Assembly (NCBI RefSeq): GCF_050920415.1
Contig: NZ_CP169309.1
Source of the DNA: Escherichia coli
GTDB lineage: Bacteria; Pseudomonadota; Gammaproteobacteria; Enterobacterales; Enterobacteriaceae
DNA: 64,000 bases
Strand: one strand, 5' to 3'
Shown here: positions 1 to 64,000 of the stretch, piece by piece
Layout of the letters: each line of letters opens with the position of its first letter
Position numbering within the stretch: position 1 is the stretch's first letter
The notes under the pieces: generated by a model
What the model saw: the letters and a program-made list of their open reading frames with translations, nothing else
Databases searched by the model: none
Told to the model about the DNA's origin: nothing
Position numbers and translations under genes: made by a program

Positions 1-377
1 GAGAAATCACGGGGCCGTGGCAGTCGCATCCCAAACGGATGTTACGTCATAAAGCCATGATTCAGTGTGCCCGTCTGGCCTTCGGATTTGCTGGTATCTA
101 TGACAAGGATGAAGCCGAGCGCATTGTCGAAAATACCGCATACACTGCAGAACGTCAGCCGGAACGCGACATCACTCCGGTTAACGATGAAACCATGCAG
201 GAGATTAACACTCTGCTGATTGCCCTGGATAAAACATGGGATGACGACTTATTGCCGCTCTGTTCCCAGATATTTCGCCGCGACATTCGCGCATCGTCAG
301 AACTGACACAGGCCGAAGCAGTGAAAGCTCTCGGATTCCTGAAACAGAAAGCCACTGAGCAGAAGGTGGCAGCATGA
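1..377 (+). CDS. bet: Bet-like single-strand annealing recombinase, C-terminal part (5' end lies outside the window)
   Basis: Frame is open from the window edge to the stop at 375-377; ATGA stop/start overlap with the downstream exo gene as in the lambda red operon; C-terminal sequence recognised from memory as lambda Bet-like. Confidence 0.6.
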
Positions 378-1054
378 CACCGGACATTATCCTGCAGCGT
401 ACCGGGATCGACGTGAGAGCTGTCGAACAGGGGGATGATGCATGGCACAAATTACGGCTCGGCGTCATCACCGCTTCAGAAGTTCACAACGTGATAGCAA
501 AGCCCCGCTCAGGAAAGAAGTGGCCTGACATGAAAATGTCCTACTTCCACACCCTGCTTGCCGAGGTTTGCACCGGTGTGGCTCCGGAAGTTAACGCTAA
601 AGCACTGGCCTGGGGAAAACAGTACGAGAACGACGCCAGAGCCCTGTTTGAGTTTACTTCCGGCGTGAATGTTACTGAATCCCCGATCATCTATCGCGAC
701 GAAAGTATGCGCACCGCCTGCTCTCCCGATGGTTTATGCAGTGACGGCAACGGCCTTGAACTGAAATGCCCGTTTACCTCCCGGGATTTCATGAAATTCC
801 GGCTCGGTGGTTTCGAGGCAATAAAATCGGCTTACATGGCCCAGGTGCAGTACAGCATGTGGGTGACGCGAAAAGATGCCTGGTACTTTGCCAACTATGA
901 CCCACGAATGAAGCGTGAAGGCCTGCATTATGTCGTGATTGAGCAGGATGAAAAGTACATGGCGAGTTTTGACGAGATGGTGCCGGAGTTCATCGAAAAA
1001 ATGGACGAGGCACTGGCTGAAATTGGTTTTGTATTTGGGGAGCAATGGCGATGA
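374..1054 (+). CDS. exo: Lambda-type 5'-3' exonuclease (YqaJ/lambda Exo family), 226 aa
   Basis: 226 aa ORF starting [40 protein letters not shown], recognised as near-identical to phage lambda Exo; position immediately after bet. Confidence 0.85.
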
Positions 1055-1233
1055 AGCATCCTCACGATAATATCCGGGTAGGCGCGATCACTTTCGTCTA
1101 CTCCGTTACAAAGCGAGGCTGGGTATTTCCCGGCCTTTCTGTTACCCGAAATCCCCTGAAAGCACAGCGGCTGGCTGAGGAGATAAATAATAAACGGGGA
1201 GCTGTATGCACAAAGCATCTCCTGTTGAGTTAA
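1045..1233 (+). CDS. Small lambdoid early-left protein (lambda Orf60a-like)
   Basis: 62 aa ORF overlapping the exo stop, same position as orf60a in lambda. Confidence 0.45.
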
Positions 1234-1397
1234 GAACGAGCATTGAGATGGCACATAGCCTCGCTCAAATTGGAGTCAGGTTTGTGCCAATACCAGTAGA
1301 AACAGACGAAGAATTTCATACGTTAGCCGCATCCCTTTCACAAAAGCTGGAAATGATGGTGGCGAAAGCAGAAGCAGATGAGAGAGACCAGGTATGA
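1206..1397 (+). CDS. Small lambdoid early-left protein (lambda Orf63-like)
   Basis: 63 aa ORF, same strand, positional equivalent in the lambda b-region. Confidence 0.4.
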   Translation: MHKASPVELRTSIEMAHSLAQIGVRFVPIPVETDEEFHTLAASLSQKLEMMVAKAEADERDQV

Positions 1398-1473
1398 CAA
1401 CCACTGAATGCATTTTTCTGGCAGCGGGCTTCATATTCTGTGTGCTTATGCTTGCCGACATGGGACTTGTTCA

Positions 1474-1689
1474 ATGACACATCAGCAAGAAAACGCCCTT
1501 CGCAGTATTGCCCGTCAGGCTAATTCTGAAATCAAAAAAGCCAGACAGCAGTTCCCGGATAAAAACGTCGATGATATTTGCCGTAGCGTACTGAAGAAGC
1601 ACCGCGAAACGGTAACGCTGATGGGATTCACACCGACTCATTTAAGCCTGGCGATCGGCATGTTAAACGGCGTCTTTAAGGAACGGTGA
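1474..1689 (+). CDS. Small lambdoid early-left protein (lambda Orf61-like)
   Basis: ORF 1408-1689; start placed at the internal Met (MTHQQENALRS...) by analogy with lambda. Confidence 0.4.
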   Translation: MTHQQENALRSIARQANSEIKKARQQFPDKNVDDICRSVLKKHRETVTLMGFTPTHLSLAIGMLNGVFKER

Positions 1690-1787
1690 GCATGAAAAAC
1701 AAAATCATCATGGAGCTACAGGCTCCTTTTTTATTATTCGCATTCACCCTCAAGCGTATTAACCAACAATTCAGGGATTAATGAAAG

Positions 1788-2006
1788 ATGGCAGACATCA
1801 TTGATTCAGCATCAGGAATTGAAGAATTACAGCGCAACACAGCAATAAAAATGCGCCGCCTGAACCACCAGGCTATATCTGCCACTCATTGTTGTGAGTG
1901 TGGCGATCCGATAGATGAACGAAGACGCCTGGCCGTTCAGGGTTGTCGGACTTGTGCAAGTTGCCAGGAGGAGATCGAACTTAAGAACAAACAATGGGGA
2001 CTGTGA
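1788..2006 (+). CDS. TraR/DksA-family C4 zinc-finger protein, phage-encoded
   Basis: 72 aa with CxxC(17)CxxC pattern (CCECGD...CRTCASC) typical of TraR/DksA-like proteins; good spacing from upstream genes. Confidence 0.6.
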   Translation: MADIIDSASGIEELQRNTAIKMRRLNHQAISATHCCECGDPIDERRRLAVQGCRTCASCQEEIELKNKQWGL

Positions 2007-2053
2007 TGGCCTCAAAGCAGCAAATTTCAACATCGTCCAACTGAGGTGTAAAA

Positions 2054-2332
2054 ATGTTCAGAATCATTTTTCCTAACACCTGGTACGTCGACCACCACGG
2101 CACTCCCTGCAAAATCCTGCGTTCTACCCACAACAAAGTTCACTACATCCGAAAAGGCAGAACATGTATCGCCAGCATGTTCCGCTTTAATCATGACTTT
2201 GAACCTGTGAATAAAGCTGATGCAGATCGGATAGCAGAAGAGATCGAAACGGCAGAACACATTAAGAAGTTACGTGACATGCGTTCAAAAAGCAGAGGTA
2301 ACCATGGAATCATACAGCCTCACACTCGATGA
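2054..2332 (+). CDS. Hypothetical prophage protein
   Basis: 92 aa ORF between the zinc-finger gene and xis; no recognisable motif. Confidence 0.3.
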   Translation: MFRIIFPNTWYVDHHGTPCKILRSTHNKVHYIRKGRTCIASMFRFNHDFEPVNKADADRIAEEIETAEHIKKLRDMRSKSRGNHGIIQPHTR

Positions 2333-2675
2333 GGCCTGTCAGTTTCTTAAGATATCCAGACCAACCGCCACCAACTGGATACGAACAGGCCGCCTACAGG
2401 CAACACGTAAAGATCCAACCAAGCCAAAATCTCCTTACCTCACAACACGGCAAGCCTGCATTGCGGCGCTTCAGTCTCCGCTGCATACTGTCCAGGTGAG
2501 CGCGGGTGATGGCATAACAGAGGAAAGAAAATGTCACTCTTCCGCAGAAATGAAATATGGTATGCCTCGTATTCGCTCCCGGGCGGGAAACGAATTAAGG
2601 AATCTCTTGGCACAAAGGACAAGCGGCAAGCTCAGGAGTTGCACGACAAGCGAAAAGCAGAACTCTGGCGAGTAG
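2304..2675 (+). CDS. xis: Putative excisionase (Xis); 3' end uncertain because the frame stays open into int
   Basis: Start ATG at 2304 preceded by GAGG; N-terminal 60 residues resemble a small DNA-binding excisionase; located directly upstream of and overlapping int as in lambdoid phages. Confidence 0.4.
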
Positions 2676-3694
2676 AAAAGCTAGGGGATTTACCTGATGT
2701 CACTTTTGAAGAGGCCTGCCTAAGATGGCTTGAGGAAAAAGCTGATAAAAAATCTCTCGATTCAGATAAAAGCCGGATTGAGTTCTGGCTTGAACATTTT
2801 GAGGGTATAAGGCTTAAAGATATCTCGGAGGCAAAGATTTACTCTGCTGTAAGCAGAATGCATAACAGAAAGACGAAAGAAATATGGAAACAGAAAGTTC
2901 AGGCCGCCATCAGGAAAGGTAAAGAACTGCCTGTTTATGAACCAAAGCCAGTATCAACTCAGACAAAGGCAAAGCATCTTGCCATGATAAAGGCCATTCT
3001 CCGTGCTGCAGAACGCGACTGGAAGTGGCTGGAAAAAGCGCCTGTCATCAAGATACCAGCGGTCAGAAACAAGCGAGTCAGATGGCTGGAAAAGGAGGAA
3101 GCAAAACGCCTTATTGATGAGTGCCCCGAACCACTGAAATCTGTCGTCAAGTTTGCGCTGGCAACTGGTCTGAGAAAGTCGAACATCATAAATCTGGAAT
3201 GGCAACAAATCGACATGCAGCGACGAGTTGCCTGGGTGAATCCAGAAGAGAGCAAATCAAACCGCGCCATTGGTGTGGCGCTAAACGATACCGCCTGTAA
3301 AGTGTTGCGTGATCAAATAGGCAAGCATCACAAATGGGTGTTTGTACATACCAAGGCGGCTAAGCGAGCAGATGGAACATCAACGCCTGCGGTCAGGAAG
3401 ATGCGCATCGACAGCAAGACATCATGGCTATCAGCTTGTCGTCGTGCAGGAATTGAAGATTTCCGTTTCCATGACCTCAGACACACCTGGGCAAGCTGGC
3501 TGATTCAGTCAGGCGTCCCATTATCAGTGCTTCAGGAAATGGGCGGATGGGAGTCCATAGAAATGGTTCGTAGGTATGCTCACCTTGCGCCTAATCATTT
3601 GACAGAGCATGCGAGGAAAATAGACGACATTTTTGGTGATAATGTCCCAAATATGTCCCACTCTGGAATTATGGAGGATATAAAGAAGGCGTAA
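2531..3694 (+). CDS. intD: Tyrosine site-specific integrase of an argU-integrating lambdoid prophage (DLP12 IntD type), 387 aa
   Basis: 387 aa; C-terminal catalytic region with [10 protein letters not shown] and RRYAHL motifs; ends 15 bp from the 3' end of tRNA-Arg. Confidence 0.9.
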
Positions 3695-3709
3695 CTGATT
3701 GAATTGTAA

Positions 3710-3786
3710 TGGCGCGCCCTGCAGGATTCGAACCTGCGGCCCACGACTTAGAAGGTCGTTGCTCTATCCAACTGAGCTAAGGGCGC
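3710..3786 (-). tRNA. argU: tRNA-Arg (anticodon UCU)
   Basis: 77 nt cloverleaf read on the minus strand: GCGCCCTTAGCTCAGTTGGATAGAGCAACGACCTTCTAAGTCGTGGGCCGCAGGTTCGAATCCTGCAGGGCGCGCCA; anticodon loop CT-TCT-AA; 3' CCA encoded. Confidence 0.9.
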
Positions 3787-4028
3787 GTTGATACCGCAAT
3801 GCAGTGTAATCGCGTGAATTATACGGTCAACCCTTGCTGAGTCAATGGCTTTTGATCTGGTTGCTGAACAAGTGAACGACCACGTCTGATTTTCTGATTT
3901 ATTTCGCTATAGCGGCAAACAAACGCACCCCGCTGCGCATCTGAATCAAGAAAACCCGTATTTTCATGTATCAAAGTACAATTTCCAGCCCTAACGGAAA
4001 ATTGTCCTACCCTGTGAGACTGGTAACT

Positions 4029-4661
4029 ATGAAACCAACGTCGGTGATCATTATGGATACCCATCCTATCATCAGAATGTCCATTGAAGTTCTGTTGCAA
4101 AAAAACAGTGAATTGCAGATTGTCCTGAAAACGGATGATTACCGCATAACCATCGATTATCTCCGAACCCGTCCTGTTGATTTAATCATTATGGATATAG
4201 ACTTGCCCGGTACAGACGGTTTTACCTTCCTGAAAAGAATCAAACAAATCCAGAGTACGGTGAAGGTATTATTTTTATCATCAAAATCAGAATGCTTTTA
4301 TGCGGGCAGAGCGATACAAGCGGGTGCTAACGGTTTTGTCAGTAAATGCAATGATCAGAATGATATTTTTCATGCCGTCCAGATGATTCTCTCTGGATAC
4401 ACTTTTTTTCCCAGTGAAACGCTCAACTATATAAAAAGTAATAAATGCAGCACCAATAATTCAACAGCTACGGTGCTATCTAATCGTGAAGTGACTATAT
4501 TACGCTATCTGGTTAGCGGATTATCTAATAAAGAAATTGCCGACAAACTATTACTTAGCAATAAAACAATTAGTGCGCATAAATCTAATATTTATGGCAA
4601 ACTCGGTTTGCATTCAATTGTAGAACTTATCGACTACGCCAAATTATATGAATTAATATAA
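4029..4661 (+). CDS. fimZ: LuxR-family response regulator FimZ (receiver domain plus C-terminal HTH), 210 aa
   Basis: ORF 3966-4661; start taken at MKPTSVIIMD; receiver motif DLIIMDIDLPGTDG and LuxR HTH (EIADKLLLSNKTISAHKSNIYGKLG). Confidence 0.9.
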   Translation: MKPTSVIIMDTHPIIRMSIEVLLQKNSELQIVLKTDDYRITIDYLRTRPVDLIIMDIDLPGTDGFTFLKRIKQIQSTVKVLFLSSKSECFYAGRAIQAGANGFVSKCNDQNDIFHAVQMILSGYTFFPSETLNYIKSNKCSTNNSTATVLSNREVTILRYLVSGLSNKEIADKLLLSNKTISAHKSNIYGKLGLHSIVELIDYAKLYELI

Positions 4662-4663
4662 TA

Positions 4664-5179
4664 TTAATTATAATTGATCATAAATATCGCATCCGCTTTC
4701 GCCACACCTGGTTGGACACCGCTGGCTAACGCTCGATAATTGGCAAAAAAGTTTAGCGTTACATTGCCATTTGCATCTACCTCCTCAGTCGGGCTCGCCT
4801 CGCCCAGCGCAAGCCGGGAGCGATCGCTCTTGCGTAATTCGATGGCGACGGTTTGTGCCATTGCGGGATCGTCCAGGGCCAGCAGGTTGGCATCGGATGC
4901 CGGCGTTCCCGTAAATAAAATCGCGACTGATCCCGGAGGACATCCTTCCAGGCGCAGACTAAAAGGAACAGGTGCCGTGGTATCGCCAGCGGTCAGTAGT
5001 TGTGTCGTAGGCCATCTGCCTAAATCTACCGTCTTATCAACATCCGCTGTGTTTACGGTACAGGAGAAATCAACAACGTTACCGTGCAAATTGATATTAA
5101 TCGTTCCTAAAGGGTCAGCTGCCCATCCACTGGAACTCCACAGTAGCCCGCAGAAACAGCTAAAGATTACTCTTCTCAT
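4664..5179 (-). CDS. sfmF: Minor fimbrial subunit, 171 aa
   Basis: ORF 4664-5374; start at MRRVIFSCF signal peptide; fimbrial subunit fold; last gene of the sfm operon. Confidence 0.85.
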   Translation of the reverse strand: MRRVIFSCFCGLLWSSSGWAADPLGTININLHGNVVDFSCTVNTADVDKTVDLGRWPTTQLLTAGDTTAPVPFSLRLEGCPPGSVAILFTGTPASDANLLALDDPAMAQTVAIELRKSDRSRLALGEASPTEEVDANGNVTLNFFANYRALASGVQPGVAKADAIFMINYN

Positions 5180-5189
5180 TCTCCGTACC

Positions 5190-6197
5190 TCATTGATAAT
5201 CGACGCGTAAATACCCCAGCGCGCTAAACGGCCCTTCGGTCGGTTTTTGACCGGTAATACTGATAGGCCAGGCGCGAAGTGTGACATTGGCTGCCGCAGC
5301 TGCATCCAGACGGAAAGGAATAACGCTATTGAGATCGTTAGGCGTGATCGGCGTATCGTTCTGATCGGCGACAATAAAACCTAAATCCTGATTGTCCGAC
5401 ACCATCGCCTGACCAGAAACGGCACTGGCTTCCAGACGCATTGTTAAATAAGCCTGCGCAGCAACATTCGTACATTTGATCGCAATATTCTTGGTTTGTG
5501 GCATGACACCATTAGGTCGATTCCCCGGCCCTGCCGCACTAAATAACGATGCACCGATATCACCAAAATCAAATTCAACAATTTGCCCGGCATTTAATTC
5601 GCAGTTTTGCGGTACTTCAACCCGGCCACCAAAACTAATGGTATAAACAGGTGTAACCAACGGATCGTAAGGCGTTGATGTCACATACACGGTAAACATC
5701 ACCTGTCTGGGGATCTCCACCATGTTAATAAAAGGACGAATAACCTTTAAACGAAATATCAAACGAGAATCCATCACCCCGAACGGAAGGTTTTGCGAAA
5801 CGTTAGGATCTGTTCCCATACGGATATAATTTTGCGGGGGAAACTGAATATCCATCACGCTATCAACCAGACTCATCGCACCTAATAGATAATCATTTAA
5901 TTGCATATATTTATAATTATCGATAGTTTCCTGAACAACAAAGTTGGTGACATAACTACGGTATGTATAATTCACCAGCGTACCGGGTGGGCAAATTGCT
6001 GACACACCTACCCAGCCGGATTTTTCCGGTAAAACAACAATCTGACCTGGCTGGTTATTGGTGCTATTAAAGACATTTGAGAGATCATAGTGTTCATCTT
6101 CTGCTACGCCAGTACTATTTGCACAAACAGTAGCCCACGATATGTTCGTTAACCACAAACATGCCATTGCCAATAATGACCTGCAGATTATCTTCAT
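5190..6197 (-). CDS. sfmH: Fimbrial tip adhesin-like subunit
   Basis: 335 aa with signal peptide; position between usher and sfmF. Confidence 0.8.
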   Translation of the reverse strand: MKIICRSLLAMACLWLTNISWATVCANSTGVAEDEHYDLSNVFNSTNNQPGQIVVLPEKSGWVGVSAICPPGTLVNYTYRSYVTNFVVQETIDNYKYMQLNDYLLGAMSLVDSVMDIQFPPQNYIRMGTDPNVSQNLPFGVMDSRLIFRLKVIRPFINMVEIPRQVMFTVYVTSTPYDPLVTPVYTISFGGRVEVPQNCELNAGQIVEFDFGDIGASLFSAAGPGNRPNGVMPQTKNIAIKCTNVAAQAYLTMRLEASAVSGQAMVSDNQDLGFIVADQNDTPITPNDLNSVIPFRLDAAAAANVTLRAWPISITGQKPTEGPFSALGYLRVDYQ

Positions 6198-6209
6198 TGA
6201 TAATTTCCT

Positions 6210-8819
6210 TTATGAGCCAGGATGTGTGCAAACTGCCGAAATAACAGTGACGGCTTGCTGTAAGCTTTGCTTCGGCAATACATAGTGCGCAATGCAGCGT
6301 GAGTTCGCGCCGTCTCCCCACTGAACCAGTAATTCACCAGACAATGGCGCACCACTTAAATAAACTTGCCCGTCATCACCCACCATACTGGTTATTCCGG
6401 TACTGTTTTCCCGTACCAGTGATCCAAACGGCACCGGTTTTCCGCCCTGGGTAACGGTAATGAGCGCCCGCACGCCTATGCGGGTATCAAAATTGGCACG
6501 AACCAACGCGCCTTGCGTCGGCACAACGCTGCTAATATTTTTTTCAACATCGATGGAATTCCCCATCGTATTGGTATCAAGCGCGATACGGTTATACCGA
6601 TAAACCGTGGCATACGGCATCACCGCATAGCCGCGCCAGTCGGTTAAAATTCCAGTTTGATTTTCAATGCGTACACCGCCTGCGCCAGGCGCTTTAATCA
6701 AAACATTGGTATCCCCTAAAGGCTGGCTCAGCGTTATACCATTTTCATGCCCGACCACACCGCCAGACAGCTGCCAGTTAACGTCATGTTGATCGCGGTC
6801 GTAGTTATACCCGACCCCCAGCGTACCGTAAGCGGCCTGCCAGTTTGCCGTGGCGCTGCCCGTGTACCCATTATTCGAGGTATCGCCCTGGCTTACGTGA
6901 TAACTCAGGTTGTGGCCTTCCAGTAAGGTCCCACCAACGCCTGCCAGCCAGCTATTTTGCCCGTTGCTGTTACGGTTGGCGTTAAAGGAGGCATAAGCGC
7001 GATCGAGCGCATTTTCCCGGGTGTAGCGACGTTTGGTCAGAACATTGAAAGGCACTGAAACATTAAGTCCGACAATACGTTCGTTATCGGGGATCCCTAC
7101 AGATTCATTCCACGAAAATGAGAGTGAATAACTGATGCCAACCCAGCTGCTGGTATACCCCACCTGATACCAGGTATCTGAATCCGAAGTATTCCAGTAT
7201 TTTTGATGGGTACCAGAAATATAAAGCGAGCCAAAGTCATTAAGTGATTGTGAAATATTTAACTGCAAACGGTCTTTACGACTAAAGCGTAAATTGTGGT
7301 AATTCACGATTATCGGTTCATCGCGATGCTCACCGTCATAATCGTAATCATATTCGTACCCCTCCATTCGACGATACGCAACATCATCAAGGGTATAAAA
7401 ACCTTGTGTCGAATAGCGGTAACCCATTAACTGAAAATTGGTGCCGAAAGTGTTCATTGATTTCGCATAGAGGAAGCGAATGGAATCCCCCTCATGACGA
7501 CTGTCGTCGGCTAACTGACTGCGCGCATGCGTTACATCCAGCGACACTGCGCCCCAGTTCCCGAGGTTGCGCCCCAGCCCTAACAAAAAGGCGGTGTAAT
7601 TTGCAGATAATTGCGTCCCGCCGTAGGCAGTAAATTCCTGTGGTAAACCGCCGAGTGCCGTGCCCTGAAAAAAGAAAGGCGACGATTGCTGACTATTACC
7701 GCTACGAAAATCGCCCGCCGTCAGGTCAAATTTGAAACGCCCTTCGCGTTGTAAAATTGGCACTGTTGAATACGGAATAGTGTAATTCTGCTGATTACCA
7801 TCGCGTTCGTCGATGGTGACGTCCAGATCGCCATTTGAAGATGTCGGGTGCAAATCTGTAATTTCGAAAGCGCCGGGGGAAACATAGCTTTGATAGATAA
7901 TAAAACCATTTTGCCGAATCGTTAGCTGGGCCGCCGTACGGGCAATCCCACGTACCGTTGGGGCAAACCCTTGCTGGCTATCTGGATACATATTATCAGA
8001 AGAATAAAGCCGTACACCTCGAAATCCGACGCCATCGAAAATATCACTCCCTGTATTACCGTCTCCCATTACCAGTTCACTTTTCAGCGGAATAATGGCG
8101 CGCTGTACCCAGGTGCCAATATTATTCCACTGTTCTGAATGATATCCATTTCCGCGAAAATAGTTCCAGGAACCATTGTTGCGTAAACGCCACGGGCCAA
8201 TATTAATCCCACTAAGTTCACTAAAAAAATAGCTATCGTTACCATTACCTCTGTTACCGGTGAAATTATAATTCAGGAGTAAAGCAGGAATACCTTCATC
8301 CCACTCTTCAGGCGGAATGTAACCGTGAGCGCTACTCAACAACGCTATCTGAGGAATAGTGATGTTCAGGCGCATCGCTGCAAAATCAAAGTTAATTGTG
8401 GCATCAGGTACAGCTTTCAGTAAATTAATGCATTTATTATTTTGCTGCTGGGCTAACTCGGGGAATGCACTGCTATTAAGGCCAATTCGTTCAAGGAGTG
8501 CCTGGTTAAAACAAGGCATTAACCCACCTGATTTATCACCTGTATTTACTGTCGTCGATTCAAATACGATATCCTGTGAACCAATGAACTCATCATTACG
8601 CCAGAGATCCACCCGATACACACCCGCAGGTTGATGATTACCTCTCTCAAAGCGCGATAAATCAGCAACGGATGTGCCATTCTCTAATAAAAATGCCGGG
8701 TTGAAATAACTTTCCGCATAACTTAAAAAGGAGGGTAAAATGGCAAGAGATGAATAACAAATTCCGGCCAGACACCAGGTATACCTCTGCGGAATATCCG
8801 TAGTAGTGGGTATTTTCAT
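6210..8819 (-). CDS. sfmD: Outer-membrane fimbrial usher
   Basis: 869 aa; usher size and sequence character (FimD-like); operon position. Confidence 0.9.
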
Positions 8820-8849
8820 AATTAGCTCTGATATTGTCAGATGATTCGG

Positions 8850-9542
8850 TTAGTTTAAGTTCACTTCTCTGACCGGAGTTACTGAACCATAATCATTAAC
8901 GGTCTGAAATTTCAGTTTTCCCCGCACTCCTGAGGGTAAGGGAATTTGTGAATTAACTCTGGGTGCAGCCATAGCATTCCCCAACTTTTGGCTGCCCACT
9001 TGCAGGTTAACCAGGGTGACATAAAAAGGTGATGGATTATGAACATTGATATAGTTACCGGATCGCGAAAACTTGAGTGTGTCCGGCGCTTCTGCGGGTA
9101 ATTCTTGTAGCTGAATTGGACGGAGAAATAACTTCATGCGCGATAAAATCGCCAGTTGCAAAACATTCCTGCCGTTCAATGCATTTTTATCTACCGAAGG
9201 GATCGTCTTAACATTCATCCAGAACAAAGACTCACGATCTGCCGCCAGCGGTGGACCGGTGTAAATAATACGCAAGGTATTTTCGCTTTTGGGTTCACTA
9301 ACAAACAGTGGCGGTGTAATGATGAATGACTTTTCTTTTACACCGCTACTGTTTTCAATCCACGAATTGACCAGAAAGCGCTCATTGGTATGGCTATTTC
9401 TAATCCATACCGCAGTCTGTTTAGCATCAGCGGGATAAATAATACGCGTGGCACCTAATGCGATCCCTCCGGCAGCATGGGCGCTGGCCGAAATGATTAA
9501 ATAAAATATAATGGGCATCAATAACTTTATTTTAGTCATCAT
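8850..9542 (-). CDS. sfmC: Periplasmic fimbrial chaperone
   Basis: 230 aa with signal peptide; PapD/FimC-like. Confidence 0.9.
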
Positions 9543-9761
9543 AGTTAATACGCCTTGTGTATTCCTGACGGCAAAAATAAGGAGTATAAAGAAATGATTG
9601 CTTTGGTTTATTACAACACATCATTCCCTTTTCATTTAATAAAGCGGCATGATACAAAGTGAGCGTGATTTCGATTTACATTGCCACCATACCGCTTCAG
9701 ACAACCGGTACATTACTTTGTTATAAGACGTGATATATAATTCAAAACTACGTAGTTTTGA

Positions 9762-10304
9762 TTATTCGTATCTCATAATAAAAGTCGCGTCAGCATTTGC
9801 TTGCCCTGCTGATGCACTTGTACCGGTGCCTTTATAACGCGCAGAAAAATGAAGAACGTTGGTCCCGGGGATCAAGTTCTGGTTGGTTGAGAAGCTATTC
9901 CCATCAGGTTTGAGAATTGCGGATGTATTATCAAGTATTTCAATACCGACACCCGTTGCTGTTGTTGTATTGGTACTGGATGCAATGGCCAATAAATTAT
10001 CATTGATTGCATCCGCCTGACCAGAAAATGCAACGGCAGCATTAGCGGCAACAACAGGATCGCAGTCGTTCAACTGTATAGTGAATGGAATTAATGCAGA
10101 GGTATTACCAACAGCATTGAAAATATCGGTACGATATTGACCGAGTGTGACAACCTGGTCTGCCGAGTCAGTATTCACTGAACAGGCAGCATTCACCAGT
10201 TCGCCTTCAAAGTGAATTGTACCGCCATCTACAACGGCAGCATAACTACCCGTAGCGGCGAATAGTGCGGCAGCCAGCGCAGACGAAATAAATCTTAATT
10301 TCAT
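9762..10304 (-). CDS. sfmA: Major type 1-like fimbrial subunit, 180 aa
   Basis: ORF 9762-10337; start at [22 protein letters not shown] signal peptide; FimA-like. Confidence 0.85.
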
Positions 10305-10775
10305 ATATATTCCTTCAATCTCATTTATCGACTCCACATCCGTATATAACCGATTACTTTATTTAAGACACTGATAGTAGTAAAATTCCTTTTTATCCTC
10401 TAAGAATGTCTTAATTGAAAATATGCACTCTATTCTAAAAAATAGAGAGCCCCGTTAGATGAATATTTCCGCGCAAAATATATTCAACACAAATATAGAC
10501 CTGAAGCGGTAAATTACCAGGCTGAAAATTCTTTTTATATTGTCAGGTATTTCTTAAATTATCTTAATCCTTAGACAAGGAAATAAATCAGTTCCAGATT
10601 TACAACGTCATCATGGACGAAAAATGAAGCTTTCAATCTCAGCGACGGTGCGCCTCACCTTCGCAAGAGGTCGCTTCACGCGATAAATCTGAAACGAAAC
10701 CTGACAGCGCGCCCCGCTTCTGACAAAATAGGCGCATCCCCTTCGACCTACGTAACAGATGGAATCCTCTCTCTG

Positions 10776-11642
10776 ATGGCAGCAAAGATTATTGACGGTA
10801 AAACGATTGCGCAGCAGGTGCGCTCTGAAGTTGCTCAAAAAGTTCAGGCACGTATTGCAGCTGGACTGCGGGCACCAGGACTGGCCGTAGTACTGGTGGG
10901 TAGCAACCCTGCATCGCAAATTTATGTCGCAAGCAAACGCAAAGCTTGTGAAGAAGTCGGGTTCGTCTCCCGTTCTTATGACCTCCCGGAAACCACCAGC
11001 GAAGCGGAGCTGCTGGAGCTTATCGATGCGCTGAATGCCGACAACACCATTGATGGCATTCTGGTCCAACTGCCGTTACCGGCGGGTATTGATAACGTCA
11101 AAGTGCTGGAACGAATTCACCCGGACAAAGACGTTGACGGTTTCCATCCTTATAACGTCGGTCGTCTATGCCAGCGCGCGCCGCGTCTACGTCCTTGCAC
11201 CCCGCGTGGTATCGTCACACTGCTTGAGCGATACAACATTGATACCTTCGGTCTTAACGCCGTGGTGATTGGCGCATCGAATATCGTCGGTCGCCCAATG
11301 AGCATGGAACTGCTGCTCGCAGGTTGCACCACCACCGTGACTCACCGCTTCACTAAAAATCTGCGTCATCACGTAGAAAATGCCGATCTACTGATCGTTG
11401 CCGTCGGTAAACCGGGCTTTATTCCTGGTGACTGGATCAAAGAAGGCGCGATTGTGATTGATGTTGGCATCAACCGTCTGGAAAATGGCAAAGTTGTGGG
11501 CGACGTGGTGTTTGAAGACGCGGCTAAACGCGCCTCATACATTACGCCTGTTCCGGGCGGCGTTGGCCCGATGACGGTTGCCACGCTGATCGAAAACACG
11601 CTACAGGCGTGCGTTGAATATCATGATCCACAGGGTGAGTAA
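10776..11642 (+). CDS. folD: Bifunctional methylenetetrahydrofolate dehydrogenase / methenyltetrahydrofolate cyclohydrolase
   Basis: 288 aa, recognised FolD sequence. Confidence 0.95.
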
Positions 11643-11643
11643 C

Positions 11644-11856
11644 ATGGCGACATTTTCTTTAGGTAAACATCCGCACGTTGAGCTGTGCGACTTGCTGAAA
11701 CTGGAAGGCTGGAGCGAAAGCGGTGCGCAGGCGAAAATCGCGATTGCCGAAGGCCAGGTGAAAGTCGACGGCGCGGTTGAAACGCGCAAACGCTGCAAAA
11801 TCGTCGCCGGTCAGACAGTGAGTTTTGCAGGTCACAGCGTACAGGTTGTTGCCTGA
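11644..11856 (+). CDS. ybcJ: S4-domain small RNA-binding protein, 70 aa
   Basis: ORF 11614-11856; start at MATFSLGKHPHVELCDLLK; followed by a terminator hairpin. Confidence 0.8.
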   Translation: MATFSLGKHPHVELCDLLKLEGWSESGAQAKIAIAEGQVKVDGAVETRKRCKIVAGQTVSFAGHSVQVVA

Positions 11857-11863
11857 TCCCTTT

Positions 11864-11896
11864 CCCGGCCTGTATCAACAGGCCGGTTCTCTTTTC
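11864..11896 (+). terminator. Rho-independent terminator after ybcJ
   Basis: GC stem cccggcctg / caggccgg with 6-nt loop followed by a T-rich tract. Confidence 0.5.
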
Positions 11897-11963
11897 AGAC
11901 TTTTGCCCTCTACGCCCCGTTCATCCATGCTGATAGCATCGACATTTTGCCGAAGCGACCATC

Positions 11964-12485
11964 ATGCCAACCGTTATTACGCACGCCGCCGTTCCCCTTT
12001 GCATTGGTTTAGGGTTGGGTTCGAAAGTCATCCCTCCGCGCCTGTTATTTGCCGGAATCATCCTGGCGATGCTGCCCGATGCTGATGTATTGACATTTAA
12101 ATTTGGCGTTGCTTACGGCAATGTTTTTGGTCATCGCGGGTTCACCCATTCGCTGGTGTTTGCGTTTGTTGTCCCGCTGTTATGTGTGCTGATTGGACGT
12201 CGATGGTTCAGGGCTGGGCTGATTCGCTGCTGGCTGTTTTTAACCGTTTCGTTGCTATCGCACAGCTTGCTGGATTCGGTAACCACTGGCGGTAAAGGCG
12301 TTGGCTGGCTGTGGCCGTGGTCAGATGAACGCTTTTTCGCTCCCTGGCAGGTGATTAAAGTCGCGCCGTTTGCATTGTCTCGTTACACCACGCCGTACGG
12401 GCATCAGGTGATTATTTCTGAATTGATGTGGGTGTGGTTGCCGGGGATGCTACTGATGGGAATGTTGTGGTGGCGCAGACGATAA
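11964..12485 (+). CDS. ybcI: Inner-membrane metal-dependent hydrolase family protein (DUF457)
   Basis: 173 aa hydrophobic ORF at the conserved position between ybcJ and cysS. Confidence 0.8.
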   Translation: MPTVITHAAVPLCIGLGLGSKVIPPRLLFAGIILAMLPDADVLTFKFGVAYGNVFGHRGFTHSLVFAFVVPLLCVLIGRRWFRAGLIRCWLFLTVSLLSHSLLDSVTTGGKGVGWLWPWSDERFFAPWQVIKVAPFALSRYTTPYGHQVIISELMWVWLPGMLLMGMLWWRRR

Positions 12486-12520
12486 CCGGATGCGAAAACT
12501 CGCATCCGGCAATAGCGCAA

Positions 12521-13906
12521 TTACTTACGACGCCAGGTGGTCCCTTGCGGGCCATCTTCCAGCACGATCCCCATCTCGTTAAGACGGTCACGCGCCGCAT
12601 CTGCCGCCGCCCAGTCTTTCGCTTTACGGGCATCCAGACGCTGTTGAATTAAGGCTTCAATCTCAGCCACTTCGCTGTCGTCTGCCTGCGCGCCGCTTTG
12701 CAGGAACGCTTCCGGTTCTTGCTCCAGCAGGCCCAGCACGGCTGAAAGTTTACGCAGATGAGACGCCATCGCGTTTGCCGCTGCCATATCTTCTGCTTTC
12801 AGACGGTTCACTTCACGCGCCATATCAAACAGCACGGAATAGGCTTCCGGGGTGTTGAAATCGTCGTCCATCGCTTCAATAAAGCGCGCTTCAAACGCTT
12901 CGCCACCGGCAGGCGCAACGGTTTTATCTGTGCCGCGCAGCGCAGTGTAGAGGCGCTCCAGCGCCGCACGCGCCTGCTTCAGATTCTCTTCGCTGTAGTT
13001 CAGCTGGCTGCGATAGTGGCCCGACATCAGGAAGTAACGCACGGTTTCCGCGTCGTAGTATTTCAGCACATCACGCACGGTAAAGAAGTTACCCAGCGAT
13101 TTGGACATCTTCTCTCGGTCAACCATTACCATCCCCGAGTGCATCCAGTAGTTCACATACTGACCATCATGGGCACAGGTGGACTGCGCGATTTCGTTCT
13201 CGTGGTGCGGGAACATCAGGTCTGAACCACCGCCGTGGATATCAAAGTGGTTACCCAACTGCTTGCAGTTCATTGCCGAACATTCAATGTGCCAGCCTGG
13301 ACGGCCTGCGCCCCACGGAGACGGCCAGCTCGGTTCGCCCTCTTTCGACATCTTCCACAGAACGAAGTCCATCGGGTTGCGTTTGTCGTCGACCACGTCA
13401 ACGCGCGCGCCTGCCTGCAGCTGGTCGAGATCCTGACGCGACAGCACGCCATAAGTTGGATCGGTCGGTACGTCGAACATCACGTCGCCGTTGTCCGCCA
13501 CATAAGCGTGACCTTTGGCGATCAGTTGTTCAGTGAGTTCAATGATTTCTGCGATATGGTGCGTCGCGCGCGGCTCCATATCCGGGCGCAGAATGTTCAA
13601 AGCATCAAAATCTTTGTGCATTTCGGCGATCATGCGATCCACCAGCGCTACAAAGCTTTCGCCATTTTCATTGGCACGCTTGATGATTTTGTCGTCGATA
13701 TCGGTAATGTTGCGCACATACTTCAGCTTATAGCCGAGGAAACGCAAATAGCGTGCAACCACGTCAAAGGCAACAAAGGTACGCCCGTGACCGATATGAC
13801 AGAGATCGTAAACGGTGATTCCACACACGTACATGCCGACTTCCCCGGCGTGAATAGGCTTAAATTCCTCTTTTTGGCGTGTCAGAGTATTGAAGATTTT
13901 TAGCAT
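12521..13906 (-). CDS. cysS: Cysteine--tRNA ligase
   Basis: 461 aa; class I synthetase HIGH motif ([15 protein letters not shown]) and KMSKS. Confidence 0.95.
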
Positions 13907-14079
13907 CGAAGATTCCGTTTAGACATGTGTGGGTAATTGAGTTGCGTATAATACCCATATTTCCCGCGCGAATCAGCATACATTGCGTGATGATCCGATC
14001 GTGCGGTTATGCTATAACACCACCCTATATATGACCCGAATCGGGTTGAAGCACCAATCAAACGGAACAGGATGCAAAA

Positions 14080-14574
14080 ATGGTTACTTTCCACACCAAT
14101 CACGGCGATATTGTCATCAAGACTTTTGACGATAAAGCACCTGAAACAGTTAAAAACTTCCTGAACTACTGCCGCGAAGGTTTTTACAACAACACTATTT
14201 TCCACCGTGTTATCAATGGTTTCATGATTCAGGGCGGCGGTTTTGAACCGGGCATGAAACAAAAAGCCACCAAAGAACCGATCAAAAACGAAGCCAACAA
14301 CGGTCTGAAAAATACCCGTGGTACGCTGGCAATGGCCCGTACTCAGGCACCGCACTCTGCAACTGCACAGTTCTTCATCAACGTGGTTGATAACGACTTC
14401 CTGAACTTCTCTGGCGAAAGCCTGCAAGGTTGGGGTTACTGCGTGTTTGCTGAAGTGGTTGAAGGCATGGACGTGGTAGACAAAATCAAAGGTGTAGCAA
14501 CCGGTCGTAGCGGTATGCACCAGGACGTGCCAAAAGAAGACGTTATCATTGAAAGCGTGACCGTTAGCGAGTAA
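14080..14574 (+). CDS. ppiB: Peptidyl-prolyl cis-trans isomerase B (cyclophilin)
   Basis: 164 aa cyclophilin sequence. Confidence 0.95.
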
Positions 14575-14576
14575 TC

Positions 14577-15299
14577 GTGGCGACACTCTTTATTGCAGAT
14601 CTTCATCTCTGCGTGGAAGAACCGGCGATCACCGCCGGTTTTCTGCGTTTTTTAGCGGGGGAAGCCCGCAAGGCCGACGCGCTGTATATTCTTGGCGATC
14701 TGTTTGAAGCATGGATTGGCGATGACGATCCCAACCCACTCCATCGCCAGATGGCCGCAGCGATCAAAGCGGTATCCGATTCCGGCGTTCCCTGTTATTT
14801 CATTCATGGCAACCGTGATTTTCTGCTCGGCAAACGCTTTGCCCGTGAAAGCGGGATGACGTTATTGCCGGAAGAAAAAGTGCTCGAACTTTATGGCCGT
14901 CGGGTGCTGATTATGCATGGCGACACGCTGTGCACCGATGACATCGGTTATCAGGCTTTTCGCGCCAAAGTCCACAAGCCGTGGCTGCAAACGCTATTCC
15001 TCGCCCTGCCGTTGTTTGTGCGCAAACGCATTGCCGCGCGAATGCGAGCGAACAGCAAAGAAGCCAACAGCAGTAAATCGCTGGCGATCATGGACGTTAA
15101 CCAAAACGCGGTGGTCAGTGCGATGGAAAAGCATCAGGTGCAATGGTTGATTCACGGGCATACGCATCGCCCGGCGGTGCATGAACTGATCGCCAATCAG
15201 CAACCTGCTTTTCGTGTCGTGTTGGGTGCCTGGCATACGGAAGGTTCGATGGTGAAAGTCACGGCAGATGACGTTGAGTTGATCCATTTTCCATTTTAA
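14577..15299 (+). CDS. lpxH: UDP-2,3-diacylglucosamine pyrophosphatase
   Basis: 240 aa calcineurin-like phosphoesterase; conserved position after ppiB. Confidence 0.9.
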
Positions 15300-15416
15300 A
15301 AAACGCGCAACTTTGCTGATTTCATAGCCGCGCAACCGTTTTCCTTGCTCTCTTTCCGTGCTATTCTCTGTGCCCTCTAAAGCCGAGAGTTGTGCACCAC
15401 AGGAGTTTTAAGACGC

Positions 15417-15926
15417 ATGTCTTCCCGCAATAATCCGGCGCGTGTCGCCATCGTGATGGGGTCCAAAAGCGACTGGGCTACCATGCAGTTCGCCGCCGAA
15501 ATCTTCGAAATCCTGAATGTCCCGCACCACGTTGAAGTGGTTTCTGCTCACCGCACCCCCGATAAACTGTTCAGCTTCGCCGAAAGTGCCGAAGAGAACG
15601 GTTATCAGGTAATTATTGCGGGCGCAGGCGGCGCAGCGCACCTGCCGGGCATGATTGCCGCCAAAACGCTGGTGCCAGTGCTGGGTGTGCCAGTACAGAG
15701 CGCCGCACTGAGCGGTGTCGATAGCCTCTACTCCATCGTACAAATGCCGCGCGGCATTCCGGTGGGTACGCTGGCGATTGGTAAAGCTGGCGCGGCAAAC
15801 GCGGCGTTACTGGCAGCACAAATTCTTGCGACTCATGATAAAGAACTGCACCAGCGTTTGAATGACTGGCGCAAAGCACAAACTGATGAAGTGCTGGAAA
15901 ACCCGGACCCGCGAGGTGCGGCATGA
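15417..15926 (+). CDS. purE: N5-carboxyaminoimidazole ribonucleotide mutase
   Basis: ORF 15390-15926; start at [20 protein letters not shown]; 169 aa. Confidence 0.9.
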
Positions 15927-16990
15927 AACAGGTTTGCGTCCTCGGTAACGGGCAGTTAGGCCGTATGTTGCGCCAGGCAGGCGAACCGTTAGGCATTGCT
16001 GTCTGGCCGGTCGGGCTGGACGCTGAACCGGCGGCGGTGCCCTTTCAACAAAGCGTGATTACCGCTGAGATCGAACGCTGGCCGGAAACCGCATTAACGC
16101 GCGAGCTGGCACGCCATCCGGCCTTTGTGAACCGCGATGTGTTCCCGATTATTGCCGACCGTCTGACTCAGAAGCAGCTTTTCGACAAGCTTCACCTGCC
16201 GACTGCACCGTGGCAGTTACTTGCCGATCGCAGTGAGTGGCCTGCGGTGTTTGATCGTTTAGGTGAACTGGCGATTGTTAAGCGTCGTATTGGTGGCTAT
16301 GACGGTCGCGGTCAATGGCGTTTACGCGCCGATGAAACCGCACAGTTACCAACTGAATGCTACGGCGAATGTATTGTCGAGCAGGGCATTAACTTCTCTG
16401 GCGAAGTATCGCTGGTTGGCGCGCGCGGCTTTGATGGCAGCACTGTGTTTTATCCGCTGACGCATAACCTGCATCAGGACGGTATTTTGCGCACCAGCGT
16501 CGCTTTCCCGCAGGCCAACGCACAGCAGCAGGCGCAGGCCGAAGAGATGCTGTCGGCGATTATGCAGGAGCTGGGCTATGTGGGCGTGATGGCGATGGAG
16601 TGTTTTGTCACGCCGCAAGGTCTGCTGATCAACGAACTGGCTCCGCGTGTGCATAACAGCGGTCACTGGACACAAAACGGTGCCAGCATCAGCCAGTTTG
16701 AGCTGCATCTGCGGGCGATTACCGATCTGCCGTTACCGCAACCGGTAGTGAATAGTCCGTCGGTGATGATCAACCTGATTGGTAGCGATGTGAATTATGA
16801 CTGGCTGAAACTGCCGCTGGTGCATCTGCACTGGTACGACAAAGAAGTGCGTCCGGGCCGTAAGGTGGGGCATCTGAATTTGACCGACAGCGACACATCG
16901 CGTCTGACCGCAACGCTGGAAGCCTTAATCCCGCTGCTGCCGCCAGAGTATGCCAGCGGCGTGATGTGGGCGCAGAGTAAGTTCAGTTAA
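15923..16990 (+). CDS. purK: N5-carboxyaminoimidazole ribonucleotide synthase
   Basis: 355 aa ATP-grasp protein; 4-nt overlap with purE. Confidence 0.9.
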
Positions 16991-17008
16991 CCTGGTGCTC
17001 AAATTCTT

Positions 17009-17206
17009 GCCGGATGCAGCGTGAACACCTTATCCGACCTACTAATCCGGTACCCATTGTAGGCCTGATAAGACGCGTCAAGCGTCGCATCAGGCATGGT
17101 GCGCCGATTACCGGATGCGGCGTGAACGCCTTATCCGACTACCAATCCGGTACCCATTGTAGGCCTGATAAGACGCGTCAAGCGTCGCATCAGGCATGGT
17201 GCGCCA
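17009..17206. repeat. Tandem REP/BIME-type intergenic repeats (two units of about 100 bp)
   Basis: Near-identical units containing gccggatgcggcgtgaacgccttatccg and taggcctgataagacgcgtcaagcgtcgcatcaggc, directly repeated. Confidence 0.7.
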
Positions 17207-17223
17207 TATGCTGGATGCTCCCA

Positions 17224-18120
17224 TCACGACAGCGAAATACAGGTCCCCGCTTCGCCCGCCAGCGTCTCTTCAATCCGCGATAAAGCCCCAATCCACGCAG
17301 GTTTACCACGGCTTCTGACATAGCCACTCACCGCCGTTACCTTCGGCCCCATCGCCCCATCGGCTTTGGCAAATGGCGCTAACTCATCCGGTGTGGCATG
17401 GCGAATGGCGCGTTGCTGCGGCGTTCCCCAGTTTTCATAAACCGCGTCAGCATCGGTGAGGATCACCAGTCCATCGGCATTAATCTGCTCGGCAAGCAAC
17501 GCCGCGGCGAGATCTTTATCAATCACCGCTTCACTCCCTGCTCCGTCATCCGTCACCGGAACACCGCCGCCGCCACTGCAAATCACCACATGCCCCTCTT
17601 TGAGCAACAACTCGATGGCTTCGCTGTCGAGAATTTTACGAGGCTGGGGAGATGCCACCACCCGGCGTAAATATTTGCCATCACGCTTCATTTTCCAGCC
17701 GTAAGCCGTTTCCAGTGCCTCTTGTTCTTCTGGCTGATAAACCGGGCCGATAAACTTCTCTGGCTGCAAAAACGCCGGATCATCAGACGAAACTTCAATG
17801 CGTGTCAGCACCGTCGTCACAGGCGGCATCTGCGGCTGTGCGCTCAAACTCTGCGCCAGCATATAGCCAATCATCCCCTGACTTTCCGCCACCAGCACAT
17901 CCAGTGGATACGGTTCGACCTCTTTCCACGCCAGATTCTGTAACGCCAACAACCCCACCTGCGGCCCGTTGCCGTGAACAATCGCCAGCCGATAAGCACG
18001 CGCCAGGCGCGCCAGCGCGGGAACAGCACTGGCAATATTGCGATATTGATTTTCTGCCGTCAGCGCCTCACCGCGCTGGAGTAAGGCATTGCCCCCAAGA
18101 GCTACAACCAGTGTTTTCAT
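17224..18120 (-). CDS. ybcF: Carbamate kinase-like protein
   Basis: 298 aa amino-acid-kinase family; N-terminal [13 protein letters not shown]. Confidence 0.85.
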
Positions 18121-18932
18121 GGTGTTCCTTGTAATAATTGTTGACCAAGCCAGAACCCCAGCAGCGTATCAGCCCCTGACGTATGCCCCAGCGCCAGCAG
18201 CGAATCAATCGCAACAGCGGTACGTTTCGGGCAACTCAGAGCATGAACAAAGTGCAGGAGTGGCGAGGCGAAGTATCCTTGCGCGGCATAACGTAAATAA
18301 TTAACGCTCACCGCTGTGGTAACGAGTTGAAGATTGTCGGAACAGGCAAAAAACGGGCGACCGGAGCGCGCATCTAAAGCGCCATAATACCAGGCTGCCA
18401 GCAGCATTCCCGTTAGCGTGTCATCATGACTCGGCGTTAATCCCGGCCCTTTACCCAGCCAGTGCCGCCAGTCGGTCTTAACGCCATTGAGCGCGGCCTG
18501 AAAACAGTGACGAAACTGGCGTAATTCAGCGGGAAGCGGATCGCCTGCCGCCAACGCCAGCGGCCCGAAAAGCCCGGTTTCCTCCGCGCGTTGCATCCAT
18601 GCCGCTGCAAGTGGTTGAGGATGCGCAGGCGGCGTAATACGCAGCAAACAATAACGCTGTGGCTGTTTAACCGTGAAACGCCCGAGGCGAATCCCTTGAG
18701 CCATAACCTGTGGTCGTTCATTGCCGCATAATCCACCGCATAACGCATCGAATTGCGCGCGGCGAAGCACCCATCCTCCGGGACCGAAACCACTTCCCTG
18801 ACGATGCAGCGTTAACAATTCACCGCTTTCCGTCATCAGGTTAATCGCCCGCCGCCACACGCCCGCTAACCGCCAGGACTGGCGATAATTCGGTGCACTA
18901 CGGCTGGCAAGCAGAGGATGGATGATCGTCAT
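18117..18932 (-). CDS. ylbF: DUF2877-family protein
   Basis: ORF 18117-19025; start at MTIIHPLL gives 271 aa and abuts ylbE without overlap. Confidence 0.7.
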
Positions 18933-18942
18933 TGCGCGTTCC

Positions 18943-20202
18943 TCAACCAATCCCCATGCTTTCAGCCAGAGCTTCCAGCGCCTGTTCAAAGCACGCCAGC
19001 GGTGCCCGCACAGTGCCTGCACCAATCTGCCCGATCCCCGCCTCTTTATGGGCGATACCCGTATTGATGAGTGGTGTAATGCCGGTTTCTACCACGCGAC
19101 GAATATCCAGCCCCAGGCACGCGCCCTGGAAATCCCAGCCAGGGATCTGCAACTGCATATTGCGCTCAAGGAAGATTTCTGCCATCTCTTCAGATACCGC
19201 TCTGGCTGCTTCCATGCCACCCGCACCGACAAAGCGCGTTACGCCAGGCGCTGCGATCATCGCGGCACCACCGATACCAAAGGTTTCGGTAATCGCGCTA
19301 TCGCCCATATCCGGGTTCGCCTGCTCCTGCGAGAAGCCGGTGAAAAACAGACCTTGCGGAGTGTTAACTGGCGCAGTAAACCAGCGCTCGCCCAGCCCGC
19401 TGACCCGAATCCCGAACATATTGCCGTTGCGGGTCATAGCCGTGACGATGCTGCCCGCGCGGATCATCGCGCCTGCATCCATCGCCGCCTTGCAATAGGC
19501 CATCGCGAGGTTGAGGAAGAACTGATCGGTCACGCTGAGGAAATCCATCACTTCCGCGATGTGCTGTTTATCGTGATTGAGGCGAGCAATTTGTGGGGCC
19601 AGCGCACGCATTAACAGTGCTGAGGAAGCAATATTGCGCTGATGGAATTCATCGCCCATCGTAATGCCCTGCGCCATCATCGCGGTGAGATCGATACCGC
19701 GCTCCATGCGCCCCAGCGCCGCGCTTAATACCGGCATTAACACATCACGCATCCAGCGATGGCGAGTCAGGACATCTTCGCCGTAAGCGCCAAAACGCAT
19801 CACTTTACCGATACCTTCATTGAGGTTGCAGTACGCCCGGTTACCGTCGGTCACGTTCTCGACCACCAGCATCGGCATACTGGCAGAAGTAATTCCGCCC
19901 ATTGGCCCGACGGCATTCACATGGTGACAAGGAATGAAGTTCACTTCCCCCTGCTCCAGCATCGCCAGTGCCTGCGCTTCATCTTTCGCCCAGCCTTCAA
20001 ACAGACACGCACCCACGCACGCCCCTTTCATGGGGCCGGTCATCTCCTGCCAGCGCATCGGCGGCCCGGCGTGAAGCAGTGTTTTACCCTGATTTAATTC
20101 ATTAATGAGTGAAGACGCCGGTTGCACATCCAGCCAGTGTGGACGAGCGCGACGAATTTGTTCGATAACCGCAGCATTGGCTTGCGCCACTGATGTAAAC
20201 AT
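18943..20202 (-). CDS. ylbE: DUF1116-family protein, intact 419 aa
   Basis: Single uninterrupted 419 aa ORF between fdrA and ylbF. Confidence 0.8.
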
Positions 20203-20211
20203 GGGAACCCC

Positions 20212-21879
20212 TTATTGCAAACATTCTAATAAACGAGCCAGTTTTTTATTGCCGCCAGCGACTGGTGACCATTGGTAATGCACAACCGGTTTGCTGGCGC
20301 TTTGTAGTTCCAGCGCAAAGCTGCGTAATCCGATGTTAATCACGGCGACGTTTTCCAGTAATGACGGTGTGTGTGGCTGTGTGGCAGGCGAGAGCGGATG
20401 AATTAACGCCGCCGCCAGCAAGGTGGCTTCCGGCAGCGAACTCACTACCGCGATCCCTGCATCTTCCAGCGTGGCGATTTGTTGCGAGCGGCATTGCGGG
20501 TCACGTTCAGTGCCTGTCACCGTGGCAATGGCATACAGTGGTTGATTGTCTGGACGCGCGGCACAGGCTTTTTGCCAGGCGCTTACCAGCGAGGCTGCAG
20601 GATCGGTGGTCGCACCGAAGCCAATCACCACATCAAGCAGCAATACGCGCACTTGCGGTTTAGCGCCGAGATCGGCAATTAACTGGTTGCGTAAGGTTGG
20701 GTCGATCATCGGATGGGGACGCCCGACGGTGTAAAAATCATCGCCGAGGTCAATAATCTGGTGACCATCGGCGTCGAGCATCATGCCGTGATGATGGGTA
20801 TCGTCGGCTACCACGCCAAGATGCGCGGCAAGTAATCCCGCCGCTTCGGCGGCTAACGTACCGCCGGTATACAAGCCGCAAATAAGTCCGCTGCTGACAG
20901 GTGCTATTGCGTTACGTCGCGCCGTAACGCGTGAAAGCAGGCAAGCCAGGCGTGCAGCCTCATCCAGCGAGGAGGCAAACCAGACATTCTCGTCGCGGGC
21001 CACCGCCGGGATATAACCTAAAAACAGCGCCACCGTTGGTTTGCCGGTTGCTTTCATGGCATTAACAATTTTCAGACGCACAGCTTCGGCAGGCGGTTTT
21101 GAAACAAACGCCAGCACTTCGCTTTTCTCATCTACACTGAGCATTTCCAGCGCCGTTAGCGCACTGATGCCGCCCACGTCACGGCTGAGGTCGCGCCCGC
21201 CAAGACCAATCGCGTGAGTAATTCCCTCACCTGCCAGTGCAATCTGCGAACACAGTTCCTGAATCCCGGTACCGGAAGCGCCAATGACGCCAATGTTGCC
21301 TTCCGGCATCACGTTAGCAAAAGCCAGCGGCGTGGCGGCAATCATCGATGTACCGCAGTCCGGCCCCATCACCAGCAAACCTTTTTCCCGCGCGTGGGTT
21401 TTAAGTTGGATTTCATCTTCCAGCGTGACGTTATCGGAGAACATCATCACGTTGAGGTTGCGATCCAGCGCCTGGTTCGCCAGTTCCGCCGCATACTCGC
21501 CAGCCACTGAAATCAGCGCCAGATTGGCATTGGGTAATTTCTGACAGGCACTGTCCCAGCGACGCACCAGCGTCAACGCCTGGCTGCTGCCCGTTCCCTG
21601 CGCCAGTTGCTTTAGCGCCTCTTCAAGCTGCTGCATAATCGCCTGCGCGATCCCCGCATCCGCCGCTTCGCTACGAATTGCCACGCAAATATCGTTCGGC
21701 GTGGCGTTATTAAAATCGTCATGCCAGAAACCTGTGGTATCTAATAACGCTTTATTGGCGGGCGTACCCATCATTACGGAAACATCATCAACATTTTCTG
21801 ATTCGCTGAGTTTTCGTGAAATAATCATTAAACTGACCGAATCCTGAAAACACCCTTTTTTAATAAAGGCGTGGATCAT
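20212..21879 (-). CDS. fdrA: FdrA (succinyl-CoA synthetase alpha-like CoA-binding protein)
   Basis: 555 aa, recognised FdrA sequence. Confidence 0.85.
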   Translation of the reverse strand: MIHAFIKKGCFQDSVSLMIISRKLSESENVDDVSVMMGTPANKALLDTTGFWHDDFNNATPNDICVAIRSEAADAGIAQAIMQQLEEALKQLAQGTGSSQALTLVRRWDSACQKLPNANLALISVAGEYAAELANQALDRNLNVMMFSDNVTLEDEIQLKTHAREKGLLVMGPDCGTSMIAATPLAFANVMPEGNIGVIGASGTGIQELCSQIALAGEGITHAIGLGGRDLSRDVGGISALTALEMLSVDEKSEVLAFVSKPPAEAVRLKIVNAMKATGKPTVALFLGYIPAVARDENVWFASSLDEAARLACLLSRVTARRNAIAPVSSGLICGLYTGGTLAAEAAGLLAAHLGVVADDTHHHGMMLDADGHQIIDLGDDFYTVGRPHPMIDPTLRNQLIADLGAKPQVRVLLLDVVIGFGATTDPAASLVSAWQKACAARPDNQPLYAIATVTGTERDPQCRSQQIATLEDAGIAVVSSLPEATLLAAALIHPLSPATQPHTPSLLENVAVINIGLRSFALELQSASKPVVHYQWSPVAGGNKKLARLLECLQ

Positions 21880-22195
21880 AACAACTCCTTAAAAATTGCA
21901 CCCATGGCAATTGCACGAGCAGTGTTAATGTGGCGATTACGGTATCGATGGATGGTGACAAATAAGGTGATGAATATCACACGGAGATTATTAGCAAAAG
22001 AATTCAAATAACCGCCAGACTATTACGCGTTATTTTTTAATAAGCATAGTTGTTTTAAAAACCAGGTTAAAAGCGAGCGGATTATCAAATAAATTCTAAC
22101 TATATTTTTTTGCCTGTCTGGATCACATAATCCAGATATTTTCCCTGTATGTTAATTGCAGTCATGCTTCACACCGTCGTTAAAAAGGAAGACAG

Positions 22196-23245
22196 ATGAA
22201 AATCAGTCGGGAAACACTCCACCAGCTAATCGAGAATAAACTCTGCCAGGCTGGGTTAAAACGTGAGCACGCTGCAACCGTGGCTGAAGTATTGGTTTAC
22301 GCCGATGCCAGAGGGATCCACTCTCATGGCGCGGTGCGCGTTGAATACTACGCAGAGCGCATATAAAAAGGCGGCACCAACCGCGAACCAGAGTTTCGTC
22401 TTGAAGAAACCGGACCGTGCTCGGCAATTTTACATGCCGACAATGCCGCCGGACAGGTCGCGGCAAAAATGGGTATGGAACATGCCATCAAAACCGCCCA
22501 GCAAAAAGGCGTTGCGGTGGTCGGTATCAGCCGGATGGGTCACAGCGGCGCAATCTCTTATTTTGTGCAGCAGGCAGCCCGCGCCGGATTGATTGGCATT
22601 TCGATGTGCCAGTCCGATCCAATGGTGGTGCCGTTTGGCGGCGCGGAAATTTACTACGGCACTAACCCACTGGCCTTTGCCGCGCCGGGAGAAGGCGACG
22701 AGATTCTTACTTTTGATATGGCGACTACCGTACAGGCGTGGGGGAAAGTTCTCGATGCACGCTCGCGCAATATGTCTATCCCGGATACTTGGGCGGTCGA
22801 TAAAAACGGTGCACCAACAACCGATCCCTTCGCGGTTAACGCCCTGCTCCCGGCTGCCGGACCGAAAGGTTATGGCCTGATGATGATGATCGACGTCCTC
22901 TCAGGCGTCTTACTCGGCTTACCGTTCGGGCGTCAGGTCAGTTCGATGTATGACGATTTACACGCCGGACGTAATTTGGGGCAATTACATGTAGTTATTA
23001 ATCCGAACTTTTTCTCCTCCAGCGAATTATTCCGTCAACATCTTAGCCAGACCATGCGCGAATTAAATGCCATTACCCCCGCGCCCGGTTTTAACCAGGT
23101 TTATTATCCCGGACAGGATCAGGATATTAAACAACACAAAACCGCCGTCGAAGGTATCGAAATTGTTGATGATATTTACCAGTATTTAATTTCCGACGCG
23201 CTTTATAACACGTCATACGAAACGAAAAATCCCTTTGCGCAATAA
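22196..23245 (+). pseudogene. allD: Ureidoglycolate dehydrogenase gene interrupted by an in-frame TAA at codon 57 (22364-22366)
   Basis: ATG at 22196 with AAGGAA RBS; MKISRETLHQLIENKLCQAGLKREHAATVAEVLVYADARGIHSHGAVRVEYYAERI then TAA; the same frame continues KGGTNREPEF... through the 258 aa ORF 22469-23245. Confidence 0.8.
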
Positions 23246-23266
23246 TTGTTGAGACAGGACTTTCTT

Positions 23267-24502
23267 ATGATTACACATTTCCGTCAAGCCATAGAAGAAA
23301 CGCTGCCCTGGCTTTCCTCTTTTGGCGCTGACCCAACGGGTGGAATGACCCGTTTACTTTATTCGCCGGAGTGGCTGGAAACCCAGCAGCAATTTAAAAA
23401 AAGAATGGCAGCAAGTGGGCTGGAAACACGTTTCGATGAAGTGGGGAATTTATACGGCCGCCTGAACGGCAGCGAATACCCCCAGGAAGTGATTCTGAGC
23501 GGTTCGCATATTGATACCGTGGTTAACGGCGGTAACCTCGACGGACAATTCGGCGCACTGGCGGCGTGGCTGGCGATTGACTGGCTGAAAACGCAATACG
23601 GCGCGCCGCTGCGAACGGTCGAAGTGGTGGCAATGGCGGAAGAAGAAGGCAGCCGCTTCCCGTATGTCTTCTGGGGCAGTAAAAATATCTTTGGGCTGGC
23701 GAATCCTGACGACGTGCGGAATATCTGTGATGCCAAAGGAAATAGTTTTGTCGATGCAATGAAGGCTTGCGGATTTACTCTGCCGAACGCCCCACTAACT
23801 CCGCGTCAGGATATTAAAGCCTTTGTCGAACTGCATATCGAACAGGGCTGTGTGCTGGAAAGTAATGGGCAGTCAATTGGCGTGGTGAATGCAATTGTCG
23901 GGCAACGTCGCTATACGGTGACGCTGAACGGCGAATCAAACCATGCAGGCACCACGCCGATGGGTTATCGTCGTGATACGGTTTACGCTTTCAGTCGCAT
24001 TTGCCATCAGTCAGTTGAGAAAGCGAAAAAGATGGGCGATCCGCTGGTGCTGACCTTTGGCAAGGTGGAGCCGCGCCCGAATACGGTGAATGTAGTGCCG
24101 GGTAAAACCACGTTCACCATTGATTGTCGTCATACCGACACTGCCATGTTGCGCGATTTTACCCAACAGTTAGAAAACGACATGCGGGCGATTTGCGATG
24201 AAATGGACATTGGTATTGATATCGATTTATGGATGGACGAAGAACCCGTGCCGATGAACAAGGAGCTTGTCGCCACCCTGACAGAATTGTGTGAAAGCGA
24301 AAAACTGAATTATCGGGTAATGCACAGTGGTGCCGGGCACGACGCACAAATTTTCGCGCCTCGCGTGCCGACCTGCATAATTTTCATTCCCAGCATCAAC
24401 GGGATCAGCCATAACCCGGCGGAACGCACCAATATTACCGACCTTGCCGAAGGGGTCAAAACGTTGGCACTCATGCTTTATCAACTTGCCTGGCAGAAAT
24501 AA
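23267..24502 (+). CDS. allC: Allantoate amidohydrolase
   Basis: ORF 23246-24502; start at MITHFRQAIE; M20 peptidase-family sequence. Confidence 0.9.
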   Translation: MITHFRQAIEETLPWLSSFGADPTGGMTRLLYSPEWLETQQQFKKRMAASGLETRFDEVGNLYGRLNGSEYPQEVILSGSHIDTVVNGGNLDGQFGALAAWLAIDWLKTQYGAPLRTVEVVAMAEEEGSRFPYVFWGSKNIFGLANPDDVRNICDAKGNSFVDAMKACGFTLPNAPLTPRQDIKAFVELHIEQGCVLESNGQSIGVVNAIVGQRRYTVTLNGESNHAGTTPMGYRRDTVYAFSRICHQSVEKAKKMGDPLVLTFGKVEPRPNTVNVVPGKTTFTIDCRHTDTAMLRDFTQQLENDMRAICDEMDIGIDIDLWMDEEPVPMNKELVATLTELCESEKLNYRVMHSGAGHDAQIFAPRVPTCIIFIPSINGISHNPAERTNITDLAEGVKTLALMLYQLAWQK

Positions 24503-24512
24503 GGAGTTATAA

Positions 24513-25298
24513 ATGGGATATTTAAATAACGTCACCGGTTACCGCGATGATTTACTGGCTAACCGTGCGATTGTTAAACACGGTAATTTCGCGCTGCTAA
24601 CCCCGGACGGTCTGGTAAAAAATATTATTCCGGGCTTTGAAAATTGTGACGCGACAATCCTCTCCACGCCAAAGCTGGGGGCCTCTTTTGTTGATTATCT
24701 GGTCACACTGCATCAAAACGGCGGCAACCAACAGGGCTTCGGTGGTGAAGGAATTGAAACGTTCCTGTATGTGATTTCTGGAAATATCACTGCCAAAGCC
24801 GAAGGGAAAACATTTACCTTAAGCGAAGGTGGCTATCTTTATTGCCCGCCGGGTTCCTTAATGACGTTTGTTAATGCTCAGGCCGAAGACAGCCAAATAT
24901 TCTTGTATAAGCGCCGCTATGTTCCGGTAGAAGGCCATGCGCCGTGGCTGGTTTCTGGCAATGCCAGCGAACTGGAACGCATTCACTATGAAGGTATGGA
25001 CGATGTGATCTTGCTGGACTTCCTGCCCAAAGAGTTAGGTTTTGATATGAACATGCATATCCTCTCTTTTGCGCCAGGTGCCAGCCACGGTTATATCGAA
25101 ACTCACGTCCAGGAACACGGTGCCTATATTCTTTCCGGTCAGGGGGTTTATAACCTCGACAATAACTGGATCCCGGTGAAAAAAGGCGATTACATCTTTA
25201 TGGGCGCTTATTCCTTACAGGCCGGTTATGGCGTAGGGCGTGGTGAAGCGTTTAGTTATATTTATTCGAAGGATTGTAACCGCGACGTTGAGATTTAA
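24513..25298 (+). CDS. allE: (S)-ureidoglycine aminohydrolase (bicupin)
   Basis: 261 aa cupin protein downstream of allC. Confidence 0.85.
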   Translation: MGYLNNVTGYRDDLLANRAIVKHGNFALLTPDGLVKNIIPGFENCDATILSTPKLGASFVDYLVTLHQNGGNQQGFGGEGIETFLYVISGNITAKAEGKTFTLSEGGYLYCPPGSLMTFVNAQAEDSQIFLYKRRYVPVEGHAPWLVSGNASELERIHYEGMDDVILLDFLPKELGFDMNMHILSFAPGASHGYIETHVQEHGAYILSGQGVYNLDNNWIPVKKGDYIFMGAYSLQAGYGVGRGEAFSYIYSKDCNRDVEI

Positions 25299-25340
25299 GT
25301 CATACCACACGCCTGATTATTTTTAGCTATGTTGGATTTT

Positions 25341-25367
25341 GCCACGGTTTATACCGTGGCTTTTTTT
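25341..25367 (+). terminator. Rho-independent terminator after allE
   Basis: Hairpin gccacggtttataccgtggc followed by T7. Confidence 0.6.
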
Positions 25368-25382
25368 GTAGTCAATTCAGGT

Positions 25383-25410
25383 AAAAAAAAGATGCGATAT
25401 AAATCGCATC
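25383..25410 (-). terminator. Rho-independent terminator after glxK
   Basis: Hairpin gatgcgatataaatcgcatc preceded on the plus strand by A8 (T8 on the minus strand). Confidence 0.55.
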
Positions 25411-25427
25411 CGCTTTAAAGGTAAGAG

Positions 25428-26573
25428 TCAGTTTTTAATTCCCTGACCTATTTTAATGGCGCAGGCAATATTTCGCGCACTGTTGAAGAGATTGGTTTCA
25501 CCGCTGGCGAGCACTTCGGCTAAAGGTGCCAGACGTGGCAAAATGCTGAATACCGCGTCAATGCCGTACTGGTGCACCACTTCCACGCCATCACCCAATA
25601 CACCAGCAATCCCAACCACCGGGACATTAAACTGCTTCGCCACCGACGCCACACCCAGCGGCGCTTTACCGCCTGCCGTTTGCGAGTCGATGCGCCCTTC
25701 CCCGGTGATCACCAGTGCTGCACCCTGCACCGCCTGCGCAAGATTGACCGCATTCAACACAATCTCAATACCCGGTTTAATATCCGCATTGAGGAATACC
25801 GCCGCCGCAATGCCCATACCGCCCGCCGCACCGCCGCCCGCCATCTGGCAGACGTTGATTTCAGTTAGCTGTTGTAAAACACGGGCGTAATTTTGCAGCC
25901 CCTGTTCCAGCTCTTCGACCATTTCTGGCGTTGCCCCTTTTTGCGGGCCAAACACCGCCGCCGCGCCGCGTGCCCCTACCAACGGATTATCTACATCGCA
26001 CGCTACTTCAATATGGCAGTTCGCCAGGCGCGGATCGCACTCCTCCATCTCAATGCTTGCCACGCGCGCTAAATTGCCACCGTTAGCCGCCAGCGCCTGA
26101 CCGTCGGCATCAAGGAAACTCGCACCAAGCGCCTGCGCCATGCCCATACCGCCGTCGACCGTCGCGCTACCACCAATGCCGAGAATAATATGGCGAATAT
26201 CGTTATCCAGCGCATGGCGAATTAACTCCCCCGTACCAAAACTGGAGGCCAGCAACGGATTACGCTTTTCAGGCTCGACCAGCATCAGGCCACTTGCCGC
26301 CGCCATCTCAATCACCGCCGTTTTCCCGTCGCCGGTAAGGCCATAAAAAGCATTCACTGTTTCCCCCGTCGGCCCACAGACTTCAAGCGTCACGATTTTG
26401 CCGCCCGTCGCTGCGACCATCGCATCCACCGTTCCTTCGCCGCCATCCGCTATCGGCAAACAGATATAGTGCGCATCGGGAAATATGGTCGAAAACCCGG
26501 CTTTAATTGCCTGACAACATTTTTCTGCACTTAAGCTCTCTTTAAACGAGTCTGGCGCAATGACAATCTTCAT
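25428..26573 (-). CDS. glxK: Glycerate 2-kinase
   Basis: ORF 25428-26579; start at [14 protein letters not shown]; glycerate kinase family. Confidence 0.9.
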
Positions 26574-26594
26574 TATCAATCCTTTTTCAACAAA

Positions 26595-27902
26595 TTATTC
26601 GATGCGTTCCCACGGAATAAGATTATCCATAAGAACAGCCAGTAAAATTCCGACCAGTAAGCCGTTACTGAGCAGAGGACGAAGCGTTAATGGAAGGTCT
26701 TGCAGATACACAGGCGGTAATGCCATTAAAAATATGCCGACAAATAACGGCAATGCGAGTCGATAAATATTGCGAGCGGTAAACGTTATTTGCTGACTAA
26801 ACACCAGCGCGGAAAAGAGTAAAGGCAGATAAGAAACCAGCATGACCGCGCTACTCACTGGTAAGGGGATACTGCAAAACAGTCGCGTGAATGCCGGAAC
26901 CAGTGCCACCAGCAGGCAAATAACGCTGCCATAAATAAACGAACGCCGCGTGTAATCGCCAGTCTGGGTTAATAAACCAATGGATGAAACGAACGGTGAA
27001 AATGGAATTACCGCCAACGGCACGGTTATCAGCGTCATAAATCCGGTCGCCACAAAGCTGCGCCGGTAACGCGAATTCCCCGCGCCCTGTTGCGGATAAA
27101 AAACATCCGTTCCGCGAATCGCACCGTAGGTATTACTGATATTTACCAGACCTGTAATCACCGCCGTCAGAATAATCCCCGGCGACAAAGCACCGCCACT
27201 GCCGAGCGGGAACCACTGCCAGTGCAACTCACCGGAGAGCGAATGCGAAGAAGGAAAGCAAAAGTACCACAACAACCAGCCGGTTATGGTACCGACCAGC
27301 AGGCCATAACGGGCAAAACGTTGCGGCAGGAAGATAATCATCGCCAGTACCAGGCACATCACCGCCACCGAGAGCGCGAACGGCGGTAACTGAATTTTAA
27401 AATTCGGGTCGGCTATGCCAAACGGCAGGCCGAGCATACCTTTGAAAAAGATAGTGGTCAGCTGCGCGCCCAGCATCAACATAAACAAGACCATCACAGA
27501 CGGCGTAAATAACCACGCCAGGCGATGACCTAATCCGCTAAAACCAATCAACATCGTCAGCACGCCAGAGAGCGCAATTCCCACCGCCAGGCTGGTAGCA
27601 ATATCGTTGATCGGTGTCCCGCGCGATGCTTCGCCAAGGGTGATAGTAAGGATGGTTCCCCACCACAGGCCACCCGGCCCTTCCATAATAGCGCGACGAT
27701 GACCGCAGAACGCCTGAGCGAAGCAGGCCAGTGCGGTAGCAAGAAAAGCATATTGCGTGAGCGTAAGCAGGCTACTTTGCGGCAACTGAAAAGCAGAAAG
27801 TAGCGTAGGAGGAACCACAACAGTGTTGCAAAAAATAAAGAAAAACCACTGAAATCCTGATAACAGGCTTTCGCGGCTGACTGCAAAATTGAACATAAAC
27901 AC
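26595..27902 (-). CDS. ybbY: Putative purine/uracil permease (NCS2 family)
   Basis: 435 aa polytopic membrane protein at the conserved position. Confidence 0.8.
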   Translation of the reverse strand: MFMFNFAVSRESLLSGFQWFFFIFCNTVVVPPTLLSAFQLPQSSLLTLTQYAFLATALACFAQAFCGHRRAIMEGPGGLWWGTILTITLGEASRGTPINDIATSLAVGIALSGVLTMLIGFSGLGHRLAWLFTPSVMVLFMLMLGAQLTTIFFKGMLGLPFGIADPNFKIQLPPFALSVAVMCLVLAMIIFLPQRFARYGLLVGTITGWLLWYFCFPSSHSLSGELHWQWFPLGSGGALSPGIILTAVITGLVNISNTYGAIRGTDVFYPQQGAGNSRYRRSFVATGFMTLITVPLAVIPFSPFVSSIGLLTQTGDYTRRSFIYGSVICLLVALVPAFTRLFCSIPLPVSSAVMLVSYLPLLFSALVFSQQITFTARNIYRLALPLFVGIFLMALPPVYLQDLPLTLRPLLSNGLLVGILLAVLMDNLIPWERIE

Positions 27903-27952
27903 ACCTTAACCGGAGAATGCCCGCCGCAAGGACGGGCATTGCAGGGGCCAGA

Positions 27953-29314
27953 TTACTGCTGATGTTTAAGGATAAATTGACCTTTCGGCGCAACAGGGAA
28001 GCCCTGTTCGATGTCGTAAATCACATCACCACGTAAGAGGGTTTTCGTGATACGCGCGCCAATGGTACGGCCAACATACGGGCTGACTTTGTGGCGATAT
28101 TCCAGATCGTCATTGGTAAGAACATAGCTGCTATTCGGCTGAATGAAGACGAAGTCGGCATCTTTTCCTGGGGCGATCCGGCCTTTTTGCTGCAAACCGA
28201 AAATATCTGCTGCGTTAGTTGCCATTAATTTGCCGAACATCGGCAGAGACATACCACGTTTCTGTACTGCTTCATCGAACATCACGTCCATGCAGCTTTG
28301 CAGACCGGCGATACCGCCCCATGCTTTCATGATGTTGCCTGCTTTCATTTCCGGCGGGCATGGAGAGTGGTCGGAAACCAGGCAGTCGATTTCACCGTTA
28401 AACAGTTTTTCCCACATGCCTTTCTGGTTTTCCAGATCGCGGATCGGTGGTGAACACTTCGCCAGAGTACCGATTTCTTCGAACTGATCGGTATCCAGTA
28501 CAAAGTAATGCGGGCAGGATTCACAGGTAACGTCCTGGCCTTCCTGACGCGCACGAGTCACCTCTTCAACACCTTCCGGGCTGCTGATGTGGCAAACGTG
28601 CAGACGGCAACCGGCGACTTTCGCCAGGTACAGTACGCGGCGAATCGCTTCCACTTCGGTAAACACCGGACGCGAAGCCACATAGTCATGAGCGGTTACG
28701 CGACCTTCGCGCTTCGCTTCTTCGCCCAGTTCGTCACAGATCAGCGCATTTTCGCAGTGCACCAGCACTGGCTGACCCAGTTCGCCCAGCTTCTGTGCGC
28801 CTTTGAAAAACTGCCAGTCGTTTACGTCACGGAAGTCGTTGTCGATACCGCGATCGCCACAGGTTGCAACGAAGCATTTGAAGCCGACAACGCCCACTTC
28901 ATCCAGCTCATGCAGACGGTCGATGTTGTAAGACACCAGGCCACCGAGTTGCGCCGCATCGATAGTCAGCTTGCCTTTAGCGGCATCAAACTTCAGTTCA
29001 ATCGATGCGCGGTCAACCGTTGCAGGCAGCTGGTTGAGCGGCATTTCGATCATGGTGGTGATACCCCCTTTTGCCGCTGCGCGAGTACCCGTTTCATAAC
29101 CTTCCCAGTGGCTACGACCCGGTTCAGAAATATGGGTGTGCGCATCAACCATGCCTGGCGAAACCACCAGACCAGACGCATCCATAACTTCTTTTGCATC
29201 GCCCAGATCCTGACCGATAGCAGCAATTTTTCCGCCTTTAACGGCGATATCTACAACGCGAGCTTCGTTTTCTAAAATAACGGTGCCGTTTTTAATGATT
29301 AAATCAAAAGACAT
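27953..29314 (-). CDS. allB: Allantoinase
   Basis: ORF 27953-29362; start at [14 protein letters not shown]; cyclic amidohydrolase with HxH metal site (DAHTHISEP). Confidence 0.9.
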
Positions 29315-29374
29315 AACAAACTCCTTGTAAAATACAGATTGGTTTTTTAACTCAATGTTCAATATCGGGATTAA

Positions 29375-30829
29375 TTAACCTGTGACTTTTTGTTCTCCTG
29401 TTTTTTCTGCTGCAGTACGTTTCTTTAATAAGGCGTAGGCCGCAAAGGCGACAATAACGCCGACAAACCATGAAATGCGTGATAAAGGCTCCATGAACGG
29501 AATAAATTTACCACCGAGAGATAAAATAACGGCGACCAAAGTTACTGAGAACGCGGTGAGGTTAAAGCCGTTATCATAATATTTATAATCGCCTGCTGCG
29601 GTGTACAGCTCATCAAGATTAATTTGCCCACGCATCACCACAAAATAATGCGCCATCATCACACCAATGACCGGACCAAGCATTCCGCCGATAATATCGA
29701 GGAACAGATAAATACTGTCCTGATTTTCCATTAACTTCCACGGGCAGATCAGCAGGCTAATAATACTGGCAATCAGTACGCCATTTTTATAAGTCAGTTT
29801 CGTCGGCGCAATAGCGGCAATCTGATATCCGGCTGGAATAATATTACCGGTGGCATTAGTGGAAATGGTCGTCATCAGAATAACCAGTACCGCAAAGAAC
29901 GAGGCAAACAGGCTATCCCAACGCTGAACAATATCCAGCACGTTCCAGGTGTCAGCGCCGTAGTGAATACTGGCTCCGGCAATAATACATACCCCGGCGA
30001 CCGCAAACAGAATATAGGCCACAACTAAACCCAGCGTTTGCCCCAGCGCCTGCTCACGAAACGAGTGGGCGTTTTGCGTAAAGTCGGATGCGCTCACCGC
30101 CGGTGCCGCCCAGACCGCAACCACCGCGTTGATCACCACCAAAAACAGGAAGCCACTGTTTTCTGCTTTCTGAATACCGCTCGGGATGTAGTCAAAGATG
30201 GGACCAATCCCGACGAGCGAAATCGCCCAAATTGCCATGCCGCCGAAAACGATATAGATACACGGATTAAGAATAGCGGTGAATTTATTTAAAACTTTGC
30301 CACCACCGAAACCGATTCCGACGTTCACCAGCCAGAAGAGTACGAAAGTGATTAAGCCCGGTAGAGAAAGCCCTAACAGGGTAAAATCACCACCGAGAGT
30401 TAAAAATCCCGGCCAGATTTTGCCAATCAGGATCAAGCAGGCCAGCGATCCGGCGTAACATTGCAGGCCAAACCACATAATGGCAGCAATCCCGCCTCTT
30501 AATAATCCGGGAAACAGTGCACCACGTACGCCGTAAGAAGCACGCAGGATCATGGCAAACGGTACGCCGTATTTACTGCCCGTAGCACCGTTTAATACCA
30601 TTACCGCGGCAATGAAAAAGGCACTGAGGATAATTGCCAGCATAATACTAAAGGTAGACAAGCCGAGAATAAAAAAGCCGCCAACCATCACATAATTGGG
30701 AACGTTATGAACCGAACCCATCCATAAGGTAAAATAGTTAAATGTTTTCCAGGTCCGCTGGCTTTGCGTTTTCGGCAATAGATCTTCGCTATAGCCGCGT
30801 TGCTGGAATAGTTTTCTCTGATGTTCCAT
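29375..30829 (-). CDS. ybbW: Allantoin permease (NCS1 family)
   Basis: 484 aa membrane transporter. Confidence 0.85.
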   Translation of the reverse strand: MEHQRKLFQQRGYSEDLLPKTQSQRTWKTFNYFTLWMGSVHNVPNYVMVGGFFILGLSTFSIMLAIILSAFFIAAVMVLNGATGSKYGVPFAMILRASYGVRGALFPGLLRGGIAAIMWFGLQCYAGSLACLILIGKIWPGFLTLGGDFTLLGLSLPGLITFVLFWLVNVGIGFGGGKVLNKFTAILNPCIYIVFGGMAIWAISLVGIGPIFDYIPSGIQKAENSGFLFLVVINAVVAVWAAPAVSASDFTQNAHSFREQALGQTLGLVVAYILFAVAGVCIIAGASIHYGADTWNVLDIVQRWDSLFASFFAVLVILMTTISTNATGNIIPAGYQIAAIAPTKLTYKNGVLIASIISLLICPWKLMENQDSIYLFLDIIGGMLGPVIGVMMAHYFVVMRGQINLDELYTAAGDYKYYDNGFNLTAFSVTLVAVILSLGGKFIPFMEPLSRISWFVGVIVAFAAYALLKKRTAAEKTGEQKVTG

Positions 30830-30998
30830 AAATCCCTCTTAATTTCACGTATCGAATAACGCTGTTTTTAATCTAGCTATGAGGAACAAATAAAAAACAA
30901 ATATTATTTTAAATACTGAAGCAACATCTTTGGCTGCTTTCTTTTTTAATATTGCTGGCCGATTCATTTTCTGATATCGGCCATTTTTATTGCGGGTA

Positions 30999-31877
30999 TC
31001 AGGCCAGTTTATGGTTAGCCATTAATTCCAGCGCCTGCACTAACGCAGAGTGATCCAACTGGCTGCCACCGTTTGCCGCACAGGTATTAAACAATTCCTG
31101 GCAGGTCGCGGTGTTTGGCAGGTTCAGCGCCAGTGCTTTCGCACTTTGCAGTGCCAGGTTGAGATCTTTCTGGTGCAGCGCAATTTTGAAACCTGGATTA
31201 AAGGTGCGTTTAATCATGCGCTCACCGTGAACTTCCAGAATACGTGAGGAAGCAAAGCCGCCCATCAGCGCCTGGCGCACACGTACCGGATCCGCTCCGG
31301 CTTTTGAAGCAAACAGCAGGGCTTCAGAAACCGCTTCAATATTGAGCGCCACGATAATCTGATTTGCCACTTTGCAGGTCTGGCCGTCGCCGTTACCGCC
31401 CACGAGGGTGATATTTTTACCGAGCAATTCAAACAGCGGTTTAACACGTTCAAATACCGCTTCGTCGCCGCCAACCATAATCGACAACGTCCCTTCACGC
31501 GCGCCGATTTCACCGCCGGAGACGGGCGCATCGAGATAATCGCCGCCCAGTTCATTCACCTGACGAGCGAAACGCTTAGTTTCAATCGGGGAAATGGAGC
31601 TCATATCAACAATGGTTTTGCCCTTCAGCGAGGCTTTGGTACAACCATTTTCACCAAACAGAACTTCTTCAACCTGTGGCGTATCCGGCACCATAATAAA
31701 AATGATGTCCGATGCTTCCGTTACCTGGCGCGCAGTTTCAACACTGACGGCACCCAGTGACAGTAATTCATCAACAACCGGACCAATGGTTGTGACATGC
31801 AGTTGATGACCGGCACGCGCCAGATTAATGGCCATCGGTGTACCCATAATGCCTAAGCCAATAAATCCCAGTTTCAT
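30999..31877 (-). CDS. glxR: Tartronate semialdehyde reductase
   Basis: 292 aa; NAD-binding N-terminus MKLGFIGLGIMGTPMA. Confidence 0.9.
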   Translation of the reverse strand: MKLGFIGLGIMGTPMAINLARAGHQLHVTTIGPVVDELLSLGAVSVETARQVTEASDIIFIMVPDTPQVEEVLFGENGCTKASLKGKTIVDMSSISPIETKRFARQVNELGGDYLDAPVSGGEIGAREGTLSIMVGGDEAVFERVKPLFELLGKNITLVGGNGDGQTCKVANQIIVALNIEAVSEALLFASKAGADPVRVRQALMGGFASSRILEVHGERMIKRTFNPGFKIALHQKDLNLALQSAKALALNLPNTATCQELFNTCAANGGSQLDHSALVQALELMANHKLA

Positions 31878-31976
31878 AATTAACCTCTTTTAAATTTCGA
31901 TTTTCCTGAATTCAGACAACACGATCCCCTGCCAACTTAGCGGCCTAAAAAAGCATTGCCTGAACAGCGTTACGTT

Positions 31977-32753
31977 TTAACGGTACGGATCCATCCAGCG
32001 TAAACCGGCTTCCGTGGTGGTTTGGGGTTTATATTCACACCCAACCCAACCGTTGTAGTCAGAATTTTCAATTACCGTAAAGAGATACTCATAATTAATT
32101 TCTCCGGTTCCCGGTTCGCCGCGATGCGGATTATCGGCAATTTGCAGGTGGCCAATTTTATCGGCCCATTGAGTCATAGTGTTGGTTAATTCACCTTCCA
32201 TCCGCTGCATATGATAAATGTCATACTGAATTTTCAAATTGCAGCAACCAACATCATCAATCAATTTCAGCGCCTGTTGAGTTCCGGTGAGATAGAAACC
32301 AGGAATATCAAAATGGTTAATAGGTTCAATCAGTAATAAAATATCTTCTTTCATCAGCATATTCGCGGCATAACGCAGGTTTTCTACAAGCGTTGCGTGA
32401 ATCTGTTCACTGCTGAAACCAGCCGGCGTTTTACCGACCAGACAGTTGATTTTTTTATTACCCAGCGCACGAGCATAACGAATCGCTGCTGCTACGCCAT
32501 CCCGAAACTCTTCTTCACGGCCAGGAATACAAGCAATACCGCGCTCCCCCGCCGCCCAGTCACCCGCCGGTAAATTGTGCAGAGTATGTTCGAGTTTATT
32601 ACTCGCCAGCACCTGTTTTAATTCTTCAATGTCGTAGTCATAAGGAAACATAAATTCAACGCCGCGAAAACCACACTGCGCTGCTTTCTCAAAACGGGCG
32701 AGAAAATCATATTCACCAAATAACATCGATAAATTCGCAGAGAAACGTAACAT
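31977..32753 (-). CDS. hyi: Hydroxypyruvate isomerase
   Basis: 258 aa TIM-barrel isomerase. Confidence 0.9.
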   Translation of the reverse strand: MLRFSANLSMLFGEYDFLARFEKAAQCGFRGVEFMFPYDYDIEELKQVLASNKLEHTLHNLPAGDWAAGERGIACIPGREEEFRDGVAAAIRYARALGNKKINCLVGKTPAGFSSEQIHATLVENLRYAANMLMKEDILLLIEPINHFDIPGFYLTGTQQALKLIDDVGCCNLKIQYDIYHMQRMEGELTNTMTQWADKIGHLQIADNPHRGEPGTGEINYEYLFTVIENSDYNGWVGCEYKPQTTTEAGLRWMDPYR

Positions 32754-32765
32754 TATTTATCTCCC

Positions 32766-34547
32766 TTATTCATAGTGCATGAAGCAGGTTTCAGTCGGTG
32801 CATCCACTGCGTTATCGGCGATATCTTCAAATTCCATGACATTATCCAGTTCGCTGCCCATCGAAATATTGGTCACACGTTCGAGAATAACTTCCACAAC
32901 TACCGGAACACGGTATTGATTCATTAATGCTTTCGCCTGTTCAAATGCCGGAGCAATATCTTCCGGTTTGAAAACACGAATCGCTTTACAACCTAAACCT
33001 TCCGCTACTTTTACGTGGTCTACGCCGTAACCGTTCACTTCGCTGGAGTTAATATTTTCGAATGCGAGCTGTACGCAGTAATCCATATCAAAGGCGCGTT
33101 GCGACTGACGAATCAGACCCAGATAGGCGTTATTCACCAGCACATGGATGTACGGAATGTTGAACTGTGCGCCAACGGCTAATTCTTCAATCAGGAACTG
33201 GAAGTCGAAGTCACCGGAAATCGCCACCACATTGCGCTCTGGATCAGCGGCACACACGCCCAGCGCTGCCGGAATGGTCCAGCCCAACGGGCCTGCCTGC
33301 CCACAGTTGATCCAGTGGCGGTCTTTAAAGACATGCAGCATTTGTGCCGCAGCGATTTGTGACAGACCAATGGTGGTGACATAACAAACATCGCGACCAA
33401 AGGCTTTGTTCATCTCTTCATACACGCGCTGCGGTTTCACCGGCACATTGTCGAAGTGGGTTTTGCGCAGCAAAGTGCGTTTGCGCTGCTGGCAGTCGGC
33501 GACCCATTCTTTACGACACGGCAGACGACCCGCTTTTTGCATCTCCTGCGCCACTTCAACCAGTAAAGTCAGGGCAGCTTTAGCATCAGAGACAATCCCC
33601 AGATCCGGGCACAGCACGCGGCCAATTTGCGTCGGCTCAATATCGATATGGACGATTTTGCGCCCTTCGGTGTATTTCTCTACCGAACCGGTATGACGAT
33701 TGGCGAAACGGTTACCGATACCAAACACCAGGTCGGACGCCAGCAGCGTTGCGTTACCGTAACGATGCGCGGTTTGCAGACCCACCATCCCGGCCATCAG
33801 TTCATGATCGTCCGGGATACAGCCCCAGCCCATCAGCGTTGGGATCACCGGAACGCTGGTCAGTTCAGCAAACTGTTGTAACAGTGCAGCTGCGTCAGCA
33901 TTGATGACCCCGCCCCCAGCAACAATCACCGGACGTTCAGCCTGGATTAACATTTCGACCGCTTTTTCAATCTGCATACGGCTGGCAGCAGGTTTATAGA
34001 CCGGCAGCGGTTCGTACATGTCAGGATCAAACTCGATTTCCGCCACCTGAACGTCGAACGGTAAATCCACCAGTACCGGACCCGGACGACCAGAACGCAT
34101 CAGGTGAAATGCCTGTTGCAGCACGCGAGGCACCAGCGCCGCTTCACGAACTGTAACCGCCATTTTGCTGACCGGTTTAGCGATAGCTTCGATATCTACG
34201 GCCTGAAAATCTTCTTTATGCAGACGGGCGCGCGGTGCCTGGCCGGTAATGCACAGAATAGGAATGGAATCAGCAGAAGCAGAATAGAGCGCGGTGATCA
34301 TGTCCGTGCCCGCAGGACCGGAAGTCCCCAGACATACGCCGATATTCCCTGCCGTTGCGCGGGTATAACCTTCCGCCATGTGCGAAGCACCTTCCACATG
34401 ACGCGCCAGAATGTGACGAATACCGCCGTGCTTACGCATCGCTGAGTAGAACGGATTGATTGCAGCCCCCGGAACGCCGAAGGCGGTGGTAATACCTTCT
34501 TTCTCCAGCACATACATTGCCGCGTCAACGGCTCTCATTTTTGCCAT
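32766..34547 (-). CDS. gcl: Glyoxylate carboligase (ThDP-dependent)
   Basis: ORF 32766-34637; start at [19 protein letters not shown]; 593 aa. Confidence 0.9.
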
Positions 34548-34592
34548 TTTATTCCTACCTCTATTAATTGGAAAAATTTTCCAACTTTCAAA

Positions 34593-34620
34593 TTTTGTCA
34601 AAAAAACCCGCTCCGCAGAG
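34593..34620 (-). terminator. Putative terminator after allR
   Basis: Hairpin cccgctccgcagagcggg with an adjacent A7 run on the plus strand. Confidence 0.4.
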
Positions 34621-34636
34621 CGGGATGCGACAGACA

Positions 34637-35452
34637 CTATGGATGTGCTTTCAGTCCCAACGCCGTGCTGATATCGCGGGCGGTGTCTCTGACCAGCTCA
34701 CCCTGACTGACAAAACGATCTTCTGTCAGTCTTGATGAAGGCCCGGAGATGGAGATAGCGGCAACAACGCTACCTACATCATCGTAAATTGCTGAAGCTA
34801 TGCAATTCAGACCTACAACATGCTCTTCTTTATCTACGGTATAGCCCAGTTCACGCGCTTGTTCCAGGTCCTTCAGCAAGGTGGGCATATCCACAAGCGT
34901 AGTTGGCGTAAACTGCTGCAAACCGGTTTGCAGAATGATGCTCATCAACTCCTCTTCCGCCAGCGGATAAAGCAGCGCTTTGCCCGCACCGGAAGCATGC
35001 AGCGGCAGACGACTGCCCAGCGGCGCACACATCCTGACCATCGATTTACACTCTAATTGACCAATTAATACTGCTTCATTGCCGTTACGAATCGCGACAT
35101 TGACCGTTTCGCCGGAAAGTAACATCAGGCGGCGCATAAATGGCCCAGCGACGGAGAGGACATCGCGGTTATGGATGTACGCCGCACCGACGTTAAAGAC
35201 ACCTAATCCTATATGCCACCAGCCTAACTGACTGTCCTGATAGACAAAATCCGCTGCCTGTAAAACCTTCAGCAAGCGAAAGGTCGTGGAGAGCGGCAAA
35301 TCCAGATTGAGAGAAATATCGCTAACCGACGAACTTCCCCCACTTTTTTCCAGATATTGCAGAATCGCAATTCCCCGCTCTAACGCCTGTGCGCCCTTTT
35401 GTGCCACAGGCTCCGCCTGTCCTGGCCTGCCGCGCCGTCTAACTTCCGTCAT
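34637..35452 (-). CDS. allR: IclR-family repressor of the allantoin regulon
   Basis: 271 aa IclR-family sequence. Confidence 0.9.
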
Positions 35453-35529
35453 ACCTACGTTAACTCCGACCTACAAGTGAGCATAAACAATGAACAATTA
35501 GTTTATCTTATGCAAGTCGGTTGCAGGCG

Positions 35530-36012
35530 TCACGCAAAACAGAGTTCCTGTTCAGGAATACTTTCAACATCACAGTTGTCACTGCCGCCGCGATCGATGG
35601 TCAGAAAATCGGTGACGCGCTGCCAGGCGAAAAGTGGGTGATGCCAGACGTTACGATGGTAATTCACTCCCTGTTCACCGTTGGTAATAAACGCCCGCAG
35701 GGTTGACAGGTCTGGTTTGTCGTCACCTAACGCCACGACCACCACAAACACTTCCCCTTTCATCGGAATAAAGGCCTGAGTGCCCAGCGGATGACGTTCG
35801 AGTTCGTGAATGGTCAGCGGCAGATTCGCCGGTTGCGCGCGGTTAATGCTGATAAGCGTACGGTCTTGCTCAAGAATCTCAACCAGCGCCAAATCGTGGT
35901 AACGCTCCACCAGGCCATTGTTAATATGGAAAAAATCCCGTTGCTGCGTTTCGATTACGTCGCCATAAGCACTAAAGGCTTCCTGACTTAACGGTAATAC
36001 CTGAAGTTTCAT
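35530..36012 (-). CDS. allA: Ureidoglycolate lyase
   Basis: 160 aa. Confidence 0.9.
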
Positions 36013-36240
36013 CTTTTTGTCCTTGTAACATAATTCCGTTCAACCACCGCCGACCGGTCAATGTGGTTCAATAACAGGCAATCTAAAACCTTAAGAGAAC
36101 AACATCAATACAAATGTTGGAATATTTTTCCAAAACTAGATTTAGTCCACAAATCACACAGGGTTATCATGTAAAAATACTGATAAATCAGAGGATAAGA
36201 AAATCACGCAACTTGCGGATTTAAAAGGGGATACCTGAAG
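36013..36240. promoter_or_regulatory. Divergent allA / allS control region (AllR operator expected here from established knowledge)
   Basis: 228 bp AT-rich intergenic region between divergent allA and allS; operator position inferred, not seen as a motif. Confidence 0.4.
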
Positions 36241-37167
36241 ATGTTCGATCCAGAAACCTTGCGGACTTTCATTGCGGTTGCTGAAACAGGAAGTTTTTCA
36301 AAAGCGGCAGAACGATTATGTAAAACCACGGCGACGATCAGTTATCGCATTAAACTTCTGGAAGAGAATACCGGAGTGGCGCTGTTTTTCCGCACGACTC
36401 GCAGCGTGACGTTGACAGCGGCTGGCGAGCATCTACTTTCTCAGGCCAGAGACTGGCTGAGCTGGCTGGAAAGTATGCCCAGCGAGCTGCAACAGGTGAA
36501 TGATGGCGTGGAACGCCAGGTGAATATTGTCATCAACAACCTGCTCTACAACCCCCAGGCCGTCGCCCAGCTGCTGGCGTGGCTGAATGAACGTTACCCC
36601 TTTACCCAGTTTCACATCTCCCGACAAATCTATATGGGCGTCTGGGACTCGCTATTGTACGAAGGTTTTTCACTGGCTATCGGCGTCACGGGAACCGAGG
36701 CGCTGGCAAATACCTTTAGTCTTGATCCCTTAGGATCGGTGCAATGGCGCTTTGTCATGGCGGCGGATCATCCGCTGGCGAAAGTTGAAGAGCCGCTAAC
36801 AGAAGCGCAGTTGCGGCGCTTTCCGGCGGTTAATATTGAAGACAGCGCCCGCACCTTAACCAAGCGCGTCGCCTGGCGTTTGCCGGGGCAAAAAGAGATT
36901 ATTGTTCCCGATATGGAAACGAAAATCGCCGCCCATCTGGCGGGCGTTGGCATTGGTTTTTTGCCAAAATCACTTTGCCAGTCAATGATCGATAATCAAC
37001 AATTGATCTGCCGGGTAATCCCAACGATGCGCCCTCCTTCGCCATTGAGTCTGGCATGGCGCAAATTTGGCAGCGGCAAAGCGGTAGAAGATATTGTGGC
37101 CTTGTTTACCCAGCGCAGGCCGGAAATCAGCGGATTTTTAGAAATTTTCGGCAACCCACGCAGTTAA
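36241..37167 (+). CDS. allS: LysR-family activator of allD
   Basis: 308 aa with N-terminal LysR HTH. Confidence 0.9.
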
Positions 37168-37220
37168 AAATCAAGTTTCCTTGCGCGTTGGCGCGTAAAA
37201 TAGCGTGCAAGCTGATTTGA

Positions 37221-38330
<1,110 letters not shown>

Positions 38331-38364
38331 TGAGGGACACGGTGCCTGTTTCATAAAGATCATT

Positions 38365-38782
38365 TATACCCGTCATACTTCAAGTTGCATATGCGTTGGC
38401 AAGTTATTCAGGGATAGCCGGATGAGTGACATCACCATCCGGCTTAAGATTCCATACTATAATAATTCGAGTTGCAGGACAAAACGCCAGTGGCGTTTTG
38501 AACAACGCTTGCGTTGACCCTGAAAGGGTGAGGCCTAAGGCCGAGTAACGCGACAGGCGAGTGACAAATTCGTCGGGAACGAATTTGACCAGCCTCTGGC
38601 TGGCCTTCGGTGAAAGGCATCCTGCCTTTCAGTCATCCCCAGTCACTTACTGGGGTGAGCGACAAATCCGCATGGAGCGGATTTGAACGCTGCTTGCAGC
38701 GGTCCCGTAAGGGGTGAGGCCCATGGATGGGCCGAATAACTCGCAGACGCAGCACATGCAACTTGAAGTATGATGGGTATAT
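38365..38782. repeat. ERIC/IRU-like composite intergenic element bounded by 30-bp inverted repeats
   Basis: Left arm tatacccgtcatacttcaagttgcatatgc, right arm gcacatgcaacttgaagtatgatgggtata; interior contains the ERIC core-like agtcacttactggggtgagcg and internally repeated ggtgaggcc...ggccga segments. Confidence 0.5.
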
Positions 38783-38939
38783 ACACAATGAACTTCAAGA
38801 CACTTGCTTCGGTATCTGGAAATTATCATTAATTCTGGATGCGACCAGCCTTGCTATATCTGGCAATGTTTCTTCAAAAACGTCGATATTGTATCCCAGA
38901 AATCTCACACACTGCTGAACCGGCATGTTCATTAATTAT

Positions 38940-39342
38940 TTATCCAGGCCATTTGCAATCAGTACCATCACTATTATATGCCTCAATATTTTCTTCAAAC
39001 TCAGTTATTTTTCCACTTTTCGATTTATAGTAAGAGCTATTAAATCTTGCACCCTGCGTAGCAACAACATACAATCCGTTGACTTTACATCCTATAACCT
39101 CACTCCATGTATATGTAAACTCTGAAGGTCTATCATCGAAAGTCACTTCCAATTTTTTCGTAAATGCAAGAGGTATGAAATTTGAGGATATTCCATAAAC
39201 CACATAACCTAAAACAACATCACCAGAAGATACTTCAACAAATTTTAAATTTATCTTCCCGAAACTAAAACAGCCAACCGTAGTTTGTTATTTAGCAAAT
39301 AAGAAAAAGGGCATCAAACAAAAAATTAAAACAAATAATTTA
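38940..39342 (-). pseudogene. Frameshifted remnant of a small exported protein
   Basis: ATG at 39342 opens a signal-peptide-like frame (MKVKLFVLIFCLMPFSYLL...) that stops after about 32 codons; a different frame continues as the 87 aa ORF 38940-39203. Confidence 0.3.
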
Positions 39343-40268
39343 ACTTTCATATCATTTACTCCAATTCAGTTATTCGCCTCTGTACAAAAGCACACACAGA
39401 TTTTGAATTAATGGCGTACAAAAACATAATCGGATGAAAATACCACACCGGAATATTACTGATATAGCGGGATCTTACTCATTCGCTAGACTGAAAATGC
39501 AATTGAACAGAAATTTCTTACTAGTGTTTTTATCAGATGATCGGAAAGGAAATCAACTCACTGGCAAGTATCATAAGCTCAAATTGGCATATTGTATATT
39601 CCCATAAATACTTTTATTTTTTGATTAACATACTCAATACTACACATCACTAATTGAGAGAAGATTAACTTCATCATCTTTGATTAGGTACGTTTTTTAA
39701 TTTTCAATGACGCATCATAAAAAAGGGCTTACCAAGTTTAACACTAATAACAGGATATAAAGAAAACATATTGCTATATGAATCCTTTGGCGATGTTTTG
39801 GTTATGGTAATCTTTCCTTCTTTCAAGTGCTCTGCTATTATATGAAATTGAATCGGTCTTGTTGCATCACTTACCCGCAATGGATTACCAGCGTAAGCTT
39901 CATATCCTCCACCATTATTCATATGTAAAATAGTGTATTCGTCATTTAAAAATGACTGCTTACTATCGTAGACTTGGTAGTATATATTACTTATATCAAG
40001 ATAAATTACTATAGAGATATACTTAATTTTTCATTTAGCATTAATGATGTATCCATGGAATCTATACATCTTTCAATATCAGTTATTTTTTCTTCTATAT
40101 ACGTAGCATAATTTTTTGGCACTGGCGTGTTTAGCCCTCATATACCCTCATTAACTAAGACACCATTTTGCTTGCTTTTTACATTGTAATAAAGACAATC
40201 AATATTGAATTTATTATTTTTATATTTCAGTGTTGTATATACAGTAAAATCATGCAGCGAACGCCCAT

Positions 40269-40544
40269 CTAAAACAATTGCGGGCGTGTCAGAAAAAAGT
40301 CAAATGAATAAGATGGATTATTTTCATAATCAGTCATAAATTTCATCTTTCTTATTTCATGATCAACGATCGCATAGATCTCATGATTAGATTCATCATA
40401 TCCATAAATGATTTCACCACCAGTACTGGCAGTAGCAGTAGCACTACTACAAATCAACATAATTACAAGTACATATCTAGTCAAGTTGAAAATCCTTAGG
40501 GGCAGATGATGTTTTTTCCAAGATGGATTGAAATTTTTCAACAT
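40269..40544 (-). CDS. Small hypothetical protein, possible orphan exported protein
   Basis: 91 aa ORF in an AT-rich decayed region; internal hydrophobic stretch. Confidence 0.25.
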   Translation of the reverse strand: MLKNFNPSWKKHHLPLRIFNLTRYVLVIMLICSSATATASTGGEIIYGYDESNHEIYAIVDHEIRKMKFMTDYENNPSYSFDFFLTRPQLF

Positions 40545-40854
40545 AAGAATCCATTAATTGCTTCTGATATTTTTCATTAATTATTTTTCGCGTATTATTA
40601 TATTAAATTTTATCACTGTTAATATATGTGGGGATTTTTACTCGTAAAAATCCCCGCCTCAATTCCCCAAATCATAATTGATACAGGACACAACTCTAGC
40701 AATGGTATCGTGAATAGTTTTCTTTAATAAGGCACGTCTCAATTCTTGAACATAAATTCGAATTATTTAGTAAAAAAACATCATCCCTGGGAGTATTACC
40801 TATTTTTGTATAATGCTATATTTATAGTAAACAATTCACAAGAAAATATTATTA

Positions 40855-41826
40855 CTAATATTTATATTCCTCCCACTGAGCACCGTATCGATGCTTTAAC
40901 AGTTTAACTTTAATTTCATCATATGTTTTAACTTTACTACCATCAATCTTAAGGCGAATTTTATTCGAGGTGATATCAACATAATTTCTATTTTCCCCAC
41001 CCGCAGGGAAAAAATCAAACATAAAATTAGACATGTTTTGTTCTTTTTTCATGAGAGCTCCATACTCACACATGTCATTTATATTTTGTATGTATGGAGT
41101 GCCCCCCTGACATGATGGATAATGAAAATCAATTATAGTAAAAAGCGATTTATTGACACTCCTCTGAAAGAACCACTTATTATTTACAATACGATAGGTT
41201 AAAGATTTAAATGTATACCAGTGACTTCCTGGAAGAAAAGAGTAAGCTTCATTAAGATTGACAGTAAATACCTTAGTTTCTCCAGAGGAAAGCTTTACCC
41301 ATTCTGATTTTATATCACAATTATCGCCCATACCAAAATAAAGCTCATCATTGGCATCATCCTCAACAAAATCACATATATTGGTTGCGGAAGGACGGAA
41401 TTTCAGATAGAAACCACTTGTGGATATTAAAAAAGAATCCTCACATAAAGGAGAAAAAAAATAAGGCTCCGATGTGTGTGAGGAGATAGGTAATAATCGT
41501 CTATGAATGAAATTTTCGCTACCCCCCAAATTTGTAAAACTTATTTTTGCTAACACACGAGAGTCAATTTGCTTAACGGTTAATCTAACATCAACATCAA
41601 ACATATTACGATTTGGCAATTTTTCCTCGACTCCGTCAGTGTAATGTGATAACTCAAGTATATTGTCCTCAAGAGTCATCGAATTTAATTTTTGTTCGGA
41701 AACATATTGTGCAATAACCTCATCATTGCAGTATCCATGAAATGAAATAAACATTAGCACTGCAATCTTAACTAATCTCAAAATACTTTTCAATATTGTA
41801 TGCATTATTAAAAACCAGCGGGTCAT
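40855..41826 (-). CDS. Putative immunity protein 2 (exported), paralogue of the 43491-44312 gene
   Basis: 323 aa; N-terminal hydrophobic signal-like segment; conserved segments shared with 43491-44312 (FTN...S, FxPG..Y, F.KS..Y+.VN+KWF); directly downstream of the HExxH gene. Confidence 0.6.
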   Translation of the reverse strand: MTRWFLIMHTILKSILRLVKIAVLMFISFHGYCNDEVIAQYVSEQKLNSMTLEDNILELSHYTDGVEEKLPNRNMFDVDVRLTVKQIDSRVLAKISFTNLGGSENFIHRRLLPISSHTSEPYFFSPLCEDSFLISTSGFYLKFRPSATNICDFVEDDANDELYFGMGDNCDIKSEWVKLSSGETKVFTVNLNEAYSFLPGSHWYTFKSLTYRIVNNKWFFQRSVNKSLFTIIDFHYPSCQGGTPYIQNINDMCEYGALMKKEQNMSNFMFDFFPAGGENRNYVDITSNKIRLKIDGSKVKTYDEIKVKLLKHRYGAQWEEYKY

Positions 41827-42582
41827 GTTTTGATTTTAATTCTTTTGCATTGGCAATTTCTCTTTTTTTTCCCAAATCGTTACTGCTTAATCCACCATAA
41901 TACTGTTCTCCATCCCAGATAATAAAAAGGTGAGATAACTCATGGCATAATGTGGAGACTCGAGAGTTTTCTCCCGTTGGATTTTTACATGTGAAATTTT
42001 GTAAGATATCTATAGATATTCTTTCTCGATACTCTAACTTTAAAAGTTCAGCCTTCGACTTATTTTTATACTCACTACTTTGGTATTGGGGCCGATTTAG
42101 ATCTATATGAGTCGTCTGAGCAGCCGGTATACGGGCTGAACCATTGACTAAATTGGTATAATTTTTAAAATTGCCATATATTAGTTGTACATTATCTTGC
42201 GTTCGAGTTTCAATGATCAAGCTATCACAAATCATGATCATTCTGTAAACCCCCTCTTTTATAAAAGTATGTGCGTCAATATTCTTGGTTTGTGGAGTGA
42301 AGTTCCCATTATTATCTGACTTTTGACAAGGAGCATAGTGTTCCATTGTTATAATAGCATCACCTGGTAATCCAAATATATCTTCAAAATTTTTCTGATC
42401 TGCTGGTGTCCATGCTTCCAGATTTTTGCTCTGATATTCAATACTCGCTTTGTTTCTTCCAAAGCAGGCGTTATCATGTTGTAAAATTGATCAGTAACCT
42501 TTGCTTCTTTTTTACATATATTGCCTTTTTGAGTTACCCCTTGTGAACTTCCTTTGTTATTATTCATAAACACCTCCCTCAA
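41768..42582 (-). pseudogene. HExxH-motif putative type VI effector, copy 2, disrupted by a -1 frameshift in an A5 run
   Basis: Two ORFs (42349-42582 and 41768-42346) in different frames both align to the intact paralogue at 44336-45127; HELSH at 41930-41944; frames switch at the T5/A5 run 42423-42427. Confidence 0.7.
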
Positions 42583-42975
42583 TCATATCTATACTTTGAT
42601 GCAATAGCCTGACTTTTATCGTCAGCTCACTGTCAGTGATAAATATTTCCGTATACCCATCCTTATCCGTTTCCCCTCGCGCTTGTGTGCCGTCCTCAAA
42701 AAAGGCAATGTAGCGTGTTTCTGAATACGGTATCCCGTCATCGTCTGTAAAATGAAACTGGAGGGTGTATTTCTCAGGTTCATCCTTATCTTCATTGTCG
42801 TTCCCAGAATCATTTCCATCGCCACCACCGACCCCGCCATTGCCTTGCCCGCCCTCTGCACCACCATCTTTATCACTACCTTCATCCGTCAGTGCCTCCA
42901 GCACGCCCGGTTGCAGTGTCGGTACCGGAGTCCCCGGACTACCCCCACCATTCAGATTTATCTTCGGCCCCCAGG
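42560..42975 (-). pseudogene. Orphan 3' fragment of a vgrG gene (last 140 codons or so)
   Basis: Translation GPKINLNGGGSPGTPVPTLQP...DEPEKYTLQFHFTDDDGIPYSETRYIAFFEDGTQ matches the C-terminal region of the full vgrG at 45117-47522; DNA 42897-42970 matches 45463-45536; no upstream vgrG body. Confidence 0.75.
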
Positions 42976-43335
42976 GAAAGATTACGAAAGCCCGCTCCCC
43001 GCAAGGACTGACGCCAGATACTTTCTGTCCATGGCTGCTTTTCGCATCTTACGTCTTAACCCTGCCTTGAATACCTTATCATTCGTCAAAATATTAATAG
43101 CGATGTGCCGTATCCCTGAAAATAATTCTGCTGCATTTCCTCTTCTTATTTTGCAGTCGTCTTCATTCATTACCACGTCCAGACGCCAGTGCAGCTTATT
43201 CTCCACGTGCCCGTGGTTTCGGATTGCTGTGGCGAACTTCTCTGCGGTTAAATCAGCAGAACTGATATAATATCTGACCGTCATTTCTGGCTCTTTCTTT
43301 TGTTCTGCTATTATGGACCGAAAGGAGACTGCCAC
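42972..43335 (-). mobile_element. H-repeat (ISAs1-family) transposase 3' remnant
   Basis: 117 aa ORF ending ...[28 protein letters not shown], recognised as the C-terminus of H-rpt/ISAs1-type transposases; no N-terminal part present. Confidence 0.65.
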
Positions 43336-43490
43336 GCATAATTTCTTCAGCCCTTTCCATTCAAACGTGAAATCAATAAGTTCATCAGGGACATCGCAAA
43401 CAATATGAAGACGGATTTCTTCTCTGCCGTGACTAAAATGCGAATTATTTAGTACAAAAAAAGCGGCGCACCTTGTTCTTTCCCAGATTC

Positions 43491-44312
43491 CTAATATGGC
43501 AACTTTAAGTTATCGCCGTCTATACTTATAGAAATTTCATCAGGGGTGACGTAAATAGAATTTTTTTCATCCTCAATTGCCCATAACTGATTAATAAAAA
43601 AGTGTTTTTTTTCATCTAATAACAAATTATCACATGTAGTAAAATTATTAATATCAAAAAGATCATCAGCACAATTAATTTTTAAATTTAAAAAATAAAG
43701 AAAAATATTATTGATTGATTTGAGTGTAAACCACTTGTCATTAACAAATTTATAGCCAGATGATTTTATAAAATAATAATTATCTCCTGGTATAAAGGCA
43801 TACATATCATTTAAGGTTATACTCAACAAAAAACTACGACCTGGTTTAATAGTATTCCACCGTTCAGGATTCGTATTAATTTCAAAAGGACATGAACCAC
43901 CTAAGTAGTCCAACGTGATATTCCCAGAGTTGATTCTGAATGGTTTTTTGCATATTGCATCATATTCATCTCCTTTTCCATCTTTTACTTTCATAGGTAG
44001 ATAATATTTAGAAAAAAAATACGTGGTAGAGCTTTTGTTAGTAAAGGTTATGTTAGCAAAAATCCTGTTATTTTTTTTACTCATAGCTAATTGAGCATTG
44101 ACATCCGCTATATAATTTATATGATTACATTTTTTCTTACACTCATCATAATTTTCGATAGGATAAATTAATGGCCTTCCTTTGATATCTCTCTCAAGCC
44201 CAAACCCGTATTTTTTTATTAAAACCATTTCATCTGCAGTCGATTGAAAGGAATAGAAAAATATAATATTTACGATTGTCATTATTATGATTTTTTTTAT
44301 AGCTTGCAGCAT
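43491..44312 (-). CDS. Putative immunity protein 1 (exported)
   Basis: 273 aa, hydrophobic N-terminus ([16 protein letters not shown]); immediately downstream of the HExxH gene; paralogue of 40855-41826. Confidence 0.6.
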
Positions 44313-44335
44313 TAATATATTTCTCGACTTATTAG

Positions 44336-45127
44336 TTAATGGAGAAGTGCTTTTTCTAATTCCGCTATTTTTTTCTTAACTAAATTGCTTAATATTTCAT
44401 CATTAATCGAGTCTATCTCACTTTCAATTAATCTTATTTCAAAATATCTTTCTATGTTATATGCATTCTCAAATATTTGATCTTTTTGTTTAGAGATCAG
44501 TTTAGTTGCAATACGGATATGTTCGTCATATGAAACTTCATCCTCTTTGCACGTTGAATATTTATCAGTAGTTGTATAATCCTGTGACCACATACCACCT
44601 TTTTTATTATCCCTATAATACCACTGAATATGAGACATTTCATGACATAAAGTAGCAACATGAGAATCCTTTCCCGTTACTGGATTTTTTTTGCCATCTC
44701 TATACTCAAATTTTGCGCCTATGTTAATTATATAGGGCATATCCTTACTTGGGCTGACGAATGCTGCAAATTCATTACAACCTGTATAATTTATAAAACT
44801 GCTCATTGTTAAATCATTAGCTATAATCATTAATCTTCTCACACCATCCATCATAAGAAATCTAGCATTCATGCGCCTGCCTGTATTATGTCCATATTTT
44901 CTTATATTAACTTCCTTATTTCCTTTAACACCAAAGATCTTACTGAAATCATATTCCTCCTGTGCTCCCCATCTCAAAAGATCATCTGCTCTTTTTATCA
45001 AAACCAACTTTTGTGCCTTACGAGCCTTATCAATCATTATTTTAAAATGATCAGTTATTTTTTGCTCTTTCACACATTCTTCTGGCTCTGGCTTTGGTTG
45101 TCCAGAAGTTTGATTATTATCGTCCAT
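44336..45127 (-). CDS. HExxH-motif putative zinc-metallopeptidase-like type VI effector, copy 1 (intact)
   Basis: Start ATG 45127 with AAGGA RBS, overlapping the vgrG stop; HEMSH at 44630-44644 (catgaaatgtctcat on the sense strand); no signal peptide; low GC. Confidence 0.7.
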   Translation of the reverse strand: MDDNNQTSGQPKPEPEECVKEQKITDHFKIMIDKARKAQKLVLIKRADDLLRWGAQEEYDFSKIFGVKGNKEVNIRKYGHNTGRRMNARFLMMDGVRRLMIIANDLTMSSFINYTGCNEFAAFVSPSKDMPYIINIGAKFEYRDGKKNPVTGKDSHVATLCHEMSHIQWYYRDNKKGGMWSQDYTTTDKYSTCKEDEVSYDEHIRIATKLISKQKDQIFENAYNIERYFEIRLIESEIDSINDEILSNLVKKKIAELEKALLH

Positions 45128-47522
45128 AGTGTCCTTCCATTGAGAGAAAATCATCATTCGCAAATAGCAACTTCACTTTAATTTCATGTTTGCTAGATAC
45201 AAAAAAACGCTCTGTATACCCCTCTTCATCCGTTTCTCCGCGGGTCTGCGTGCCATCCTCAAAGAAGGCAATGTAGCGGGTTTCTGAATACGGTATCCCG
45301 TCATCGTCTGTAAAATGGAACTGGAGAGTATATTTTTCAGGTTCATCCTCATCGTCACCTCGATCATCACCACCACTTCCGGTCACGCAGTTCCCTCCAG
45401 AGTTTTCATTTTCTTCTCCGGAATCACTGCCATCACCACTCTTCTCATCCCCCAGTGTCTTCAGCACCGCCGGTTGCAGCGTCGGTACAGGCGTCCCCGG
45501 ACTGCCTCCCCCGTTCAGATTTATCTTCGGCCCCACTATATCCACGCCCCCTGAATGGATGACCACAAACGAGCCACCCAACTTCAGGCTTATCCGGCTG
45601 CTGCTCTCCAGCACGATATCCCCGTCCACCTTTATCCCCAGCGCACCACTCACCTTCCTCGCCAGGTCGCCTTTCACCTCCAGGCTGTGTTTTCCCTCCA
45701 CCAGGCTGATGTGGTTTCCTGTCGTTTTGTGCTCCTGCTTCCCTTCCACCGTCACCTTTCGGTCGTTTCTGACGTACAGACCGTCATCGTGGCTGACGTT
45801 CACCCGCCGGTCGTTCGTCACCTTCAGCGTCTGGTCGTTGCGCACCGTGATGCTCCGGTCATGGGCCACCGTGATACTCTGGTCGTGGCCCCCTTCTTTT
45901 CTGGTGCCGACCTCAACCGTCTGCCCCTTCACCACCCTTATCTTCTGGTCGTTACCGATGGTCTCCGTATGGTCATGCTTCACGTCCGTCGTCCGGTCGT
46001 TAAGCACCTCCGTGTCCATGTTCTTCTGCGCGTGGATATACACCTGCTCACTGTCCGTCGCATCCTCGAAACGCAGTTCATTAAAGCCGCTTCCTTTATA
46101 GGTCTTCGAGCGGATGGTCATCTGCGTCCGCGTGCCCGGTAAATCCCCCGGTGAACGGTTATCTTCATGGTAGGTCCGCCCCGTCACAATGGGCTGGTCC
46201 GGGTCTCCGTTCAGAAAGTCCACTATCACTTCCTGACCCACACGCGGTATCGCCAGATTGCCGAACCCCGGTCCCGCCCATGCCTGCGACACCCGTATCC
46301 AGCATGAACTCTCCTCCGTCATCCCGTGATAACGGTCCCAGTGAAACTTCACCCGTACCCGGCCATGCTCGTCGCAGAATATCTCCTCGCCCTTCGGCCC
46401 GGTCACGATGGCACTCTGCGGGCCGTCCACCTTCGGCTTCGGCAGCGGCGCGTGACGCCACGTCCTGTCTGCCGGTATCACCTCAAACTGGTTACTCAGC
46501 GTCGTCCCTTCACCGTGACTGCCGTGCAGCGCCTGCGGCTGTTCTCCCCGCAGTGTGCTTCCCACAACCTGCCATTCCCGGTTCAGCGTATCCGACGGGT
46601 GACCCGACAGGGTAAACCGCGTTCCCGGCCACAGCCGCGCCGTGTTACACACCCCGCTCGCCGTCTCCGCCCCGTTCCGCCACCCTTCCGTCTGGTAACG
46701 CGCAAAATCCTGGCCATGCTGCTCATCCTTGAAACGCCCCGGATAATCAAATATCTCGTACTGCGTTCCCTGCCCGTTCAGGCTCTCCCCGTCATGGCTG
46801 TAGTACCCCGGCCACCCCGGCACTTTAAACGTATAATCCTGCGTCTCCACCGACGCCACGCTTATCTGCGCACGGTAACGAAACTCACTGATGTACTCCG
46901 TCGTTCCCCCGGTCGTCGTGTTCGGGTTAAACGCCAGCGCCCCCATTCCCGTCAGCCCCGCCACGTCATCACACACCGCCAGCTTCTGTTCCGGCCCGTC
47001 CTGACTGCAGCGTTCATAAAAGAAGATACCTTCCTCCGCCCACAGCCGGGTCAGGAACGCCAGGTCGCTCTCCCCGTACTGCACGCAGAACTCCCGCGCC
47101 GGATGGTCTTCATAAAACAGCGGCATCCACGCCGTCACCCCGTTCTCTCTCAGAAGCTGTGCTGATATCGTCCCGATGTCCTGCTGCTGGAAGATACGGA
47201 AGTTCTGCCGTAACCCTGCCCGCCACAGCGGCGGGCTGATGCTCAGGGAATAACGCATCTGCCAGTCGTTGTTCTCACCGAGCTGCACCTCCGTCACGAT
47301 ACCGCTGACGTAACGCTGTGCAGTGTCGCCCTGCCAGACCGTCAGCACCGCGCTTTTCTCCAGAAAATCCTCCGCCGTCAGGTCGGACAGCCCGCTGGCG
47401 ATATCCACATCCAGGATGAACGGTGTGCAGTGGTGCTGGTACAGACGGAAGCTCACCACCGCCGTCGCCATCTCCACGATGTCGTCCACCGACAGCGTGA
47501 AACGTAATCCTTCTGAGGACAT
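45117..47522 (-). CDS. vgrG: Type VI secretion spike protein VgrG with acidic Gly/Asp-rich linker and C-terminal extension domain
   Basis: 801 aa from MSSEGLRFTLSVDD; gp27-like N-terminal region, gp5-like repeats (VKHDHTETIGNDQKIRV...), then GGGSPGTPVPT, acidic linker and a C-terminal domain of about 60 aa. Confidence 0.9.
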   Translation of the reverse strand: MSSEGLRFTLSVDDIVEMATAVVSFRLYQHHCTPFILDVDIASGLSDLTAEDFLEKSAVLTVWQGDTAQRYVSGIVTEVQLGENNDWQMRYSLSISPPLWRAGLRQNFRIFQQQDIGTISAQLLRENGVTAWMPLFYEDHPAREFCVQYGESDLAFLTRLWAEEGIFFYERCSQDGPEQKLAVCDDVAGLTGMGALAFNPNTTTGGTTEYISEFRYRAQISVASVETQDYTFKVPGWPGYYSHDGESLNGQGTQYEIFDYPGRFKDEQHGQDFARYQTEGWRNGAETASGVCNTARLWPGTRFTLSGHPSDTLNREWQVVGSTLRGEQPQALHGSHGEGTTLSNQFEVIPADRTWRHAPLPKPKVDGPQSAIVTGPKGEEIFCDEHGRVRVKFHWDRYHGMTEESSCWIRVSQAWAGPGFGNLAIPRVGQEVIVDFLNGDPDQPIVTGRTYHEDNRSPGDLPGTRTQMTIRSKTYKGSGFNELRFEDATDSEQVYIHAQKNMDTEVLNDRTTDVKHDHTETIGNDQKIRVVKGQTVEVGTRKEGGHDQSITVAHDRSITVRNDQTLKVTNDRRVNVSHDDGLYVRNDRKVTVEGKQEHKTTGNHISLVEGKHSLEVKGDLARKVSGALGIKVDGDIVLESSSRISLKLGGSFVVIHSGGVDIVGPKINLNGGGSPGTPVPTLQPAVLKTLGDEKSGDGSDSGEENENSGGNCVTGSGGDDRGDDEDEPEKYTLQFHFTDDDGIPYSETRYIAFFEDGTQTRGETDEEGYTERFFVSSKHEIKVKLLFANDDFLSMEGHYGR

Positions 47523-47813
47523 ATAAACCCCATAGCTACCGCACTCATGGTGCAAACCCTACAGAATTATAAGAAAGACTTAAGTGAGATATCCGTCAGA
47601 TAGCAACTATTAGGAAAATATTTATATACATTTCATGAATACATTCATTAATACCGAGATGTTTTTGTCTATATAAACAGAGCAAGCTAACGTCCTCACT
47701 CCATGAAAGAAACTACGTAGGGGCCTTTCGGTCCATAACAACTTTTTCCCTGTTATATCCTGACGTTCTGGTCTACTGGTGTAGTCATGCATATTGCAAC
47801 GTTCTACCCATGG

Positions 47814-47900
47814 AAAGATAAATAAAGCCAGCTCTCCGCAAGGACTGAAGCGAGGTGCTTTCTGTCCATAGCTGCTTTTCGCAACTTACTCCTTAACCCA
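47814..47900 (-). mobile_element. Short H-repeat (ISAs1-family) 3' remnant, direct repeat of 42972-43060
   Basis: ctctccgcaaggactgaagcgaggtgctttctgtccatagctgcttttcgcaacttactccttaaccc aligns with the 3' end of the 42972-43335 remnant; encodes ...[19 protein letters not shown]. Confidence 0.55.
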
Positions 47901-48055
47901 ACACTGAATTTCTTATGATTTGTCACAGTATGAACTTTTAATTTCATACATTGCTCTTTAGTCAATAGAAGAAAAATAAGCACCCTCTCCCAAACGACAC
48001 AAATAACCTGCAAATGGGAAATGACTTATTACTTAGAAATTTGCAGAGATATAAA

Positions 48056-48337
48056 TCACGAGATATATCCACCTTTTGAGTTAACAGTTACAGACGTTAT
48101 AACATTATCTTTTATCCAGATATCAACAAAAAAGTCCTTACCACAATAAAGACATTCACAATATCCTTCAGAGATAAAGTTGTCCTTAAGTTTATTTCTG
48201 GTTATATTAATAAGTTTATCGCCAGGATTGTAATGTACTAAATTTCCAGATGGCACAAACATCTCAATTTCACACTGTCCTGACGTTCCACATCGAGGGC
48301 AAACGCACCATGCTTTCAATAAATCATAATTCGACAT
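48056..48337 (-). CDS. Small Cys-rich hypothetical protein (possible zinc ribbon)
   Basis: 93 aa with CPRCG and CECLYCG; AAGGT RBS upstream of the ATG at 48337; AT-rich. Confidence 0.5.
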   Translation of the reverse strand: MSNYDLLKAWCVCPRCGTSGQCEIEMFVPSGNLVHYNPGDKLINITRNKLKDNFISEGYCECLYCGKDFFVDIWIKDNVITSVTVNSKGGYIS

Positions 48338-48387
48338 TATATTACCTTAATTTATTTCACATCAGCATCCCCCCTTGCAAACCACAA

Positions 48388-48744
48388 CTAAACTATTCCC
48401 ATAAAATACAACGAGATAATTTTACTGTTAAACGTACATTCACAAAACTCAGGGGAAGAAAAATGACCATCAGTCAAAAATAAAGATAGTTTGCTTAGTG
48501 CGTAATCAATTGAATCAAGCGACAAGTATAATTTTATTACTAGTGAGTTCTGTATCAGGACATCATTTTCATTGGGGGATTGTAAAAGTAATAAATTTTT
48601 ATACGCTACAGGTGATCTGTTTTCCAGTCTAATAGGTTTGCTTGCTTCCGTCTCCAATAAACTATAAAGAGCACAAACCATCTCATGAGCATCATCTTTC
48701 TCAAAATGTAAATGAAACCCGCCCAGAGATTTATTAGCAATCAT
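48388..48744 (-). CDS. Hypothetical protein
   Basis: 118 aa ORF, weak RBS, AT-rich accessory context. Confidence 0.4.
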   Translation of the reverse strand: MIANKSLGGFHLHFEKDDAHEMVCALYSLLETEASKPIRLENRSPVAYKNLLLLQSPNENDVLIQNSLVIKLYLSLDSIDYALSKLSLFLTDGHFSSPEFCECTFNSKIISLYFMGIV

Positions 48745-48841
48745 AATACGTTTCTAAAGTTGATTTGAAATTTTGCATTTCATGCTCATCAAAAAAATAA
48801 ATATATTTTAACTACAAAGCAAACATCACAGCGCATAGCGG

Positions 48842-49057
48842 TTAATATTCTACCTTAACGACTTTCATTCCTCTTTCAATCATACCATTAATTAATTGAT
48901 AATACTCTTTATCCCCTACATCTACTATTAGAATATGTCCGGTAAGTTCATTGATGAATAAATACTCAGGTTCCTCATCTGTACCAGCATTTGAAATAAC
49001 CCAACCTGGATCAGTACCATCTATAAAAAACTCCCACTCTTTAAAATTAACACTCAT
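48842..49057 (-). CDS. Small acidic hypothetical protein (candidate orphan immunity protein)
   Basis: 71 aa; strong AAGGAGG RBS 6 nt upstream of the ATG. Confidence 0.5.
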   Translation of the reverse strand: MSVNFKEWEFFIDGTDPGWVISNAGTDEEPEYLFINELTGHILIVDVGDKEYYQLINGMIERGMKVVKVEY

Positions 49058-49169
49058 TTAATCCTCCTTTTTATACTCGCAAGAAAAGGAGAGTATCGTT
49101 TCTAACTCTGAAATAAAAGTATGATAAAAGACAGGACCTGGCCTCATTGAATGTTATTTCTCAATTCTT

Positions 49170-49275
49170 GATAGTTTTTGCCGGATGCGGCTTGAACGCT
49201 TATCTGGCCTACACAATCTTGCAAAATCAATATATTGCACGCTCTTCGTAGACCAGATAAGCGTAGCGCATCAGG
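49170..49275. repeat. REP-type palindromic repeat
   Basis: gccggatgcggc...gcttatctggcctac and its partner gtagaccagataagcgtagcgcatcaggc in inverted orientation. Confidence 0.5.
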
Positions 49276-49292
49276 CAATCTAACACCTGTCA

Positions 49293-51707
49293 TCACCCCG
49301 CAAACTGCCTGAACAGCGCCTTACCCTTAACCAGTCGCGCACCCAACCAGCCGCCGAAAAGCGACAGCAGCAGTGCACCGCTACAAGGCAGAACAATCCA
49401 CAATCGCCAGTCTGGCTCCCACGGGAAATCAAACACTTTTGATTGCAGTACCGCCAGTGCCGTTTCCGCACCAATTGCGGCCACCAGGCCGGAGACAAAC
49501 CCGAGCATGGCGAACTCACACCACAATGTCGTGCGCAGCAGTTTTTTGCCCGCACCGAGAGTGCGCCACACCACCAGCTCCTGATGACGCTGACGCATTC
49601 CCACCTGCACCTGTGCCAGCAACAGCAACATACCGCAGGCGGTGACCAGCACCACCATCACTTCCAGCGCCCGACTTACCTGCTCCAGCACCTGACCGAC
49701 CTGTTTTAAAATCGCGCCAATGTCTAACAGGCTAATGGTCGGGAACTGGCGGTTGAGTTGCGTCAACATGCCGTTGCCATTCTCCCAGCGGAAACTGGTA
49801 AGCCAGCTCTGCGGTTGCCCGTCTAATGCCCCTTCCGGGAAAATAAAATAGAAATTAGGCCGCAGACTTTCCCAGTCCACTTTGCGCAGGCTGGTCACTT
49901 TAGCGCGGAACTCCTGGGTATCGCCCATAAAGGTGACGGTATCGCCGAGGGTAACATTTAAGCGTTTCGCCAGCCCCTCTTCCATCGATACTTCATCGGC
50001 TTTTGGCGGCCAGTTACCAGCGACAATCGGATTATGATCGGGCCGCGTATTTTGCCAGGTGAGATTGAGTTCGCGGTTGAGCGCCTCATCTTCATTGCCT
50101 TCTGTCGGCTTGCCGTTAATCGCCGTCAGCCGCGCCCGCACCACCGGATAAAACGATTCCGGGACTATCTGATGTTCCGCGAGGAACGCTTTTAGCGGAG
50201 TAACCTGTTCTGTGGCGATGTTGATTAAAAAGTAGTTAGGACTTTCTGGCGGTAGCTGCTGTTGCCAGCGATCGAGCAGATCGCCACGCAACACCAGCAA
50301 CAGTGCCAGCAGCATAAAGGAGAGCGAAAATGCCGAAAGCTGGCTTAACGTTGACCACGGCTGACGTAACAGGCGGCTAACCGCCAGGCGCAGAGGCAGC
50401 GATTTCAGCGTCATGCGGCGAAGTACATTCAGCAGCATCCAGCCCAGGACACCGCACAGCAAAGCTAGTACTATCGCGCCCGCCAGCACCGCCCAGAGCA
50501 GCATACTGCCGCCCATCAGTCCGGCGAGCAGCAGCACAACCACCACACTGACAATCGGCAGATAAAACTTGAGCGGCCAGACGTTCGCTACCACATCATT
50601 ACGTAATACGCGTAAAGGCTGCGTTGCCAGCAACAAGCGGTACGGTCGTAGCCCCACCAGCAGCGAGATGACCGTCATGGTGCCAAGCGCCCACAGCCAT
50701 GGCCAGAGGCTGGCAGGCGGTAGTGCGGCAGGCAGAACGGGCTTGAGCAGTACCATCAACACGTTTTCGAACAACAGGCCTATCGCCCCGCCGGTAACGG
50801 CTGAAAGCGCCAGCACCATCAGCCACTGACCGACGATTAGCTTACGCAGTTGCGCTCGCCCAGCCCCCAGCGTTTTGAGGATCGCCACCAGATCGTAGCG
50901 ACTACGACAGTAATGATTCATCGCCACCGCCACCGCTGCCACTGCCAGCAGCAAGGTCAGAAGCGCCGAAAGCAGCAGAAACTGTTGCGAGCGTTCCATC
51001 GATCGCCCCAGCGCGCCTTCGTCCTGTTCCAGACCGTACCAGCGTTGTTCGGGTTTAAGCTGGGGTAACAACCATTTCTCATAGCCGTCGAGCTGGTTCT
51101 CGCTGCCGCCGAATTTATAGCGCCAGGTGACCCGACTCCCCGGCTGCACGGCTCCGGTTTTATCGACATCCGCCAGATTCATCATCAGACGCGGAGCCAT
51201 CTGGAAGGGGTTAAAACCGGAATCCGGTTCCTGAATCACTTCTCCGGCAATCCGCAAGGTGGCATCGCCCACGTCAATGGTGTCGCCTGTTTTCAGGTTA
51301 AGCAGTGCCATCAGGCGTGGGGCCAGCAATACGCTGCCCGCCTGCGGTTTCAGGCCAGGGGGATTGGTTTGCAGATCGCCATACATCGGGTAGATATCAT
51401 CCACCGCTTTAACATTCGCCAGCTGCGGCGTATCGCCCGCAAAAGTCATCGTGGCGAAAGTCAGCTGCTTGCCGACTTTCAGGCCGCGCTTTTGCGCTTC
51501 CTCCAGCCACGCTTGCGGCACTTCGCGTGAACTGCGCAACGCCCGATCGCCCGCCATAAACTCACGGCTTTGCTGGCTTAAGCCCTTCTCCATGCGATCG
51601 CTGATATTGCCCAGCGCCAGCACGCAGGCCACCGCCAGGCTTAGCGCCAGCCAGACAATTAATAGCGACGGCGAGCGCCATTCGCGCCAGAACCAACGTG
51701 CAATCAT
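49293..51707 (-). CDS. ybbP: ABC transporter permease (FtsX-like, duplicated)
   Basis: ORF 49293-51755; start at MIARWFWREW gives 804 aa and a 4-nt overlap with the ybbA stop. Confidence 0.9.
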   Translation of the reverse strand: MIARWFWREWRSPSLLIVWLALSLAVACVLALGNISDRMEKGLSQQSREFMAGDRALRSSREVPQAWLEEAQKRGLKVGKQLTFATMTFAGDTPQLANVKAVDDIYPMYGDLQTNPPGLKPQAGSVLLAPRLMALLNLKTGDTIDVGDATLRIAGEVIQEPDSGFNPFQMAPRLMMNLADVDKTGAVQPGSRVTWRYKFGGSENQLDGYEKWLLPQLKPEQRWYGLEQDEGALGRSMERSQQFLLLSALLTLLLAVAAVAVAMNHYCRSRYDLVAILKTLGAGRAQLRKLIVGQWLMVLALSAVTGGAIGLLFENVLMVLLKPVLPAALPPASLWPWLWALGTMTVISLLVGLRPYRLLLATQPLRVLRNDVVANVWPLKFYLPIVSVVVVLLLAGLMGGSMLLWAVLAGAIVLALLCGVLGWMLLNVLRRMTLKSLPLRLAVSRLLRQPWSTLSQLSAFSLSFMLLALLLVLRGDLLDRWQQQLPPESPNYFLINIATEQVTPLKAFLAEHQIVPESFYPVVRARLTAINGKPTEGNEDEALNRELNLTWQNTRPDHNPIVAGNWPPKADEVSMEEGLAKRLNVTLGDTVTFMGDTQEFRAKVTSLRKVDWESLRPNFYFIFPEGALDGQPQSWLTSFRWENGNGMLTQLNRQFPTISLLDIGAILKQVGQVLEQVSRALEVMVVLVTACGMLLLLAQVQVGMRQRHQELVVWRTLGAGKKLLRTTLWCEFAMLGFVSGLVAAIGAETALAVLQSKVFDFPWEPDWRLWIVLPCSGALLLSLFGGWLGARLVKGKALFRQFAG

Positions 51708-52390
51708 GCTTCCTCCTGCAACTGCCCGTTCACCAGCCGTAAGCAGCGGTCGCAACGTGCCGCCAGTTGAAGGTCGTGGGTCACCATAATCAACGTGGTG
51801 CCATGTTCACGGTTGAGAGAAAACAGCAGGTCGGCAATTTTATCGCCTGTCTGGCGGTCAAGGTTGCCGGTGGGTTCGTCGGCAAACAGCACATCAGGCC
51901 GACCGTTAAAGGCACGCGCCAGCGCCACTCGTTGCTGTTCGCCGCCGGAAAGCTGTGCCGGAAGATGATCAAGACGTTTACCCAGCCCTAACTGTTCGAG
52001 CAACGCTTTCGCCCCATTACGACTTTCCACGCTACTCTCACCGCGCAGCAGCGCCGGAAGCTCGACGTTTTCCAGCGCGTTAAGGGTAGGAATTAACATA
52101 AATGACTGAAAAACAAAGCCTACGTGCTTCGCGCGCAACTTTGCCCGCGCTTCTTCGTCCATATTATGTAGCGGTTGTCCCACCAGATTTACTTCGCCAC
52201 TGCTGCCGTCATCCAGTCCGGCGAGGATCGCCAGCAACGTTGACTTACCCGATCCCGACTCGCCTACCAGCGCGATGGTCTCGCCACGTTTGACAACCAG
52301 CTCAACTCCGGTGAGGATGGAGAGTTCATGCTCCCCCTGACCGACGGACTTCTTAAGATGATGAACTTCAACAATGTTTTCCGCTGGCAT
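51704..52390 (-). CDS. ybbA: ABC transporter ATP-binding protein
   Basis: 228 aa with Walker A GESGSGKST and signature LSGGEQQR. Confidence 0.9.
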   Translation of the reverse strand: MPAENIVEVHHLKKSVGQGEHELSILTGVELVVKRGETIALVGESGSGKSTLLAILAGLDDGSSGEVNLVGQPLHNMDEEARAKLRAKHVGFVFQSFMLIPTLNALENVELPALLRGESSVESRNGAKALLEQLGLGKRLDHLPAQLSGGEQQRVALARAFNGRPDVLFADEPTGNLDRQTGDKIADLLFSLNREHGTTLIMVTHDLQLAARCDRCLRLVNGQLQEEA

Positions 52391-52984
52391 TTGCCCTTCC
52401 TGTTCCTGGTCCTGTTAACCTTCCGTGCCGCCGCAGCGGACACGTTATTGATTCTGGGTGATAGCCTGAGCGCCGGGTATCGAATGTCTGCCAGCGCGGC
52501 CTGGCCTGCCTTGTTGAATGATAAGTGGCAGAGTAAAACGTCGGTAGTCAATGCCAGCATCAGCGGCGACACCTCGCAACAAGGGCTGGCGCGCCTTCCG
52601 GCTCTGCTGAAACAGCATCAGCCGCGCTGGGTGCTGGTAGAACTGGGCGGCAATGACGGTTTGCGTGGTTTTCAGCCACAGCAAACCGAGCAAACGCTGC
52701 GCCAGATTTTGCAGGATGTCAAAGCCGCCAACGCTGAACCATTGTTAATGCAAATACGTCTGCCTGCAAACTATGGTCGCCGTTATAATGAAGCCTTTAG
52801 CGCCATTTACCCCAAACTCGCCAAAGAGTTTGATGTTCCGCTGCTGCCCTTTTTTATGGAAGAGGTCTACCTCAAGCCACAATGGATGCAGGATGACGGT
52901 ATTCATCCCAACCGCGACGCCCAGCCGTTTATTGCCGACTGGATGGCGAAGCAGTTGCAGCCTTTAGTAAATCATGACTCATAA
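52358..52984 (+). CDS. tesA: Acyl-CoA thioesterase I / lysophospholipase L1 (SGNH hydrolase)
   Basis: ORF 52328-52984; start at MMNFNNVFRW; GDSLSAGY catalytic block. Confidence 0.9.
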   Translation: MMNFNNVFRWHLPFLFLVLLTFRAAAADTLLILGDSLSAGYRMSASAAWPALLNDKWQSKTSVVNASISGDTSQQGLARLPALLKQHQPRWVLVELGGNDGLRGFQPQQTEQTLRQILQDVKAANAEPLLMQIRLPANYGRRYNEAFSAIYPKLAKEFDVPLLPFFMEEVYLKPQWMQDDGIHPNRDAQPFIADWMAKQLQPLVNHDS

Positions 52985-53783
52985 AGCAACGGAGATCCTG
53001 ACAGGTAAAGTTATGCAAAAATCGGTCTTAATTACCGGATGTTCCAGTGGAATTGGCCTGGAAAGCGCGCTCGAATTAAAACGCCAGGGTTTTCATGTGC
53101 TGGCAGGTTGCCGGAAACCGGATGATGTTGAGCGCATGAACAGCATGGGATTTACCGGCGTGTTGATCGATCTGGATTCGCCAGAAAGTGTTGATCGCGC
53201 AGCCGATGAAGTGATCGCCCTGACCGATAATTGTCTGTATGGGATCTTTAACAATGCCGGCTTCGGCATGTATGGCCCCCTTTCCACCATCAGCCGCGCG
53301 CAGATGGAACAGCAGTTTTCTGCCAACTTTTTCGGCGCACACCAACTCACCATGCGCCTGTTACCCGCGATGTTACCGCACGGTGAAGGGCGTATTGTGA
53401 TGACCTCATCGGTGATGGGATTAATCTCCACGCCGGGTCGCGGCGCTTACGCAGCCAGTAAATATGCGCTGGAGGCGTGGTCGGATGCGCTGCGCATGGA
53501 GCTGCGCCACAGCGGAATTAAAGTTAGCCTGATCGAACCCGGTCCCATTCGTACTCGCTTCACCGACAACGTCAACCAGACACAAAGCGATAAACCGGTC
53601 GAAAATCCCGGCATCGCCGCCCGCTTTACGTTGGGGCCGGAAGCGGTGGTCGACAAAGTGCGCCATGCTTTTATTAGCGAGAAACCGAAGATGCGCTATC
53701 CGGTAACGCTGGTGACCTGGGCGGTAATGGTGCTCAAGCGCCTGCTGCCGGGGCGCGTGATGGACAAAATATTGCAGGGGTGA
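52974..53783 (+). CDS. ybbO: Short-chain dehydrogenase/reductase
   Basis: 269 aa; TGCSSGIG cofactor motif and YAASK active site. Confidence 0.85.
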   Translation: MTHKATEILTGKVMQKSVLITGCSSGIGLESALELKRQGFHVLAGCRKPDDVERMNSMGFTGVLIDLDSPESVDRAADEVIALTDNCLYGIFNNAGFGMYGPLSTISRAQMEQQFSANFFGAHQLTMRLLPAMLPHGEGRIVMTSSVMGLISTPGRGAYAASKYALEAWSDALRMELRHSGIKVSLIEPGPIRTRFTDNVNQTQSDKPVENPGIAARFTLGPEAVVDKVRHAFISEKPKMRYPVTLVTWAVMVLKRLLPGRVMDKILQG

Positions 53784-53801
53784 GTTGAAGCGCGCGCTTA
53801 A

Positions 53802-54698
<897 letters not shown>

Positions 54699-54729
54699 TT
54701 TTCCGTTGAAATGCGATGCTGTGCTGGTT

Positions 54730-54875
54730 TGTAGGCCTGATAAGACGCGCCAGCGTCGCATCAGGCATCCGCGCATAGCCGCCGGATGCGGCGTGAACGC
54801 CTTATCCGGCCTACCAAACCGTGCTAATTCAATACATTGCAGGTGCCATGTAGGTCTGATAAGACGCATCAGGCA
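54730..54875. repeat. REP/BIME-type intergenic repeats
   Basis: Multiple gcctgataagacgc...gcatcaggc and gccggatgcggcgtgaacgccttatccgg units. Confidence 0.6.
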
Positions 54876-54880
54876 TCGCA

Positions 54881-55660
54881 TTATTTCTTCTTCAATTGCG
54901 TCACCACCAACTGGTGGCGCGAATTATAAAACTTACGATAGGTTAAATAGCAGGCAATAATGGTCGACAAGCTGGCGGTGGAGAGCAGCATAAAGGTCAC
55001 CATAATCTGATATTTAATCGCCTTCACCGGATCAATCCCGGCAAATATCAGCCCGGACATCATTCCCGGTAAACTCACTAAGCCAACCGTTTTTGCTGAA
55101 TCGACCGTCGGAATTAAAGCCGCGCGAATACTGTCGCGAATCAATATCGCTGAAGCCTGTTTCGGCGTCGCGCCAAGACTCAGTTTCTCCTGAATCTGTT
55201 GTTGTTCGCTAATGACCCGTTGCCCTAAATTGTTGTAACACAGCCCTACCGCGACCATCGCGTTACCGGCAATCATCCCGGCAATAGGAATCACTTGCAT
55301 CGGGATAAACTCAATCGACCCTGAGAGTATCAGCACCGCCAGGGTAATTCCCGCCCCGACCGTAATAGCAATAAACGATGAAACAAAGGCTTTAGCAATA
55401 TATTTACTGCGTTTTTGCGCATTCCACGCCGCATTAAAGCAGATAAATAACACCATCAATAATGTCAGGCTGGCATCATCCACGCTGAAAATATACTTCA
55501 GCACATAGCCGACAATAATCAGCTGAATTATCGCCCGCCCGACGCTCCAGAGAATATCTTTCTCCAGCGCCAGTTTTTCTTTATGGCTAATTAAGATTGC
55601 TACCACCACCAGCATTAATGCCAGTGCCAATGATTCGTTAGTAATATTATGCGAGTTCAT
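54881..55660 (-). CDS. fetB: Iron export ABC transporter permease
   Basis: ORF 54881-55687; start at MNSHNITNESLA gives 259 aa. Confidence 0.85.
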   Translation of the reverse strand: MNSHNITNESLALALMLVVVAILISHKEKLALEKDILWSVGRAIIQLIIVGYVLKYIFSVDDASLTLLMVLFICFNAAWNAQKRSKYIAKAFVSSFIAITVGAGITLAVLILSGSIEFIPMQVIPIAGMIAGNAMVAVGLCYNNLGQRVISEQQQIQEKLSLGATPKQASAILIRDSIRAALIPTVDSAKTVGLVSLPGMMSGLIFAGIDPVKAIKYQIMVTFMLLSTASLSTIIACYLTYRKFYNSRHQLVVTQLKKK

Positions 55661-56324
55661 AGCGTGCTTCCTGCATTTCTCCGGCATGCGGTTGCAGTGT
55701 AATCACTTTATCCGCATGATTAATTTCGTCTTTATCGTGTGTCACCCACAGCACGGCAATATTTTGCTCGCGCACATAACGGTGGATCATCTCATTAACG
55801 TTATGTTTATTACTTTCATCCAGTGCACTGGTGATTTCATCCAGCAATAATACCTTTGGCATAAATTGCAGGTTACGAATCAATGAGATGCGTTGTTTTT
55901 CACCACCAGATAGCTCGGCGATATTCTTTGTCAAAATGCTGTCCGGCAAAGCGAAGCGTTCGAGAAAATCGAGAAAAATGGCTGGGTCAGGCTGCTGGTT
56001 ACGGATCTGCCAGGGAAAGATCAGATTATCGTATACCGTATCGCCAAACAGCGTCGGCGTCTGGGCGCAGTAAGATACTTGCTGGCGGTAGATTTCTGGC
56101 TTGAGTGTACTGACATCCTCACCTTCAAACAGCAACGTTCCGCTGGTTGGGCTGATTAATGAAGCAACAATTTTCAGCAGCGTACTTTTGCCACAACCGG
56201 AAGGGCCGGTAATTAACTTAAATTCGCCAGCACGTAGCGAAAAATTGATGTTATTAAGAATCTTCGTATCACCCGCCAGATATCCTACGTTTTGTAGCTG
56301 AAGCAAAGGACTATTTTCCTGCAT
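55647..56324 (-). CDS. fetA: Iron export ABC transporter ATP-binding protein
   Basis: 225 aa; Walker A GPSGCGKST, signature LSGGEKQR. Confidence 0.9.
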   Translation of the reverse strand: MQENSPLLQLQNVGYLAGDTKILNNINFSLRAGEFKLITGPSGCGKSTLLKIVASLISPTSGTLLFEGEDVSTLKPEIYRQQVSYCAQTPTLFGDTVYDNLIFPWQIRNQQPDPAIFLDFLERFALPDSILTKNIAELSGGEKQRISLIRNLQFMPKVLLLDEITSALDESNKHNVNEMIHRYVREQNIAVLWVTHDKDEINHADKVITLQPHAGEMQEARYELA

Positions 56325-56469
56325 CGCTGTTCCCTTTTTCTGATTTTTACTAAAAACAGTTTATCCTTCGCAGGAATAAGGGGGAACTCTCTTTCAGTAA
56401 TCAGGTATAATTTGTTTAATCAAGCAGCAATTTTGCTGATTATGGACGGTACAACAGGAGGTTTTTCCG

Positions 56470-57387
56470 ATGCTTATCTTTATCCCGATTCTCATTTTTG
56501 TCGCGCTGGTCATTGTTGGCGCGGGCGTCAAAATCGTGCCGCAGGGCTATCAGTGGACAGTAGAACGTTTTGGTCGCTATACCAAAACGTTACAGCCAGG
56601 GCTAAGTCTGGTGGTGCCGTTTATGGATCGCATTGGTCGCAAGATCAATATGATGGAGCAAGTGCTCGATATCCCTTCCCAGGAAGTTATCTCGAAAGAT
56701 AACGCCAACGTTACCATCGACGCCGTGTGCTTTATTCAGGTGATTGATGCCCCGCGCGCGGCTTATGAAGTCAGCAATCTGGAGCTGGCGATCATCAATC
56801 TGACCATGACTAACATCCGTACCGTACTGGGTTCAATGGAACTTGACGAAATGCTCTCCCAGCGCGACAGCATCAACTCACGCCTGCTGCGTATTGTCGA
56901 TGAGGCCACCAACCCGTGGGGGATTAAAGTCACCCGTATTGAAATTCGCGACGTGCGCCCACCGGCAGAGCTTATCTCTTCAATGAACGCGCAGATGAAA
57001 GCGGAACGTACCAAACGCGCTTACATCCTTGAAGCGGAAGGGATCCGTCAGGCGGAAATCCTCAAAGCCGAAGGTGAAAAACAGTCGCAAATCCTGAAAG
57101 CGGAAGGTGAGCGTCAGTCGGCATTTTTGCAAGCTGAAGCGCGTGAACGTTCCGCCGAAGCAGAAGCCCGTGCCACTAAAATGGTGTCGGAAGCCATCGC
57201 CTCTGGTGATATTCAGGCAGTGAACTACTTCGTCGCACAGAAATACACCGAAGCGTTACAGCAGATCGGTTCATCCAGTAACAGCAAAGTAGTGATGATG
57301 CCATTAGAGGCCAGCAGCCTGATGGGGTCGATTGCCGGGATTGCCGAGCTGGTGAAAGACAGCGCCAACAAACGGACTCAGCCATGA
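56470..57387 (+). CDS. qmcA: SPFH/band-7 (stomatin-like) membrane protein
   Basis: 305 aa with N-terminal TM segment and SPFH domain. Confidence 0.9.
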
Positions 57388-57842
57388 TGGAGTTAATGGT
57401 CGTTCATCCACATATTTTCTGGCTCAGTCTCGGCGGGTTGTTGCTGGCAGCCGAGATGTTGGGCGGAAATGGTTATCTGTTGTGGAGCGGCGTGGCAGCG
57501 GTGATTACCGGCCTGGTGGTCTGGCTGGTGCCGCTGGGTTGGGAGTGGCAAGGGGTGATGTTTGCCGTCCTGACGCTGCTCGCCGCCTGGTTGTGGTGGA
57601 AATGGCTGGCACGAGGCGTGCGCGAACAAAAGCACAGTGACAGTCATTTAAACCAGCGCGGGCAGCAGCTTATTGGCCGACGTTTTGTGCTGGAATCTCC
57701 GCTGGTCAACGGGCGCGGTCATATGCGCGTCGGTGACAGTTCATGGCCTGTCAGCGCCAGCGAGGATCTCGGCGCAGGTACGCATGTTGAGGTGATTGCG
57801 ATAGAAGGGATAACGCTGATTATCCGTGCGGTCATCGCCTGA
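57384..57842 (+). CDS. ybbJ: NfeD-like membrane protein partner of QmcA
   Basis: 152 aa; 4-nt overlap with qmcA. Confidence 0.85.
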
Positions 57843-57920
57843 CGCGTCTTATCACACCCGGAAATCTGTACTAAAAATCATGCCGGATAAGGCGTTTACG
57901 CCGCATCCGGCATATAGCCG
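57843..57920. repeat. REP-type palindromic repeat
   Basis: gccggataaggcgtttacgccgcatccggc palindromic unit. Confidence 0.5.
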
Positions 57921-57933
57921 AGTAGTGGCAAAA

Positions 57934-58296
57934 TTACTCTTCCCGGCCTTTCCCCATACTTTTTTGGTCTTCATCCGGATAGTGTTTTTTTAGATATTCC
58001 AGGACGTTTTTATTGACCTTGTGTTGCGTATACACCCACCCTTTCCAGTAATCAGGCTGGTCCAGATAAACTTCTGGCGGAATGGTGAAATCAGAAAGCG
58101 TTAACCATTCGGCTAACAGATCGGGGTTTCGCTTCTGGATCAACTGCAACAGCATGATCAGCGACATGGCAGAGGCAGGAGCCGTACTATCGCCACTTAA
58201 ATATTTCCACACCGTTGATCGGTTCGAACGAAAAAGGATGGGAAGCAGCGCCCGGTCCAGATTCATTTCATTAAAAATCTTCTCAAATTCATTCAT
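57934..58296 (-). CDS. Hypothetical protein, 120 aa
   Basis: ORF divergent from the adhesin-like gene, with a 365 bp AT-rich shared upstream region. Confidence 0.5.
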   Translation of the reverse strand: MNEFEKIFNEMNLDRALLPILFRSNRSTVWKYLSGDSTAPASAMSLIMLLQLIQKRNPDLLAEWLTLSDFTIPPEVYLDQPDYWKGWVYTQHKVNKNVLEYLKKHYPDEDQKSMGKGREE

Positions 58297-58661
58297 TTAA
58301 TTTTCCTGCCTGGCGTAAACCTCTTAAAAATTGAGATTTATCAAAGAAACGCATTTTAGCACACATCAGGAACTGCTTCACGTTTAGTCCAGAAACAGAA
58401 TTTATTTCGCTTATCAAAACAAGTCTTTACTCTTTTTTACATTGAAAGAGCACGAAATGATTTCCTTTTTTATTTATATGAGAAACCATTTTTGTTTCTT
58501 ATTGATGGCGTTTACGCTTACACCAGACAAAAATGCGCTTTACATCACACAAATGGCGGCGTAGATTTCGATTAAATTGCAACGTAGTTTATTTCTTAAA
58601 ACAATATTATTTGTTTCTTATAGAAACATTAATGCGACTTATTTTGAACAAGAGAAAATGA

Positions 58662-59678
58662 ATGAAAACTGTAAACGTAGCTTTACTGGCACTCATAATT
58701 TCAGCAACATCCAGCCCTATTGTTTTAGCTGGTGATACCATTGAAGCGGCGGCAACAGAGCTTTCAGCCATTAACTCTGGCATGTCGCAATCGGAGATTG
58801 AGCAGAAGATTACCCGCTTTTTAGAACGCACCGACAACAGCCCCGCTGCATATACCTATTTGACTGAACATCACTACATCCCTTCTGAAACACCTGATAC
58901 CACTCTGACTCCCCCTGTCCAGACAGATCCTGACGCAGGACAAAAAACCGTTGCCGCTACAGGTGATGTACAGACAACCGCCCGTTATCAGAGCATGATC
59001 AACGCCCGACAGTCTGCGGTAACTGATGCCCAGCAAACGCAAATTACAGAGCAACAGGCGCAGATCGTAGCCACACAAAAAACGCTCGCCGCGACTGGAG
59101 ATACGCAAAATACCGCGCATTATCAGGAGATGATTAATGCCAGGCTGGCGGCTCAAAATGAGGCTAATCAGCGCACTACCACTGAACAAGGGCAGAAAAT
59201 GAATGCGCTGACAACCGATGTGGCAGCACAACAGCAATATGAAAGGACTCAATACGATAAACAAATGCAAAGTCTGGCGCAGAAGTCTGTCCAGGCACAT
59301 GAGCAAATTGAAAGTCTGAGACAAGATTCCGCACAAACGCAGCAACAGTTAACCAACACCCAAAACCGGGTCGCTGATAACAGCCAGCAAATTAACACGC
59401 TCAATAACCATTTCGATTCGCTGAAAAACGAAGTTGAGGACAATCGTAAAGAAGCCAATGCGGGAACTGCATCTGCCATCGCTATCGCCTCACAACCACA
59501 GGTGAAAACCGGTGACTTGATGATGGTGTCAGCGGGAGCGGGAACGTTCAACGGTGAATCTGCGGTGTCTGTAGGAACATCTTTTAATGCCGGAACGCAT
59601 ACGGTACTTAAAGCAGGTATTTCTGCGGATACACAATCTGATTTCGGTACGGGTGTCGGCGTGGGATATTCGTTCTAA
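58662..59678 (+). CDS. Small trimeric-autotransporter-like protein (signal peptide, Q-rich coiled-coil stalk, YadA-type C-terminal anchor)
   Basis: Signal peptide MKTVNVALLALIISATSSPIVLA; internal tandem motif KT(V/L)AATGD.Q.TA.YQ.MINAR twice; C-terminus ...EANAGTASAIAIASQPQ...MVSAGAGTF.GESAVSVGTSF...GVGVGYSF matches the YadA anchor pattern. Confidence 0.7.
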   Translation: MKTVNVALLALIISATSSPIVLAGDTIEAAATELSAINSGMSQSEIEQKITRFLERTDNSPAAYTYLTEHHYIPSETPDTTLTPPVQTDPDAGQKTVAATGDVQTTARYQSMINARQSAVTDAQQTQITEQQAQIVATQKTLAATGDTQNTAHYQEMINARLAAQNEANQRTTTEQGQKMNALTTDVAAQQQYERTQYDKQMQSLAQKSVQAHEQIESLRQDSAQTQQQLTNTQNRVADNSQQINTLNNHFDSLKNEVEDNRKEANAGTASAIAIASQPQVKTGDLMMVSAGAGTFNGESAVSVGTSFNAGTHTVLKAGISADTQSDFGTGVGVGYSF

Positions 59679-59731
59679 TTTTAACAGCAATTTCTTATTC
59701 GCAATTTTCCGTACATTATTTAAGGTTAACA

Positions 59732-60154
59732 ATGATGAATAGCTCCATTAAATCGTTTTCCCTGCTGGCGGTTATATTACTGGCTGGCTGTAGTTCACCC
59801 ACTTCCCGCATCGCAGATTGCCAGGCGCAGGGCGTCAGTCATGATACCTGTTATCTCGCAGAACAACAGCGTCAGACGGCTATTTTAAGTGCATCCGAGG
59901 CGCAGGCATTTAAAAATGCAGAAGCCGCACAACATGCCCAGGCGGCAAAGAAAGCCATTTATAAAGGATTTGGCATGACCTTTAGAATGAGCAGTAAGAA
60001 CTTTGCTTATCTCAATGATTCATTATGTGCAATTGATGAAGACAATAAAGATGCCACTGTTTATCAGTCAGGTCTTTATAACGTCATTGTTTATCACCAC
60101 ACGGGAAAAGTCGCCTTAATGAAGGAAGGTCAGTTTGTGGGTTATTTAAAATGA
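59732..60154 (+). CDS. Lipoprotein, 140 aa
   Basis: Signal peptide with lipobox LLAGC; AAGG RBS. Confidence 0.65.
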   Translation: MMNSSIKSFSLLAVILLAGCSSPTSRIADCQAQGVSHDTCYLAEQQRQTAILSASEAQAFKNAEAAQHAQAAKKAIYKGFGMTFRMSSKNFAYLNDSLCAIDEDNKDATVYQSGLYNVIVYHHTGKVALMKEGQFVGYLK

Positions 60155-60357
60155 AGGAGCAAAGGAAAATCCCCCTGACGCATATTATGATTATCGGTGC
60201 GTTTATTTTTGCCTTCTTACAAGTGGTGTTATTAGCCTCCCTGGTTCACGCTGTGAATGTTAACAACGAAATCCAGGAAGGCTTATTTCAGTCGGGGCGC
60301 ATTATGGTAGAAAGTTTGCAGCATATTCTGTCTGTGCAACCGGTGATTAACGGGTAA
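60151..60357 (+). CDS. Small membrane protein, 68 aa
   Basis: ATGA overlap with the lipoprotein gene; single hydrophobic helix IMIIGAFIFAFLQVVLLASLV. Confidence 0.45.
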   Translation: MKEQRKIPLTHIMIIGAFIFAFLQVVLLASLVHAVNVNNEIQEGLFQSGRIMVESLQHILSVQPVING

Positions 60358-60445
60358 GAGCACCGCTTCCATTTATAGAGCAATAGTCACCAGCGTAATT
60401 TTCTGGCACAGTTCAGGGAACTGAAATTTTGGCTAAGGAGTGGCC

Positions 60446-61669
60446 ATGCTTTTTCCCTTTCGAAAACCTGAAGTACGTCTGCTGAAAAATACCGCTGCGG
60501 GCGTCATTTTTTCGGTGAAGTCAGGTAAAGGATTTCTGCGTCAATGTGTGATTTACGATCCGCACCCTTATGGGCTTATCCGTTCGCTCTGCTGGCAGGA
60601 TGTCCCGTTAATACGTTTCTGGTCCGAGGCTGGCTGCCCCACCTGTGCGGAATTTGTCTACAGCGGTTTTGCGGATGATGAACAGGGAGCCGCCCGGTTT
60701 TTGTCTGCTCTCGAAAACTGGAATCGCCCGTGGTCTGGCATGACGGACGCTTTTGCCGCGCTGACACCGCTGTTCTCATGCATGGCTGATGGCTATTATC
60801 TGCTCGAAGATCGTGAACTTTACCCGACGGATGGCAACGGGCATTTCTTTTGGGCGGCAACGGACCATAGCGCCAGTAATCCGGCGACCGTTGCCGTCTG
60901 GGATCCTGAATATTGCTATTTCAGTGACACCGCCCCCTGTTTTCTTCTACCCGGCCAGCCGCCATCACATTTTAATCCTGAGCGTGCGACGTTTTATCGC
61001 GATAAACCGGACGCCCGCGCTCTGGCCTGGTATCTCCCTGATTCCTATCTCTGCGTTCTGCTCGACGGACACCATAAAGCAACAGCCGCCGCGCTGGAAG
61101 GGCGACCGCTCAAAACACTGGTGCTCAGCACGGCAACCCATTTTAATGATGAGCAACAAACCCTGGTATTTCCGGGCGGAGAATGTCTGCACAAAACAGA
61201 GCTACTGTGCCAGGTTCCCAAACTCACTGAGTGGAAAACATTACCGCCCGGCGCATGGGAGAGTTTCGGCCCTGATAAGCACATCAGCCCATCCGAAACC
61301 TGGTCAGAAGAGTTGCAGCAGAGCGTCAGTCGGTACCCTTCACTGGATCAAGCCTGGCAAATTGTTGAGGCCGGGAATTTGAGCGAAGCTCGTATTAAGC
61401 GCATGATCCAACAAGGTTTGGAGGGGGATGAAAAGGCTGATGTTATTTTGCAGGCACTGTTTTCCACATACTCGCCGCTTTTTGTTGACTTTGCTCGATT
61501 CGTTATCAGCCATCCGGCATACGCCATTTATCGCCCTCTCACCTTCCGGTTGATGGCGCAAAACCGAACGCCGCAAGCAGATGCTTTTTTTCTGGATTTT
61601 GCCATCAATGATGACGGCGAACGTCCGGAGTTGACGAAAATAATGGACGACTATTTTCGCAAGCCTTAA
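60446..61669 (+). CDS. Hypothetical protein, about 407 aa
   Basis: AAGGAG RBS 7 nt upstream of the ATG at 60446 (the ORF track starts at GTG 60440); no recognisable domain; host-like GC. Confidence 0.6.
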   Translation: MLFPFRKPEVRLLKNTAAGVIFSVKSGKGFLRQCVIYDPHPYGLIRSLCWQDVPLIRFWSEAGCPTCAEFVYSGFADDEQGAARFLSALENWNRPWSGMTDAFAALTPLFSCMADGYYLLEDRELYPTDGNGHFFWAATDHSASNPATVAVWDPEYCYFSDTAPCFLLPGQPPSHFNPERATFYRDKPDARALAWYLPDSYLCVLLDGHHKATAAALEGRPLKTLVLSTATHFNDEQQTLVFPGGECLHKTELLCQVPKLTEWKTLPPGAWESFGPDKHISPSETWSEELQQSVSRYPSLDQAWQIVEAGNLSEARIKRMIQQGLEGDEKADVILQALFSTYSPLFVDFARFVISHPAYAIYRPLTFRLMAQNRTPQADAFFLDFAINDDGERPELTKIMDDYFRKP

Positions 61670-62077
61670 TCACCCCGCTCGATGATGACAGCAGCCGGAG
61701 AGATTTTCGATAATTGGGCAGTCGGCGCTGTCATCACCGGGGCAGGCATTCGCCAGCGCCAGTAGCTGGTCGCGCATGGATTGCAGCTCCTCAATGTGCC
61801 GTTCGATCTCCGCTACCTTCTCCAGCGTACGACGTTTGACGTCGGCACTGTGACGCTGCGGATCGTTAAACAGATTCACCAGTTCGCCGCTCTCTTCCAG
61901 GTTAAAGCCCACCTGGCGCGCCTGGCGCAGTAAGGTCAGTTCGTTGAGATGCTGCTGCGTGTAGGTTCGATAACCATTTTCGCTGCGCATCGGCGGCGTC
62001 ACTAGCCCCTTTTCTTCATAGAAGCGAATGGCTTTGCTGGTCAGGCCGGTAATTTTTGCTACATCGCTAATGTTCAT
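61670..62077 (-). CDS. cueR: MerR-family copper-responsive regulator
   Basis: 135 aa starting [26 protein letters not shown] and ending CCHHRAG, recognised CueR sequence. Confidence 0.95.
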
Positions 62078-63249
62078 CGTTCGCGCAACGCCTCCTGTGC
62101 TTTGTTAAAGGGTTTCAACAGATAATCCAGCACGCTTTTTTTGCCGGTGCGGATATCGACCGTCGCCACCATGCCGGGAAATATCGGAAACTGCTGTTTA
62201 TGTTTATTTTCCAGATGGTTGCTGAAAGTGCGAATGTACACCCGATAGTAATAAACATCGCGTCGCACTTCATCCTGCACGGTGTCTGGTGATATCACCG
62301 CCACTTCCCCCGGCAGGCCGCCGTAGATGGAGTAGTCGTAAGCGGTTATTTTCACCAGCGATTTTTGCCCCGGATGGATAAACGCCACATCGCGGGGGGA
62401 GATTTTTGCCTCGATCAACAGTTGCTCATCCAGCGGCACGATAGTCATAAGTTTACCACCGGGGGCGATGACGCCGCCAACCGTGGTGACGTCAATGTCC
62501 TGAACAATGCCTCGCACCGGCGCAGTAAAGTTGAGCCGGGTGAGAGAATCTTCCCGCCCGCGGATCACCGAACGCTGGGTTTCCACTTCCGCATTGGCTT
62601 TCGCTAACTCTTCCCGCGCCTGTACGTAGTATTGCGTACGCACGTCGCTAAGTTTGTTTTCCAGTTCATTGGCCTGGCGTTGCAGGCGCAGCACTTCAAC
62701 GCTGCTCGCCGCCCCCTGTTTCACCAGCGGCTGGGTCATCGCCAGTTCGCGGTTGACCAGGCTGATCCCCTGCGTCAGCCCGGTGGTGGCTTTGTTCAAC
62801 CCGTCGCGGCGAGTGTTATATAACGCCGTTTCCGACTCGATAAGTTCGGGGAATTTATTCAGTTCGTCAGGAAAGACCAGCGGTTTATTGCTCACTTCTG
62901 CCCGCAGCCGCGCCGAGGTTGCCAGCGCCGCATACAGCCGCGACATCGCTTCCTGGACGTCGGATTCCGTTTTGGTGCGGTTAAGCTGCGCCAGCGGCTG
63001 CCCCTGTTCGACAATATCGCCAACCTTCACGTCGAGATGATACAAAATCCCGCCTTCCAGCGACTGCACCACCTGTTCGCGTCCAGAAGGTTCTACCGTG
63101 CCGCTGCCGGTGGTGACTTCATCAAGCTGGAAGTACCACGCCCAGCCGAGAAAACAGAGCAGCATCACAGCGGTAACGCGCACCGCCAGCGCCGAACGTG
63201 GCAGGCGGGGTTCAGTCAGGCCACGGTTGTATTGCAGTTGTCCGTTCAT
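62074..63249 (-). CDS. Type I secretion membrane fusion protein (HlyD family)
   Basis: 391 aa; N-terminal TM segment, long coiled-coil region, C-terminal [23 protein letters not shown] typical of HlyD-family T1SS adaptors. Confidence 0.8.
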
Positions 63250-64000
63250 GCGGCAGACCCCTTATTCTTCTCCTGCAACACCACGCGTCGCGTCGTGGGT
63301 TCGCCCTGTTCACGCAAAATGGTCTCTTTCGCGCCGTCCATCACAATGCGCCCCTGATCCATCACAATTATCCTGTCCACCAGTTGCAGCATTGCCGTGC
63401 GGTGAGTAGCGATGACCAGCGTGCGATGCCCAATCCACTGTTTTAGTTGTTCAATTAAATACGCTTCCGCCATTTCATCCAGCGAGGCACTGGGTTCATC
63501 GAGCAGGACGATATTGGGTTGAGAGATGAGCAGCCGCGCCAGCAGCAGCGTTTGCCGCTGGCCGCCAGAAAGACCAAATCCCCCTTCCTGAATCATGTAG
63601 TTAAGGCCGTTTTTCTGCTTCTGCACAAACGGCAGCGCCCCGCTGAGGGTCAACGCGCGTTCGATATCTTCATCGCTGGCTTCTGGCATCCCCATGGTGA
63701 GATTTTCCCGCAGCGAACCGAAGAACAGTCGCCCAGTCTGGCTCAGCAGCCCCATGTCGCGGCGCAGATCCGCCGGATCAAGTTGCCCGATGCTGATGTT
63801 ATCCAGCAGCACCTGCCCCTGCTGGGCGATACGCATTCCGGCGAGCATTTGCAGTAGCGTTGATTTACCCGCGCCGTTGCGCCCGAGAATGGCGATTTTC
63901 TCTCCGGCCTGAATGTTGAGTTTGCCGATCGCCACATCGGCAATCTTCTCTTCTTCGTCGTAATAAAACACCGCGTTGCTGAACTGATAATTTCCGTGCA
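63246..64000 (-). CDS. Type I secretion ABC transporter, C-terminal ATPase part (5' end outside the window)
   Basis: Walker A GRNGAGKST, signature LSGGQRQ, Walker B LLDEPSASLD; 4-nt overlap with the MFP gene start. Confidence 0.8.
   Translation of the reverse strand, partial: HGNYQFSNAVFYYDEEEKIADVAIGKLNIQAGEKIAILGRNGAGKSTLLQMLAGMRIAQQGQVLLDNISIGQLDPADLRRDMGLLSQTGRLFFGSLRENLTMGMPEASDEDIERALTLSGALPFVQKQKNGLNYMIQEGGFGLSGGQRQTLLLARLLISQPNIVLLDEPSASLDEMAEAYLIEQLKQWIGHRTLVIATHRTAMLQLVDRIIVMDQGRIVMDGAKETILREQGEPTTRRVVLQEKNKGSAA

What the first reader, a model, noticed from the sequence alone, without database searches (positions are those of the whole stretch)
38365..38782. ERIC-like composite palindromic element at the island boundary
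A 418 bp segment next to selU is bounded by 30-bp inverted repeats (tatacccgtcatacttcaagttgcatatgc and its near-perfect reverse complement) and contains a sequence like the ERIC core (agtcacttactggggtgagcg) plus internally repeated ggtgaggcc...ggccga segments. It is larger than a canonical ERIC of about 127 bp, so it may be an ERIC with internal insertions or a related miniature inverted-repeat element marking the junction between core and accessory DNA.
Basis: partly seen in the sequence, partly recalled or inferred. Interest (0 to 1): 0.3.

Follow-up and report, generated by a model that had tools for sequence, protein, structure and literature searches.

The report
Long ERIC repeat plus stray fragment
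This is an ordinary copy of the well-known enterobacterial ERIC repeat, in its long form with three hairpin inserts, lying next to an upside-down fragment of a second ERIC just after the E. coli mnmH (selU) gene, so it is a known kind of selfish repeat and not a new system.

Summary
Arms 38365-38394 and 38752-38781 are 28/30 complementary, and the 418 nt fold far better than shuffles on both strands (z -14 and -15.5).

Only 38454-38782 is an ERIC/IRU element. With three inserts removed, its backbone is 93% identical to the canonical 127-bp ERIC between cusF and cusC in K-12.

The three inserts are about 70 nt each. They sit at the same three sites, in the same order, as in long ERICs of other E. 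coli, Intestinirhabdus, Leminorella and Citrobacter. The central loop has lost 13 nt, which removes both ERIC-PCR primer sites.

The left "terminal repeat" (38365-38413) is not this ERIC's own end. It is an inverted fragment of a second ERIC's right end, of the type seen in Salmonella, Citrobacter and Klebsiella. A unique 40-nt hairpin spacer follows it.

I found no second copy of the 418-bp unit. It is a one-off juxtaposition fixed in one E. coli lineage.

It lies inside accessory DNA. Homology to other E. coli ends at 38338, and a vgrG island of about 30% GC begins at 38783.

The function is probably none, or a modest effect on the 3' end of the mnmH mRNA. The kind is known and interest is low.

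The parts
37236..38330 (+). mnmH (selU, ybbB), tRNA 2-selenouridine synthase. This is the core gene whose 3' flank holds the element (context only).
   Evidence: ORF. Annotated as mnmH in identical genomes and as selU in K-12. Homology to other E. coli ends at about 38338.
38365..38413 (-). Left arm: an inverted fragment of a second ERIC. It holds that ERIC's right end plus the first ~12 nt of an insert tail (AAGTTATTCAGGG). It is of the GCGTTGGC type found in Salmonella, Citrobacter and Klebsiella.
   Evidence: complementary to 38734-38781; alignment with the Salmonella, Citrobacter and Klebsiella ERICs; 95% matches to ERIC ends on plasmids of other genera. E. coli matches stop after about 36-41 nt. 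A weak Rfam isrH hit covers 38369-38413.
38414..38453 (.). Unique spacer with a 9-bp stem hairpin (AGCCGGATG 38416-38424 pairs with CATCCGGCT 38436-38444). It belongs to neither the ERIC nor the insert consensus.
   Evidence: In E. coli it is present only in the genomes that share this locus. Exact 22-23-mers gave 0 hits in 100,044 species genomes and in metagenome contigs. The hairpin is seen in the fold.
38454..38782 (+). Complete long-form ERIC/IRU element, left end to right end, with three inserts. The left end is 38454-38479 (ATACTATAATAATTCGAGTTGCAGGA) and the right end is 38741-38782. TA dinucleotides flank it (38455-56 and 38781-82).
   Evidence: Alignment A1 with the K-12 cusF-cusC ERIC and with the long ERICs at ybhM (strain RM9088) and rpiA (strain E2348/69). 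Backbone 93% identical. Folds alone at -146.4 kcal/mol, z -7.5, with left and right ends paired.
38478..38553 (+). Insert module A (four small hairpins). Boundaries are uncertain by about 5 nt.
   Evidence: Covariance model R1 hit at 80.7 bits. Rfam RF02902 near-hit at 36.3 bits against a gathering score of 39.8. Fold.
38563..38635 (+). Insert module B (same hairpin plan, divergent sequence).
   Evidence: R1 hit at 51.5 bits. Same position and type in E. coli RM9088 and E2348/69, Citrobacter, Dickeya, S. arizonae and I. alba.
38636..38660 (+). ERIC central core, TCCCCAGTCACTTACTGGGGTGAGC, with the loop shortened by 13 nt and its left arm now an exact complement of the right arm.
   Evidence: Both ERIC-PCR primer sequences have no match in the window at up to 3 mismatches.
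38661..38739 (+). Insert module C (paralogue of A).
   Evidence: R1 hit at 78.3 bits. Rfam RF02902 at 25.5 bits. Direct repeat D1 with module A.

Best explanation
The segment is two pieces of the ERIC/IRU family of enterobacterial miniature inverted-repeat elements, lying head to head in the 3' flank of mnmH.

Piece 1 (38454-38782) is a complete long-form ERIC. It has the 127-bp backbone plus three paralogous ~70-nt four-hairpin inserts at the three usual internal sites, and a 13-nt palindrome-associated deletion in the central loop.

Piece 2 (38365-38413) is a truncated, inverted right end of a second ERIC of a different sublineage. A unique 40-nt hairpin spacer joins it to piece 1.

Because two ERIC right ends now face each other, the whole 418 bp reads as one element with 30-48-bp terminal inverted repeats. 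It is a one-off juxtaposition and not a mobile unit of its own.

The sequence encodes nothing. No intrinsic terminator-like site was found between the mnmH stop codon and the element. I therefore infer, without showing it, that mnmH transcripts run into it and fold into a very stable branched hairpin. By analogy with the Yersinia ERICs this could alter 3'-end stability or processing of the mnmH mRNA. It could also block transcription converging from the island. The most likely net role is neutral, selfish DNA inherited clonally with a vgrG island.
For: Identity:
- End-to-end alignment with the canonical K-12 ERIC and with long ERICs at two other E. coli loci. Backbone 104/112 identical.
- 7 matching places in the same genome, and matches in 5,425 of 5,426 E. 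coli genomes.
- The same three-insert architecture in Intestinirhabdus alba. 0-, 1-, 2- and 3-insert forms occur across genera.

Left arm:
- It aligns with ERIC right ends of Salmonella, Citrobacter and Klebsiella, including GCGTTGGC and the insert tail.
- The spacer is found nowhere else.
- Among the more than 100 ERICs in 1.1 Mb of fetched loci, only this one has an inverted right end upstream of its left end.

Structure:
- z -14.2 and -15.5 for the composite and -7.5 for the ERIC alone.
- Insert stems are 96.4% paired, with compensatory changes in 12 of 17 pairs, against 32-43% paired in slid controls.

Context:
- No terminator-like site between 38330 and 38782. No annotated feature under the match in the public genomes.
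- The element is 100% identical in five differently assembled genomes that carry the same MnmH allele.

Published background: ERICs are miniature inverted-repeat elements with TA flanks and are co-transcribed with neighbouring genes. In Yersinia they affect upstream mRNA level through an RNase E site (De Gregorio 2005, as summarised in PMC3184786, PMC2229807 and PMC10969869).
Against: - No empty site or presence/absence polymorphism was found for this locus. Insertion, and the TA duplication, are therefore inferred from the family and not shown here.
- How the left fragment arose is unresolved. It could be truncation of an older ERIC, a deletion between two head-to-head copies, or a rearrangement.
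- No expression data were available. Co-transcription with mnmH and any effect on mRNA are inference only.
- The orientation classes used in the Yersinia study could not be mapped because that paper is not in the library.
- The primary papers on ERIC insertions (Sharp 1997; Cromie et al. 1997; Wilson and Sharp 2006) could not be read. I saw them only in reference lists, and what I say of their content is from memory.
Confidence: 0.88

Rival explanations
1. The whole 418 bp is a single, larger miniature inverted-repeat element with its own 30-48-bp terminal inverted repeats, mobilised as one unit.
For: Near-perfect 30-nt arms. TA lies outside both arms. In the predicted fold the two arms pair with each other, and the ERIC's own left end is left unpaired.
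Against: No second copy at any other locus. Only 3 of 5,426 complete E. coli genomes have it, all at mnmH. The spacer gave 0 exact hits in 100,044 species genomes and in metagenome contigs. The two arms belong to different ERIC sublineages (GCGTTGGC against GCTGCGTCTGCG), so they are not a matched pair. A complete ERIC left end lies internally at 38454-38479.
Confidence: 0.04
2. It is a structured non-coding RNA gene, for example a relative of the Aggregatibacter sRNA 22 (RF02902) or isrH families.
For: Sub-threshold Rfam hits: RF02902 at 36.3 and 25.5 bits, isrH at 20.6 bits. Very strong folding. Compensatory changes in the insert hairpins.
Against: All Rfam scores are below gathering (39.8 and 45). 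No promoter-like site lies in or just upstream of the element. Both strands fold equally well, as expected of palindromic DNA and not of a one-strand RNA gene. The matched parts are repeat modules present in dozens of copies per genome in some species. The isrH match covers only 48 of 280 model positions.
Confidence: 0.04
3. It is the recombination or attachment site through which the vgrG island was integrated or exchanged.
For: It sits 27 nt inside the point where homology to other E. coli ends and directly at the GC drop. ERIC-like repeats have been reported in a plastic region of Xenorhabdus (PMC3184786).
Against: The window has no ERIC motif at the other island boundary near ybbP, or anywhere else. 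The 14 kb scanned holds no tRNA, and the seven island ORFs I scanned against Pfam contain no integrase. K-12 has an Rhs element at the same position without any ERIC, which fits exchange by homologous recombination in the flanking core genes.
Confidence: 0.04

Closest known systems
[quoted passage not shown] 1991), canonical 127-bp form, e.g. the K-12 cusF-cusC copy
   Same: Both termini, the flanking backbone and the core CCCCAG...CTGGGGTGAGCG are shared. Identity is 93% over 112 aligned positions. It is also an imperfect palindrome, intergenic, flanked by TA and multi-copy.
   Different: Three ~70-nt inserts. A 13-nt loss in the central loop removes both ERIC-PCR primer sites. The right end reads GATGGG where the K-12 copy has GACGAG.
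Long ERICs with internal insertions (Sharp 1997 'Insertions within ERIC sequences'; Cromie et al. 1997). I saw these only in the reference list of PMC3696847, and their content is from memory.
   Same: Inserts at the same three sites and in the same A-B-C order as the E. coli ybhM copy (88.6% identical over 71% of the query), the rpiA copy, and I. alba, Leminorella and Citrobacter copies. Every insert folds into small hairpins.
   Different: It carries an extra inverted right-end fragment and a unique spacer on its left. This was seen in none of the other long ERICs examined.
Rfam RF02902, AaHKsRNA22 (Aggregatibacter sRNA 22)
   Same: The ERIC inserts share its hairpin plan and conserved strings (ACAAAACGC...GCGTTTTGAAC, CCCnnnnGGG, TGAG). 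Free-standing copies in Mannheimia, Aggregatibacter and the record labelled Pseudomonas stutzeri NCTC11607 score 63-96 bits.
   Different: The window's copies score 36.3 and 25.5 bits, below the gathering score of 39.8. They are embedded in an ERIC and do not stand alone.
Correia/NEMIS elements of Neisseria and other bacterial miniature inverted-repeat elements
   Same: It works like them: a small non-coding repeat with terminal inverted repeats and TA flanks, co-transcribed with neighbouring genes and folding into RNA hairpins that RNases can target (PMC10969869).
   Different: No sequence relationship. No promoter or IHF site was identified here.

Membership tests
ERIC / IRU | Sequence similarity to the 127-bp consensus over both termini and the core | tested here: met
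   End-to-end alignment with the K-12 cusF-cusC ERIC. 104/112 aligned positions are identical once the inserts are removed.
ERIC / IRU | Central conserved inverted repeat (CCCCAG ... CTGGGG followed by TGAGCG) | tested here: met
   Present at 38637-38660, but the loop is 13 nt shorter. As a result the ERIC1R and ERIC2 primer sequences have more than 3 mismatches. From memory, shortened ERICs are described in the literature (Sharp and Leach 1996, listed).
ERIC / IRU | Imperfect palindrome able to fold into a long hairpin | tested here: met
   The ERIC alone folds at -146.4 kcal/mol, z -7.5, with its termini paired. The composite gives z -14.2 and -15.5.
ERIC / IRU | Multiple dispersed copies in the genome and across Enterobacteriaceae, in intergenic positions | tested here: met
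   7 places in the identical genome, and matches in 5,425 of 5,426 E. coli genomes at loci such as cusF-cusC, ybhM and rpiA, with no annotated feature under any listed match. Related copies occur in Citrobacter, Klebsiella and Salmonella.
ERIC / IRU | TA target duplication at the ends (stated for ERIC-type sequences in PMC3184786) | tested here: inconclusive
   TA is present at both ends of the complete ERIC and outside both arms of the composite. No empty site was found to prove duplication.
Long-form ERIC (with insertions) | Inserts of about 70 bp at specific internal sites | tested here: met
   Three inserts at the same sites as in E. coli RM9088 and E2348/69, and as in I. alba.
Rfam RF02902 AaHKsRNA22 (for the inserts) | Score at or above the family gathering score (39.8 bits) | tested here: not met
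   36.3 and 25.5 bits. The inserts are related in structure and sequence, but I do not file them as members.
Rfam RF01391 isrH | Score at or above gathering (45 bits) over the model | tested here: not met
   20.6 bits over 48 of 280 model positions. The match is only the shared ERIC right end.
Autonomous or composite mobile element (418-bp unit) | More than one copy of the full unit, at different loci | tested here: not met
   Only one locus in 5,426 E. coli genomes. The spacer is absent from 100,044 species genomes and from metagenome contigs.

The most novel reading that the evidence does not exclude
The ~70-nt four-hairpin inserts may not be incidental 'insertions within ERIC'. They may be an independent, structure-constrained small element shared by Enterobacterales and Pasteurellaceae. 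It would be free-standing in Mannheimia and Aggregatibacter, where Rfam lists it as an sRNA, and would have colonised three fixed sites of ERIC long ago. Its conserved fold would then reflect a function, such as a handle for an RNA-binding protein or RNase, or a single-strand DNA structure used for mobilisation. The 127-bp 'canonical' ERIC would be a reduced derivative of a ~330-bp ancestor.
Probability: 0.15. Interest if true: 0.4.

Novelty: already known. Interest (0 to 1): 0.12.

Why it matters
It matters little for biology. This is one more copy of a repeat family known since 1990-91, in a long form described in the 1990s.

Three practical points follow:
- Such copies are unannotated in public genomes, and their palindromic ends can be mistaken for novel transposon ends or RNA genes.
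- This copy has lost both ERIC-PCR primer sites, so it would probably not contribute to ERIC-PCR fingerprints.
- Its position, squeezed between mnmH and an AT-rich vgrG island, makes it a convenient lineage marker.

The side observation about the inserts may help curators, who could re-label the Rfam 'sRNA' family RF02902 as a repeat module. The evidence is that the ERIC inserts are paralogues of one four-hairpin module, that they show compensatory changes, and that relatives stand alone in Pasteurellaceae.

Tried and rejected
- Rfam scan of 36000-42000 at E<=1: only sub-threshold hits (RF02902, isrH), so it is not a curated RNA family member.
- I followed the only literature hit for the terminal motif, a Yersinia micF primer, and checked the K-12 micF-rcsD spacer. 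No ERIC is there. The motif is simply a Yersinia ERIC end.
- Search for the unique spacer: E. coli genomes, plasmids (only the first ~41 nt match, as ERIC ends), 100,044 species genomes and metagenome contigs. Nothing beyond this lineage.
- Search for an empty site: mnmH plus flank against E. coli, a right-flank 25-mer in metagenomes, and contigs with the identical MnmH allele. All carriers are identical and no empty site was found.
- tRNA or attachment-site idea: no tRNA in 36000-50000.
- Tandem repeats: none in the element.
- Promoter and terminator scan: nothing inside the element, and counts do not exceed shuffles.
- Small ORFs overlapping the element (40-60 aa): not pursued. They are not annotated in the public genomes and lie in repeat hairpins.
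- Primary ERIC papers (Wilson and Sharp 2006; De Gregorio 2005) are not in the library. The Yersinia orientation classes could therefore not be applied.

Full report
OBSERVATION
The 30-nt arms at 38365-38394 and 38752-38781 are 93% complementary and lie 357 nt apart. With gaps the complementarity runs to about 48 nt at 83%. The 13-mer ACTTCAAGTTGCA occurs only at these two places in the 64-kb window. The ggtgaggcc...ggccga repeats are real: 38518-38540 and 38704-38726 are 78% identical. The neighbouring ORF 37236-38330 is mnmH (selU). As single strands the 418 nt fold at -211.5 kcal/mol (z -14.2) and -205.1 kcal/mol (z -15.5), and no shuffle did as well.

WHAT IT IS
The window is Escherichia coli. 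The segment is 100% identical to NZ_CP169399.1 and NZ_CM169999.1. Parts of it match 14,437 places in 5,425 of 5,426 complete E. coli genomes, and most genomes match only about 41 nt at the right end.

The K-12 match lies between cusF and cusC. It is a textbook 127-bp ERIC/IRU element that contains both ERIC-PCR primer sequences.

A multiple alignment shows that window 38454-38782 is collinear with that element from its first to its last base. Three blocks of about 68-78 nt are inserted: after GTTGCAGGA, after GCGAGTGA and after GGTGAGCGA. The same blocks occupy the same sites in a long ERIC downstream of ybhM in strain RM9088 (all three) and upstream of rpiA in strain E2348/69 (the second and third).

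With the blocks removed, the backbone is 104/112 = 93% identical to the K-12 copy.

The central loop is 13 nt shorter. The window has CCCCAG-TCACTTA-CTGGGG, where the canonical element has CCCCAG-GAGCTTACATAAGTAAGTGA-CTGGGG. The left half is now the exact complement of the right half, a palindrome-associated rearrangement. As a result neither ERIC2 nor ERIC1R matches anywhere in the window at up to 3 mismatches.

THE LEFT ARM
The true left end of this ERIC is ATACTATAATAATTCGAGTTGCAGGA at 38454-38479. It carries GCGTTGGC followed by AAGTTATTCAGGG. That makes it the right end of an insert-bearing ERIC of the type seen downstream of gyrA in Salmonella, and in Citrobacter and Klebsiella. The E. 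coli type reads GCTGCGTCTGCG.

After 49 nt the similarity stops. A 40-nt spacer follows, with a 9-bp hairpin (38416-38444). Within E. coli this spacer occurs only in the three complete genomes that share the locus. It gave no exact hit in one genome per 100,044 species or in metagenome contigs.

I scanned 1.1 Mb of fetched loci holding more than 100 ERICs. Only this one has an inverted right end upstream of its left end. The 418 bp are therefore a complete long ERIC plus a stray fragment of a second ERIC, and not one element with matched termini.

In the predicted fold the stray arm out-competes the ERIC's own, less perfect, left end for pairing with the right end. Folded alone, the ERIC pairs its own two ends (-146.4 kcal/mol, z -7.5).

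THE INSERTS
The three blocks are paralogues of one four-hairpin module. There were dozens in Intestinirhabdus alba and eight in Leminorella. Others were in Salmonella arizonae and diarizonae, Dickeya, Citrobacter, Enterobacter, Escherichia whittamii, Serratia, Aggregatibacter and Mannheimia.

ERICs with 0, 1, 2 or 3 modules occur in these loci. I. alba alone has about 25 three-module copies with the same A-B-C order as the window, and about 24 one-module copies that lack the core.

A covariance model of the first three hairpins found 84 copies in 44 sources. In these copies 96.4% of cells form standard pairs, against 32-43% when partners are slid. Twelve of 17 pairs show changes on both sides, and no shuffle of 500 reached the covariation score. 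The alignment was fitted to the model and the copies are related, so this is supportive evidence and not proof.

In Pasteurellaceae the module stands alone, without ERIC ends. There it is Rfam RF02902, AaHKsRNA22, at 63-96 bits. The window's modules A and C score 36.3 and 25.5 bits, below the gathering score of 39.8.

CONTEXT
Homology between this strain and every other complete E. coli genome ends at window 38338, 8 nt after the mnmH stop codon. The element starts 27 nt later.

GC is about 0.55 in mnmH and about 0.30 from 38783 onward. The DNA between mnmH and ybbP holds the following:
- vgrG/tssI at 45117-47555, on the minus strand;
- two paralogous gene pairs with an HExxH protein;
- an ISAs1 fragment.

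K-12 has the RhsD element at this position and no ERIC.

The window lacks the IS2 that NZ_CP169399.1 carries here, so it comes from a sister strain. The exact MnmH allele is indexed in 135 blocks of the assembly collection. The five distinct places returned all carry a 100% identical composite.

The arrangement is therefore fixed and clonally inherited. No empty site was found.

HOW IT MOST LIKELY WORKS
Shown here:
- The element is non-coding repeat DNA of the ERIC family.
- It folds extremely well.
- No terminator-like or promoter-like site separates it from mnmH.

Inferred:
- mnmH transcripts read into it and form a branched hairpin.
- Published work on Yersinia ERICs reports co-transcription with flanking genes and an orientation-dependent effect on upstream mRNA through an RNase E site in one terminal repeat (De Gregorio 2005, as summarised in PMC3184786, PMC2229807 and PMC10969869). 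A similar modest effect on the mnmH mRNA 3' end is plausible here.
- It may also act as a barrier to transcription converging from the island.

Given the single lineage, the degenerate core and the accidental left arm, the default reading is neutral, selfish DNA.

COMPARISON AND NOVELTY
Every sequence and structure feature of ERIC that I could test is met. The TA duplication is consistent with the sequence but unproven. Long ERICs with inserts are in the literature (Sharp 1997 and Cromie et al. 1997, listed; their content is from memory). The only unusual feature is the stray inverted fragment, which has no sign of being more than an accident.

VERDICT
This is a known kind of element. Interest is low.

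Noticed in passing
window 38478-38553, 38563-38635, 38661-38739; L118 7042-7142; L017 1504-1608; L034 12315-12416: The three ERIC inserts are paralogues of a four-hairpin module. The module stands alone in Pasteurellaceae, where Rfam lists it as the sRNA family RF02902 (AaHKsRNA22). That 'sRNA' family therefore looks like a dispersed repeat module. Compensatory changes keep hairpins 1-3 (96.4% paired, 12 of 17 pairs covarying).
   Followed up: partly
L039-L116 (Intestinirhabdus alba BIT-B35), e.g. L052 1393-1716 and L045 760-880: I. alba is saturated with ERIC forms. The loci fetched hold about 25 three-module copies, about 24 one-module copies of ~130 bp that lack the ERIC core, and 0- and 2-module forms. 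This may be a recent burst, and it offers a good data set for deciding whether the 127-bp ERIC is a reduced form.
   Followed up: partly
window 38636-38660: This ERIC copy has lost both ERIC-PCR primer sites through a 13-nt central deletion with conversion of the left arm. Neither ERIC2 nor ERIC1R matches anywhere in the 64-kb window at up to 3 mismatches.
   Followed up: yes
window 38369-38413 (- strand): Positions 165-212 of the Rfam isrH model (a Salmonella Hfq-binding sRNA) correspond to an ERIC right end plus an insert tail. The isrH sRNA therefore seems to contain an ERIC fragment. The window hit (20.6 bits) reflects only that shared repeat.
   Followed up: no
window 38783-49290: An AT-rich (about 30% GC) accessory island lies between mnmH and ybbP. 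It holds vgrG/tssI (45117-47555, minus strand), a truncated second vgrG C-terminus (42560-42904) and an ISAs1 transposase fragment (42982-43335). It also holds two paralogous pairs: an HExxH protein (192 and 275 aa; the 275-aa one gives a weak Aspzincin_M35 hit) with a 323- or 273-aa partner of unknown family. K-12 has RhsD at this position.
   Followed up: partly
window ~39610 (equivalent of NZ_CP169399.1 3668465-3669693): The otherwise identical genome NZ_CP169399.1 carries an IS2 here (about 1,336 bp including its duplication) that the window lacks. The window therefore comes from a sister strain of the type seen in GCA_001650555.1.
   Followed up: yes
window 38783-40268: About 1.5 kb of AT-rich DNA directly right of the ERIC has only short ORFs (87 aa at 38940-39203 and 91 aa at 40269-40544, both on the minus strand, with no Pfam hit). 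It has no annotation in the public genomes. It may be decayed orphan immunity or effector genes.
   Followed up: no
PMC4543863 (primer micF-R): A published Yersinia pestis micF cloning primer ends inside an ERIC terminus (CAACTTGAAGTATGACGGGTATA). In Yersinia an ERIC therefore lies directly downstream of micF. E. coli K-12 has none at that position.
   Followed up: yes

Follow-up and report, generated by a model that had tools for sequence, protein, structure and literature searches.

The analysed window comprises 64,000 nt of Escherichia coli DNA (contig NZ_CP169309.1). Its ybbP-selU interval is occupied by a vgrG island on the minus strand, whereas E. coli K-12 has rhsD there, in the order ybbP-rhsD-ybbC-ylbH-ybbD-ylbI-ylbG-selU; comparison with this gene order agrees with the first-pass annotation of the window, which had placed the island at the K-12 RhsD locus. 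In minus-strand order, the island consists of an 801-aa vgrG, an effector gene (Eff1), an immunity gene (Imm1), an ISAs1 remnant, a 412-nt vgrG 3' fragment, a broken effector gene (Eff2), and an intact immunity gene (Imm2). We refer to the vgrG 3' end, Eff1, Imm1, and the truncated ISAs1 element as module 1, and to the vgrG fragment, Eff2, and Imm2 as module 2. A span of 42560-48013 had been given for the island in the first pass; the genes named within it were found in place, but it does not include the genes for the second effector and immunity protein (40855-42567). The features are as follows:

48842..49057 (-): small ORF of 71 aa, first gene after ybbP, island-specific hypothetical
48388..48744 (-): small ORF of 118 aa, hypothetical
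48056..48337 (-): small ORF of 93 aa with two CxxC pairs, hypothetical, a gene call in several assemblies
47804..48013 (-): ISAs1-family (H-repeat) 3'-end remnant, recognised by direct repeat D2
45117..47522 (-): full-length vgrG/tssI, 801 aa, identified by TIGR03361, TIGR01646, and Pfam
45117..45449 (-): VgrG C-terminal extension, an acidic Gly/Asp-rich linker and an all-beta transthyretin (TTR)-like domain of ~70 aa with a variable tail
44336..45127 (-): Eff1, putative M35/aspzincin-fold metallopeptidase effector of 263 aa, HEMSH
43491..44312 (-): Imm1, predicted cognate immunity protein of 273 aa with a signal-like hydrophobic N-terminal segment, assigned by position and sequence
42971..43443 (-): ISAs1-family transposase 3' fragment (NF033564, E 2e-27), component of module 1
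42560..42971 (-): vgrG 3' fragment with a 114-aa ORF still open, recognised by repeats D1 and D3
41768..42567 (-): Eff2, paralogous M35-family effector, HELSH, split by a 1-nt deletion
40855..41826 (-): Imm2, intact immunity homologue of 316-323 aa with a hydrophobic N-terminal segment, recognised by homology to Imm1
38331..40854 (no strand): low-GC island tail with short ORFs only, 29-33% GC over most of its length

The three small ORFs after ybbP gave no family match in NCBIfam, PADLOC, or Pfam. The 71-aa ORF is annotated as hypothetical in N96, RMDEC465, and MFDS1022581, and the flank that contains it is present in only 3 of the 5426 complete genomes. At the opposite end, sequence and family searches of the tail revealed neither a recognisable function nor a remnant of the RhsD element; one of its ORFs (40269-40544) has a hydrophobic N-terminus.

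The 801-aa VgrG scores 588.7 bits against TIGR03361 (cut-off 186) and 427.7 bits against TIGR01646, contains the Pfam domains Phage_GPD, Phage_base_V, and Gp5_trimer_C, and matches VgrG1 of P. aeruginosa in the PDB (E 1e-91). This strong match is in line with the full-length vgrG carrying a C-terminal extension that had been called at 45117-47522 in the first pass. DUF2345 was not matched in the island VgrG by the Pfam search. Compared with EAEC 042 in 100-nt windows, the gene shows mostly 53-97% identity upstream of ~45450 and 99-100% downstream. Its 5' part has 94-97% DNA identity to the main-cluster vgrGs of MFDS1022581, a near-identical genome with flanks that are 99.997% identical to the window; 26 substitutions relative to MFDS1022581 are clustered at 45669-45864. 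Judged by these identities, the vgrG is a chimera, with a 5' part of ~2 kb that is similar to vgrGs of T6SS-1 main clusters and a final ~330 nt that belong to module 1. No promoter was identified upstream of vgrG by a promoter scan with little discriminating power.

The start of Eff1 overlaps the vgrG stop by 11 nt. The HExxH motif, a downstream Asp, and the stretch NAYNIERYF are invariant across 19 homologues. The canonical GTxDxxYG motif is not conserved; Eff1 alone matches Pfam Aspzincin_M35 with E 0.0049, which is below Pfam's significance. Imm1 is 98.9% identical to its EAEC 042 homologue and 31% identical (E 3e-22) to a 308-aa protein whose gene comes immediately after that of the M35-PAR-type effector P0023. 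In ~130 E. coli genomes Imm1 is kept alone as an orphan, for instance in HM670, where it lies behind a different M35 module. An HExxH protein followed by a signal-peptide protein had already been described behind vgrG, and both were recovered here at 44336-45127 and 43491-44312, respectively.

In module 2, the vgrG fragment opens at the conserved GPKINLNGGG segment and comprises the linker and the TTR-like domain with the tail type 'HQSIDMIEGGVYE'. The fragment shows 86-87% DNA identity to positions 45211-45534 of the full gene and 88% amino acid identity to the C-terminus of the MFDS1022581 main-cluster VgrG, and it is annotated as a 114-aa protein in relatives. Eff2 is broken by a single missing G at ~42427 relative to N96 and MFDS1022581. 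This deletion is private to the sequence at hand; sister genomes and many assemblies have the 266-aa protein intact, and its exact intact form occurs in 136 blocks of the assembly collection, with the same layout in all eight of the eight places shown (24 contigs read). Other E. coli strains and the genera Phytobacter, Enterobacter, and Salmonella provide the closest relatives of Eff2 (56-66%). In Enterobacter soli and further E. coli strains, effectors of its type that are 60-66% identical immediately follow full-length vgrGs ending in the same C-terminal tail. An undisturbed vgrG-Eff2-Imm2 unit at the ybbP-selU locus was not found in this survey of the assembly collection. Imm2 is 31% identical (E 1e-29) to the 308-aa protein downstream of P0023. 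Between the modules, identity amounts to 29% for Eff1 and Eff2 and to 23% (E 1e-21) for Imm1 and Imm2; on these values, the two modules are old paralogues and not recent duplicates. The first-pass description of duplicated modules with a decayed second copy was therefore correct in that a second three-part module with a vgrG fragment, a frameshifted Eff2, and an intact Imm2 is present, but "duplicated" is misleading for such distant paralogues, one of them in an imported module, and the "decay" of Eff2 amounts to one private 1-nt deletion.

Module 1 is bounded by two ISAs1-family remnants at 42971-43443 and 47804-48013, both absent from the first-pass description. EAEC 042 has the copy at 42971..43443 in the same truncated form behind its immunity gene, with unrelated DNA following it; in the window, a reading of the junction places its terminus directly against the vgrG 3' fragment. 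In the other copy, the IS end reads "...tctttccatgg" and is located at ~47807, some 280 nt upstream of vgrG; positions 47807-47934 form direct repeat D2 with 42970-43097 (80% identical).

The locus was compared across E. coli, as had been proposed, and of 5426 complete genomes, only 3 contain the island as a whole. Eff1 and Imm1 occur together in 508 of these genomes, as part of a PAAR-vgrG-M35-immunity island that mostly occupies the RhsE locus. Over its extent from ~45450 to 42971, module 1 is 99-100% identical to EAEC 042 for the most part and 93-97% identical in the ISAs1 remnant. By its ~99% match to the RhsE-locus island of EAEC 042 and hundreds of further strains, module 1 is an imported unit. 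Among relatives, lesions recur in vgrG (a frameshift in N96, a split in another assembly), in Eff1 (split or truncated in two assemblies), or in Eff2, and both immunity genes are usually retained. That one or another island gene is often broken points to weak selection on firing.

No PAAR gene and no phage genes are present in the island. In tblastn searches with 21 T6SS proteins (Hcp, TssA-C, E-H, J-M, TagH, VasI, PAAR, and several effectors), no real match was obtained elsewhere in the window, and the sole match was a 23-aa overlap at the vgrG start, which accords with the earlier claim that other core genes are lacking there. The search for an apparatus and PAAR genes elsewhere, also proposed in the first pass, led to a complete T6SS-1 cluster (tssA-M, hcp, PAAR) about 430 kb from the island in MFDS1022581, so that the cluster is documented in the sister genome and not in the window's own. 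Behind the first vgrG of T6SS-1 there, a third member of the M35 effector family is encoded, along with an immunity homologue truncated by IS2.

The ybbP-selU hotspot, filled by RhsD in K-12, very probably contains an auxiliary (orphan) vgrG island of type VI secretion here, and we regard an orphan spike-toxin island with an imported module placed upstream of an older one as by far the likeliest overall explanation. The intact VgrG would become part of the spike in a T6SS-1 apparatus whose genes lie elsewhere on the chromosome, and its transthyretin-like C-terminal domain and variable tail would hold Eff1, the product of the next gene. Eff1, a putative M35/aspzincin-fold zinc metallopeptidase, would be injected into neighbouring bacteria and be toxic in the periplasm, while Imm1, exported via its signal peptide, would shield the producing cell and its kin. 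The module downstream is probably the older resident and belongs to the same effector/immunity family. Module 1 probably came from an RhsE-type island like that of EAEC 042 by a first crossover in the conserved vgrG core and a second one in or next to an ISAs1 element that interrupted the resident vgrG at the GPKINLN segment; we infer this order of recombination events. The vgrG 3' stump, Eff2 (knocked out here), and the intact Imm2 would be the leftovers of the resident module, and Imm2 might still guard against relatives that fire Eff2-type toxins. The layout proposed in the first pass, with a new module upstream and a displaced one downstream whose immunity gene is intact, holds; an IS end, not a plain homology junction, marks the boundary.

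The conserved vgrG segment GPKINLNGGG... (~90 nt) could also have been the site of a single-crossover (Campbell-type) insertion or of unequal crossing-over, which would give the same arrangement with no role for an IS element. Direct repeats of this segment do flank module 1 (45445-45534 and 42882-42971, 86% identical), and this is also where identity with EAEC 042 rises to ~99%. However, the second copy begins exactly at the IS terminus, and the EAEC 042-type donor lacks the required right-side repeat because unrelated DNA follows its IS remnant, so that we consider this route possible but unlikely. Local tandem duplication with later divergence and decay of the downstream copy is already contradicted by the identity profile and is highly improbable. 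It would account for the shared gene order and orientation of both units and for the 86-87% identity of the vgrG 3' ends, but this value next to 29% for the effectors and 23% for the immunity proteins is a contrast that does not fit one duplication. Moreover, hundreds of strains have a module nearly identical to module 1 at a different locus, Eff2 has its nearest relatives (56-66%) in other E. coli and other genera, and an IS remnant brought in with module 1 separates the units.

The island might also be an inert relic that is not fired, in which the immunity genes alone matter as protection against neighbours armed with Eff1 or Eff2. The missing PAAR gene and recognisable promoter, the IS remnant just upstream of vgrG, the recurrent lesions in vgrG, Eff1, or Eff2 of relatives that usually keep their immunity genes, and the common orphan Imm1 in E. 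coli are all consistent with such a state. Against it, vgrG, Eff1, and Imm1 are all intact in the window with overlapping or closely spaced frames, the sister genome offers PAAR genes and a compatible apparatus, and gene-conversion patches hold the vgrG core close to the main-cluster copies; we judge an inert state improbable. A remnant of a phage tail or another contractile injection system has a practically negligible probability: the Phage_GPD, Phage_base_V, and gp5 domains are common to VgrG and phage baseplate hubs, but the score on the T6SS-specific TIGR03361, the 94-97% DNA identity to vgrGs within a T6SS-1 cluster, that cluster in the sister genome, and the lack of phage genes in the island refute such an origin.

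The preferred reading, an imported module upstream of an older one, can be set beside several known systems. M35-PAR (AKO63_2955) from E. coli strain PAR killed E. coli when expressed from pET22b, the downstream immunity protein AKO63_2956 blocked killing, and the effector is loaded on VgrG via a C-terminal (DUF2345) piece of the latter (Commun Biol 2023, PMC10673891). It corresponds to family member P0023, whose termini (MSNDRGSS...ERYFEID) fit the published cloning primers. P0023 belongs to the same effector family (30% identical to Eff1, 35% to Eff2), its gene too lies directly behind vgrG, and its downstream protein is homologous to Imm1 and Imm2 (31% each). In contrast to Eff1 and Eff2 in their orphan island, P0023 is encoded inside a T6SS main cluster (hcp-clpV-vgrG-M35-immunity-tssM-tssA), and its VgrG has T6SS_Vgr and DUF2345, whereas the VgrGs of Eff1 and Eff2 are of the T6SS-1 type with a TTR-like end and no DUF2345 match. 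The RhsE-locus island (yncG-yddH; EAEC 042, PAR, NC101, ATCC 11775, and others) is closest to module 1, with 99.2% identity for the effector, 98.9% for the immunity protein, and ~99% for the DNA that starts with the final ~330 nt of vgrG and runs through to the ISAs1 remnant. It differs in its chromosomal hotspot, in a PAAR gene upstream of vgrG (EAEC 042, PAR), in the allele of the 5' two-thirds of vgrG (82% amino acid identity overall), and in the lack of a displaced module downstream. In EAEC VgrG1 (PDB 6sjl), a C-terminal TTR domain binds the phospholipase Tle1; the island VgrG lacks the DUF2345 segment, the sequence match between the two covers residues 51-505 only, and the island cargo is a putative metallopeptidase and not a lipase. 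VgrG2b (PA0262) of P. aeruginosa, with the immunity protein PA0261, places an antibacterial metallopeptidase toxin on VgrG, as proposed for Eff1; its toxin domain is termed an M35 domain, to which truncation experiments assign toxicity (PMC10673891).

At vgrG-3 of V. cholerae, effector-immunity modules linked to vgrG have been described as displaced while their immunity genes are retained (Kirchberger et al. 2017, PMC5361080), and orphan toxin-immunity arrays are described for Rhs and CDI systems (Poole et al. 2011, PMC3150448). In this process, a new module recombines into the conserved 5' part of the carrier and the old one is pushed downstream with its immunity gene kept, as here. In those systems the toxin is the C-terminus of the carrier, whereas here a cargo gene of its own encodes it; the adaptor-like 3' end of the carrier has stayed in the displaced unit, whose toxin gene is intact in most carrier genomes, and an IS terminus marks the junction. 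A case of module displacement with vgrG as carrier has been published before, in V. cholerae vgrG-3 (PMC5361080), and the effector family already has an experimentally tested member in M35-PAR (PMC10673891). The cassette type, a spare T6SS spike gene accompanied by genes for a putative zinc-protease toxin and the matching antidote, is real but ordinary for E. coli.

In Escherichia coli K-12 MG1655 the locus has the gene order ybbP-rhsD-ybbC-ylbH-ybbD-ylbI-ylbG-selU. In the window, which runs in the reverse orientation of K-12, 39 nt adjoining selU are the sole remainder of the RhsD element, and an insert of 11 kb (38331-49292) with every gene on the minus strand lies between selU and ybbP. The features of the locus are as follows:

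49293-51755, minus strand, ybbP
48842-49057, minus strand, small ORF, unannotatable, first in the direction of transcription
48388-48744, minus strand, small ORF, unannotatable, second
48056-48337, minus strand, small ORF, unannotatable, third
47804-48013, minus strand, 3' remnant of an ISAs1-family element
47522-45117, minus strand, vgrG
45127-44336, minus strand, Eff1 (effector of module 1)
44312-43491, minus strand, Imm1 (immunity protein of module 1)
43443-42971, minus strand, second ISAs1 3' fragment
42971-42560, minus strand, vgrG 3' fragment (stump)
42567-41768, minus strand, Eff2 (effector of module 2)
41826-40855, minus strand, Imm2 (immunity protein of module 2)
40854-38331, low-GC tail of 2.5 kb without recognisable genes, the island end by selU
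37236-38330, plus strand, selU/mnmH

The GC content is 59-63% in the vgrG core and 26-35% in the effector and immunity genes. No NCBIfam family was matched by the small ORFs, the effectors, or the immunity proteins, and a single Pfam query made of six joined small ORFs gave linker artefacts only. Likewise, there were zero matches of island proteins to PADLOC defence models, no Rfam match anywhere in the island, and no further remnants of the effector and immunity families in its flanks by tblastn. A promoter and terminator scan was uninformative (42 promoter-like sites vs. 32 expected). The literature search yielded no paper on a vgrG island between ybbP and selU and nothing specific on M35/aspzincin peptidases in type VI secretion systems (T6SS). 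Just downstream of selU there is a 30-nt inverted repeat (38365-38394 and 38752-38781, 93% complementary, arms 357 nt apart); the region 38649-38782 recurs in nearly all E. coli genomes, often in multiple copies, and is a dispersed repeat without an Rfam match. The related strain MFDS1022581 carries an IS2 in the low-GC tail, at the site equivalent to 39594-39599, which is absent from the window.

VgrG/TssI proteins combine a gp27-like hub with a gp5 OB-fold and beta-helix repeats. The 801-aa vgrG product reached 588.7 bits with TIGR03361 and 427.7 bits with TIGR01646 (calling cut-offs 186.35 and 121.8 bits, respectively), so that the first-pass annotation was right in naming it a VgrG. It also matched Phage_GPD (1.7e-75), Phage_base_V, and Gp5_trimer_C (twice) in Pfam and the Pseudomonas aeruginosa VgrG1 structures in the PDB (E 1e-91). 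The DUF2345 profile proposed for its C-terminus found nothing, as neither DUF2345 (PF10106) nor T6SS_Vgr was matched in Pfam at E <= 10. In contrast to EAEC VgrG1, whose adaptor consists of DUF2345 plus TTR, the island VgrG has no DUF2345 segment, and its C-terminal ~70 residues form a putative TTR-like domain followed by a tail.

The island, including module 1 (the vgrG 3' end, Eff1, Imm1, and the ISAs1 remnant), was compared in sliding windows of 100 nt with EAEC 042. The identity amounts to 99-100% from ~45450 through Eff1 and Imm1, drops to 93-97% in the ISAs1 remnant ending at 42971, and is mostly 53-97% in the vgrG core upstream of ~45450. The core itself is 94-97% identical to the T6SS-1 main-cluster vgrGs of MFDS1022581. 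Since the core resembles this main cluster and the 3' end matches EAEC 042, vgrG is a chimera. Its junction lies at a conserved segment encoding GPKINLNGGG, and the downstream stump starts at that same point. The sharp switch in identity at ~45450 and the GC contrast point to a separate, horizontally acquired origin of module 1. A further mosaic patch lies at 45669-45864, where 26 substitutions are clustered relative to the otherwise near-identical MFDS1022581; its best match (96%) is another main-cluster vgrG of that strain, so that it looks like a recent gene conversion between vgrG paralogues.

Module 1 is common: among 5426 complete E. coli genomes, 508 carry it (Eff1 and Imm1 at coverage of at least 80% and identity of at least 97%), including EAEC 042, PAR, NC101, and ATCC 11775. 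In 042 and PAR, the loci inspected, it has the order PAAR-vgrG-M35-immunity-ISAs1 remnant and occupies the locus that is RhsE in K-12, with yncG and yddH on either side. Imm1 is the sole survivor of module 1 in about 130 genomes, HM670 among them. At the RhsE locus of strain HM670, a unit of PAAR, vgrG, a short M35 gene (200 aa), and an immunity gene is followed by an orphan Imm1 gene and an ISAs1 remnant; here, at a second hotspot, displacement has run the same course.

Module 2 (the stump, Eff2, and Imm2) together with both island flanks is rare. The cross-genome comparison of the ybbP-selU locus that had been suggested at first pass found the vgrG island in 3 of the 5426 complete E. coli genomes (MFDS1022581, N96, and RMDEC465). 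Within the assembly collection, 136 indexed blocks contain the exact intact Eff2 protein. The eight places shown, out of 24 contigs read, all share the layout from ybbP to selU, and a full-length vgrG directly upstream of intact Eff2 was found in none of the eight. Eff2 relatives of 60-66% identity sit behind full-length vgrGs, for example in Enterobacter soli, where hcp-vgrG-M35-immunity adjoins tssBCE, and the VgrGs before them end in HQSIDMIEGGVYE, as does the stump. Thus, the stump is what is left of a carrier gene that was formerly complete. The ISAs1 fragment past Imm1 ends in '...tctttccctgg' and is immediately followed by the vgrG sequence 'gggccgaagataaatctgaat...', whereas in EAEC 042 the equivalent IS end adjoins unrelated DNA. 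The other ISAs1 end (80% identical) lies ~280 nt upstream of vgrG.

The array described in the first-pass annotation was recovered here, with a carrier 3' fragment and a toxin-immunity pair that proved divergent and whose immunity gene is intact. Its wording of a "duplicated" module is misleading, as the two homologous units are old paralogues, and a local tandem duplication is contradicted by the identity pattern. In the simplest history, a resident vgrG would have been struck by an ISAs1 element, and 042-type DNA would then have arrived and recombined on its left side within the vgrG core and on its right side within the IS. Alternatively, a single crossover at a conserved 90-nt vgrG segment might have brought in module 1, and this segment is indeed present as a direct repeat on both sides of the module. 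Inside the island, MFDS1022581 and the window differ at only two places, a base at ~42427 and the patch at 45669-45864. In agreement with the earlier reading, Eff2 of the window is frameshifted by one base missing at ~42427 relative to MFDS1022581, a difference that could be genuine or due to an error in sequencing. In N96 it is vgrG that is frameshifted, and two assemblies have a split or truncated Eff1. Such lesions, and the genomes with only Imm1, are what one would expect of a polymorphic toxin locus whose modules turn over.

Eff1 and Eff2 share 29% identity and carry the motifs HEMSH and HELSH, respectively. In an alignment of 19 homologues, HExxH, a single downstream Asp, and a C-terminal NAYNIERYF are all invariant. 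In M35/aspzincin peptidases the third zinc ligand is the Asp of a GTxDxxYG motif shortly past HExxH. The canonical GTxDxxYG is not conserved across the 19 homologues; the invariant Asp is D183 in Eff1, 17 residues from the second His (9 residues in short members). Eff1 alone stayed below significance against Pfam Aspzincin_M35 (PF14521; i-Evalue 0.0049, residues 125-180), although some short family members have a precomputed match, and phmmer of Eff1 and Imm1 against PDB sequences gave nothing useful. Placement of Eff1 needed the family profile and a predicted structure. In the PDB the profile matched AsaP1 (E 5.7e-6) and GfMEP (E 1.4e-3), both M35 peptidases, the aspzincin fold typical of M35 was found, and the NCBI pipeline labels these effectors "M35 family metalloendopeptidase". 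Eff1 and Eff2 are accordingly labelled here as putative M35/aspzincin-type metallopeptidases. The family is small: when 1.84 billion representative proteins were searched exhaustively with the profile, 25 reached E <= 1e-30, and the number rose to 257 at E <= 1e-3. The named close homologues are from Enterobacterales (E. coli, Salmonella, Buttiauxella, Franconibacter, Rahnella, Enterobacter, Phytobacter, Citrobacter). Imm1 and Imm2 are 23% identical, and both N-termini read as signal-peptide-like, with a basic residue and then a hydrophobic stretch. [quoted passage not shown]

One homologue has been studied experimentally. M35-PAR (AKO63_2955 from E. coli PAR), expressed from pET22b, killed E. 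coli, was neutralised by the product of the next gene, and bound VgrG only via the C-terminal (DUF2345) piece of the latter (PMC10673891, 2023). We equated M35-PAR with P0023, a member of our effector alignment, as the published cloning primers encode its termini (MSNDRGSS... and ...ERYFEID). P0023 is 30% identical to Eff1 and 35% to Eff2, and the 308-aa protein directly downstream is 31% identical to Imm1 and likewise to Imm2. It is therefore a well-founded inference that Eff1 would be toxic and neutralised by its immunity protein. P0023 lies in a T6SS main cluster of the order hcp-clpV-vgrG-M35-immunity-tssM-tssA and, unlike Eff1, follows a VgrG with DUF2345 and T6SS_Vgr domains, so that one effector/immunity family is found on two kinds of VgrG.

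As noted at first pass, the 64-kb window contains no other type VI core genes (hcp, tssA-M, PAAR). Its flanks are ordinary and K-12-like, with sfm fimbrial genes, allantoin genes, and then ybbA and tesA through cueR. On the two sides of the island, identity to MFDS1022581 amounts to 99.997% and 99.98%, and this genome harbors a full T6SS-1 cluster about 430 kb from the locus (hcp, tssB, C, E, F, G, tagH, tssJ, K, L, H, vasI, tssA, tssM) with several PAAR-vgrG-effector units (effectors Tae4, M23, Tle1). The first vgrG of this cluster is followed by a third M35-family effector (307 aa, HEVSH) and an immunity homologue interrupted by IS2. The complete cluster and its M35 unit in a near-identical genome give strong indirect support to the view that T6SS-1 would serve the orphan spike. 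Elsewhere in the MFDS1022581 cluster one vgrG is split by IS21, ISAs1 remnants lie at the cluster end, and the M23 "DD-metalloendopeptidase" effector gene has at its start 69 nt copied from the 5' end of vgrG (21952-22020 of 4098000-4147999; 94% identical to window 47455-47523), another recombination scar. Several observations concern the wider region: allD (ureidoglycolate dehydrogenase) has an internal stop in MFDS1022581, matching split ORFs at ~22469-23245 of the window; collinearity with that genome is lost in window 1-3707, to the left of tRNA-Arg(tct) (3710-3786), where MFDS1022581 has nfrA-ybcH-envY and the window carries other DNA at this tRNA site; and, following the annotation of MFDS1022581, the region ~58600-63971 has an islet between ybbJ and cueR with a YadA C-terminal-domain protein and hypothetical genes, and past cueR an adaptor of the HlyD family and an ABC transporter for type I secretion.

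Among the VgrG tails, the types FANDDFLSMEGHYGR and HQSIDMIEGGVYE can be told apart, and HM670 has a third, NDYYIFEVNCNEHQ. The tail HQSIDMIEGGVYE is common to the stump, i.e., the Eff2 carrier, and a VgrG of the main T6SS-1 cluster of the same genome. The idea that the extreme tail alone sets effector identity is weakened, as VgrGs with this one type stand before Eff2-type effectors and also before the 307-aa main-cluster effector, although these effectors are mutually only 28% identical. In most island-carrying genomes Eff2 is intact behind an open 114-aa ORF comprising only the linker and the TTR-like domain. Given the intact gene and a main-cluster VgrG with the tail of its carrier, there is a slim chance that Eff2 is still usable through that VgrG. 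That the displaced module is more than a store of immunity and also serves as a reserve weapon, with Eff2 transcribed by read-through and loaded on the spike of the main cluster or restored through a single recombination event, seems to us a long shot; if true, VgrG tail types would be effector-loading compatibility groups across loci.

Overall, the initial observation was confirmed and its interpretation supported with the corrections named. The island is a clean, readable case of T6SS toxin swapping in E. coli, in which ~400 nt at the vgrG 3' end (linker, TTR-like domain, tail) would be exchanged as one unit with the effector and immunity genes and an IS remnant; one site of recombination would lie in the conserved vgrG core, and older modules would be shifted downstream. 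The classical Rhs hotspots RhsD and RhsE double as landing sites for vgrG cassettes, and one M35-type effector/immunity family rides on T6SS-1-type VgrGs here and on the DUF2345-type VgrG of a differently organised cluster. Current understanding is unchanged by this; a documented case is added, together with a testable idea on the matching of VgrG tails and effectors. vgrG islands with cargo effectors are established in E. coli (PMC6730261), and in Vibrio cholerae vgrG-linked effector-immunity modules have been displaced sequentially with their immunity genes kept (PMC5361080). The classical parallel is the orphan model for Rhs and CDI (PMC3150448). Particular to the present island are the RhsD hotspot as landing site, the retention of a whole displaced module including the adaptor-like 3' end of its carrier, a junction marked by an IS terminus, and three paralogous M35 modules within one lineage.

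Follow-up and report, generated by a model that had tools for sequence, protein, structure and literature searches.

A gene that is split between two reading frames by one missing base raises the question of whether the base was lost by the organism or by the sequencing, and, where a partner gene beside it is whole, whether that wholeness reflects selection. Both questions arise at a type VI secretion system (T6SS) vgrG island of Escherichia coli, which we analyzed within a stretch of 64,000 nucleotides of contig NZ_CP169309.1, hereafter the window. An earlier note on this DNA had described a second, displaced copy of a T6SS effector gene, inactivated by a single-base loss in a run of A while its immunity gene stays intact, and had explained it either by decay of the effector with selective retention of immunity or by a homopolymer sequencing error. 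We used comparison with related loci, structure prediction and comparative genomics to establish which base is missing, to weigh a true deletion against a consensus error, and to ask what the state of the neighboring immunity gene can tell.

Organization of the vgrG island

The window is a segment of the E. coli chromosome (allA, allS, mnmH/ybbB ... ybbP, ybbA, tesA), in which mnmH and ybbP flank the T6SS vgrG island, encoded on the minus strand. It comprises two effector-immunity modules in the order vgrG, effector 1, immunity 1, ISAs1 remnant, vgrG 3' remnant, effector 2 (broken) and immunity 2:

45117..47522, minus strand: resident full-length vgrG (tssI), 801 aa (NCBIfam TIGR03361, E 9e-177)
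44336..45127, minus strand: effector 1, intact, 263 aa, with the motif HEMSH (identical to WP_000342580.1)
43491..44312, minus strand: putative immunity 1, 273 aa, directly after effector 1 and homologous to immunity 2
42982..43443, minus strand: ISAs1-family (H-repeat) transposase remnant, C-terminal part only (NCBIfam NF033564, E 2e-27)
42560..42976, minus strand: vgrG 3' remnant, the last 138 codons, without a usable start (64% identical to residues 675-804 of the resident VgrG)
41768..42567, minus strand: effector 2, frameshifted, 266 aa if intact (from alignment with orthologue and paralogue)
40855..41805, minus strand: putative immunity 2, intact, 316 aa (323 aa from the ATG at 41826), homologous to immunity 1

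The resident vgrG, labelled tssI by RefSeq in near-identical genomes, encodes a C-terminal extension past the gp5 repeats, and its end is overlapped by the start of effector 1, whose database entry WP_000342580.1 bears the name 'M35 family metalloendopeptidase'. Effector 2 is preceded by a Shine-Dalgarno sequence, GAGGGAGG, at 42573-42580, and its stop is overlapped by the immunity 2 ORF. The two putative immunity proteins share 24% identity (E 2e-20) and both have N-termini that are signal-peptide-like by inspection, that of immunity 2 being hydrophobic; immunity 1 found no match in Pfam or NCBIfam, and immunity 2 none in Pfam. The gene downstream of effector 2 (40855-41805/41826) is, as the earlier note had it, an uninterrupted homologue of the gene that follows the intact effector. 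The ISAs1 remnant, flagged by RefSeq as 'incomplete; missing N-terminus', covers positions 241-314 of the 314 in the NF033564 profile and abuts the vgrG remnant with its 3' end, and a second copy of the same ISAs1 end, at 80% identity, is found upstream of the resident vgrG (47807-47934). A scan of the island for promoters and terminators returned matches to the AT-rich background only and was uninformative.

The missing base is a G beside the A run

The minus-strand ORF that begins at the ATG at 42567 reads ...EETKRVLNIRAK, after which come 24 residues in the wrong frame before it terminates at 42349, and the neighboring frame carries on with NLEAWTPADQKNFEDIFG... to the stop at 41768. The gene is thereby left as two residual ORFs:

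42349..42567, minus strand: residual N-terminal ORF of 72 aa, with 48 residues as in the intact protein and then 24 out-of-frame ones
41768..42346, minus strand: residual C-terminal ORF, 192 aa, which starts at Met75 and keeps the catalytic motifs

Restoring one base yields a 266-aa effector 2 that is identical to WP_001063571.1, a protein present in two complete E. coli genomes. The restored protein aligns through the junction with its intact paralogue, effector 1 (44336-45127; 29% identity, E 2e-24), which bears out the earlier claim that both halves are homologous to the intact copy. The placement of the frame switch on the minus strand at the A5 run, 42423-42427, was likewise correct. The switch is real, as are its position and the homology of the two halves, and chance falls far short of explaining them.

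The identity of the lost base is another matter. The earlier note had put the loss inside a run of six A, and comparison with 19 other loci, drawn from three complete RefSeq genomes, several GenBank drafts and independent Logan short-read assemblies, shows otherwise: all 19 read ATATCAGAGC-G-AAAAATCTGG where the window reads ATATCAGAGC-AAAAATCTGG. The lesion is accordingly entered as follows:

between 42427 and 42428, minus strand: one G missing (C on the plus strand), present in 19/19 other loci

It is codon GCG (Ala47) that has lost its G, turning GCG AAA AAT into GC AAAAAT. The length of the homopolymer among relatives, proposed earlier as a check, is A5 in 20/20 sequences, without variation. 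Because the lost G adjoins the run and A5 is invariant, the lesion is not a homopolymer contraction, and an A6>A5 change is ruled out by the G+A5 found in every one of the relatives. A phase-variable homopolymer contingency locus was also considered and rejected, as the run is constant and the difference is a G outside it. The arithmetic by which six A would restore the frame does hold (GCA AAA AAT again reads A K N), but it is not the history of the site, and that a sixth A would give the same protein is a coincidence. The lesson for method is that a frame switch beside a homopolymer should not be presumed to be a homopolymer contraction.

True deletion or consensus error

We hold that the lesion is probably a real mutation. 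The competing explanation is a sequencing or assembly error, in which GCG AAA AAT is the true sequence of the strain and the G next to A5 went missing from the consensus; the two alleles at stake over 42423-42430 are GAGCAAAAAT, a true deletion, and GAGCGAAAAAT, an intact gene with an error in the assembly. The classic sequencing-error explanation is weakened because relatives show that another base was lost, not an A of the run. Hence the homopolymer form of the error proposed earlier falls, as the lost G lies outside A5, and an error in general stands as a possible but rather unlikely alternative.

An error of this kind draws support from the allele being unique among the 20 sequences, with its fragments on a single contig, and from the adjacency of the site to a homopolymer, a context in which some long-read basecallers misplace deletions. 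Other assemblies of the island also contain scattered 1-bp indels, some of which may be errors themselves. Yet the assembly carries no second indel over about 60 kb when set against the near-identical MFDS1022581, which leads us to reject a generally error-prone assembly, and none of 27 homopolymers of at least 7 bases (8 of them of at least 8) differs from that genome. Long-read errors concentrate in long homopolymers, and the base lost here was outside any homopolymer. A random slip would have about a 1% chance of falling in a 0.8-kb gene, and real frameshifts would survive preferentially in dispensable genes such as effector 2. Further, independent assemblies, Illumina-derived Logan contigs among them, repeatedly show one-base deletions in immunity 2, and since lesions of the same kind thus recur, real 1-bp deletions do arise in module 2.

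Age and spread of the allele

MFDS1022581 is collinear with the window from 3708 to 64000, so that about 60 kb could be compared, and its effector 2 is intact. The differences amount to 4 isolated SNPs, a 26-SNP patch, an IS2 insertion and a single indel, the lesion itself. The patch, which occupies 196 bp inside vgrG (45669-45864), is probably the product of gene conversion from another vgrG. The draft L022, in which the G is present, is closer still over the island, at 1 mismatch in 6.8 kb; over the 2.2 kb of module 2, no difference from L001 was found apart from the lost G.

In a collection of 15 billion proteins, the exact 72-aa product (WP_432780828.1/XVM71449.1) is present on one contig only, of 5,311,592 bp, and the exact 192-aa product (WP_432780827.1/XVM71448.1) on the same single contig only. 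At least 132 contigs carry full-length 266-aa variants of effector 2, the commonest of which has index entries in 136 collection blocks. The allele thus lacks the signs of an inherited pseudogene, being a singleton without further lesions in the 2.2-kb module. As it is private to one genome, the lesion is therefore very recent, or else an error.

An orphan module and its VgrG tail

The description of effector 2 as an inactivated second copy of a T6SS effector is supported, and so is that of a displaced copy: only the 138-codon vgrG remnant, fused to the ISAs1 end, precedes it. Module 2 has the make-up of an orphan, in that it lies 3' of a complete vgrG-effector-immunity module, is without a full carrier of its own and keeps a carrier 3' remnant. 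The match of this remnant to residues 675-804 of the resident VgrG is strong (64% identity, E 9e-46), and at the DNA level they share 77% identity across 329 bp, the longest identical run being 38 bp. In the two VgrG tails a central block, EPEKYTLQFHFTDDDGIPYSETRYIAFFEDGTQ, is identical and the last ~30 residues are divergent, a divergence that, judged from the sequences, may encode effector specificity.

The vgrG homology of module 2 starts exactly at the ISAs1 3' end (42970/42971), and the 5' part of the IS fragment is absent. Such an arrangement would be accounted for by one deletion that began downstream of immunity 1 and ended within an IS inserted earlier in a second vgrG, vgrG-B. The junction is present in every genome with the module (3/3 complete genomes, 10/10 distinct places), and no full-length E. 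coli VgrG with the module-2 tail was found among 5,426 complete genomes. The longest VgrG with this tail is a 5'-truncated product of 415 aa in L006, located beside a degenerate T6SS cluster, and on it the module-2 C-terminus is contiguous with the gp5 repeats.

The canonical layout is seen in Enterobacter soli, in which an orthologue of effector 2 (60% identity) is part of the main T6SS cluster, directly follows and overlaps a full-length vgrG, and is itself followed by a 317-aa gene. An E. coli relative (66% identity) has the same layout. Overlap with vgrG is therefore a feature of effector 1 in the window and of the orthologues of effector 2, and effector 2 itself follows a remnant only; a homologous downstream gene accompanies each effector, in the window, in Enterobacter soli and in the E. 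coli relative. Module 2 would seem to have lost its own spike gene. Because of this loss and the divergence of the ~30-residue tail, effector 2 is probably no longer loaded on a spike, and the arrangement of the genes suggests that it is probably non-deliverable, being without a carrier in the island, although some other VgrG, encoded outside the island, might serve as its carrier.

As the locus shows, orphan vgrG-tail/effector/immunity cassettes are maintained beside ISAs1 remnants in E. coli vgrG islands, much as in Rhs loci. We think it improbable, if worth stating, that the island is a recombination-ready reservoir of such cassettes, bounded by ISAs1 and switchable in the manner of Rhs orphan toxins. 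Were it one, recombination in the 329-bp block with its 38-bp core would join the orphan tail onto the resident VgrG, the weapon would switch from effector 1 to effector 2, and private frameshifts would silently disarm the reserve.

Effectors 1 and 2 as predicted aspzincin-like peptidases

The combination of an HExxH...D motif and a predicted fold points to effectors 1 and 2 being aspzincin (M35-like) zinc peptidases. The HExxH sequence is HELSH (residues 209-213) in effector 2 and HEMSH in effector 1, and in an alignment of 24 homologues H209, E210, H213 and D231 are invariant. In the aspzincins (MEROPS M35), the third zinc ligand is an Asp in the motif GTxDxxYG downstream of HExxH. D231 is located 18 residues past the second His in the motif GG[ML][GS][TS]xD, with G225 and G226 nearly invariant, which resembles the GTxD portion, the xxYG part being absent. 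The effector family additionally has its own conserved C-terminal sequence, NAYNIEKYFEI, and an N-terminal helical hairpin; it is small and was found only in Enterobacterales (22 clusters).

Profile and sequence searches recover this relationship faintly or not at all. Effector 2 had no match to Pfam PF14521 (Aspzincin_M35) and none to any NCBIfam model, effector 1 reached an i-E of 0.0045 (score 17.9) against Pfam Aspzincin_M35, and a sequence search of the PDB with the effector gave no match at E up to 10. The AF2 model of effector 2 (pLDDT 89.6, pTM 0.85) is more telling: in a Foldseek search of the PDB the top six matches were all AsaP1 or the Grifola metalloendopeptidase (MEP), with a probability of 1.00, E-values of 2e-3 to 8e-3 and a target-normalised TM of up to 0.73, and the next matches had a probability of at most 0.2.

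The N-terminus of the effector is hydrophilic and disordered, according to both the sequence and the AF2 model. For the 'M35-peptidase' of the T6SS of E. coli BCE049, toxicity was seen only upon export by means of a PelB leader (PMC7904677). By analogy, and in view of the signal-peptide-like N-termini that both immunity proteins have by inspection, effector 2 most likely acts in the target-cell periplasm. With gene order, motifs and fold directly in view, we infer delivery, target and neutralization as follows: a cargo peptidase carried by VgrG would attack a periplasmic or cell-envelope target and would be neutralized by the periplasmic immunity protein. Our literature search found nothing that joins aspzincins with type VI secretion. 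The effectors may represent an uncharacterized, Enterobacterales-restricted aspzincin family of periplasm-acting T6SS toxins, and as this family is barely characterized, its biochemical study may be worthwhile whatever the status of the lesion.

Comparison with known systems

Displacement in T6SS clusters is known from Vibrio cholerae to leave orphan effector-immunity modules and arrays of immunity genes (Kirchberger et al. 2017, PMC5361080). Like these modules and the orphan rhs-CT/immunity cassettes of enterobacteria, module 2 lies 3' of the active module in the same orientation and is preceded by a 3' remnant of the carrier, and its effector is non-functional in some strains; as in the Rhs loci of E. 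coli, it is associated with an H-repeat/ISAs1 element. Unlike them, it usually keeps a complete effector ORF (on at least 132 contigs) and not immunity alone, and its carrier remnant is a VgrG tail, not an Rhs core or the 3' end of an effector. A further difference from the orphan immunity genes of V. cholerae is that immunity 2 is not preferentially kept, being broken beside an intact effector in several strains. The locus is an ordinary case of a known kind.

At the level of the proteins, effector 2 shares the combination of HExxH with a downstream Asp, here in G-G-x-[GS]-[TS]-x-D, with AsaP1 of Aeromonas salmonicida (2x3a/b/c) and the peptidyl-Lys metalloendopeptidase of Grifola frondosa (1ge6, 1g12). 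These two are its best and only convincing fold matches, but their identity to it is only 13-16% and, unlike them, the effector is without a signal peptide or propeptide. VgrG2b of Pseudomonas aeruginosa is a VgrG-associated T6SS toxin whose C-terminal domain is a metallopeptidase that acts in the periplasm (PMC6899460). Effector 2 would be akin to it, and to the BCE049 'M35-peptidase', likened to it here by description only (PMC7904677), as a zinc peptidase that goes with a VgrG spike and has an immunity protein predicted to be periplasmic. The peptidase of VgrG2b is, however, a covalent C-terminal domain of another zincin type, whereas the effector is encoded by a separate cargo gene. In enteroaggregative E. 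coli (EAEC), the transthyretin-like C-terminal domain of VgrG1 recruits the cargo Tle1. By analogy, the C-terminal extension after the gp5 repeats of the resident VgrG, the stop of whose gene is overlapped by the effector, might play a comparable part, and the VgrG tail appears to covary with the effector type, two tails going with two effectors.

Decay of the orphan module and the state of immunity 2

On balance we favor the reading that the lesion is a recent, strain-private and neutral knockout of a non-deliverable orphan effector linked to VgrG. The whole orphan module would be under relaxed selection, because of which a frameshift in effector 2 would be neutral, and immunity 2 would be intact simply since no other event has struck so far. 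Selective retention of immunity, which the earlier note had offered as the biological explanation, is not borne out here, as a single base is all that sets module 2 apart from its counterparts in the nearest genomes; the intactness of immunity 2 is uninformative because there has been no time since the lesion for decay.

That idea would see the loss as disarmament driven by selection, a costly or useless effector being lost and its immunity actively kept against kin that fire effector 2, in the manner of orphan immunity in V. cholerae. We consider this quite improbable. Its best case is the lineage of RMDEC465 and L006 (RMDEC465, L006, P0006/7/9), in which effector 2 has been hit two times per genome, by Y162* plus A8>A7 or by a T-run deletion plus an A-run deletion, and immunity 2 is full length at about 1.5% divergence; displacement with immunity retention is also documented in V. 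cholerae (PMC5361080). Set against this, a broken immunity fragment is found in an RMDEC465-like background (P0024), and in at least five assemblies (L007-L011) immunity 2 is frameshifted and effector 2 is intact. Two independent lesions are responsible in immunity 2, a C lost at 41384 and a T lost in a T8 run at 41461. In the window itself, effector and immunity differ from their relatives by a single base, which is uninformative on this point.

Across strains, both genes are intact in most and each is broken in a minority, so that immunity is not preferentially retained. A rough tally over the cluster members listed gives truncated effector 2 on 12 of ~144 contigs and truncated immunity 2 on 7-9 of ~140, which is no clear asymmetry. 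Between the two lineages of module 2, dN/dS comes to 0.39 (effector) and 0.25 (immunity), values that rest on only 9 and 16 substitutions, do not separate the two genes and, these being too few, neither prove nor exclude current constraint. An asymmetric decay of effector versus immunity was rejected, since both the cluster listings and the locus alignments have lesions in both genes. Independent 1-bp indels or nonsense mutations occur elsewhere too, in effector 2 (L003 and the L006 lineage), effector 1, immunity 1 and vgrG.

The simplest reading of these observations is sporadic and roughly even decay (or error) across a weakly selected island, not a hoarding of immunity, and sporadic frameshifts that strike the effector and immunity genes of the cassette alike fit relaxed selection better than such hoarding. 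The lesion itself is of little weight, being one private deletion in a spare and probably disused toxin gene, or else an error.

Consequence of the lesion for the product

In the AF2 model, the shift falls within the first long helix (residues 27-52, pLDDT about 97), and HELSH (residues 209-213) and Asp231 both lie downstream of it in the other frame. Before the start of the Met75 ORF, the sole Shine-Dalgarno-like sequence is AGGTGA, about 16-21 nt upstream, a distance that is not usable. If the lesion is real, the frameshifted allele of effector 2 is regarded as a null.

Functional recoding, in which transcriptional slippage from A5 to A6 or a -1 slip of tRNA-Lys on A-AAA-A would yield a full-length effector, strikes us as scarcely credible: either one more A or slippage by -1 at GC-A-AAA-AT would indeed restore the frame and the native ...RAKNLEAW..., but relatives all encode effector 2 in one frame, GCG AAA AAT, with no conserved shift site, the P-site codon GCA is unable to re-pair in the -1 frame, and E. 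coli RNA polymerase needs a longer run than five A to slip appreciably. In the residual N-terminal ORF, codon 48 is still Lys despite the shift.

ISAs1 ends and a substitution patch in the vgrG units

The 3' end of an ISAs1 (H-repeat) element occurs in the window in two copies that are 80% identical over 128 bp:

47807-47934, ISAs1 3' end upstream of the resident full-length vgrG
42970-43097, ISAs1 3' end fused directly to the vgrG remnant

As such an end lies ahead of both the resident gene and the remnant, every vgrG unit here is preceded by an ISAs1 end, an arrangement reminiscent of the H-repeat association of Rhs elements. The resident vgrG differs from that of MFDS1022581, a near-identical E. 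coli strain, by 26 substitutions packed into 196 bp (45669-45864); outside this patch the two sequences are almost identical, with 4 SNPs in about 60 kb. The window's version of the patch is also present in the draft L022. The patch looks like the product of gene conversion, with another vgrG paralog as the donor.

Modules 1 and 2 in other assemblies

The complete genome AP025751.1 shows nine indels and extra mismatches clustered in the putative immunity and effector genes of module 1 (equivalent to window 43600-44490), reflecting either heavy decay or recombination of this module, or a poor-quality region of the assembly. In an 8236-bp Logan contig (SRR25418695), a 5'-truncated vgrG of 415 aa is followed by module 2, whose effector here carries two frameshifts. 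This module adjoins shortened tssC, IcmF_C, ImpA_N/VasL and hcp genes, plus yafT. These neighbors mark a degenerate main T6SS cluster, a genomic setting other than that of the mnmH-ybbP island.

Other features of the window

Between the putative immunity gene of module 2 and mnmH lies an AT-rich stretch (38400-40850) with several small ORFs, among them:

40269-40544, small ORF of 91 aa with a hydrophobic N-terminus
39704-39922, small ORF

Sister genomes have hypothetical proteins and IS fragments annotated across this stretch, which may hold further orphan remnants. In MFDS1022581 an IS2 element of about 1.3 kb has inserted downstream of this immunity gene; the window lacks it (site 39594-39599; equivalent to 9409-10738 of the retrieved locus L001).

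An internal stop codon interrupts the ureidoglycolate dehydrogenase gene:

22196-23245 (+), allD, ...YYAERI*KGG...

The annotation of MFDS1022581 lists the identical lesion as 'internal stop'; being common to both, it was inherited, and allD is a true pseudogene in their lineage.

Beside tRNA-Arg(tct) (3710-3786) is integrated the end of a lambdoid prophage, in whose place MFDS1022581 has envY-ybcH-nfrA:

1-3707, prophage end, with bet-like, exo-like and xis-like genes
2531-3694, prophage integrase, 387 aa

Follow-up and report, generated by a model that had tools for sequence, protein, structure and literature searches.

Direct vgrG and H-rpt repeats in an Escherichia coli type VI secretion island: probably mostly scars of past cassette exchange

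Why does one vgrG locus of Escherichia coli carry the 3′ end of its spike gene twice, together with remnants of an H-repeat (H-rpt) element that all point the same way? The initial annotation of the 64-kb window (the whole stretch of DNA analysed here) saw in these direct repeats plausible substrates for cassette exchange or duplication, and suggested that vgrG and Rhs modules use the same site and mechanism. Are the repeats a working device, or are they what earlier events left behind?

A vgrG island of two paralogous modules

The locus is a 10.8-kb island at 38353..49182 (strand unassigned), reaching from the mnmH stop codon to the REP element beside ybbP, with limits set by alignment against the empty site of strain 536. 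The ybbP-mnmH gap is the RhsD site in K-12, where it holds rhsD-ybbC-ylbH-ybbD; it is empty in strain 536 and in an O9:H10 strain, and many strains have no insert there. A tblastn search with an Rhs core protein found no YD-repeat Rhs core in the 64-kb window; with no Rhs core ORF present, an Rhs element was rejected as the identity of the island, and the RefSeq label ‘type IV secretion protein Rhs’ on the orphan ORF of one genome is a misnomer.

Judged by its gene content, the region is an E. coli type VI secretion (T6SS) vgrG island of two paralogous modules of the spike/toxin/antidote type. Each consists of a vgrG C-terminal region, a predicted M35-like effector and a putative immunity gene, closed by a same-orientation remnant of H-rpt (ISEc1, ISAs1 family). 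The order along the island is vgrG, effector 1, immunity 1, H-rpt copy b, orphan vgrG fragment, effector 2 and immunity 2. Each effector thus lies directly 3′ of vgrG sequence and is followed by its putative cognate immunity gene, the gene order of T6SS cargo modules, and in both modules and their relatives the effector start overlaps the stop of the vgrG reading frame before it. The upstream module, joined to a complete vgrG, would be the active cassette, and the downstream module, with the last 137 vgrG codons only, is an orphan, probably the older of the two.

The full-length vgrG (tssI) occupies 45117..47522 and, like all the features described below, is on the minus strand. It encodes 801 aa, matches TIGR03361 (E 9e-177) and is named tssI by RefSeq in the relative L001. 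Pfam recognises Phage_GPD, Phage_base_V and Gp5_trimer_C domains, giving the protein both a gp27-like and a gp5-like part, and solved VgrG1 structures are matched at E 5e-92. The body of the gene (45535-47522) is a rare allele, with at most 86% identity to any vgrG outside the island-bearing genomes, and the 3′ end (45117-45534) codes for a Gly/Asp/Ser-rich linker and a small C-terminal domain. GC content is 0.60 in vgrG, against 0.28-0.33 in the cassette genes.

Effector 1 (44336..45127, 263 aa), whose start overlaps the vgrG stop, carries an HEMSH motif and would be an M35-like zinc peptidase. RefSeq names it ‘M35 family metalloendopeptidase’, and its toxicity is predicted from the HExxH motif and a weak Pfam Aspzincin_M35 match (E 0.0045). 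Directly after it comes putative immunity protein 1 (43491..44312, 273 aa, hydrophobic N-terminus); a profile search returned no family match for this protein, and position and paralogy suggest its immunity role. Effector 2 (41768..42567) is a paralogous HELSH peptidase (29% identity to effector 1, E 2e-24), frameshifted in the window by a 1-nt deletion at 42427 and intact (266 aa) in L001. Its homologues at 56-66% identity occur in E. coli, Phytobacter, Enterobacter and Salmonella, and those of the first three directly follow a full-length or contig-truncated vgrG with the same 8-nt overlap. Putative immunity protein 2 (40855..41826) is an intact 323-aa ORF paralogous to immunity protein 1 (23% identity, E 1e-21). 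The orphan module today combines an intact immunity gene with a decaying effector.

The orphan vgrG 3′ fragment (42560..42971) comprises the last 137 codons, from GPKINLNGGG onwards, of which a 114-aa ORF is annotated; its frame (42970 to 42560) is 59% identical to the last 137 VgrG residues (E 4e-50). A 5′-truncated vgrG 3′ copy thus lies downstream of the intact gene with a different toxin/immunity set, which is the layout of a C-terminal displacement or orphan array. Some 74 bp of this repetition (42897-42970 and 45463-45536) had been noticed before. The repeat is real, but its length was understated: self-BLAST aligns 42648-42971 with the intact-gene copy at 45211..45534 over 324 bp (76.6% identity over 329 aligned columns, E 2e-61), including conserved blocks of 147 nt at 87% and 90 nt at 86% and one 38-nt identical run.

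H-rpt remnants and the orphan junction

Copy b (42972..43486) lies between the two modules. The initial annotation took it for a transposase C-terminal remnant of the ISAs1/H-rpt family at 42972-43335; the family is right, and the element is more than a C-terminal piece, keeping both ends. Positions 42985-43443 match NCBIfam NF033564 ‘ISAs1 family transposase’ (E 5.8e-35) at profile positions 204-314 of 314, the C-terminal third of the transposase only, so that the ORF at 42982-43335 does have ISAs1 similarity. The protein is 96% identical to residues 226-378 of K-12 YdcC. In the DNA, 42970-43434 matches the K-12 ydcC H-rpt at 98.1% identity, and 43434-43460 matches the left-end region of that element; the two matches together make copy b an internal-deletion derivative with both termini. 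YdcC residues 1-225 are missing, with ~776 bp deleted relative to ydcC, and at both termini copy b agrees with the 1293-bp K-12 ydcC element, its repeats being CAGGGAAAGATTACG at 42972 (right) and ...TTCTTTCCCAG ending at 43486 (left). The left end lies 4 nt past the immunity-1 stop codon and the right end abuts the orphan vgrG fragment. The same deletion junction is found in 219 E. coli genomes, including L002 and L019, which have it at the RhsE site.

Copy a (47809..47934), 283 bp upstream of the vgrG start, is a diverged right-end (3′) piece that confirms the second same-orientation remnant reported earlier at 47814-47900. Self-BLAST aligns it with 42970-43097 at 80.5% identity over 128 nt (E 2.6e-28), and it shares 79% identity with the K-12 ydcC H-rpt, corresponding to YdcC residues 339-377 at 56%. 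In a megablast search of complete E. coli genomes it was seen only in the 3 that bear the island. A further remnant, copy c (40679..40789), absent from the initial annotation, was found by blastn against the K-12 H-rpt and consists of the left end and a short internal piece. It is made up of 40679-40717 and 40725-40789, 65 nt past the immunity-2 stop and oriented as copies a and b, with matches to K-12 H-rpt positions 916-954 (90%) and 1224-1278 (84%).

None of the three copies has the complete transposase gene of an autonomous element; a and c are short fragments, a retaining only the right end and c only the left. No flanking direct repeat (target-site duplication) was found at copy b, at the L002 copy or at K-12 ydcC. 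That copies a and b are twins of one duplication, or the arms of a composite transposon, was rejected, given their 80% identity and the defects of both.

At 42971/42972 the sequence reads ...TTCGGCCCC / CAGGGAAAGATTACG, the right side being the exact H-rpt terminal repeat by comparison with the K-12 ydcC element ends. The direct fusion of a vgrG fragment to an H-rpt end, proposed earlier, is therefore exact to the base. Fusions of this kind recur. In an RhsC locus (L016) the main toxin is followed by an H-rpt whose right end is fused to a 5′-truncated orphan with an rhs fragment, and in Escherichia sp. MOD1-EC7003 an H-rpt right end is fused to an orphan vgrG at a different vgrG position. Exact H-rpt right-end/orphan junctions are thus seen at two distinct positions in vgrG and at another in rhs.

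Do the repeats serve frequent switching, with the vgrG 3′ copies fusing the intact vgrG to the orphan module and the H-rpt copies excising or duplicating the active one? Orphan-rhs activation in Salmonella provides a precedent (PMC3967940), the vgrG copies do share the 38-nt identical block, and the closest relative has an intact orphan effector. However, the Salmonella main and orphan rhs genes that recombine share 95% over 522 bp (PMC3967940), and the homology here is far weaker: 77% over 324 bp for the vgrG pair, and 80% for the H-rpt pair, in which identical runs reach 13 nt at most. In the window, effector 2 carries a frameshift. No recombinant junction was seen in the 3 island-bearing complete genomes, where the unrearranged junction is 100% identical, or in the 6 orphan-effector contigs inspected; four of the six reach upstream of the orphan fragment, and in those the junction is unrearranged. 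Such switching is therefore highly improbable, and the pairs within the window are poor recombination substrates; the earlier suggestion of cassette exchange fares better, as the mosaic described next fits exchange via both repeat families.

The mosaic of the active cassette

The closest copy of the active cassette lies at yncG-yddH (the K-12 RhsE site), a location established in two genomes, beside the same H-rpt deletion derivative, whose right end there faces pptA, as does that of the full-length ydcC H-rpt in K-12. Against the copy in L002, the 2.0-kb cassette core (43487-45481) is 99.3% identical (14 differences in 1995 nt), in contrast to 95.3% for H-rpt b (24 differences in 515 nt; Fisher p 1e-8); from 45482 to the vgrG start there are 426 differences in 2044 nt, the vgrG body being ~79% identical. 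The identity break falls somewhere from 45405 to 45481, a stretch within the vgrG repeat. In the comparison with L019, 11 differences fall in the 344 nt of H-rpt b nearest its right end and 14 in the other 1857 nt, a count that leaves out 5 gap columns at the end of homology; the contrast (p = 0.004) was computed with those columns counted against it. The differences of H-rpt b from K-12 ydcC and from L019 sit in the same stretch, 42977-43315. The core has a different, less diverged history than its flanks, that is, H-rpt b and vgrG from 45482 upward.

Among the 5426 complete genomes surveyed, 3 of which have the island, ~625 carry this vgrG 3′ type, and outside the island genomes none exceeds 95% identity across the break. 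Between the window and its closest relative, 9.7 kb differ by one indel and 26 SNPs within 196 bp of vgrG, a clustering that points to ongoing recombination in the gene.

How did the cassette arrive? The best explanation overall, and on balance a probable one, is import of the cassette next to an H-rpt/orphan junction that already existed. Homologous recombination would have brought in the active cassette through one crossover in the conserved vgrG 3′ segment and a second at or inside H-rpt. In both vgrG and Rhs islands, the H-rpt at the distal end of a cassette would then provide portable homology. The junction at 42971/42972 would be older: an H-rpt end would have reacted there, by inserting into a second vgrG or by IS-mediated deletion of adjacent DNA, and left the older effector and immunity genes behind. 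Recombination in two repeat families is suggested by the three levels of identity to L002, in core, H-rpt and vgrG body. The import reading also draws on the three same-orientation H-rpt remnants, two of them with the left end directly past an immunity gene; on the H-rpt derivative that rides with the cassette at the RhsE site; on effector 2 relatives that follow intact vgrG elsewhere; on the fusions in the RhsC locus and MOD1-EC7003; on the paralogous anatomy of the two modules; and on the want of a close match across the break among the ~625 carriers. Two points run counter to it. The divergence of H-rpt b could reflect later gene conversion by other copies of this multicopy family, and a 53-nt segment beside the junction has three different alleles in the main copy, the orphan and L002, so that no simple donor/recipient assignment fits perfectly. 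As no pre-import allele of the island was found in the 5426 genomes, we infer the order of events.

Alternatively, the vgrG repeat and the H-rpt/orphan junction could have been made in one event. A circular or linear piece comprising a vgrG 3′ segment, effector 1, immunity 1 and H-rpt would integrate, through one crossover between homologous vgrG 3′ sequences (the circle model of Jackson et al. 2009) or by homology-facilitated illegitimate recombination, and push effector 2, immunity 2 and the 3′ end already in place further downstream. The identity break inside the repeat and an orphan that begins exactly where the repeat begins are as expected, the model has been proposed for rhs (PMC2935791) and for V. 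cholerae vgrG-3 (PMC5361080), and the variable orphan length that it predicts is seen, the fragment starting at residue 665 here and ~604 in L036. On this model, however, the orphan should open with 53 donor-like nt, whereas these match the single known donor type at just 79% and are equally far from the main copy; the excess divergence of H-rpt b is also left unexplained, and we consider this one-step origin unlikely.

It is also conceivable, though rather improbable, that two complete modules once stood in tandem (vgrG1-eff1-imm1-H-rpt-vgrG2-eff2-imm2) and that the H-rpt right end deleted into vgrG2, no displacement being involved and the mosaic reflecting later gene conversion. Complete vgrG-effector-immunity modules do occur in tandem in E. 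coli (L024), a truncated gene abutting an exact IS end, as at 42971/42972, is what IS-mediated adjacent deletion leaves, and in Phytobacter a truncated vgrG is preceded by a remnant of a different IS family. Yet the truncation point would then lie by coincidence (~1 in 10) within 130 nt of the main-copy identity break, at the start of the conserved C-terminal block, and H-rpt b, with no transposase gene, would need a helper copy or have to act before the internal deletion that it shares with the RhsE-site copies.

H-rpt and cassette turnover in related systems

The island resembles the C-terminal displacement arrays of Rhs loci, which likewise have a main carrier followed by strings of orphan core fragment, tip and immunity gene (Jackson et al. 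2009, PMC2935791; Koskiniemi et al. 2014, PMC3967940): a GC-rich intact carrier, AT-rich toxin and immunity genes, then a 5′-truncated copy of the carrier 3′ end with an alternative set. The RhsD and RhsE sites and H-rpt elements are common to Rhs arrays and the vgrG cassettes here. Unlike in Rhs arrays, the carrier is VgrG and the toxin is a separate gene rather than a C-terminal tip. The association of H-rpt with Rhs loci thus holds, in the RhsD site of the island, the cassette copy at the RhsE site and the layout of the RhsC locus; vgrG and Rhs modules do share a site, and for a shared mechanism the argument is one of analogy.

In V. cholerae, T6SS modules likewise arrive with a stretch of conserved vgrG whose length varies, and older genes are moved downstream. 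The module and a short variable VgrG C-terminus vary together there, and the chief route is homologous recombination in the conserved flanks (Kirchberger et al. 2017, PMC5361080). The orphan arrays there usually keep immunity genes only, whereas this island also retains an old vgrG 3′ end and effector; IS elements are outside the Vibrio model, and here every module ends in H-rpt. The E. coli vgrG islands with VT toxin modules (Ma et al. 2018), as far as PMC6730261 and PMC10711316 describe them, are likewise stand-alone vgrG, effector and immunity genes outside the main T6SS cluster.

The H-rpt/ISEc1 elements of K-12 (ydcC, yncI, yhhI, ybfD) have the same association with Rhs sites, and copy b shares 98% identity and the terminal repeats (CAGGG[A/C]AAGAT...) with that of ydcC. 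Unlike the K-12 elements, all three copies here are defective, copy b being a 515-bp both-ends derivative that lacks the catalytic region. H-rpt has reportedly never been seen to transpose (PMC3032704).

IS26 forms translocatable units and IS-mediated adjacent deletions from one IS copy and adjacent cargo, with junctions exactly at the IS terminus. The single copy with adjacent cargo and the exact terminus junction here would be a mechanistic analogy to IS26; its circles, twin IS copies and target duplications are not in evidence at this island.

The direct repeats, then, appear to be conserved parts common to both modules, marks left by module turnover and not a device in their own right. They are real and mostly scars of past cassette exchange, a known route of weapon diversification. 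A wider reading, which we put forward tentatively and regard as doubtful, is that H-rpt, far from being a bystander at Rhs and vgrG loci, may regularly form the distal limit of mobile T6SS toxin cassettes, cassette and H-rpt moving as a unit between Rhs sites (here from RhsE-type to RhsD) via portable homology or via end reactions in trans, in which circles form, one end inserts or adjacent DNA is deleted. The two loci cease to be homologous exactly at the H-rpt right end, and H-rpt left ends lie directly past the immunity genes in at least two cassettes. If true, such a boundary role would account for the link between H-rpt and Rhs elements, a puzzle for 30 years.

The vgrG island and its two cassettes

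At the RhsD site, the window carries a T6SS vgrG island with an active and an orphan cassette, each of which ends in an H-rpt remnant. The island is AT-rich, measures 10.8 kb (approximately 38353-49182) and lies between mnmH/selU (37236-38330, plus strand) on the left and ybbP (49293-51755, minus strand) on the right. In K-12 the ybbP-selU gap is occupied by rhsD-ybbC-ylbH-ybbD, and in strain 536 and an O9:H10 strain it is empty, with 140-700 bp from mnmH to ybbP. Of 5426 complete E. coli genomes, only 3 have the island of the window. At each of its edges there are REP-like inverted repeats (38365-38409 and 38734-38781; 49178-49278); the one on the ybbP side is also present in strains with an empty site and marks the island boundary. 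In L001, the closest relative of the window, an IS2 (7865-9194) is inserted at the point corresponding to 39594-39599, where the window has none, and in L003, another island genome, a group II intron (18928-20616) separates ybbP from the island.

In minus-strand order, the island starts with three small ORFs and finishes with further small ORFs. Between them, all on the minus strand, are H-rpt remnant a (47934 to 47809), vgrG (47522 to 45117), the M35-like effector 1 with the motif HEMSH (45127 to 44336), the putative immunity gene 1 (44312 to 43491), H-rpt b (43486 to 42972), an orphan vgrG 3' fragment (42971 to 42560), a paralogous effector 2 with the motif HELSH that is frameshifted in the window (42567 to 41768), a paralogous immunity gene 2 (41826 to 40855) and H-rpt remnant c (40789 to 40679), a third copy besides the two of the initial annotation. 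GC content drops from 0.60 in the body of vgrG to 0.49 in the two vgrG 3' regions and to 0.28-0.34 in the genes of the cassettes. A terminator-like hairpin (21-nt inverted repeat with a 2-nt spacer, 40621-40664) adjoins remnant c. No Rhs core is present anywhere in the window. The 114-aa ORF of the orphan vgrG (42560-42904; L003 12162-12506) is labeled “type IV secretion protein Rhs” by RefSeq in one genome and “hypothetical protein” in another.

No firm Pfam or NCBIfam match was obtained for the effectors, the immunity proteins or the small ORFs, and the VgrG C-terminal domain had no match in a sequence search of solved structures. The small AT-rich ORFs (71, 118, 93, 91, 72 and 87 aa, within 48056-49057 and 38940-40544), three of which gave no match in a family search, may be orphan immunity genes left by older cassettes.

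Direct repeats and the proposed import of the active cassette

The direct repeats were tested by self-BLAST of 38300-49300. The vgrG 3' sequence is indeed present twice (42648-42971 and 45211-45534; 76.6% over 329 columns, E 2e-61), and the repeat is about four times longer than the 74 bp initially reported. Remnants a and b are homologous and in the same orientation, as had been proposed, with 80.5% identity over 128 nt (42970-43097 and 47807-47934; E 2.6e-28), well beyond a few bases. The comparison also gave two short inverted-repeat matches and a 25-nt match (40754-40778 and 43436-43460) that corresponds to H-rpt left-end sequence behind both immunity genes. The ORF at H-rpt b encodes the C-terminus of an ISAs1-family transposase (NF033564, E 5.8e-35; 96% identity to K-12 YdcC residues 226-378), which confirms the remnant annotated at 42972-43335. 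Compared with the complete 1293-bp ydcC H-rpt of K-12, H-rpt b is an internal-deletion derivative that has kept both terminal repeats. Its right terminus, CAGGGAAAGAT..., begins at 42972, directly behind the last vgrG-homologous base, so that the vgrG fragment is fused to the H-rpt end with no gap. The orphan reading frame opens at GPKINLNGGG, the start of the C-terminal extension behind the gp5-like spike.

The observations of the initial annotation were thus confirmed, and its interpretation was borne out in part. Its suggestion that the repeats serve as recombination substrates fared poorly for the pairs within the locus. The H-rpt pair bracketing the module contains no identical run longer than 13 nt, and the vgrG copies have runs of 38 and 21 nt; in the Salmonella main/orphan rhs pair that recombines, identity is 95% over 522 bp (PMC3967940). 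All inspected junctions are unrearranged: the junction is found at 100% identity in the three complete island genomes (3/3) and in four of six inspected effector 2 contigs, namely those that reach upstream of the orphan fragment. Switching between the vgrG copies within the locus is possible in principle, but, given the short identical runs, the unrearranged junctions and the frameshifted orphan effector, frequent switching is unlikely, and switching via the H-rpt pair very unlikely. A reading of H-rpt a and b as twin IS copies, from a composite transposon or a cointegrate, was ruled out because they are only 80% identical, whereas the cassette and its donor are 99.3% identical.

The mosaic structure of the locus was measured by alignment with L002, an E. 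coli locus that carries the cassette at the RhsE site. The cassette core (43487-45481) has 14 differences in 1995 nt (99.3% identity), H-rpt b has 24 in 515 nt (95.3%; Fisher p 1e-8 against the core), and from 45482 to the vgrG start there are 426 in 2044 nt (79%). The identity break on the vgrG side lies between 45405 and 45481, within the repeated segment, and no genome outside the island carriers has more than 95% identity across it. A second RhsE-site locus, L019 (PapM-32-1), has 11 differences in the 344 nt of H-rpt b nearest the right end and 14 in the remaining 1857 nt, excluding five gap columns at the end of homology (p = 0.004 with those five columns counted against the contrast). 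Most simply, the pattern would reflect transfer of the 2-kb effector-immunity cassette by homologous recombination, one crossover falling within the conserved 3' block of vgrG and the second at the H-rpt or inside it. Later gene conversion among H-rpt copies could account for part of the mosaic pattern; it is conceivable because H-rpt is multicopy and the differences of H-rpt b from K-12 ydcC and from L019 lie in the same stretch.

The allele of the vgrG body is rare: its identity to any other sequence does not exceed 86%. Recombination in vgrG has also been recent, as over 9.7 kb nothing separates the window from L001 except a 1-nt indel and a cluster of 26 SNPs at 45669-45864. The 26 SNPs fill 196 bp of the vgrG gp5-repeat region and resemble a gene-conversion tract from another vgrG paralogue.

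Origin of the orphan module

Homologues of effector 2 with 56-66% identity are present in E. coli, Phytobacter, Enterobacter and Salmonella. In Phytobacter, Enterobacter soli and other E. coli they lie directly behind a full-length or contig-truncated vgrG with the same 8-nt overlap, and the orphan therefore descends from a once-complete module. Relative to L001, a 1-nt deletion at 42427 frameshifts effector 2 (41768-42567, minus strand), and the neighbouring immunity gene 2 (40855-41826) is intact. In strain MFDS1022581, which also has the island, effector 2 is not disrupted. Displaced modules usually end as in the window, with a decayed effector beside an intact immunity gene (PMC5361080).

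How was the vgrG body of the orphan lost? Since the joint with H-rpt b is an exact IS terminus, an IS end reaction rather than homologous recombination probably created it. In the preferred order of events, the vgrG body would have been lost through H-rpt insertion or IS-mediated deletion, and the cassette would have been imported afterwards. Alternatively, the older module may have been displaced in one step, by a circle or by homology-facilitated illegitimate recombination, as in published models (PMC2935791; PMC5361080). It was also considered that two complete modules once stood in tandem, an arrangement that does exist, and that one was truncated by H-rpt. The 53 nt adjoining the junction could not be assigned to donor or resident, as the main copy, the orphan and L002 have three different alleles; the mechanisms therefore cannot be told apart there, and no route is proven. 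No pre-insertion allele or recombinant turned up among 5426 complete E. coli genomes: with the orphan cassette, upstream flank, vgrG body or junction as query, only the same three island genomes matched.

H-rpt boundaries at vgrG and Rhs loci

The proposal of shared sites for vgrG and Rhs modules has direct support, with the island at the RhsD site and the cassette at the RhsE site. The vgrG 3' type of the active cassette occurs in about 625 genomes, and in the two inspected the cassette lies between yncG and yddH, the RhsE site of K-12. The same deleted H-rpt is attached to it there, and the deletion junction is found in 219 genomes. In L019 the right end of the H-rpt faces pptA, as does that of the full-length ydcC H-rpt in K-12. 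In L002 an H-rpt 5'/left-end remnant (approximately 17100-17330) lies between yncG and the PAAR gene upstream of vgrG; the RhsE-site module thus has H-rpt pieces on both flanks.

A similar layout recurs elsewhere. At the RhsC locus of K_EC180 (L016), the main rhs gene is followed by a full-length H-rpt, the right end of which is joined directly to a 5'-truncated rhs core fragment; an immunity-like gene comes next. A solo left-end-like sequence, GGATGATCTTTCCCTA (10505-10530), distinct from that full-length H-rpt further on, lies just downstream of the presumed immunity ORF of the main rhs gene. In Escherichia sp. MOD1-EC7003 (L036, 2461-4700), the right end of an H-rpt is joined directly to a vgrG fragment with its start near residue 604, about 61 codons further upstream than in the window. 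Behind the fragment come a third M35-like effector and a paralogous immunity gene, both of the same families. The H-rpt of this locus is itself split by a group II intron. In L019 (approximately 10790-10830), a 29-nt left-end piece is fused 48 nt before a vgrG stop; upstream of it are a PAAR-like toxin and a small ORF, and vgrG is cut to a 255-nt N-terminal piece.

H-rpt is not the only IS with remnants at such joints, since the T6SS cluster of Phytobacter ursingii (L012, 9900-10410) has an IS3-family orfA remnant at the equivalent position, between a vgrG-effector-immunity module and a 441-aa 5'-truncated vgrG with its own cassette. Nor does displacement require H-rpt, as K-12 RhsD, and presumably RhsA, have orphans without an adjacent H-rpt.

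Site-specific insertion of H-rpt into vgrG was considered, as a BLAST match running 12 nt past the IS end into the RhsC locus hinted at a target motif. The sequence proved only loosely similar, five other right-end flanks had no common motif, and the different vgrG position of the joint in MOD1-EC7003 also contradicts it. Right-end flanks were surveyed in species-representative genomes (19 H-rpt loci, 17 usable). Nine had open frames of at least 53 codons from the junction, as expected for random insertion into genes; no enrichment is therefore claimed, and MOD1-EC7003 is the sole second example used. In Pseudocitrobacter (L035) and Citrobacter (L030), the H-rpt right end recurs 17 nt further on in a second, truncated copy.

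For rhs, it is established that modules are displaced and orphans retained (PMC2935791). The same holds for the vgrG clusters of V. cholerae, where the incoming module brings along conserved vgrG of variable length and a short C-terminus of VgrG varies together with the module (PMC5361080). Islands with vgrG are also on record in E. coli (cited in PMC6730261). The locus of the window is of the same kind as the rhs and V. cholerae systems; less familiar is the consistent H-rpt boundary, which it shares with Rhs loci. The searchable literature held nothing relevant on H-rpt or ISAs1 with vgrG or an orphan, and H-rpt transposition has never been observed according to one genome paper (PMC3032704). 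That the cassette and its H-rpt form a mobile unit seems doubtful.

In E. coli, stand-alone vgrG toxin islands and Rhs elements have common chromosomal sites and a common layout, in which an intact carrier is followed by the current cassette, H-rpt and then a displaced older cassette. The 2-kb effector-immunity cassette, common to two Rhs sites at 99.3% identity and with both breakpoints in repeat families, provides a dated example. On its own, the locus instructs more than it surprises. Should the link with H-rpt hold in general, an IS whose association with Rhs has never been explained would gain a testable role, and it would become easier to predict which T6SS cassettes can spread.

Follow-up and report, generated by a model that had tools for sequence, protein, structure and literature searches.

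A putative M35-type T6SS effector–immunity module encoded behind vgrG in a low-GC island of Escherichia coli

Two vgrG-linked modules in a low-GC island

The window analysed here, a 64-kb stretch of an E. coli chromosome, contains a low-GC island (30-41% GC between positions ~39 and ~45 kb vs 50-58% in the flanks), bounded by allA-allS-mnmH on one side and ybbP-ybbA-tesA on the other. Read along the minus strand, the island carries vgrG, a gene for a HEMSH-containing effector, a gene for a 273-aa protein, an ISAs1 fragment, a remnant of a vgrG tail, a HELSH-containing gene and a gene for a protein of 316-323 aa. The features are as follows.

45117-47522, minus strand: vgrG (tssI), 801 aa from the ATG used by PGAP (TIGR03361, E = 9e-177; Pfam Phage_GPD, Phage_base_V and Gp5_trimer_C)
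45144-45344, minus strand: C-terminal transthyretin (TTR)-like domain of VgrG, residues ~727-793 (profile match to PDB 6SJL)
44336-45127, minus strand: effector, 263 aa, M35/aspzincin-fold metallopeptidase-like, without a signal peptide
44630-44644, minus strand: HEMSH (H162, E163, H166), predicted two zinc ligands and catalytic Glu
44579-44581, minus strand: D183, Asp of GGMxxxD (equivalent to GTxD), putative third zinc ligand (19 of 19 members; hhalign)
44435-44467, minus strand: NAYNIERYFEI block, counterpart of the aspzincin NAD(N/S)FEYY helix, with Tyr223 in place of Asp
43491-44312, minus strand: putative immunity protein, 273 aa, predicted to be exported (31% identity to RS15265 of E. 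coli PAR)
44235-44312, minus strand: predicted signal peptide of the immunity protein, residues 1-26, with cleavage between STA and DE (hydrophobic 12-mer, Kyte-Doolittle mean 2.9; -3/-1 site)
43713-44105, minus strand: predicted beta-sandwich core (residues ~70-200) of the immunity protein, which contains the invariant C121 and C141
42982-43443, minus strand: ISAs1-family transposase fragment between the two modules (NF033564, E = 2e-27)
42560-42904, minus strand: vgrG remnant, 114 aa, consisting of the linker and C-terminal TTR-like domain only (73% identity to the intact VgrG C-terminus)
41768-42567, minus strand: paralogous effector (HELSH), a pseudogene here (A6 to A5 frameshift near 42425-42430)
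40855-41826, minus strand: paralogous immunity protein, 316-323 aa (23% identity to the first immunity protein, E = 1e-20)

The vgrG gene is annotated as tssI, and the transposase fragment as a pseudogene, in strains N96 and 042. The effector reading frame runs from 45127 to 44336; the length of 264 given in the first-pass annotation is correct as a count of codons including the stop, but the protein itself has 263 residues. The end of vgrG and the start of the effector gene overlap by 11 nt, and a GGAAGGA Shine-Dalgarno sequence lies ahead of the effector ATG. The other sequence features described in that annotation were all found as reported: a HEMSH protein without a signal peptide after vgrG, HELSH in a frameshifted paralogue, TLCHExSH and NAYNIE(R/K)YFEI in both copies, and a protein with a hydrophobic N-terminus after each effector.

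The second module is a decaying relative of the first. Its effector, with HELSH at 41930-41944 on the minus strand, is intact in strain N96 (266 aa, WP_001063571.1), where it shares 29% identity with the first effector (E = 2e-23); its immunity protein is 31% identical to RS15265 of PAR (E = 2e-29), and the stop of the vgrG remnant overlaps the ATG of the paralogous effector by 8 nt. A tblastn search of the whole window with both families found no third copy of either, and therefore a 91-aa ORF at 40269-40544 is not demonstrably a remnant of a third immunity gene. Of 5426 complete E. coli genomes, 508 (~9%) carry the first pair, at a coverage of at least 80% of the 1.8-kb query; the paralogous pair occurs in only three. 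The island illustrates how E. coli strains diversify their interbacterial weapons: it holds one live and one decaying cassette, both of them located behind the same VgrG adaptor domain.

The order vgrG, effector, exported protein (of ~200-320 aa) is kept in seven genera. The effector directly follows vgrG, with overlapping stop and start codons, both here and at nine of ten other loci, which come from E. coli, Salmonella, Citrobacter, Buttiauxella, Rahnella and Franconibacter. The order recurs in an Escherichia sp. as well; this taxonomic breadth derives mostly from protein-database matches, the scan of species-representative genomes having contributed five loci only. Two such loci occur in Buttiauxella. 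In EAEC 042 the same genes lie behind a PAAR gene, in Salmonella and another E. coli they adjoin tssB and hcp, and in E. coli PAR the order is found twice inside the metV T6SS cluster. No T6SS core genes are present within the 64-kb window, and therefore delivery would rely on a system encoded elsewhere.

The effector family and its place among the aspzincins

In an alignment of 19 homologues (33-63% identical), H162, E163, H166, D183 and N221-F229 are invariant, and the HExxH motif (HEMSH, residues 162-166) is present in every member; the motifs are not fortuitous. Named homologues are found only in Enterobacterales. As a single sequence, the window effector weakly matches Pfam Aspzincin_M35 (PF14521; E = 0.0045, 17.9 bits), which is the best Pfam match in 14 of the 19 members, with E<=1e-3 in two and E<=0.1 in 14. 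Pfam Peptidase_M91 (E = 0.013) and SprT-like were also considered and set aside; both matches are weaker and neither is supported by the fold search. A single-sequence phmmer search of the PDB with the effector gave no match, and the NCBIfam models match neither the effector nor either of the immunity proteins.

Profile comparisons are far more informative. Against the PDB, the only relevant matches of the family profile were to AsaP1 (E = 2e-6) and GfMEP (E = 1.3e-3). A profile search of 1.84 billion representatives returned 25 clusters at E<=1e-30 and 256 at E<=1e-3, and the effector motifs align to HExxH, GTxD and NADxFEYY of ~100 more distant relatives, which keep the canonical HExxHF, GGTxDxxYG and NADNFEYY. 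Alignment of the family to the classical aspzincin toxin domains with hhalign gave a probability of 99.9% and E = 5e-31 over 161 columns, including the N-terminal helical pair. Consistently, the AlphaFold model of the effector (pLDDT 88.5, pTM 0.86) has the aspzincin fold. Judged by these profiles and motifs, the effector family is a diverged clade of aspzincins. In classical relatives, the toxin domain is part of a fusion protein with VgrG, an Rhs core or PAAR.

By definition, the third zinc ligand of M35 peptidases is the Asp in GTxDxxYG downstream of HExxH (PMC7215534). Alignment with hhalign pairs D183 with this invariant Asp, and Y223 and E226 with the D and E of NADxxE; D183, corresponding to the aspzincin Asp, is most likely the third metal ligand that the first-pass annotation asked about, and the predicted catalytic residues can be named as H162, E163, H166 and D183. 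The counterpart of GTxDxxYG is degenerate in the effector (GGMWSQD-YTT), having lost the Tyr and Gly, and the NAD Asp is replaced with Tyr223 throughout the clade. In GfMEP, the NAD Asp lies in the S1' pocket and helps to bind the substrate Lys. The substitution by Tyr223 argues against a Lys-N-type specificity, and if the NAD Asp indeed binds Lys, the effector probably has a specificity different from that of the Lys-N enzymes.

The first-pass annotation did not recognise the family. A family of this kind is nevertheless already on record: RefSeq names the effector "M35 family metalloendopeptidase / peptidase M35", 'M35_like' is catalogued among PAAR-associated T6SS toxin classes, and a homologous pair has been studied experimentally. 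Literature searches for aspzincin with T6SS, or for peptidase M35 with VgrG in E. coli, found nothing. Nor does the literature report a catalytic-site mutant for any member of the family, and therefore toxicity might be independent of proteolysis.

The exported partner, the VgrG tail and experimentally studied homologues

A member of the immunity family is encoded downstream of the effector at every locus examined. Signal peptides, called from hydropathy and the -3/-1 site, were found in 14 of 15 immunity proteins and in none of the 19 effectors: in the downstream proteins, a plausible cleavage site with small residues at -3/-1 lies close to residue 26, and the N-termini of the effectors are hydrophilic. 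Sequence searches of Pfam, NCBIfam and the PDB returned no match for the immunity family. Its 15 members, most of them taken from loci beside diverse effectors, as word-indexed searches gave almost only close E. coli copies, share the invariant Cys pair (C121, C141), W152, LNDxYxFxP (residues 167-175) and a C-terminal IDGDxxKSxY. Immunity proteins diverge faster than effectors, yet the two diverge in step (r = 0.63 over 66 pairs, which are phylogenetically non-independent).

The AlphaFold model of the immunity protein is of moderate quality overall (pLDDT 73.8), but its all-beta core, residues ~70-200, has block pLDDT values mostly of 79-94, with a dip to 71-72 around residues 131-150. In the fold search, the effector model matches 171 residues of the 293-residue chain of AsaP1. 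Since the immunity core is all-beta and the effector accounts for these 171 residues, the match of the immunity protein to the same chain would lie in the propeptide half. Bogdanovic et al. (2016) reportedly found that this half inhibits AsaP1 by filling the S1' pocket of the enzyme. The models suggest that immunity may work by prodomain-like inhibition and that the pair possibly originated from a split zymogen.

All VgrGs preceding this effector family share a C-terminal domain of ~65 aa with the pattern ExYxxxFxFxDDDGxPYxxTxYIAxFxDGTxxxGxTDxxGYTE, even where their bodies are only 23-25% identical, as is the case for the PAR VgrGs and the window VgrG; the tail-only remnant in the window has the domain too. 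The profile of this tail matches the TTR domain of EAEC VgrG1 (PDB 6SJL, residues 781-825, E = 1.6e-4) and, weakly, the TTR segment with which the crystallised VgrG2b C-ter construct begins. The shared tail and the match to 6SJL point to the TTR-like domain as the probable effector-loading site and likely loading determinant.

Experiments on homologues bear directly on these predictions. In E. coli PAR, AKO63_2955 (M35PAR), produced from pET22b behind a PelB leader, is lethal to E. coli; the downstream gene AKO63_2956 relieves this toxicity, and in co-precipitation experiments VgrG and M35PAR are both bound by the C-terminal VgrG fragment AKO63_2954 (PMC10673891, Commun Biol 2023). In RefSeq, RS15260 (262 aa; 30% identity to the window effector, E = 3e-32) and RS15265 (308 aa; 31% identity to the window immunity protein, E = 5e-21) come after a frameshifted vgrG in the metV T6SS cluster of PAR. 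From the gene order and the split vgrG we infer that RS15260 and RS15265 are AKO63_2955 and AKO63_2956. The 250-aa C-terminal vgrG ORF of PAR ends in the conserved TTR-like domain, and by analogy with the PAR co-immunoprecipitation the tail of the window VgrG may likewise bind its effector. A second precedent, probably also a homologue, is the 'M35-peptidase' of an orphan VgrG/PAAR locus in E. coli BCE049, which is toxic only with a PelB leader (PMC7904677).

Proposed mechanism, alternative readings and known systems

The locus is very probably an orphan T6SS 'vgrG island' with an antibacterial effector–immunity pair. Translation of the effector would probably be coupled to that of vgrG, and the product would probably be loaded on the spike through the C-terminal transthyretin-like domain of VgrG. 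Once delivered by the spike to the periplasm of a Gram-negative neighbour, the effector would cleave an envelope peptide bond there, with H162 and H166 of HEMSH and D183 binding zinc and E163 acting as the catalytic base. The product of the downstream gene, a predicted Sec-exported beta-sandwich protein, probably disulfide-bonded, would bind the toxin in the periplasm and shield sister cells, plausibly by blocking access to the active-site cleft in the manner of an M35 propeptide. The proposal in the first-pass annotation of a periplasm-acting zinc-hydrolase toxin with a cognate periplasmic immunity protein agrees with the fold and motifs, with the synteny in seven genera and, by analogy, with the experiments on the ~30%-identical homologues (PMC10673891). 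We conclude that this is a real antibacterial T6SS effector–immunity module, of a kind already annotated and validated for homologues.

M35PAR has been equated with the toxin domain of P. aeruginosa VgrG2b (PMC10673891), which would place our pair with Tpe/Tpi, the family whose type members are the VgrG2b C-terminal metallopeptidase and PA0261. In both cases an HExxH toxin that is attached to VgrG or encoded behind it acts in the periplasm and is paired with an envelope-located immunity protein. Such membership is nonetheless extremely improbable and we rejected it, as the window effector has no sequence or fold match to VgrG2b C-ter and does not qualify as a gluzincin. Placing the effector among the aspzincins corrects the published equation with the VgrG2b gluzincin toxins. 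It is also improbable, if slightly less so, that the effector is a virulence protease directed at eukaryotes, comparable to the fish-pathogen toxin AsaP1 or to M35 effectors of fungi, with the downstream protein serving as its chaperone or adaptor. M35 proteases are known virulence factors and the pair does occur in pathogenic E. coli such as EAEC 042; however, a signal peptide and a conserved Cys pair fit a periplasmic protector and not a cytoplasmic chaperone, and the downstream protein diverges together with the effector. Moreover, the homologous pair showed periplasmic toxicity in E. coli and rescue (PMC10673891), and the degraded duplicate module keeps its own immunity gene, which is typical of interbacterial arms races.

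Within the antibacterial reading, both the substrate and the mode of immunity allow different interpretations. Instead of digesting periplasmic proteins, the toxin could be a cell-wall peptidase that attacks the stem peptide of peptidoglycan or its link to Lpp; we consider this a minority possibility. Lys is the residue before which GfMEP/AsaP1-type enzymes cut, and both meso-diaminopimelate and the C-terminal Lys of Lpp are Lys-like. This likeness would favour a wall substrate, as would the clade-wide replacement of the NAD Asp with Tyr223, which would imply a specificity unlike that of the Lys-N enzymes if the assignment of the pocket, taken from the GfMEP literature, holds. A homologue is toxic only in the periplasm, in line with this reading, yet damage to the wall was only 'predicted' by the authors (PMC7904677). 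As for immunity, the chances are close to balanced that the resemblance to the AsaP1 propeptide reflects generic beta-sandwich similarity and that the protein neutralises the toxin through an unrelated binding mode. We offer prodomain-like inhibition as a hypothesis for immunity and, more tentatively, a 'split zymogen' scenario to which we give somewhat less than an even chance. Under this scenario the immunity protein descends from an M35 prodomain or is an analogue of one; free-standing and exported by Sec, it would block the toxin as the AsaP1 propeptide does. The protease half, devoid of signal and prodomain, would have become VgrG cargo, and its remodelled pocket would cut an envelope bond other than that cut by the Lys-N enzymes. 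If true, it would provide a concrete evolutionary origin for T6SS immunity proteins and a new envelope target. To our knowledge, none of the M35-type T6SS toxins has a known target. What keeps the antibacterial module of interest is its substrate, the altered specificity pocket, the co-inheritance of the TTR domain and effector, and the prodomain-like immunity fold.

Among known systems, M35PAR/AKO63_2956 is the closest counterpart. Both of its proteins are homologous to those of the window pair, the order vgrG, effector, exported protein is the same, and the TTR-like domain of the PAR VgrG is 54% identical to that of the window. M35PAR belongs to another clade, however: in the window effector the insert that separates the N-terminal helices from the core is shorter and there is an extra C-terminal helix (residues 233-263), and the window VgrG, with a backbone only ~25% identical, lies in an orphan island, whereas that of PAR is inside the metV T6SS cluster. 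The wider 'M35_like' polymorphic toxins are clearly T6SS cargo with a homologous domain (hhalign E = 5e-31), but they retain canonical GTxDxxYG and NADNFEYY and are often fused to a carrier, whereas the window family is a clade of stand-alone cargo, so far found only in Enterobacterales. The MEROPS M35 aspzincins GfMEP (1G12), AsaP1 (2X3A) and deuterolysin (1EB6) are only 16-21% identical to the window effector. They keep GTxDxxYG and the NAD Asp, where the window family has GGMxxxD and Tyr, and they are Sec-secreted zymogens with a covalent propeptide; in contrast, the window protease has neither signal nor prodomain, and a gene of its own encodes the exported, inhibitor-like protein.

VgrG2b C-ter/PA0261 and Tpe1/Tpi1 (Wood et al. 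2019, PMC6899460) also combine a VgrG-linked periplasmic HExxH toxin with a periplasm-facing immunity protein and have a TTR-like domain before the toxin. However, VgrG2b C-ter is a gluzincin with a thermolysin-like fold and a Glu as the third ligand, and the immunity proteins are unrelated to those of the window. In EAEC VgrG1-Tle1 (PDB 6SJL/6SK0), the cargo is a phospholipase and not a metallopeptidase, but the C-terminal TTR domain of its VgrG is detectably homologous to the tail of the window VgrG.

Possible decay and mobility of the cassettes

The paralogous effector, an HELSH-containing copy (41768-42567, minus strand) located behind the vgrG tail remnant, is disrupted by a single event: relative to strains N96 and MFDS1022581, contraction of a homopolymer from A6 to A5 at 42425-42430 (minus strand) is the only inactivating change. 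The gene may have begun to decay recently or be subject to phase-like slippage; the missing A may also be a sequencing error. Strain N96 displays the opposite state, in which the paralogous effector is intact and vgrG is frameshifted.

On both sides of the vgrG modules there are remnants of an insertion element:

42982-43443, ISAs1 (H-repeat) transposase fragment
47804-48013, ISAs1 (H-repeat) transposase fragment

In EAEC 042, where the pair occupies another chromosomal site (between yddH and yncG), the same ISAs1 fragment comes after it. This suggests that the cassette travels with the element.

Small ORFs near the modules

Several small ORFs lie in the neighborhood of the modules:

48056-49057, minus strand, three low-GC ORFs of 93, 118 and 71 aa, upstream of vgrG
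40269-40544, minus strand, 91-aa ORF with a signal-like segment

None of the three upstream ORFs had a match in NCBIfam; the 93-aa ORF features two CxxC pairs. Possibly they are what remains of an earlier cassette, as immunity genes without a partner or as accessory genes. The 91-aa ORF contains an 'IIYGYDES' stretch, reminiscent of the KYGYG motif that the immunity family carries close to its N-terminus. It may be what is left of a third immunity gene, but tblastn revealed no significant similarity.

Probable VgrG adaptors, carriers and known toxins

The effector family is coupled with a transthyretin-like (TTR-like) domain of about 65 aa at the VgrG C-terminus, found at loci L005, L006, L008-L010 and L012-L015 and twice in the window:

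45144-45344, TTR-like VgrG C-terminal domain
42563-42790, TTR-like VgrG C-terminal domain

VgrG backbones are only 23-25% identical, yet this domain is co-inherited with the effector family. In other proteins, the canonical aspzincin toxin domain is fused C-terminally to VgrG (P0100, 909 aa), an Rhs core (P0118) or PAAR (P0066), and is therefore used by all three T6SS carrier types.

The metV T6SS cluster of E. coli PAR harbors, one after the other, two cassettes of this family made up of vgrG, effector and immunity genes (L005, 121-4430; L006, 45771-49637). In the first cassette the immunity gene (203 aa) seems to lack C-terminal sequence that is present in the immunity family. In the study of the PAR toxin, binding was credited to 'DUF2345' (PMC10673891); the VgrG fragment used there also contained the TTR-like domain. 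The same study treated the E. coli 'M35' toxin as equivalent to the C-terminal metallopeptidase of P. aeruginosa VgrG2b (PMC10673891). Fold and profile evidence indicates that the window effector (44336-45127) and the VgrG2b C-terminal domain belong to different zincin classes, aspzincins and thermolysin-like gluzincins, respectively.
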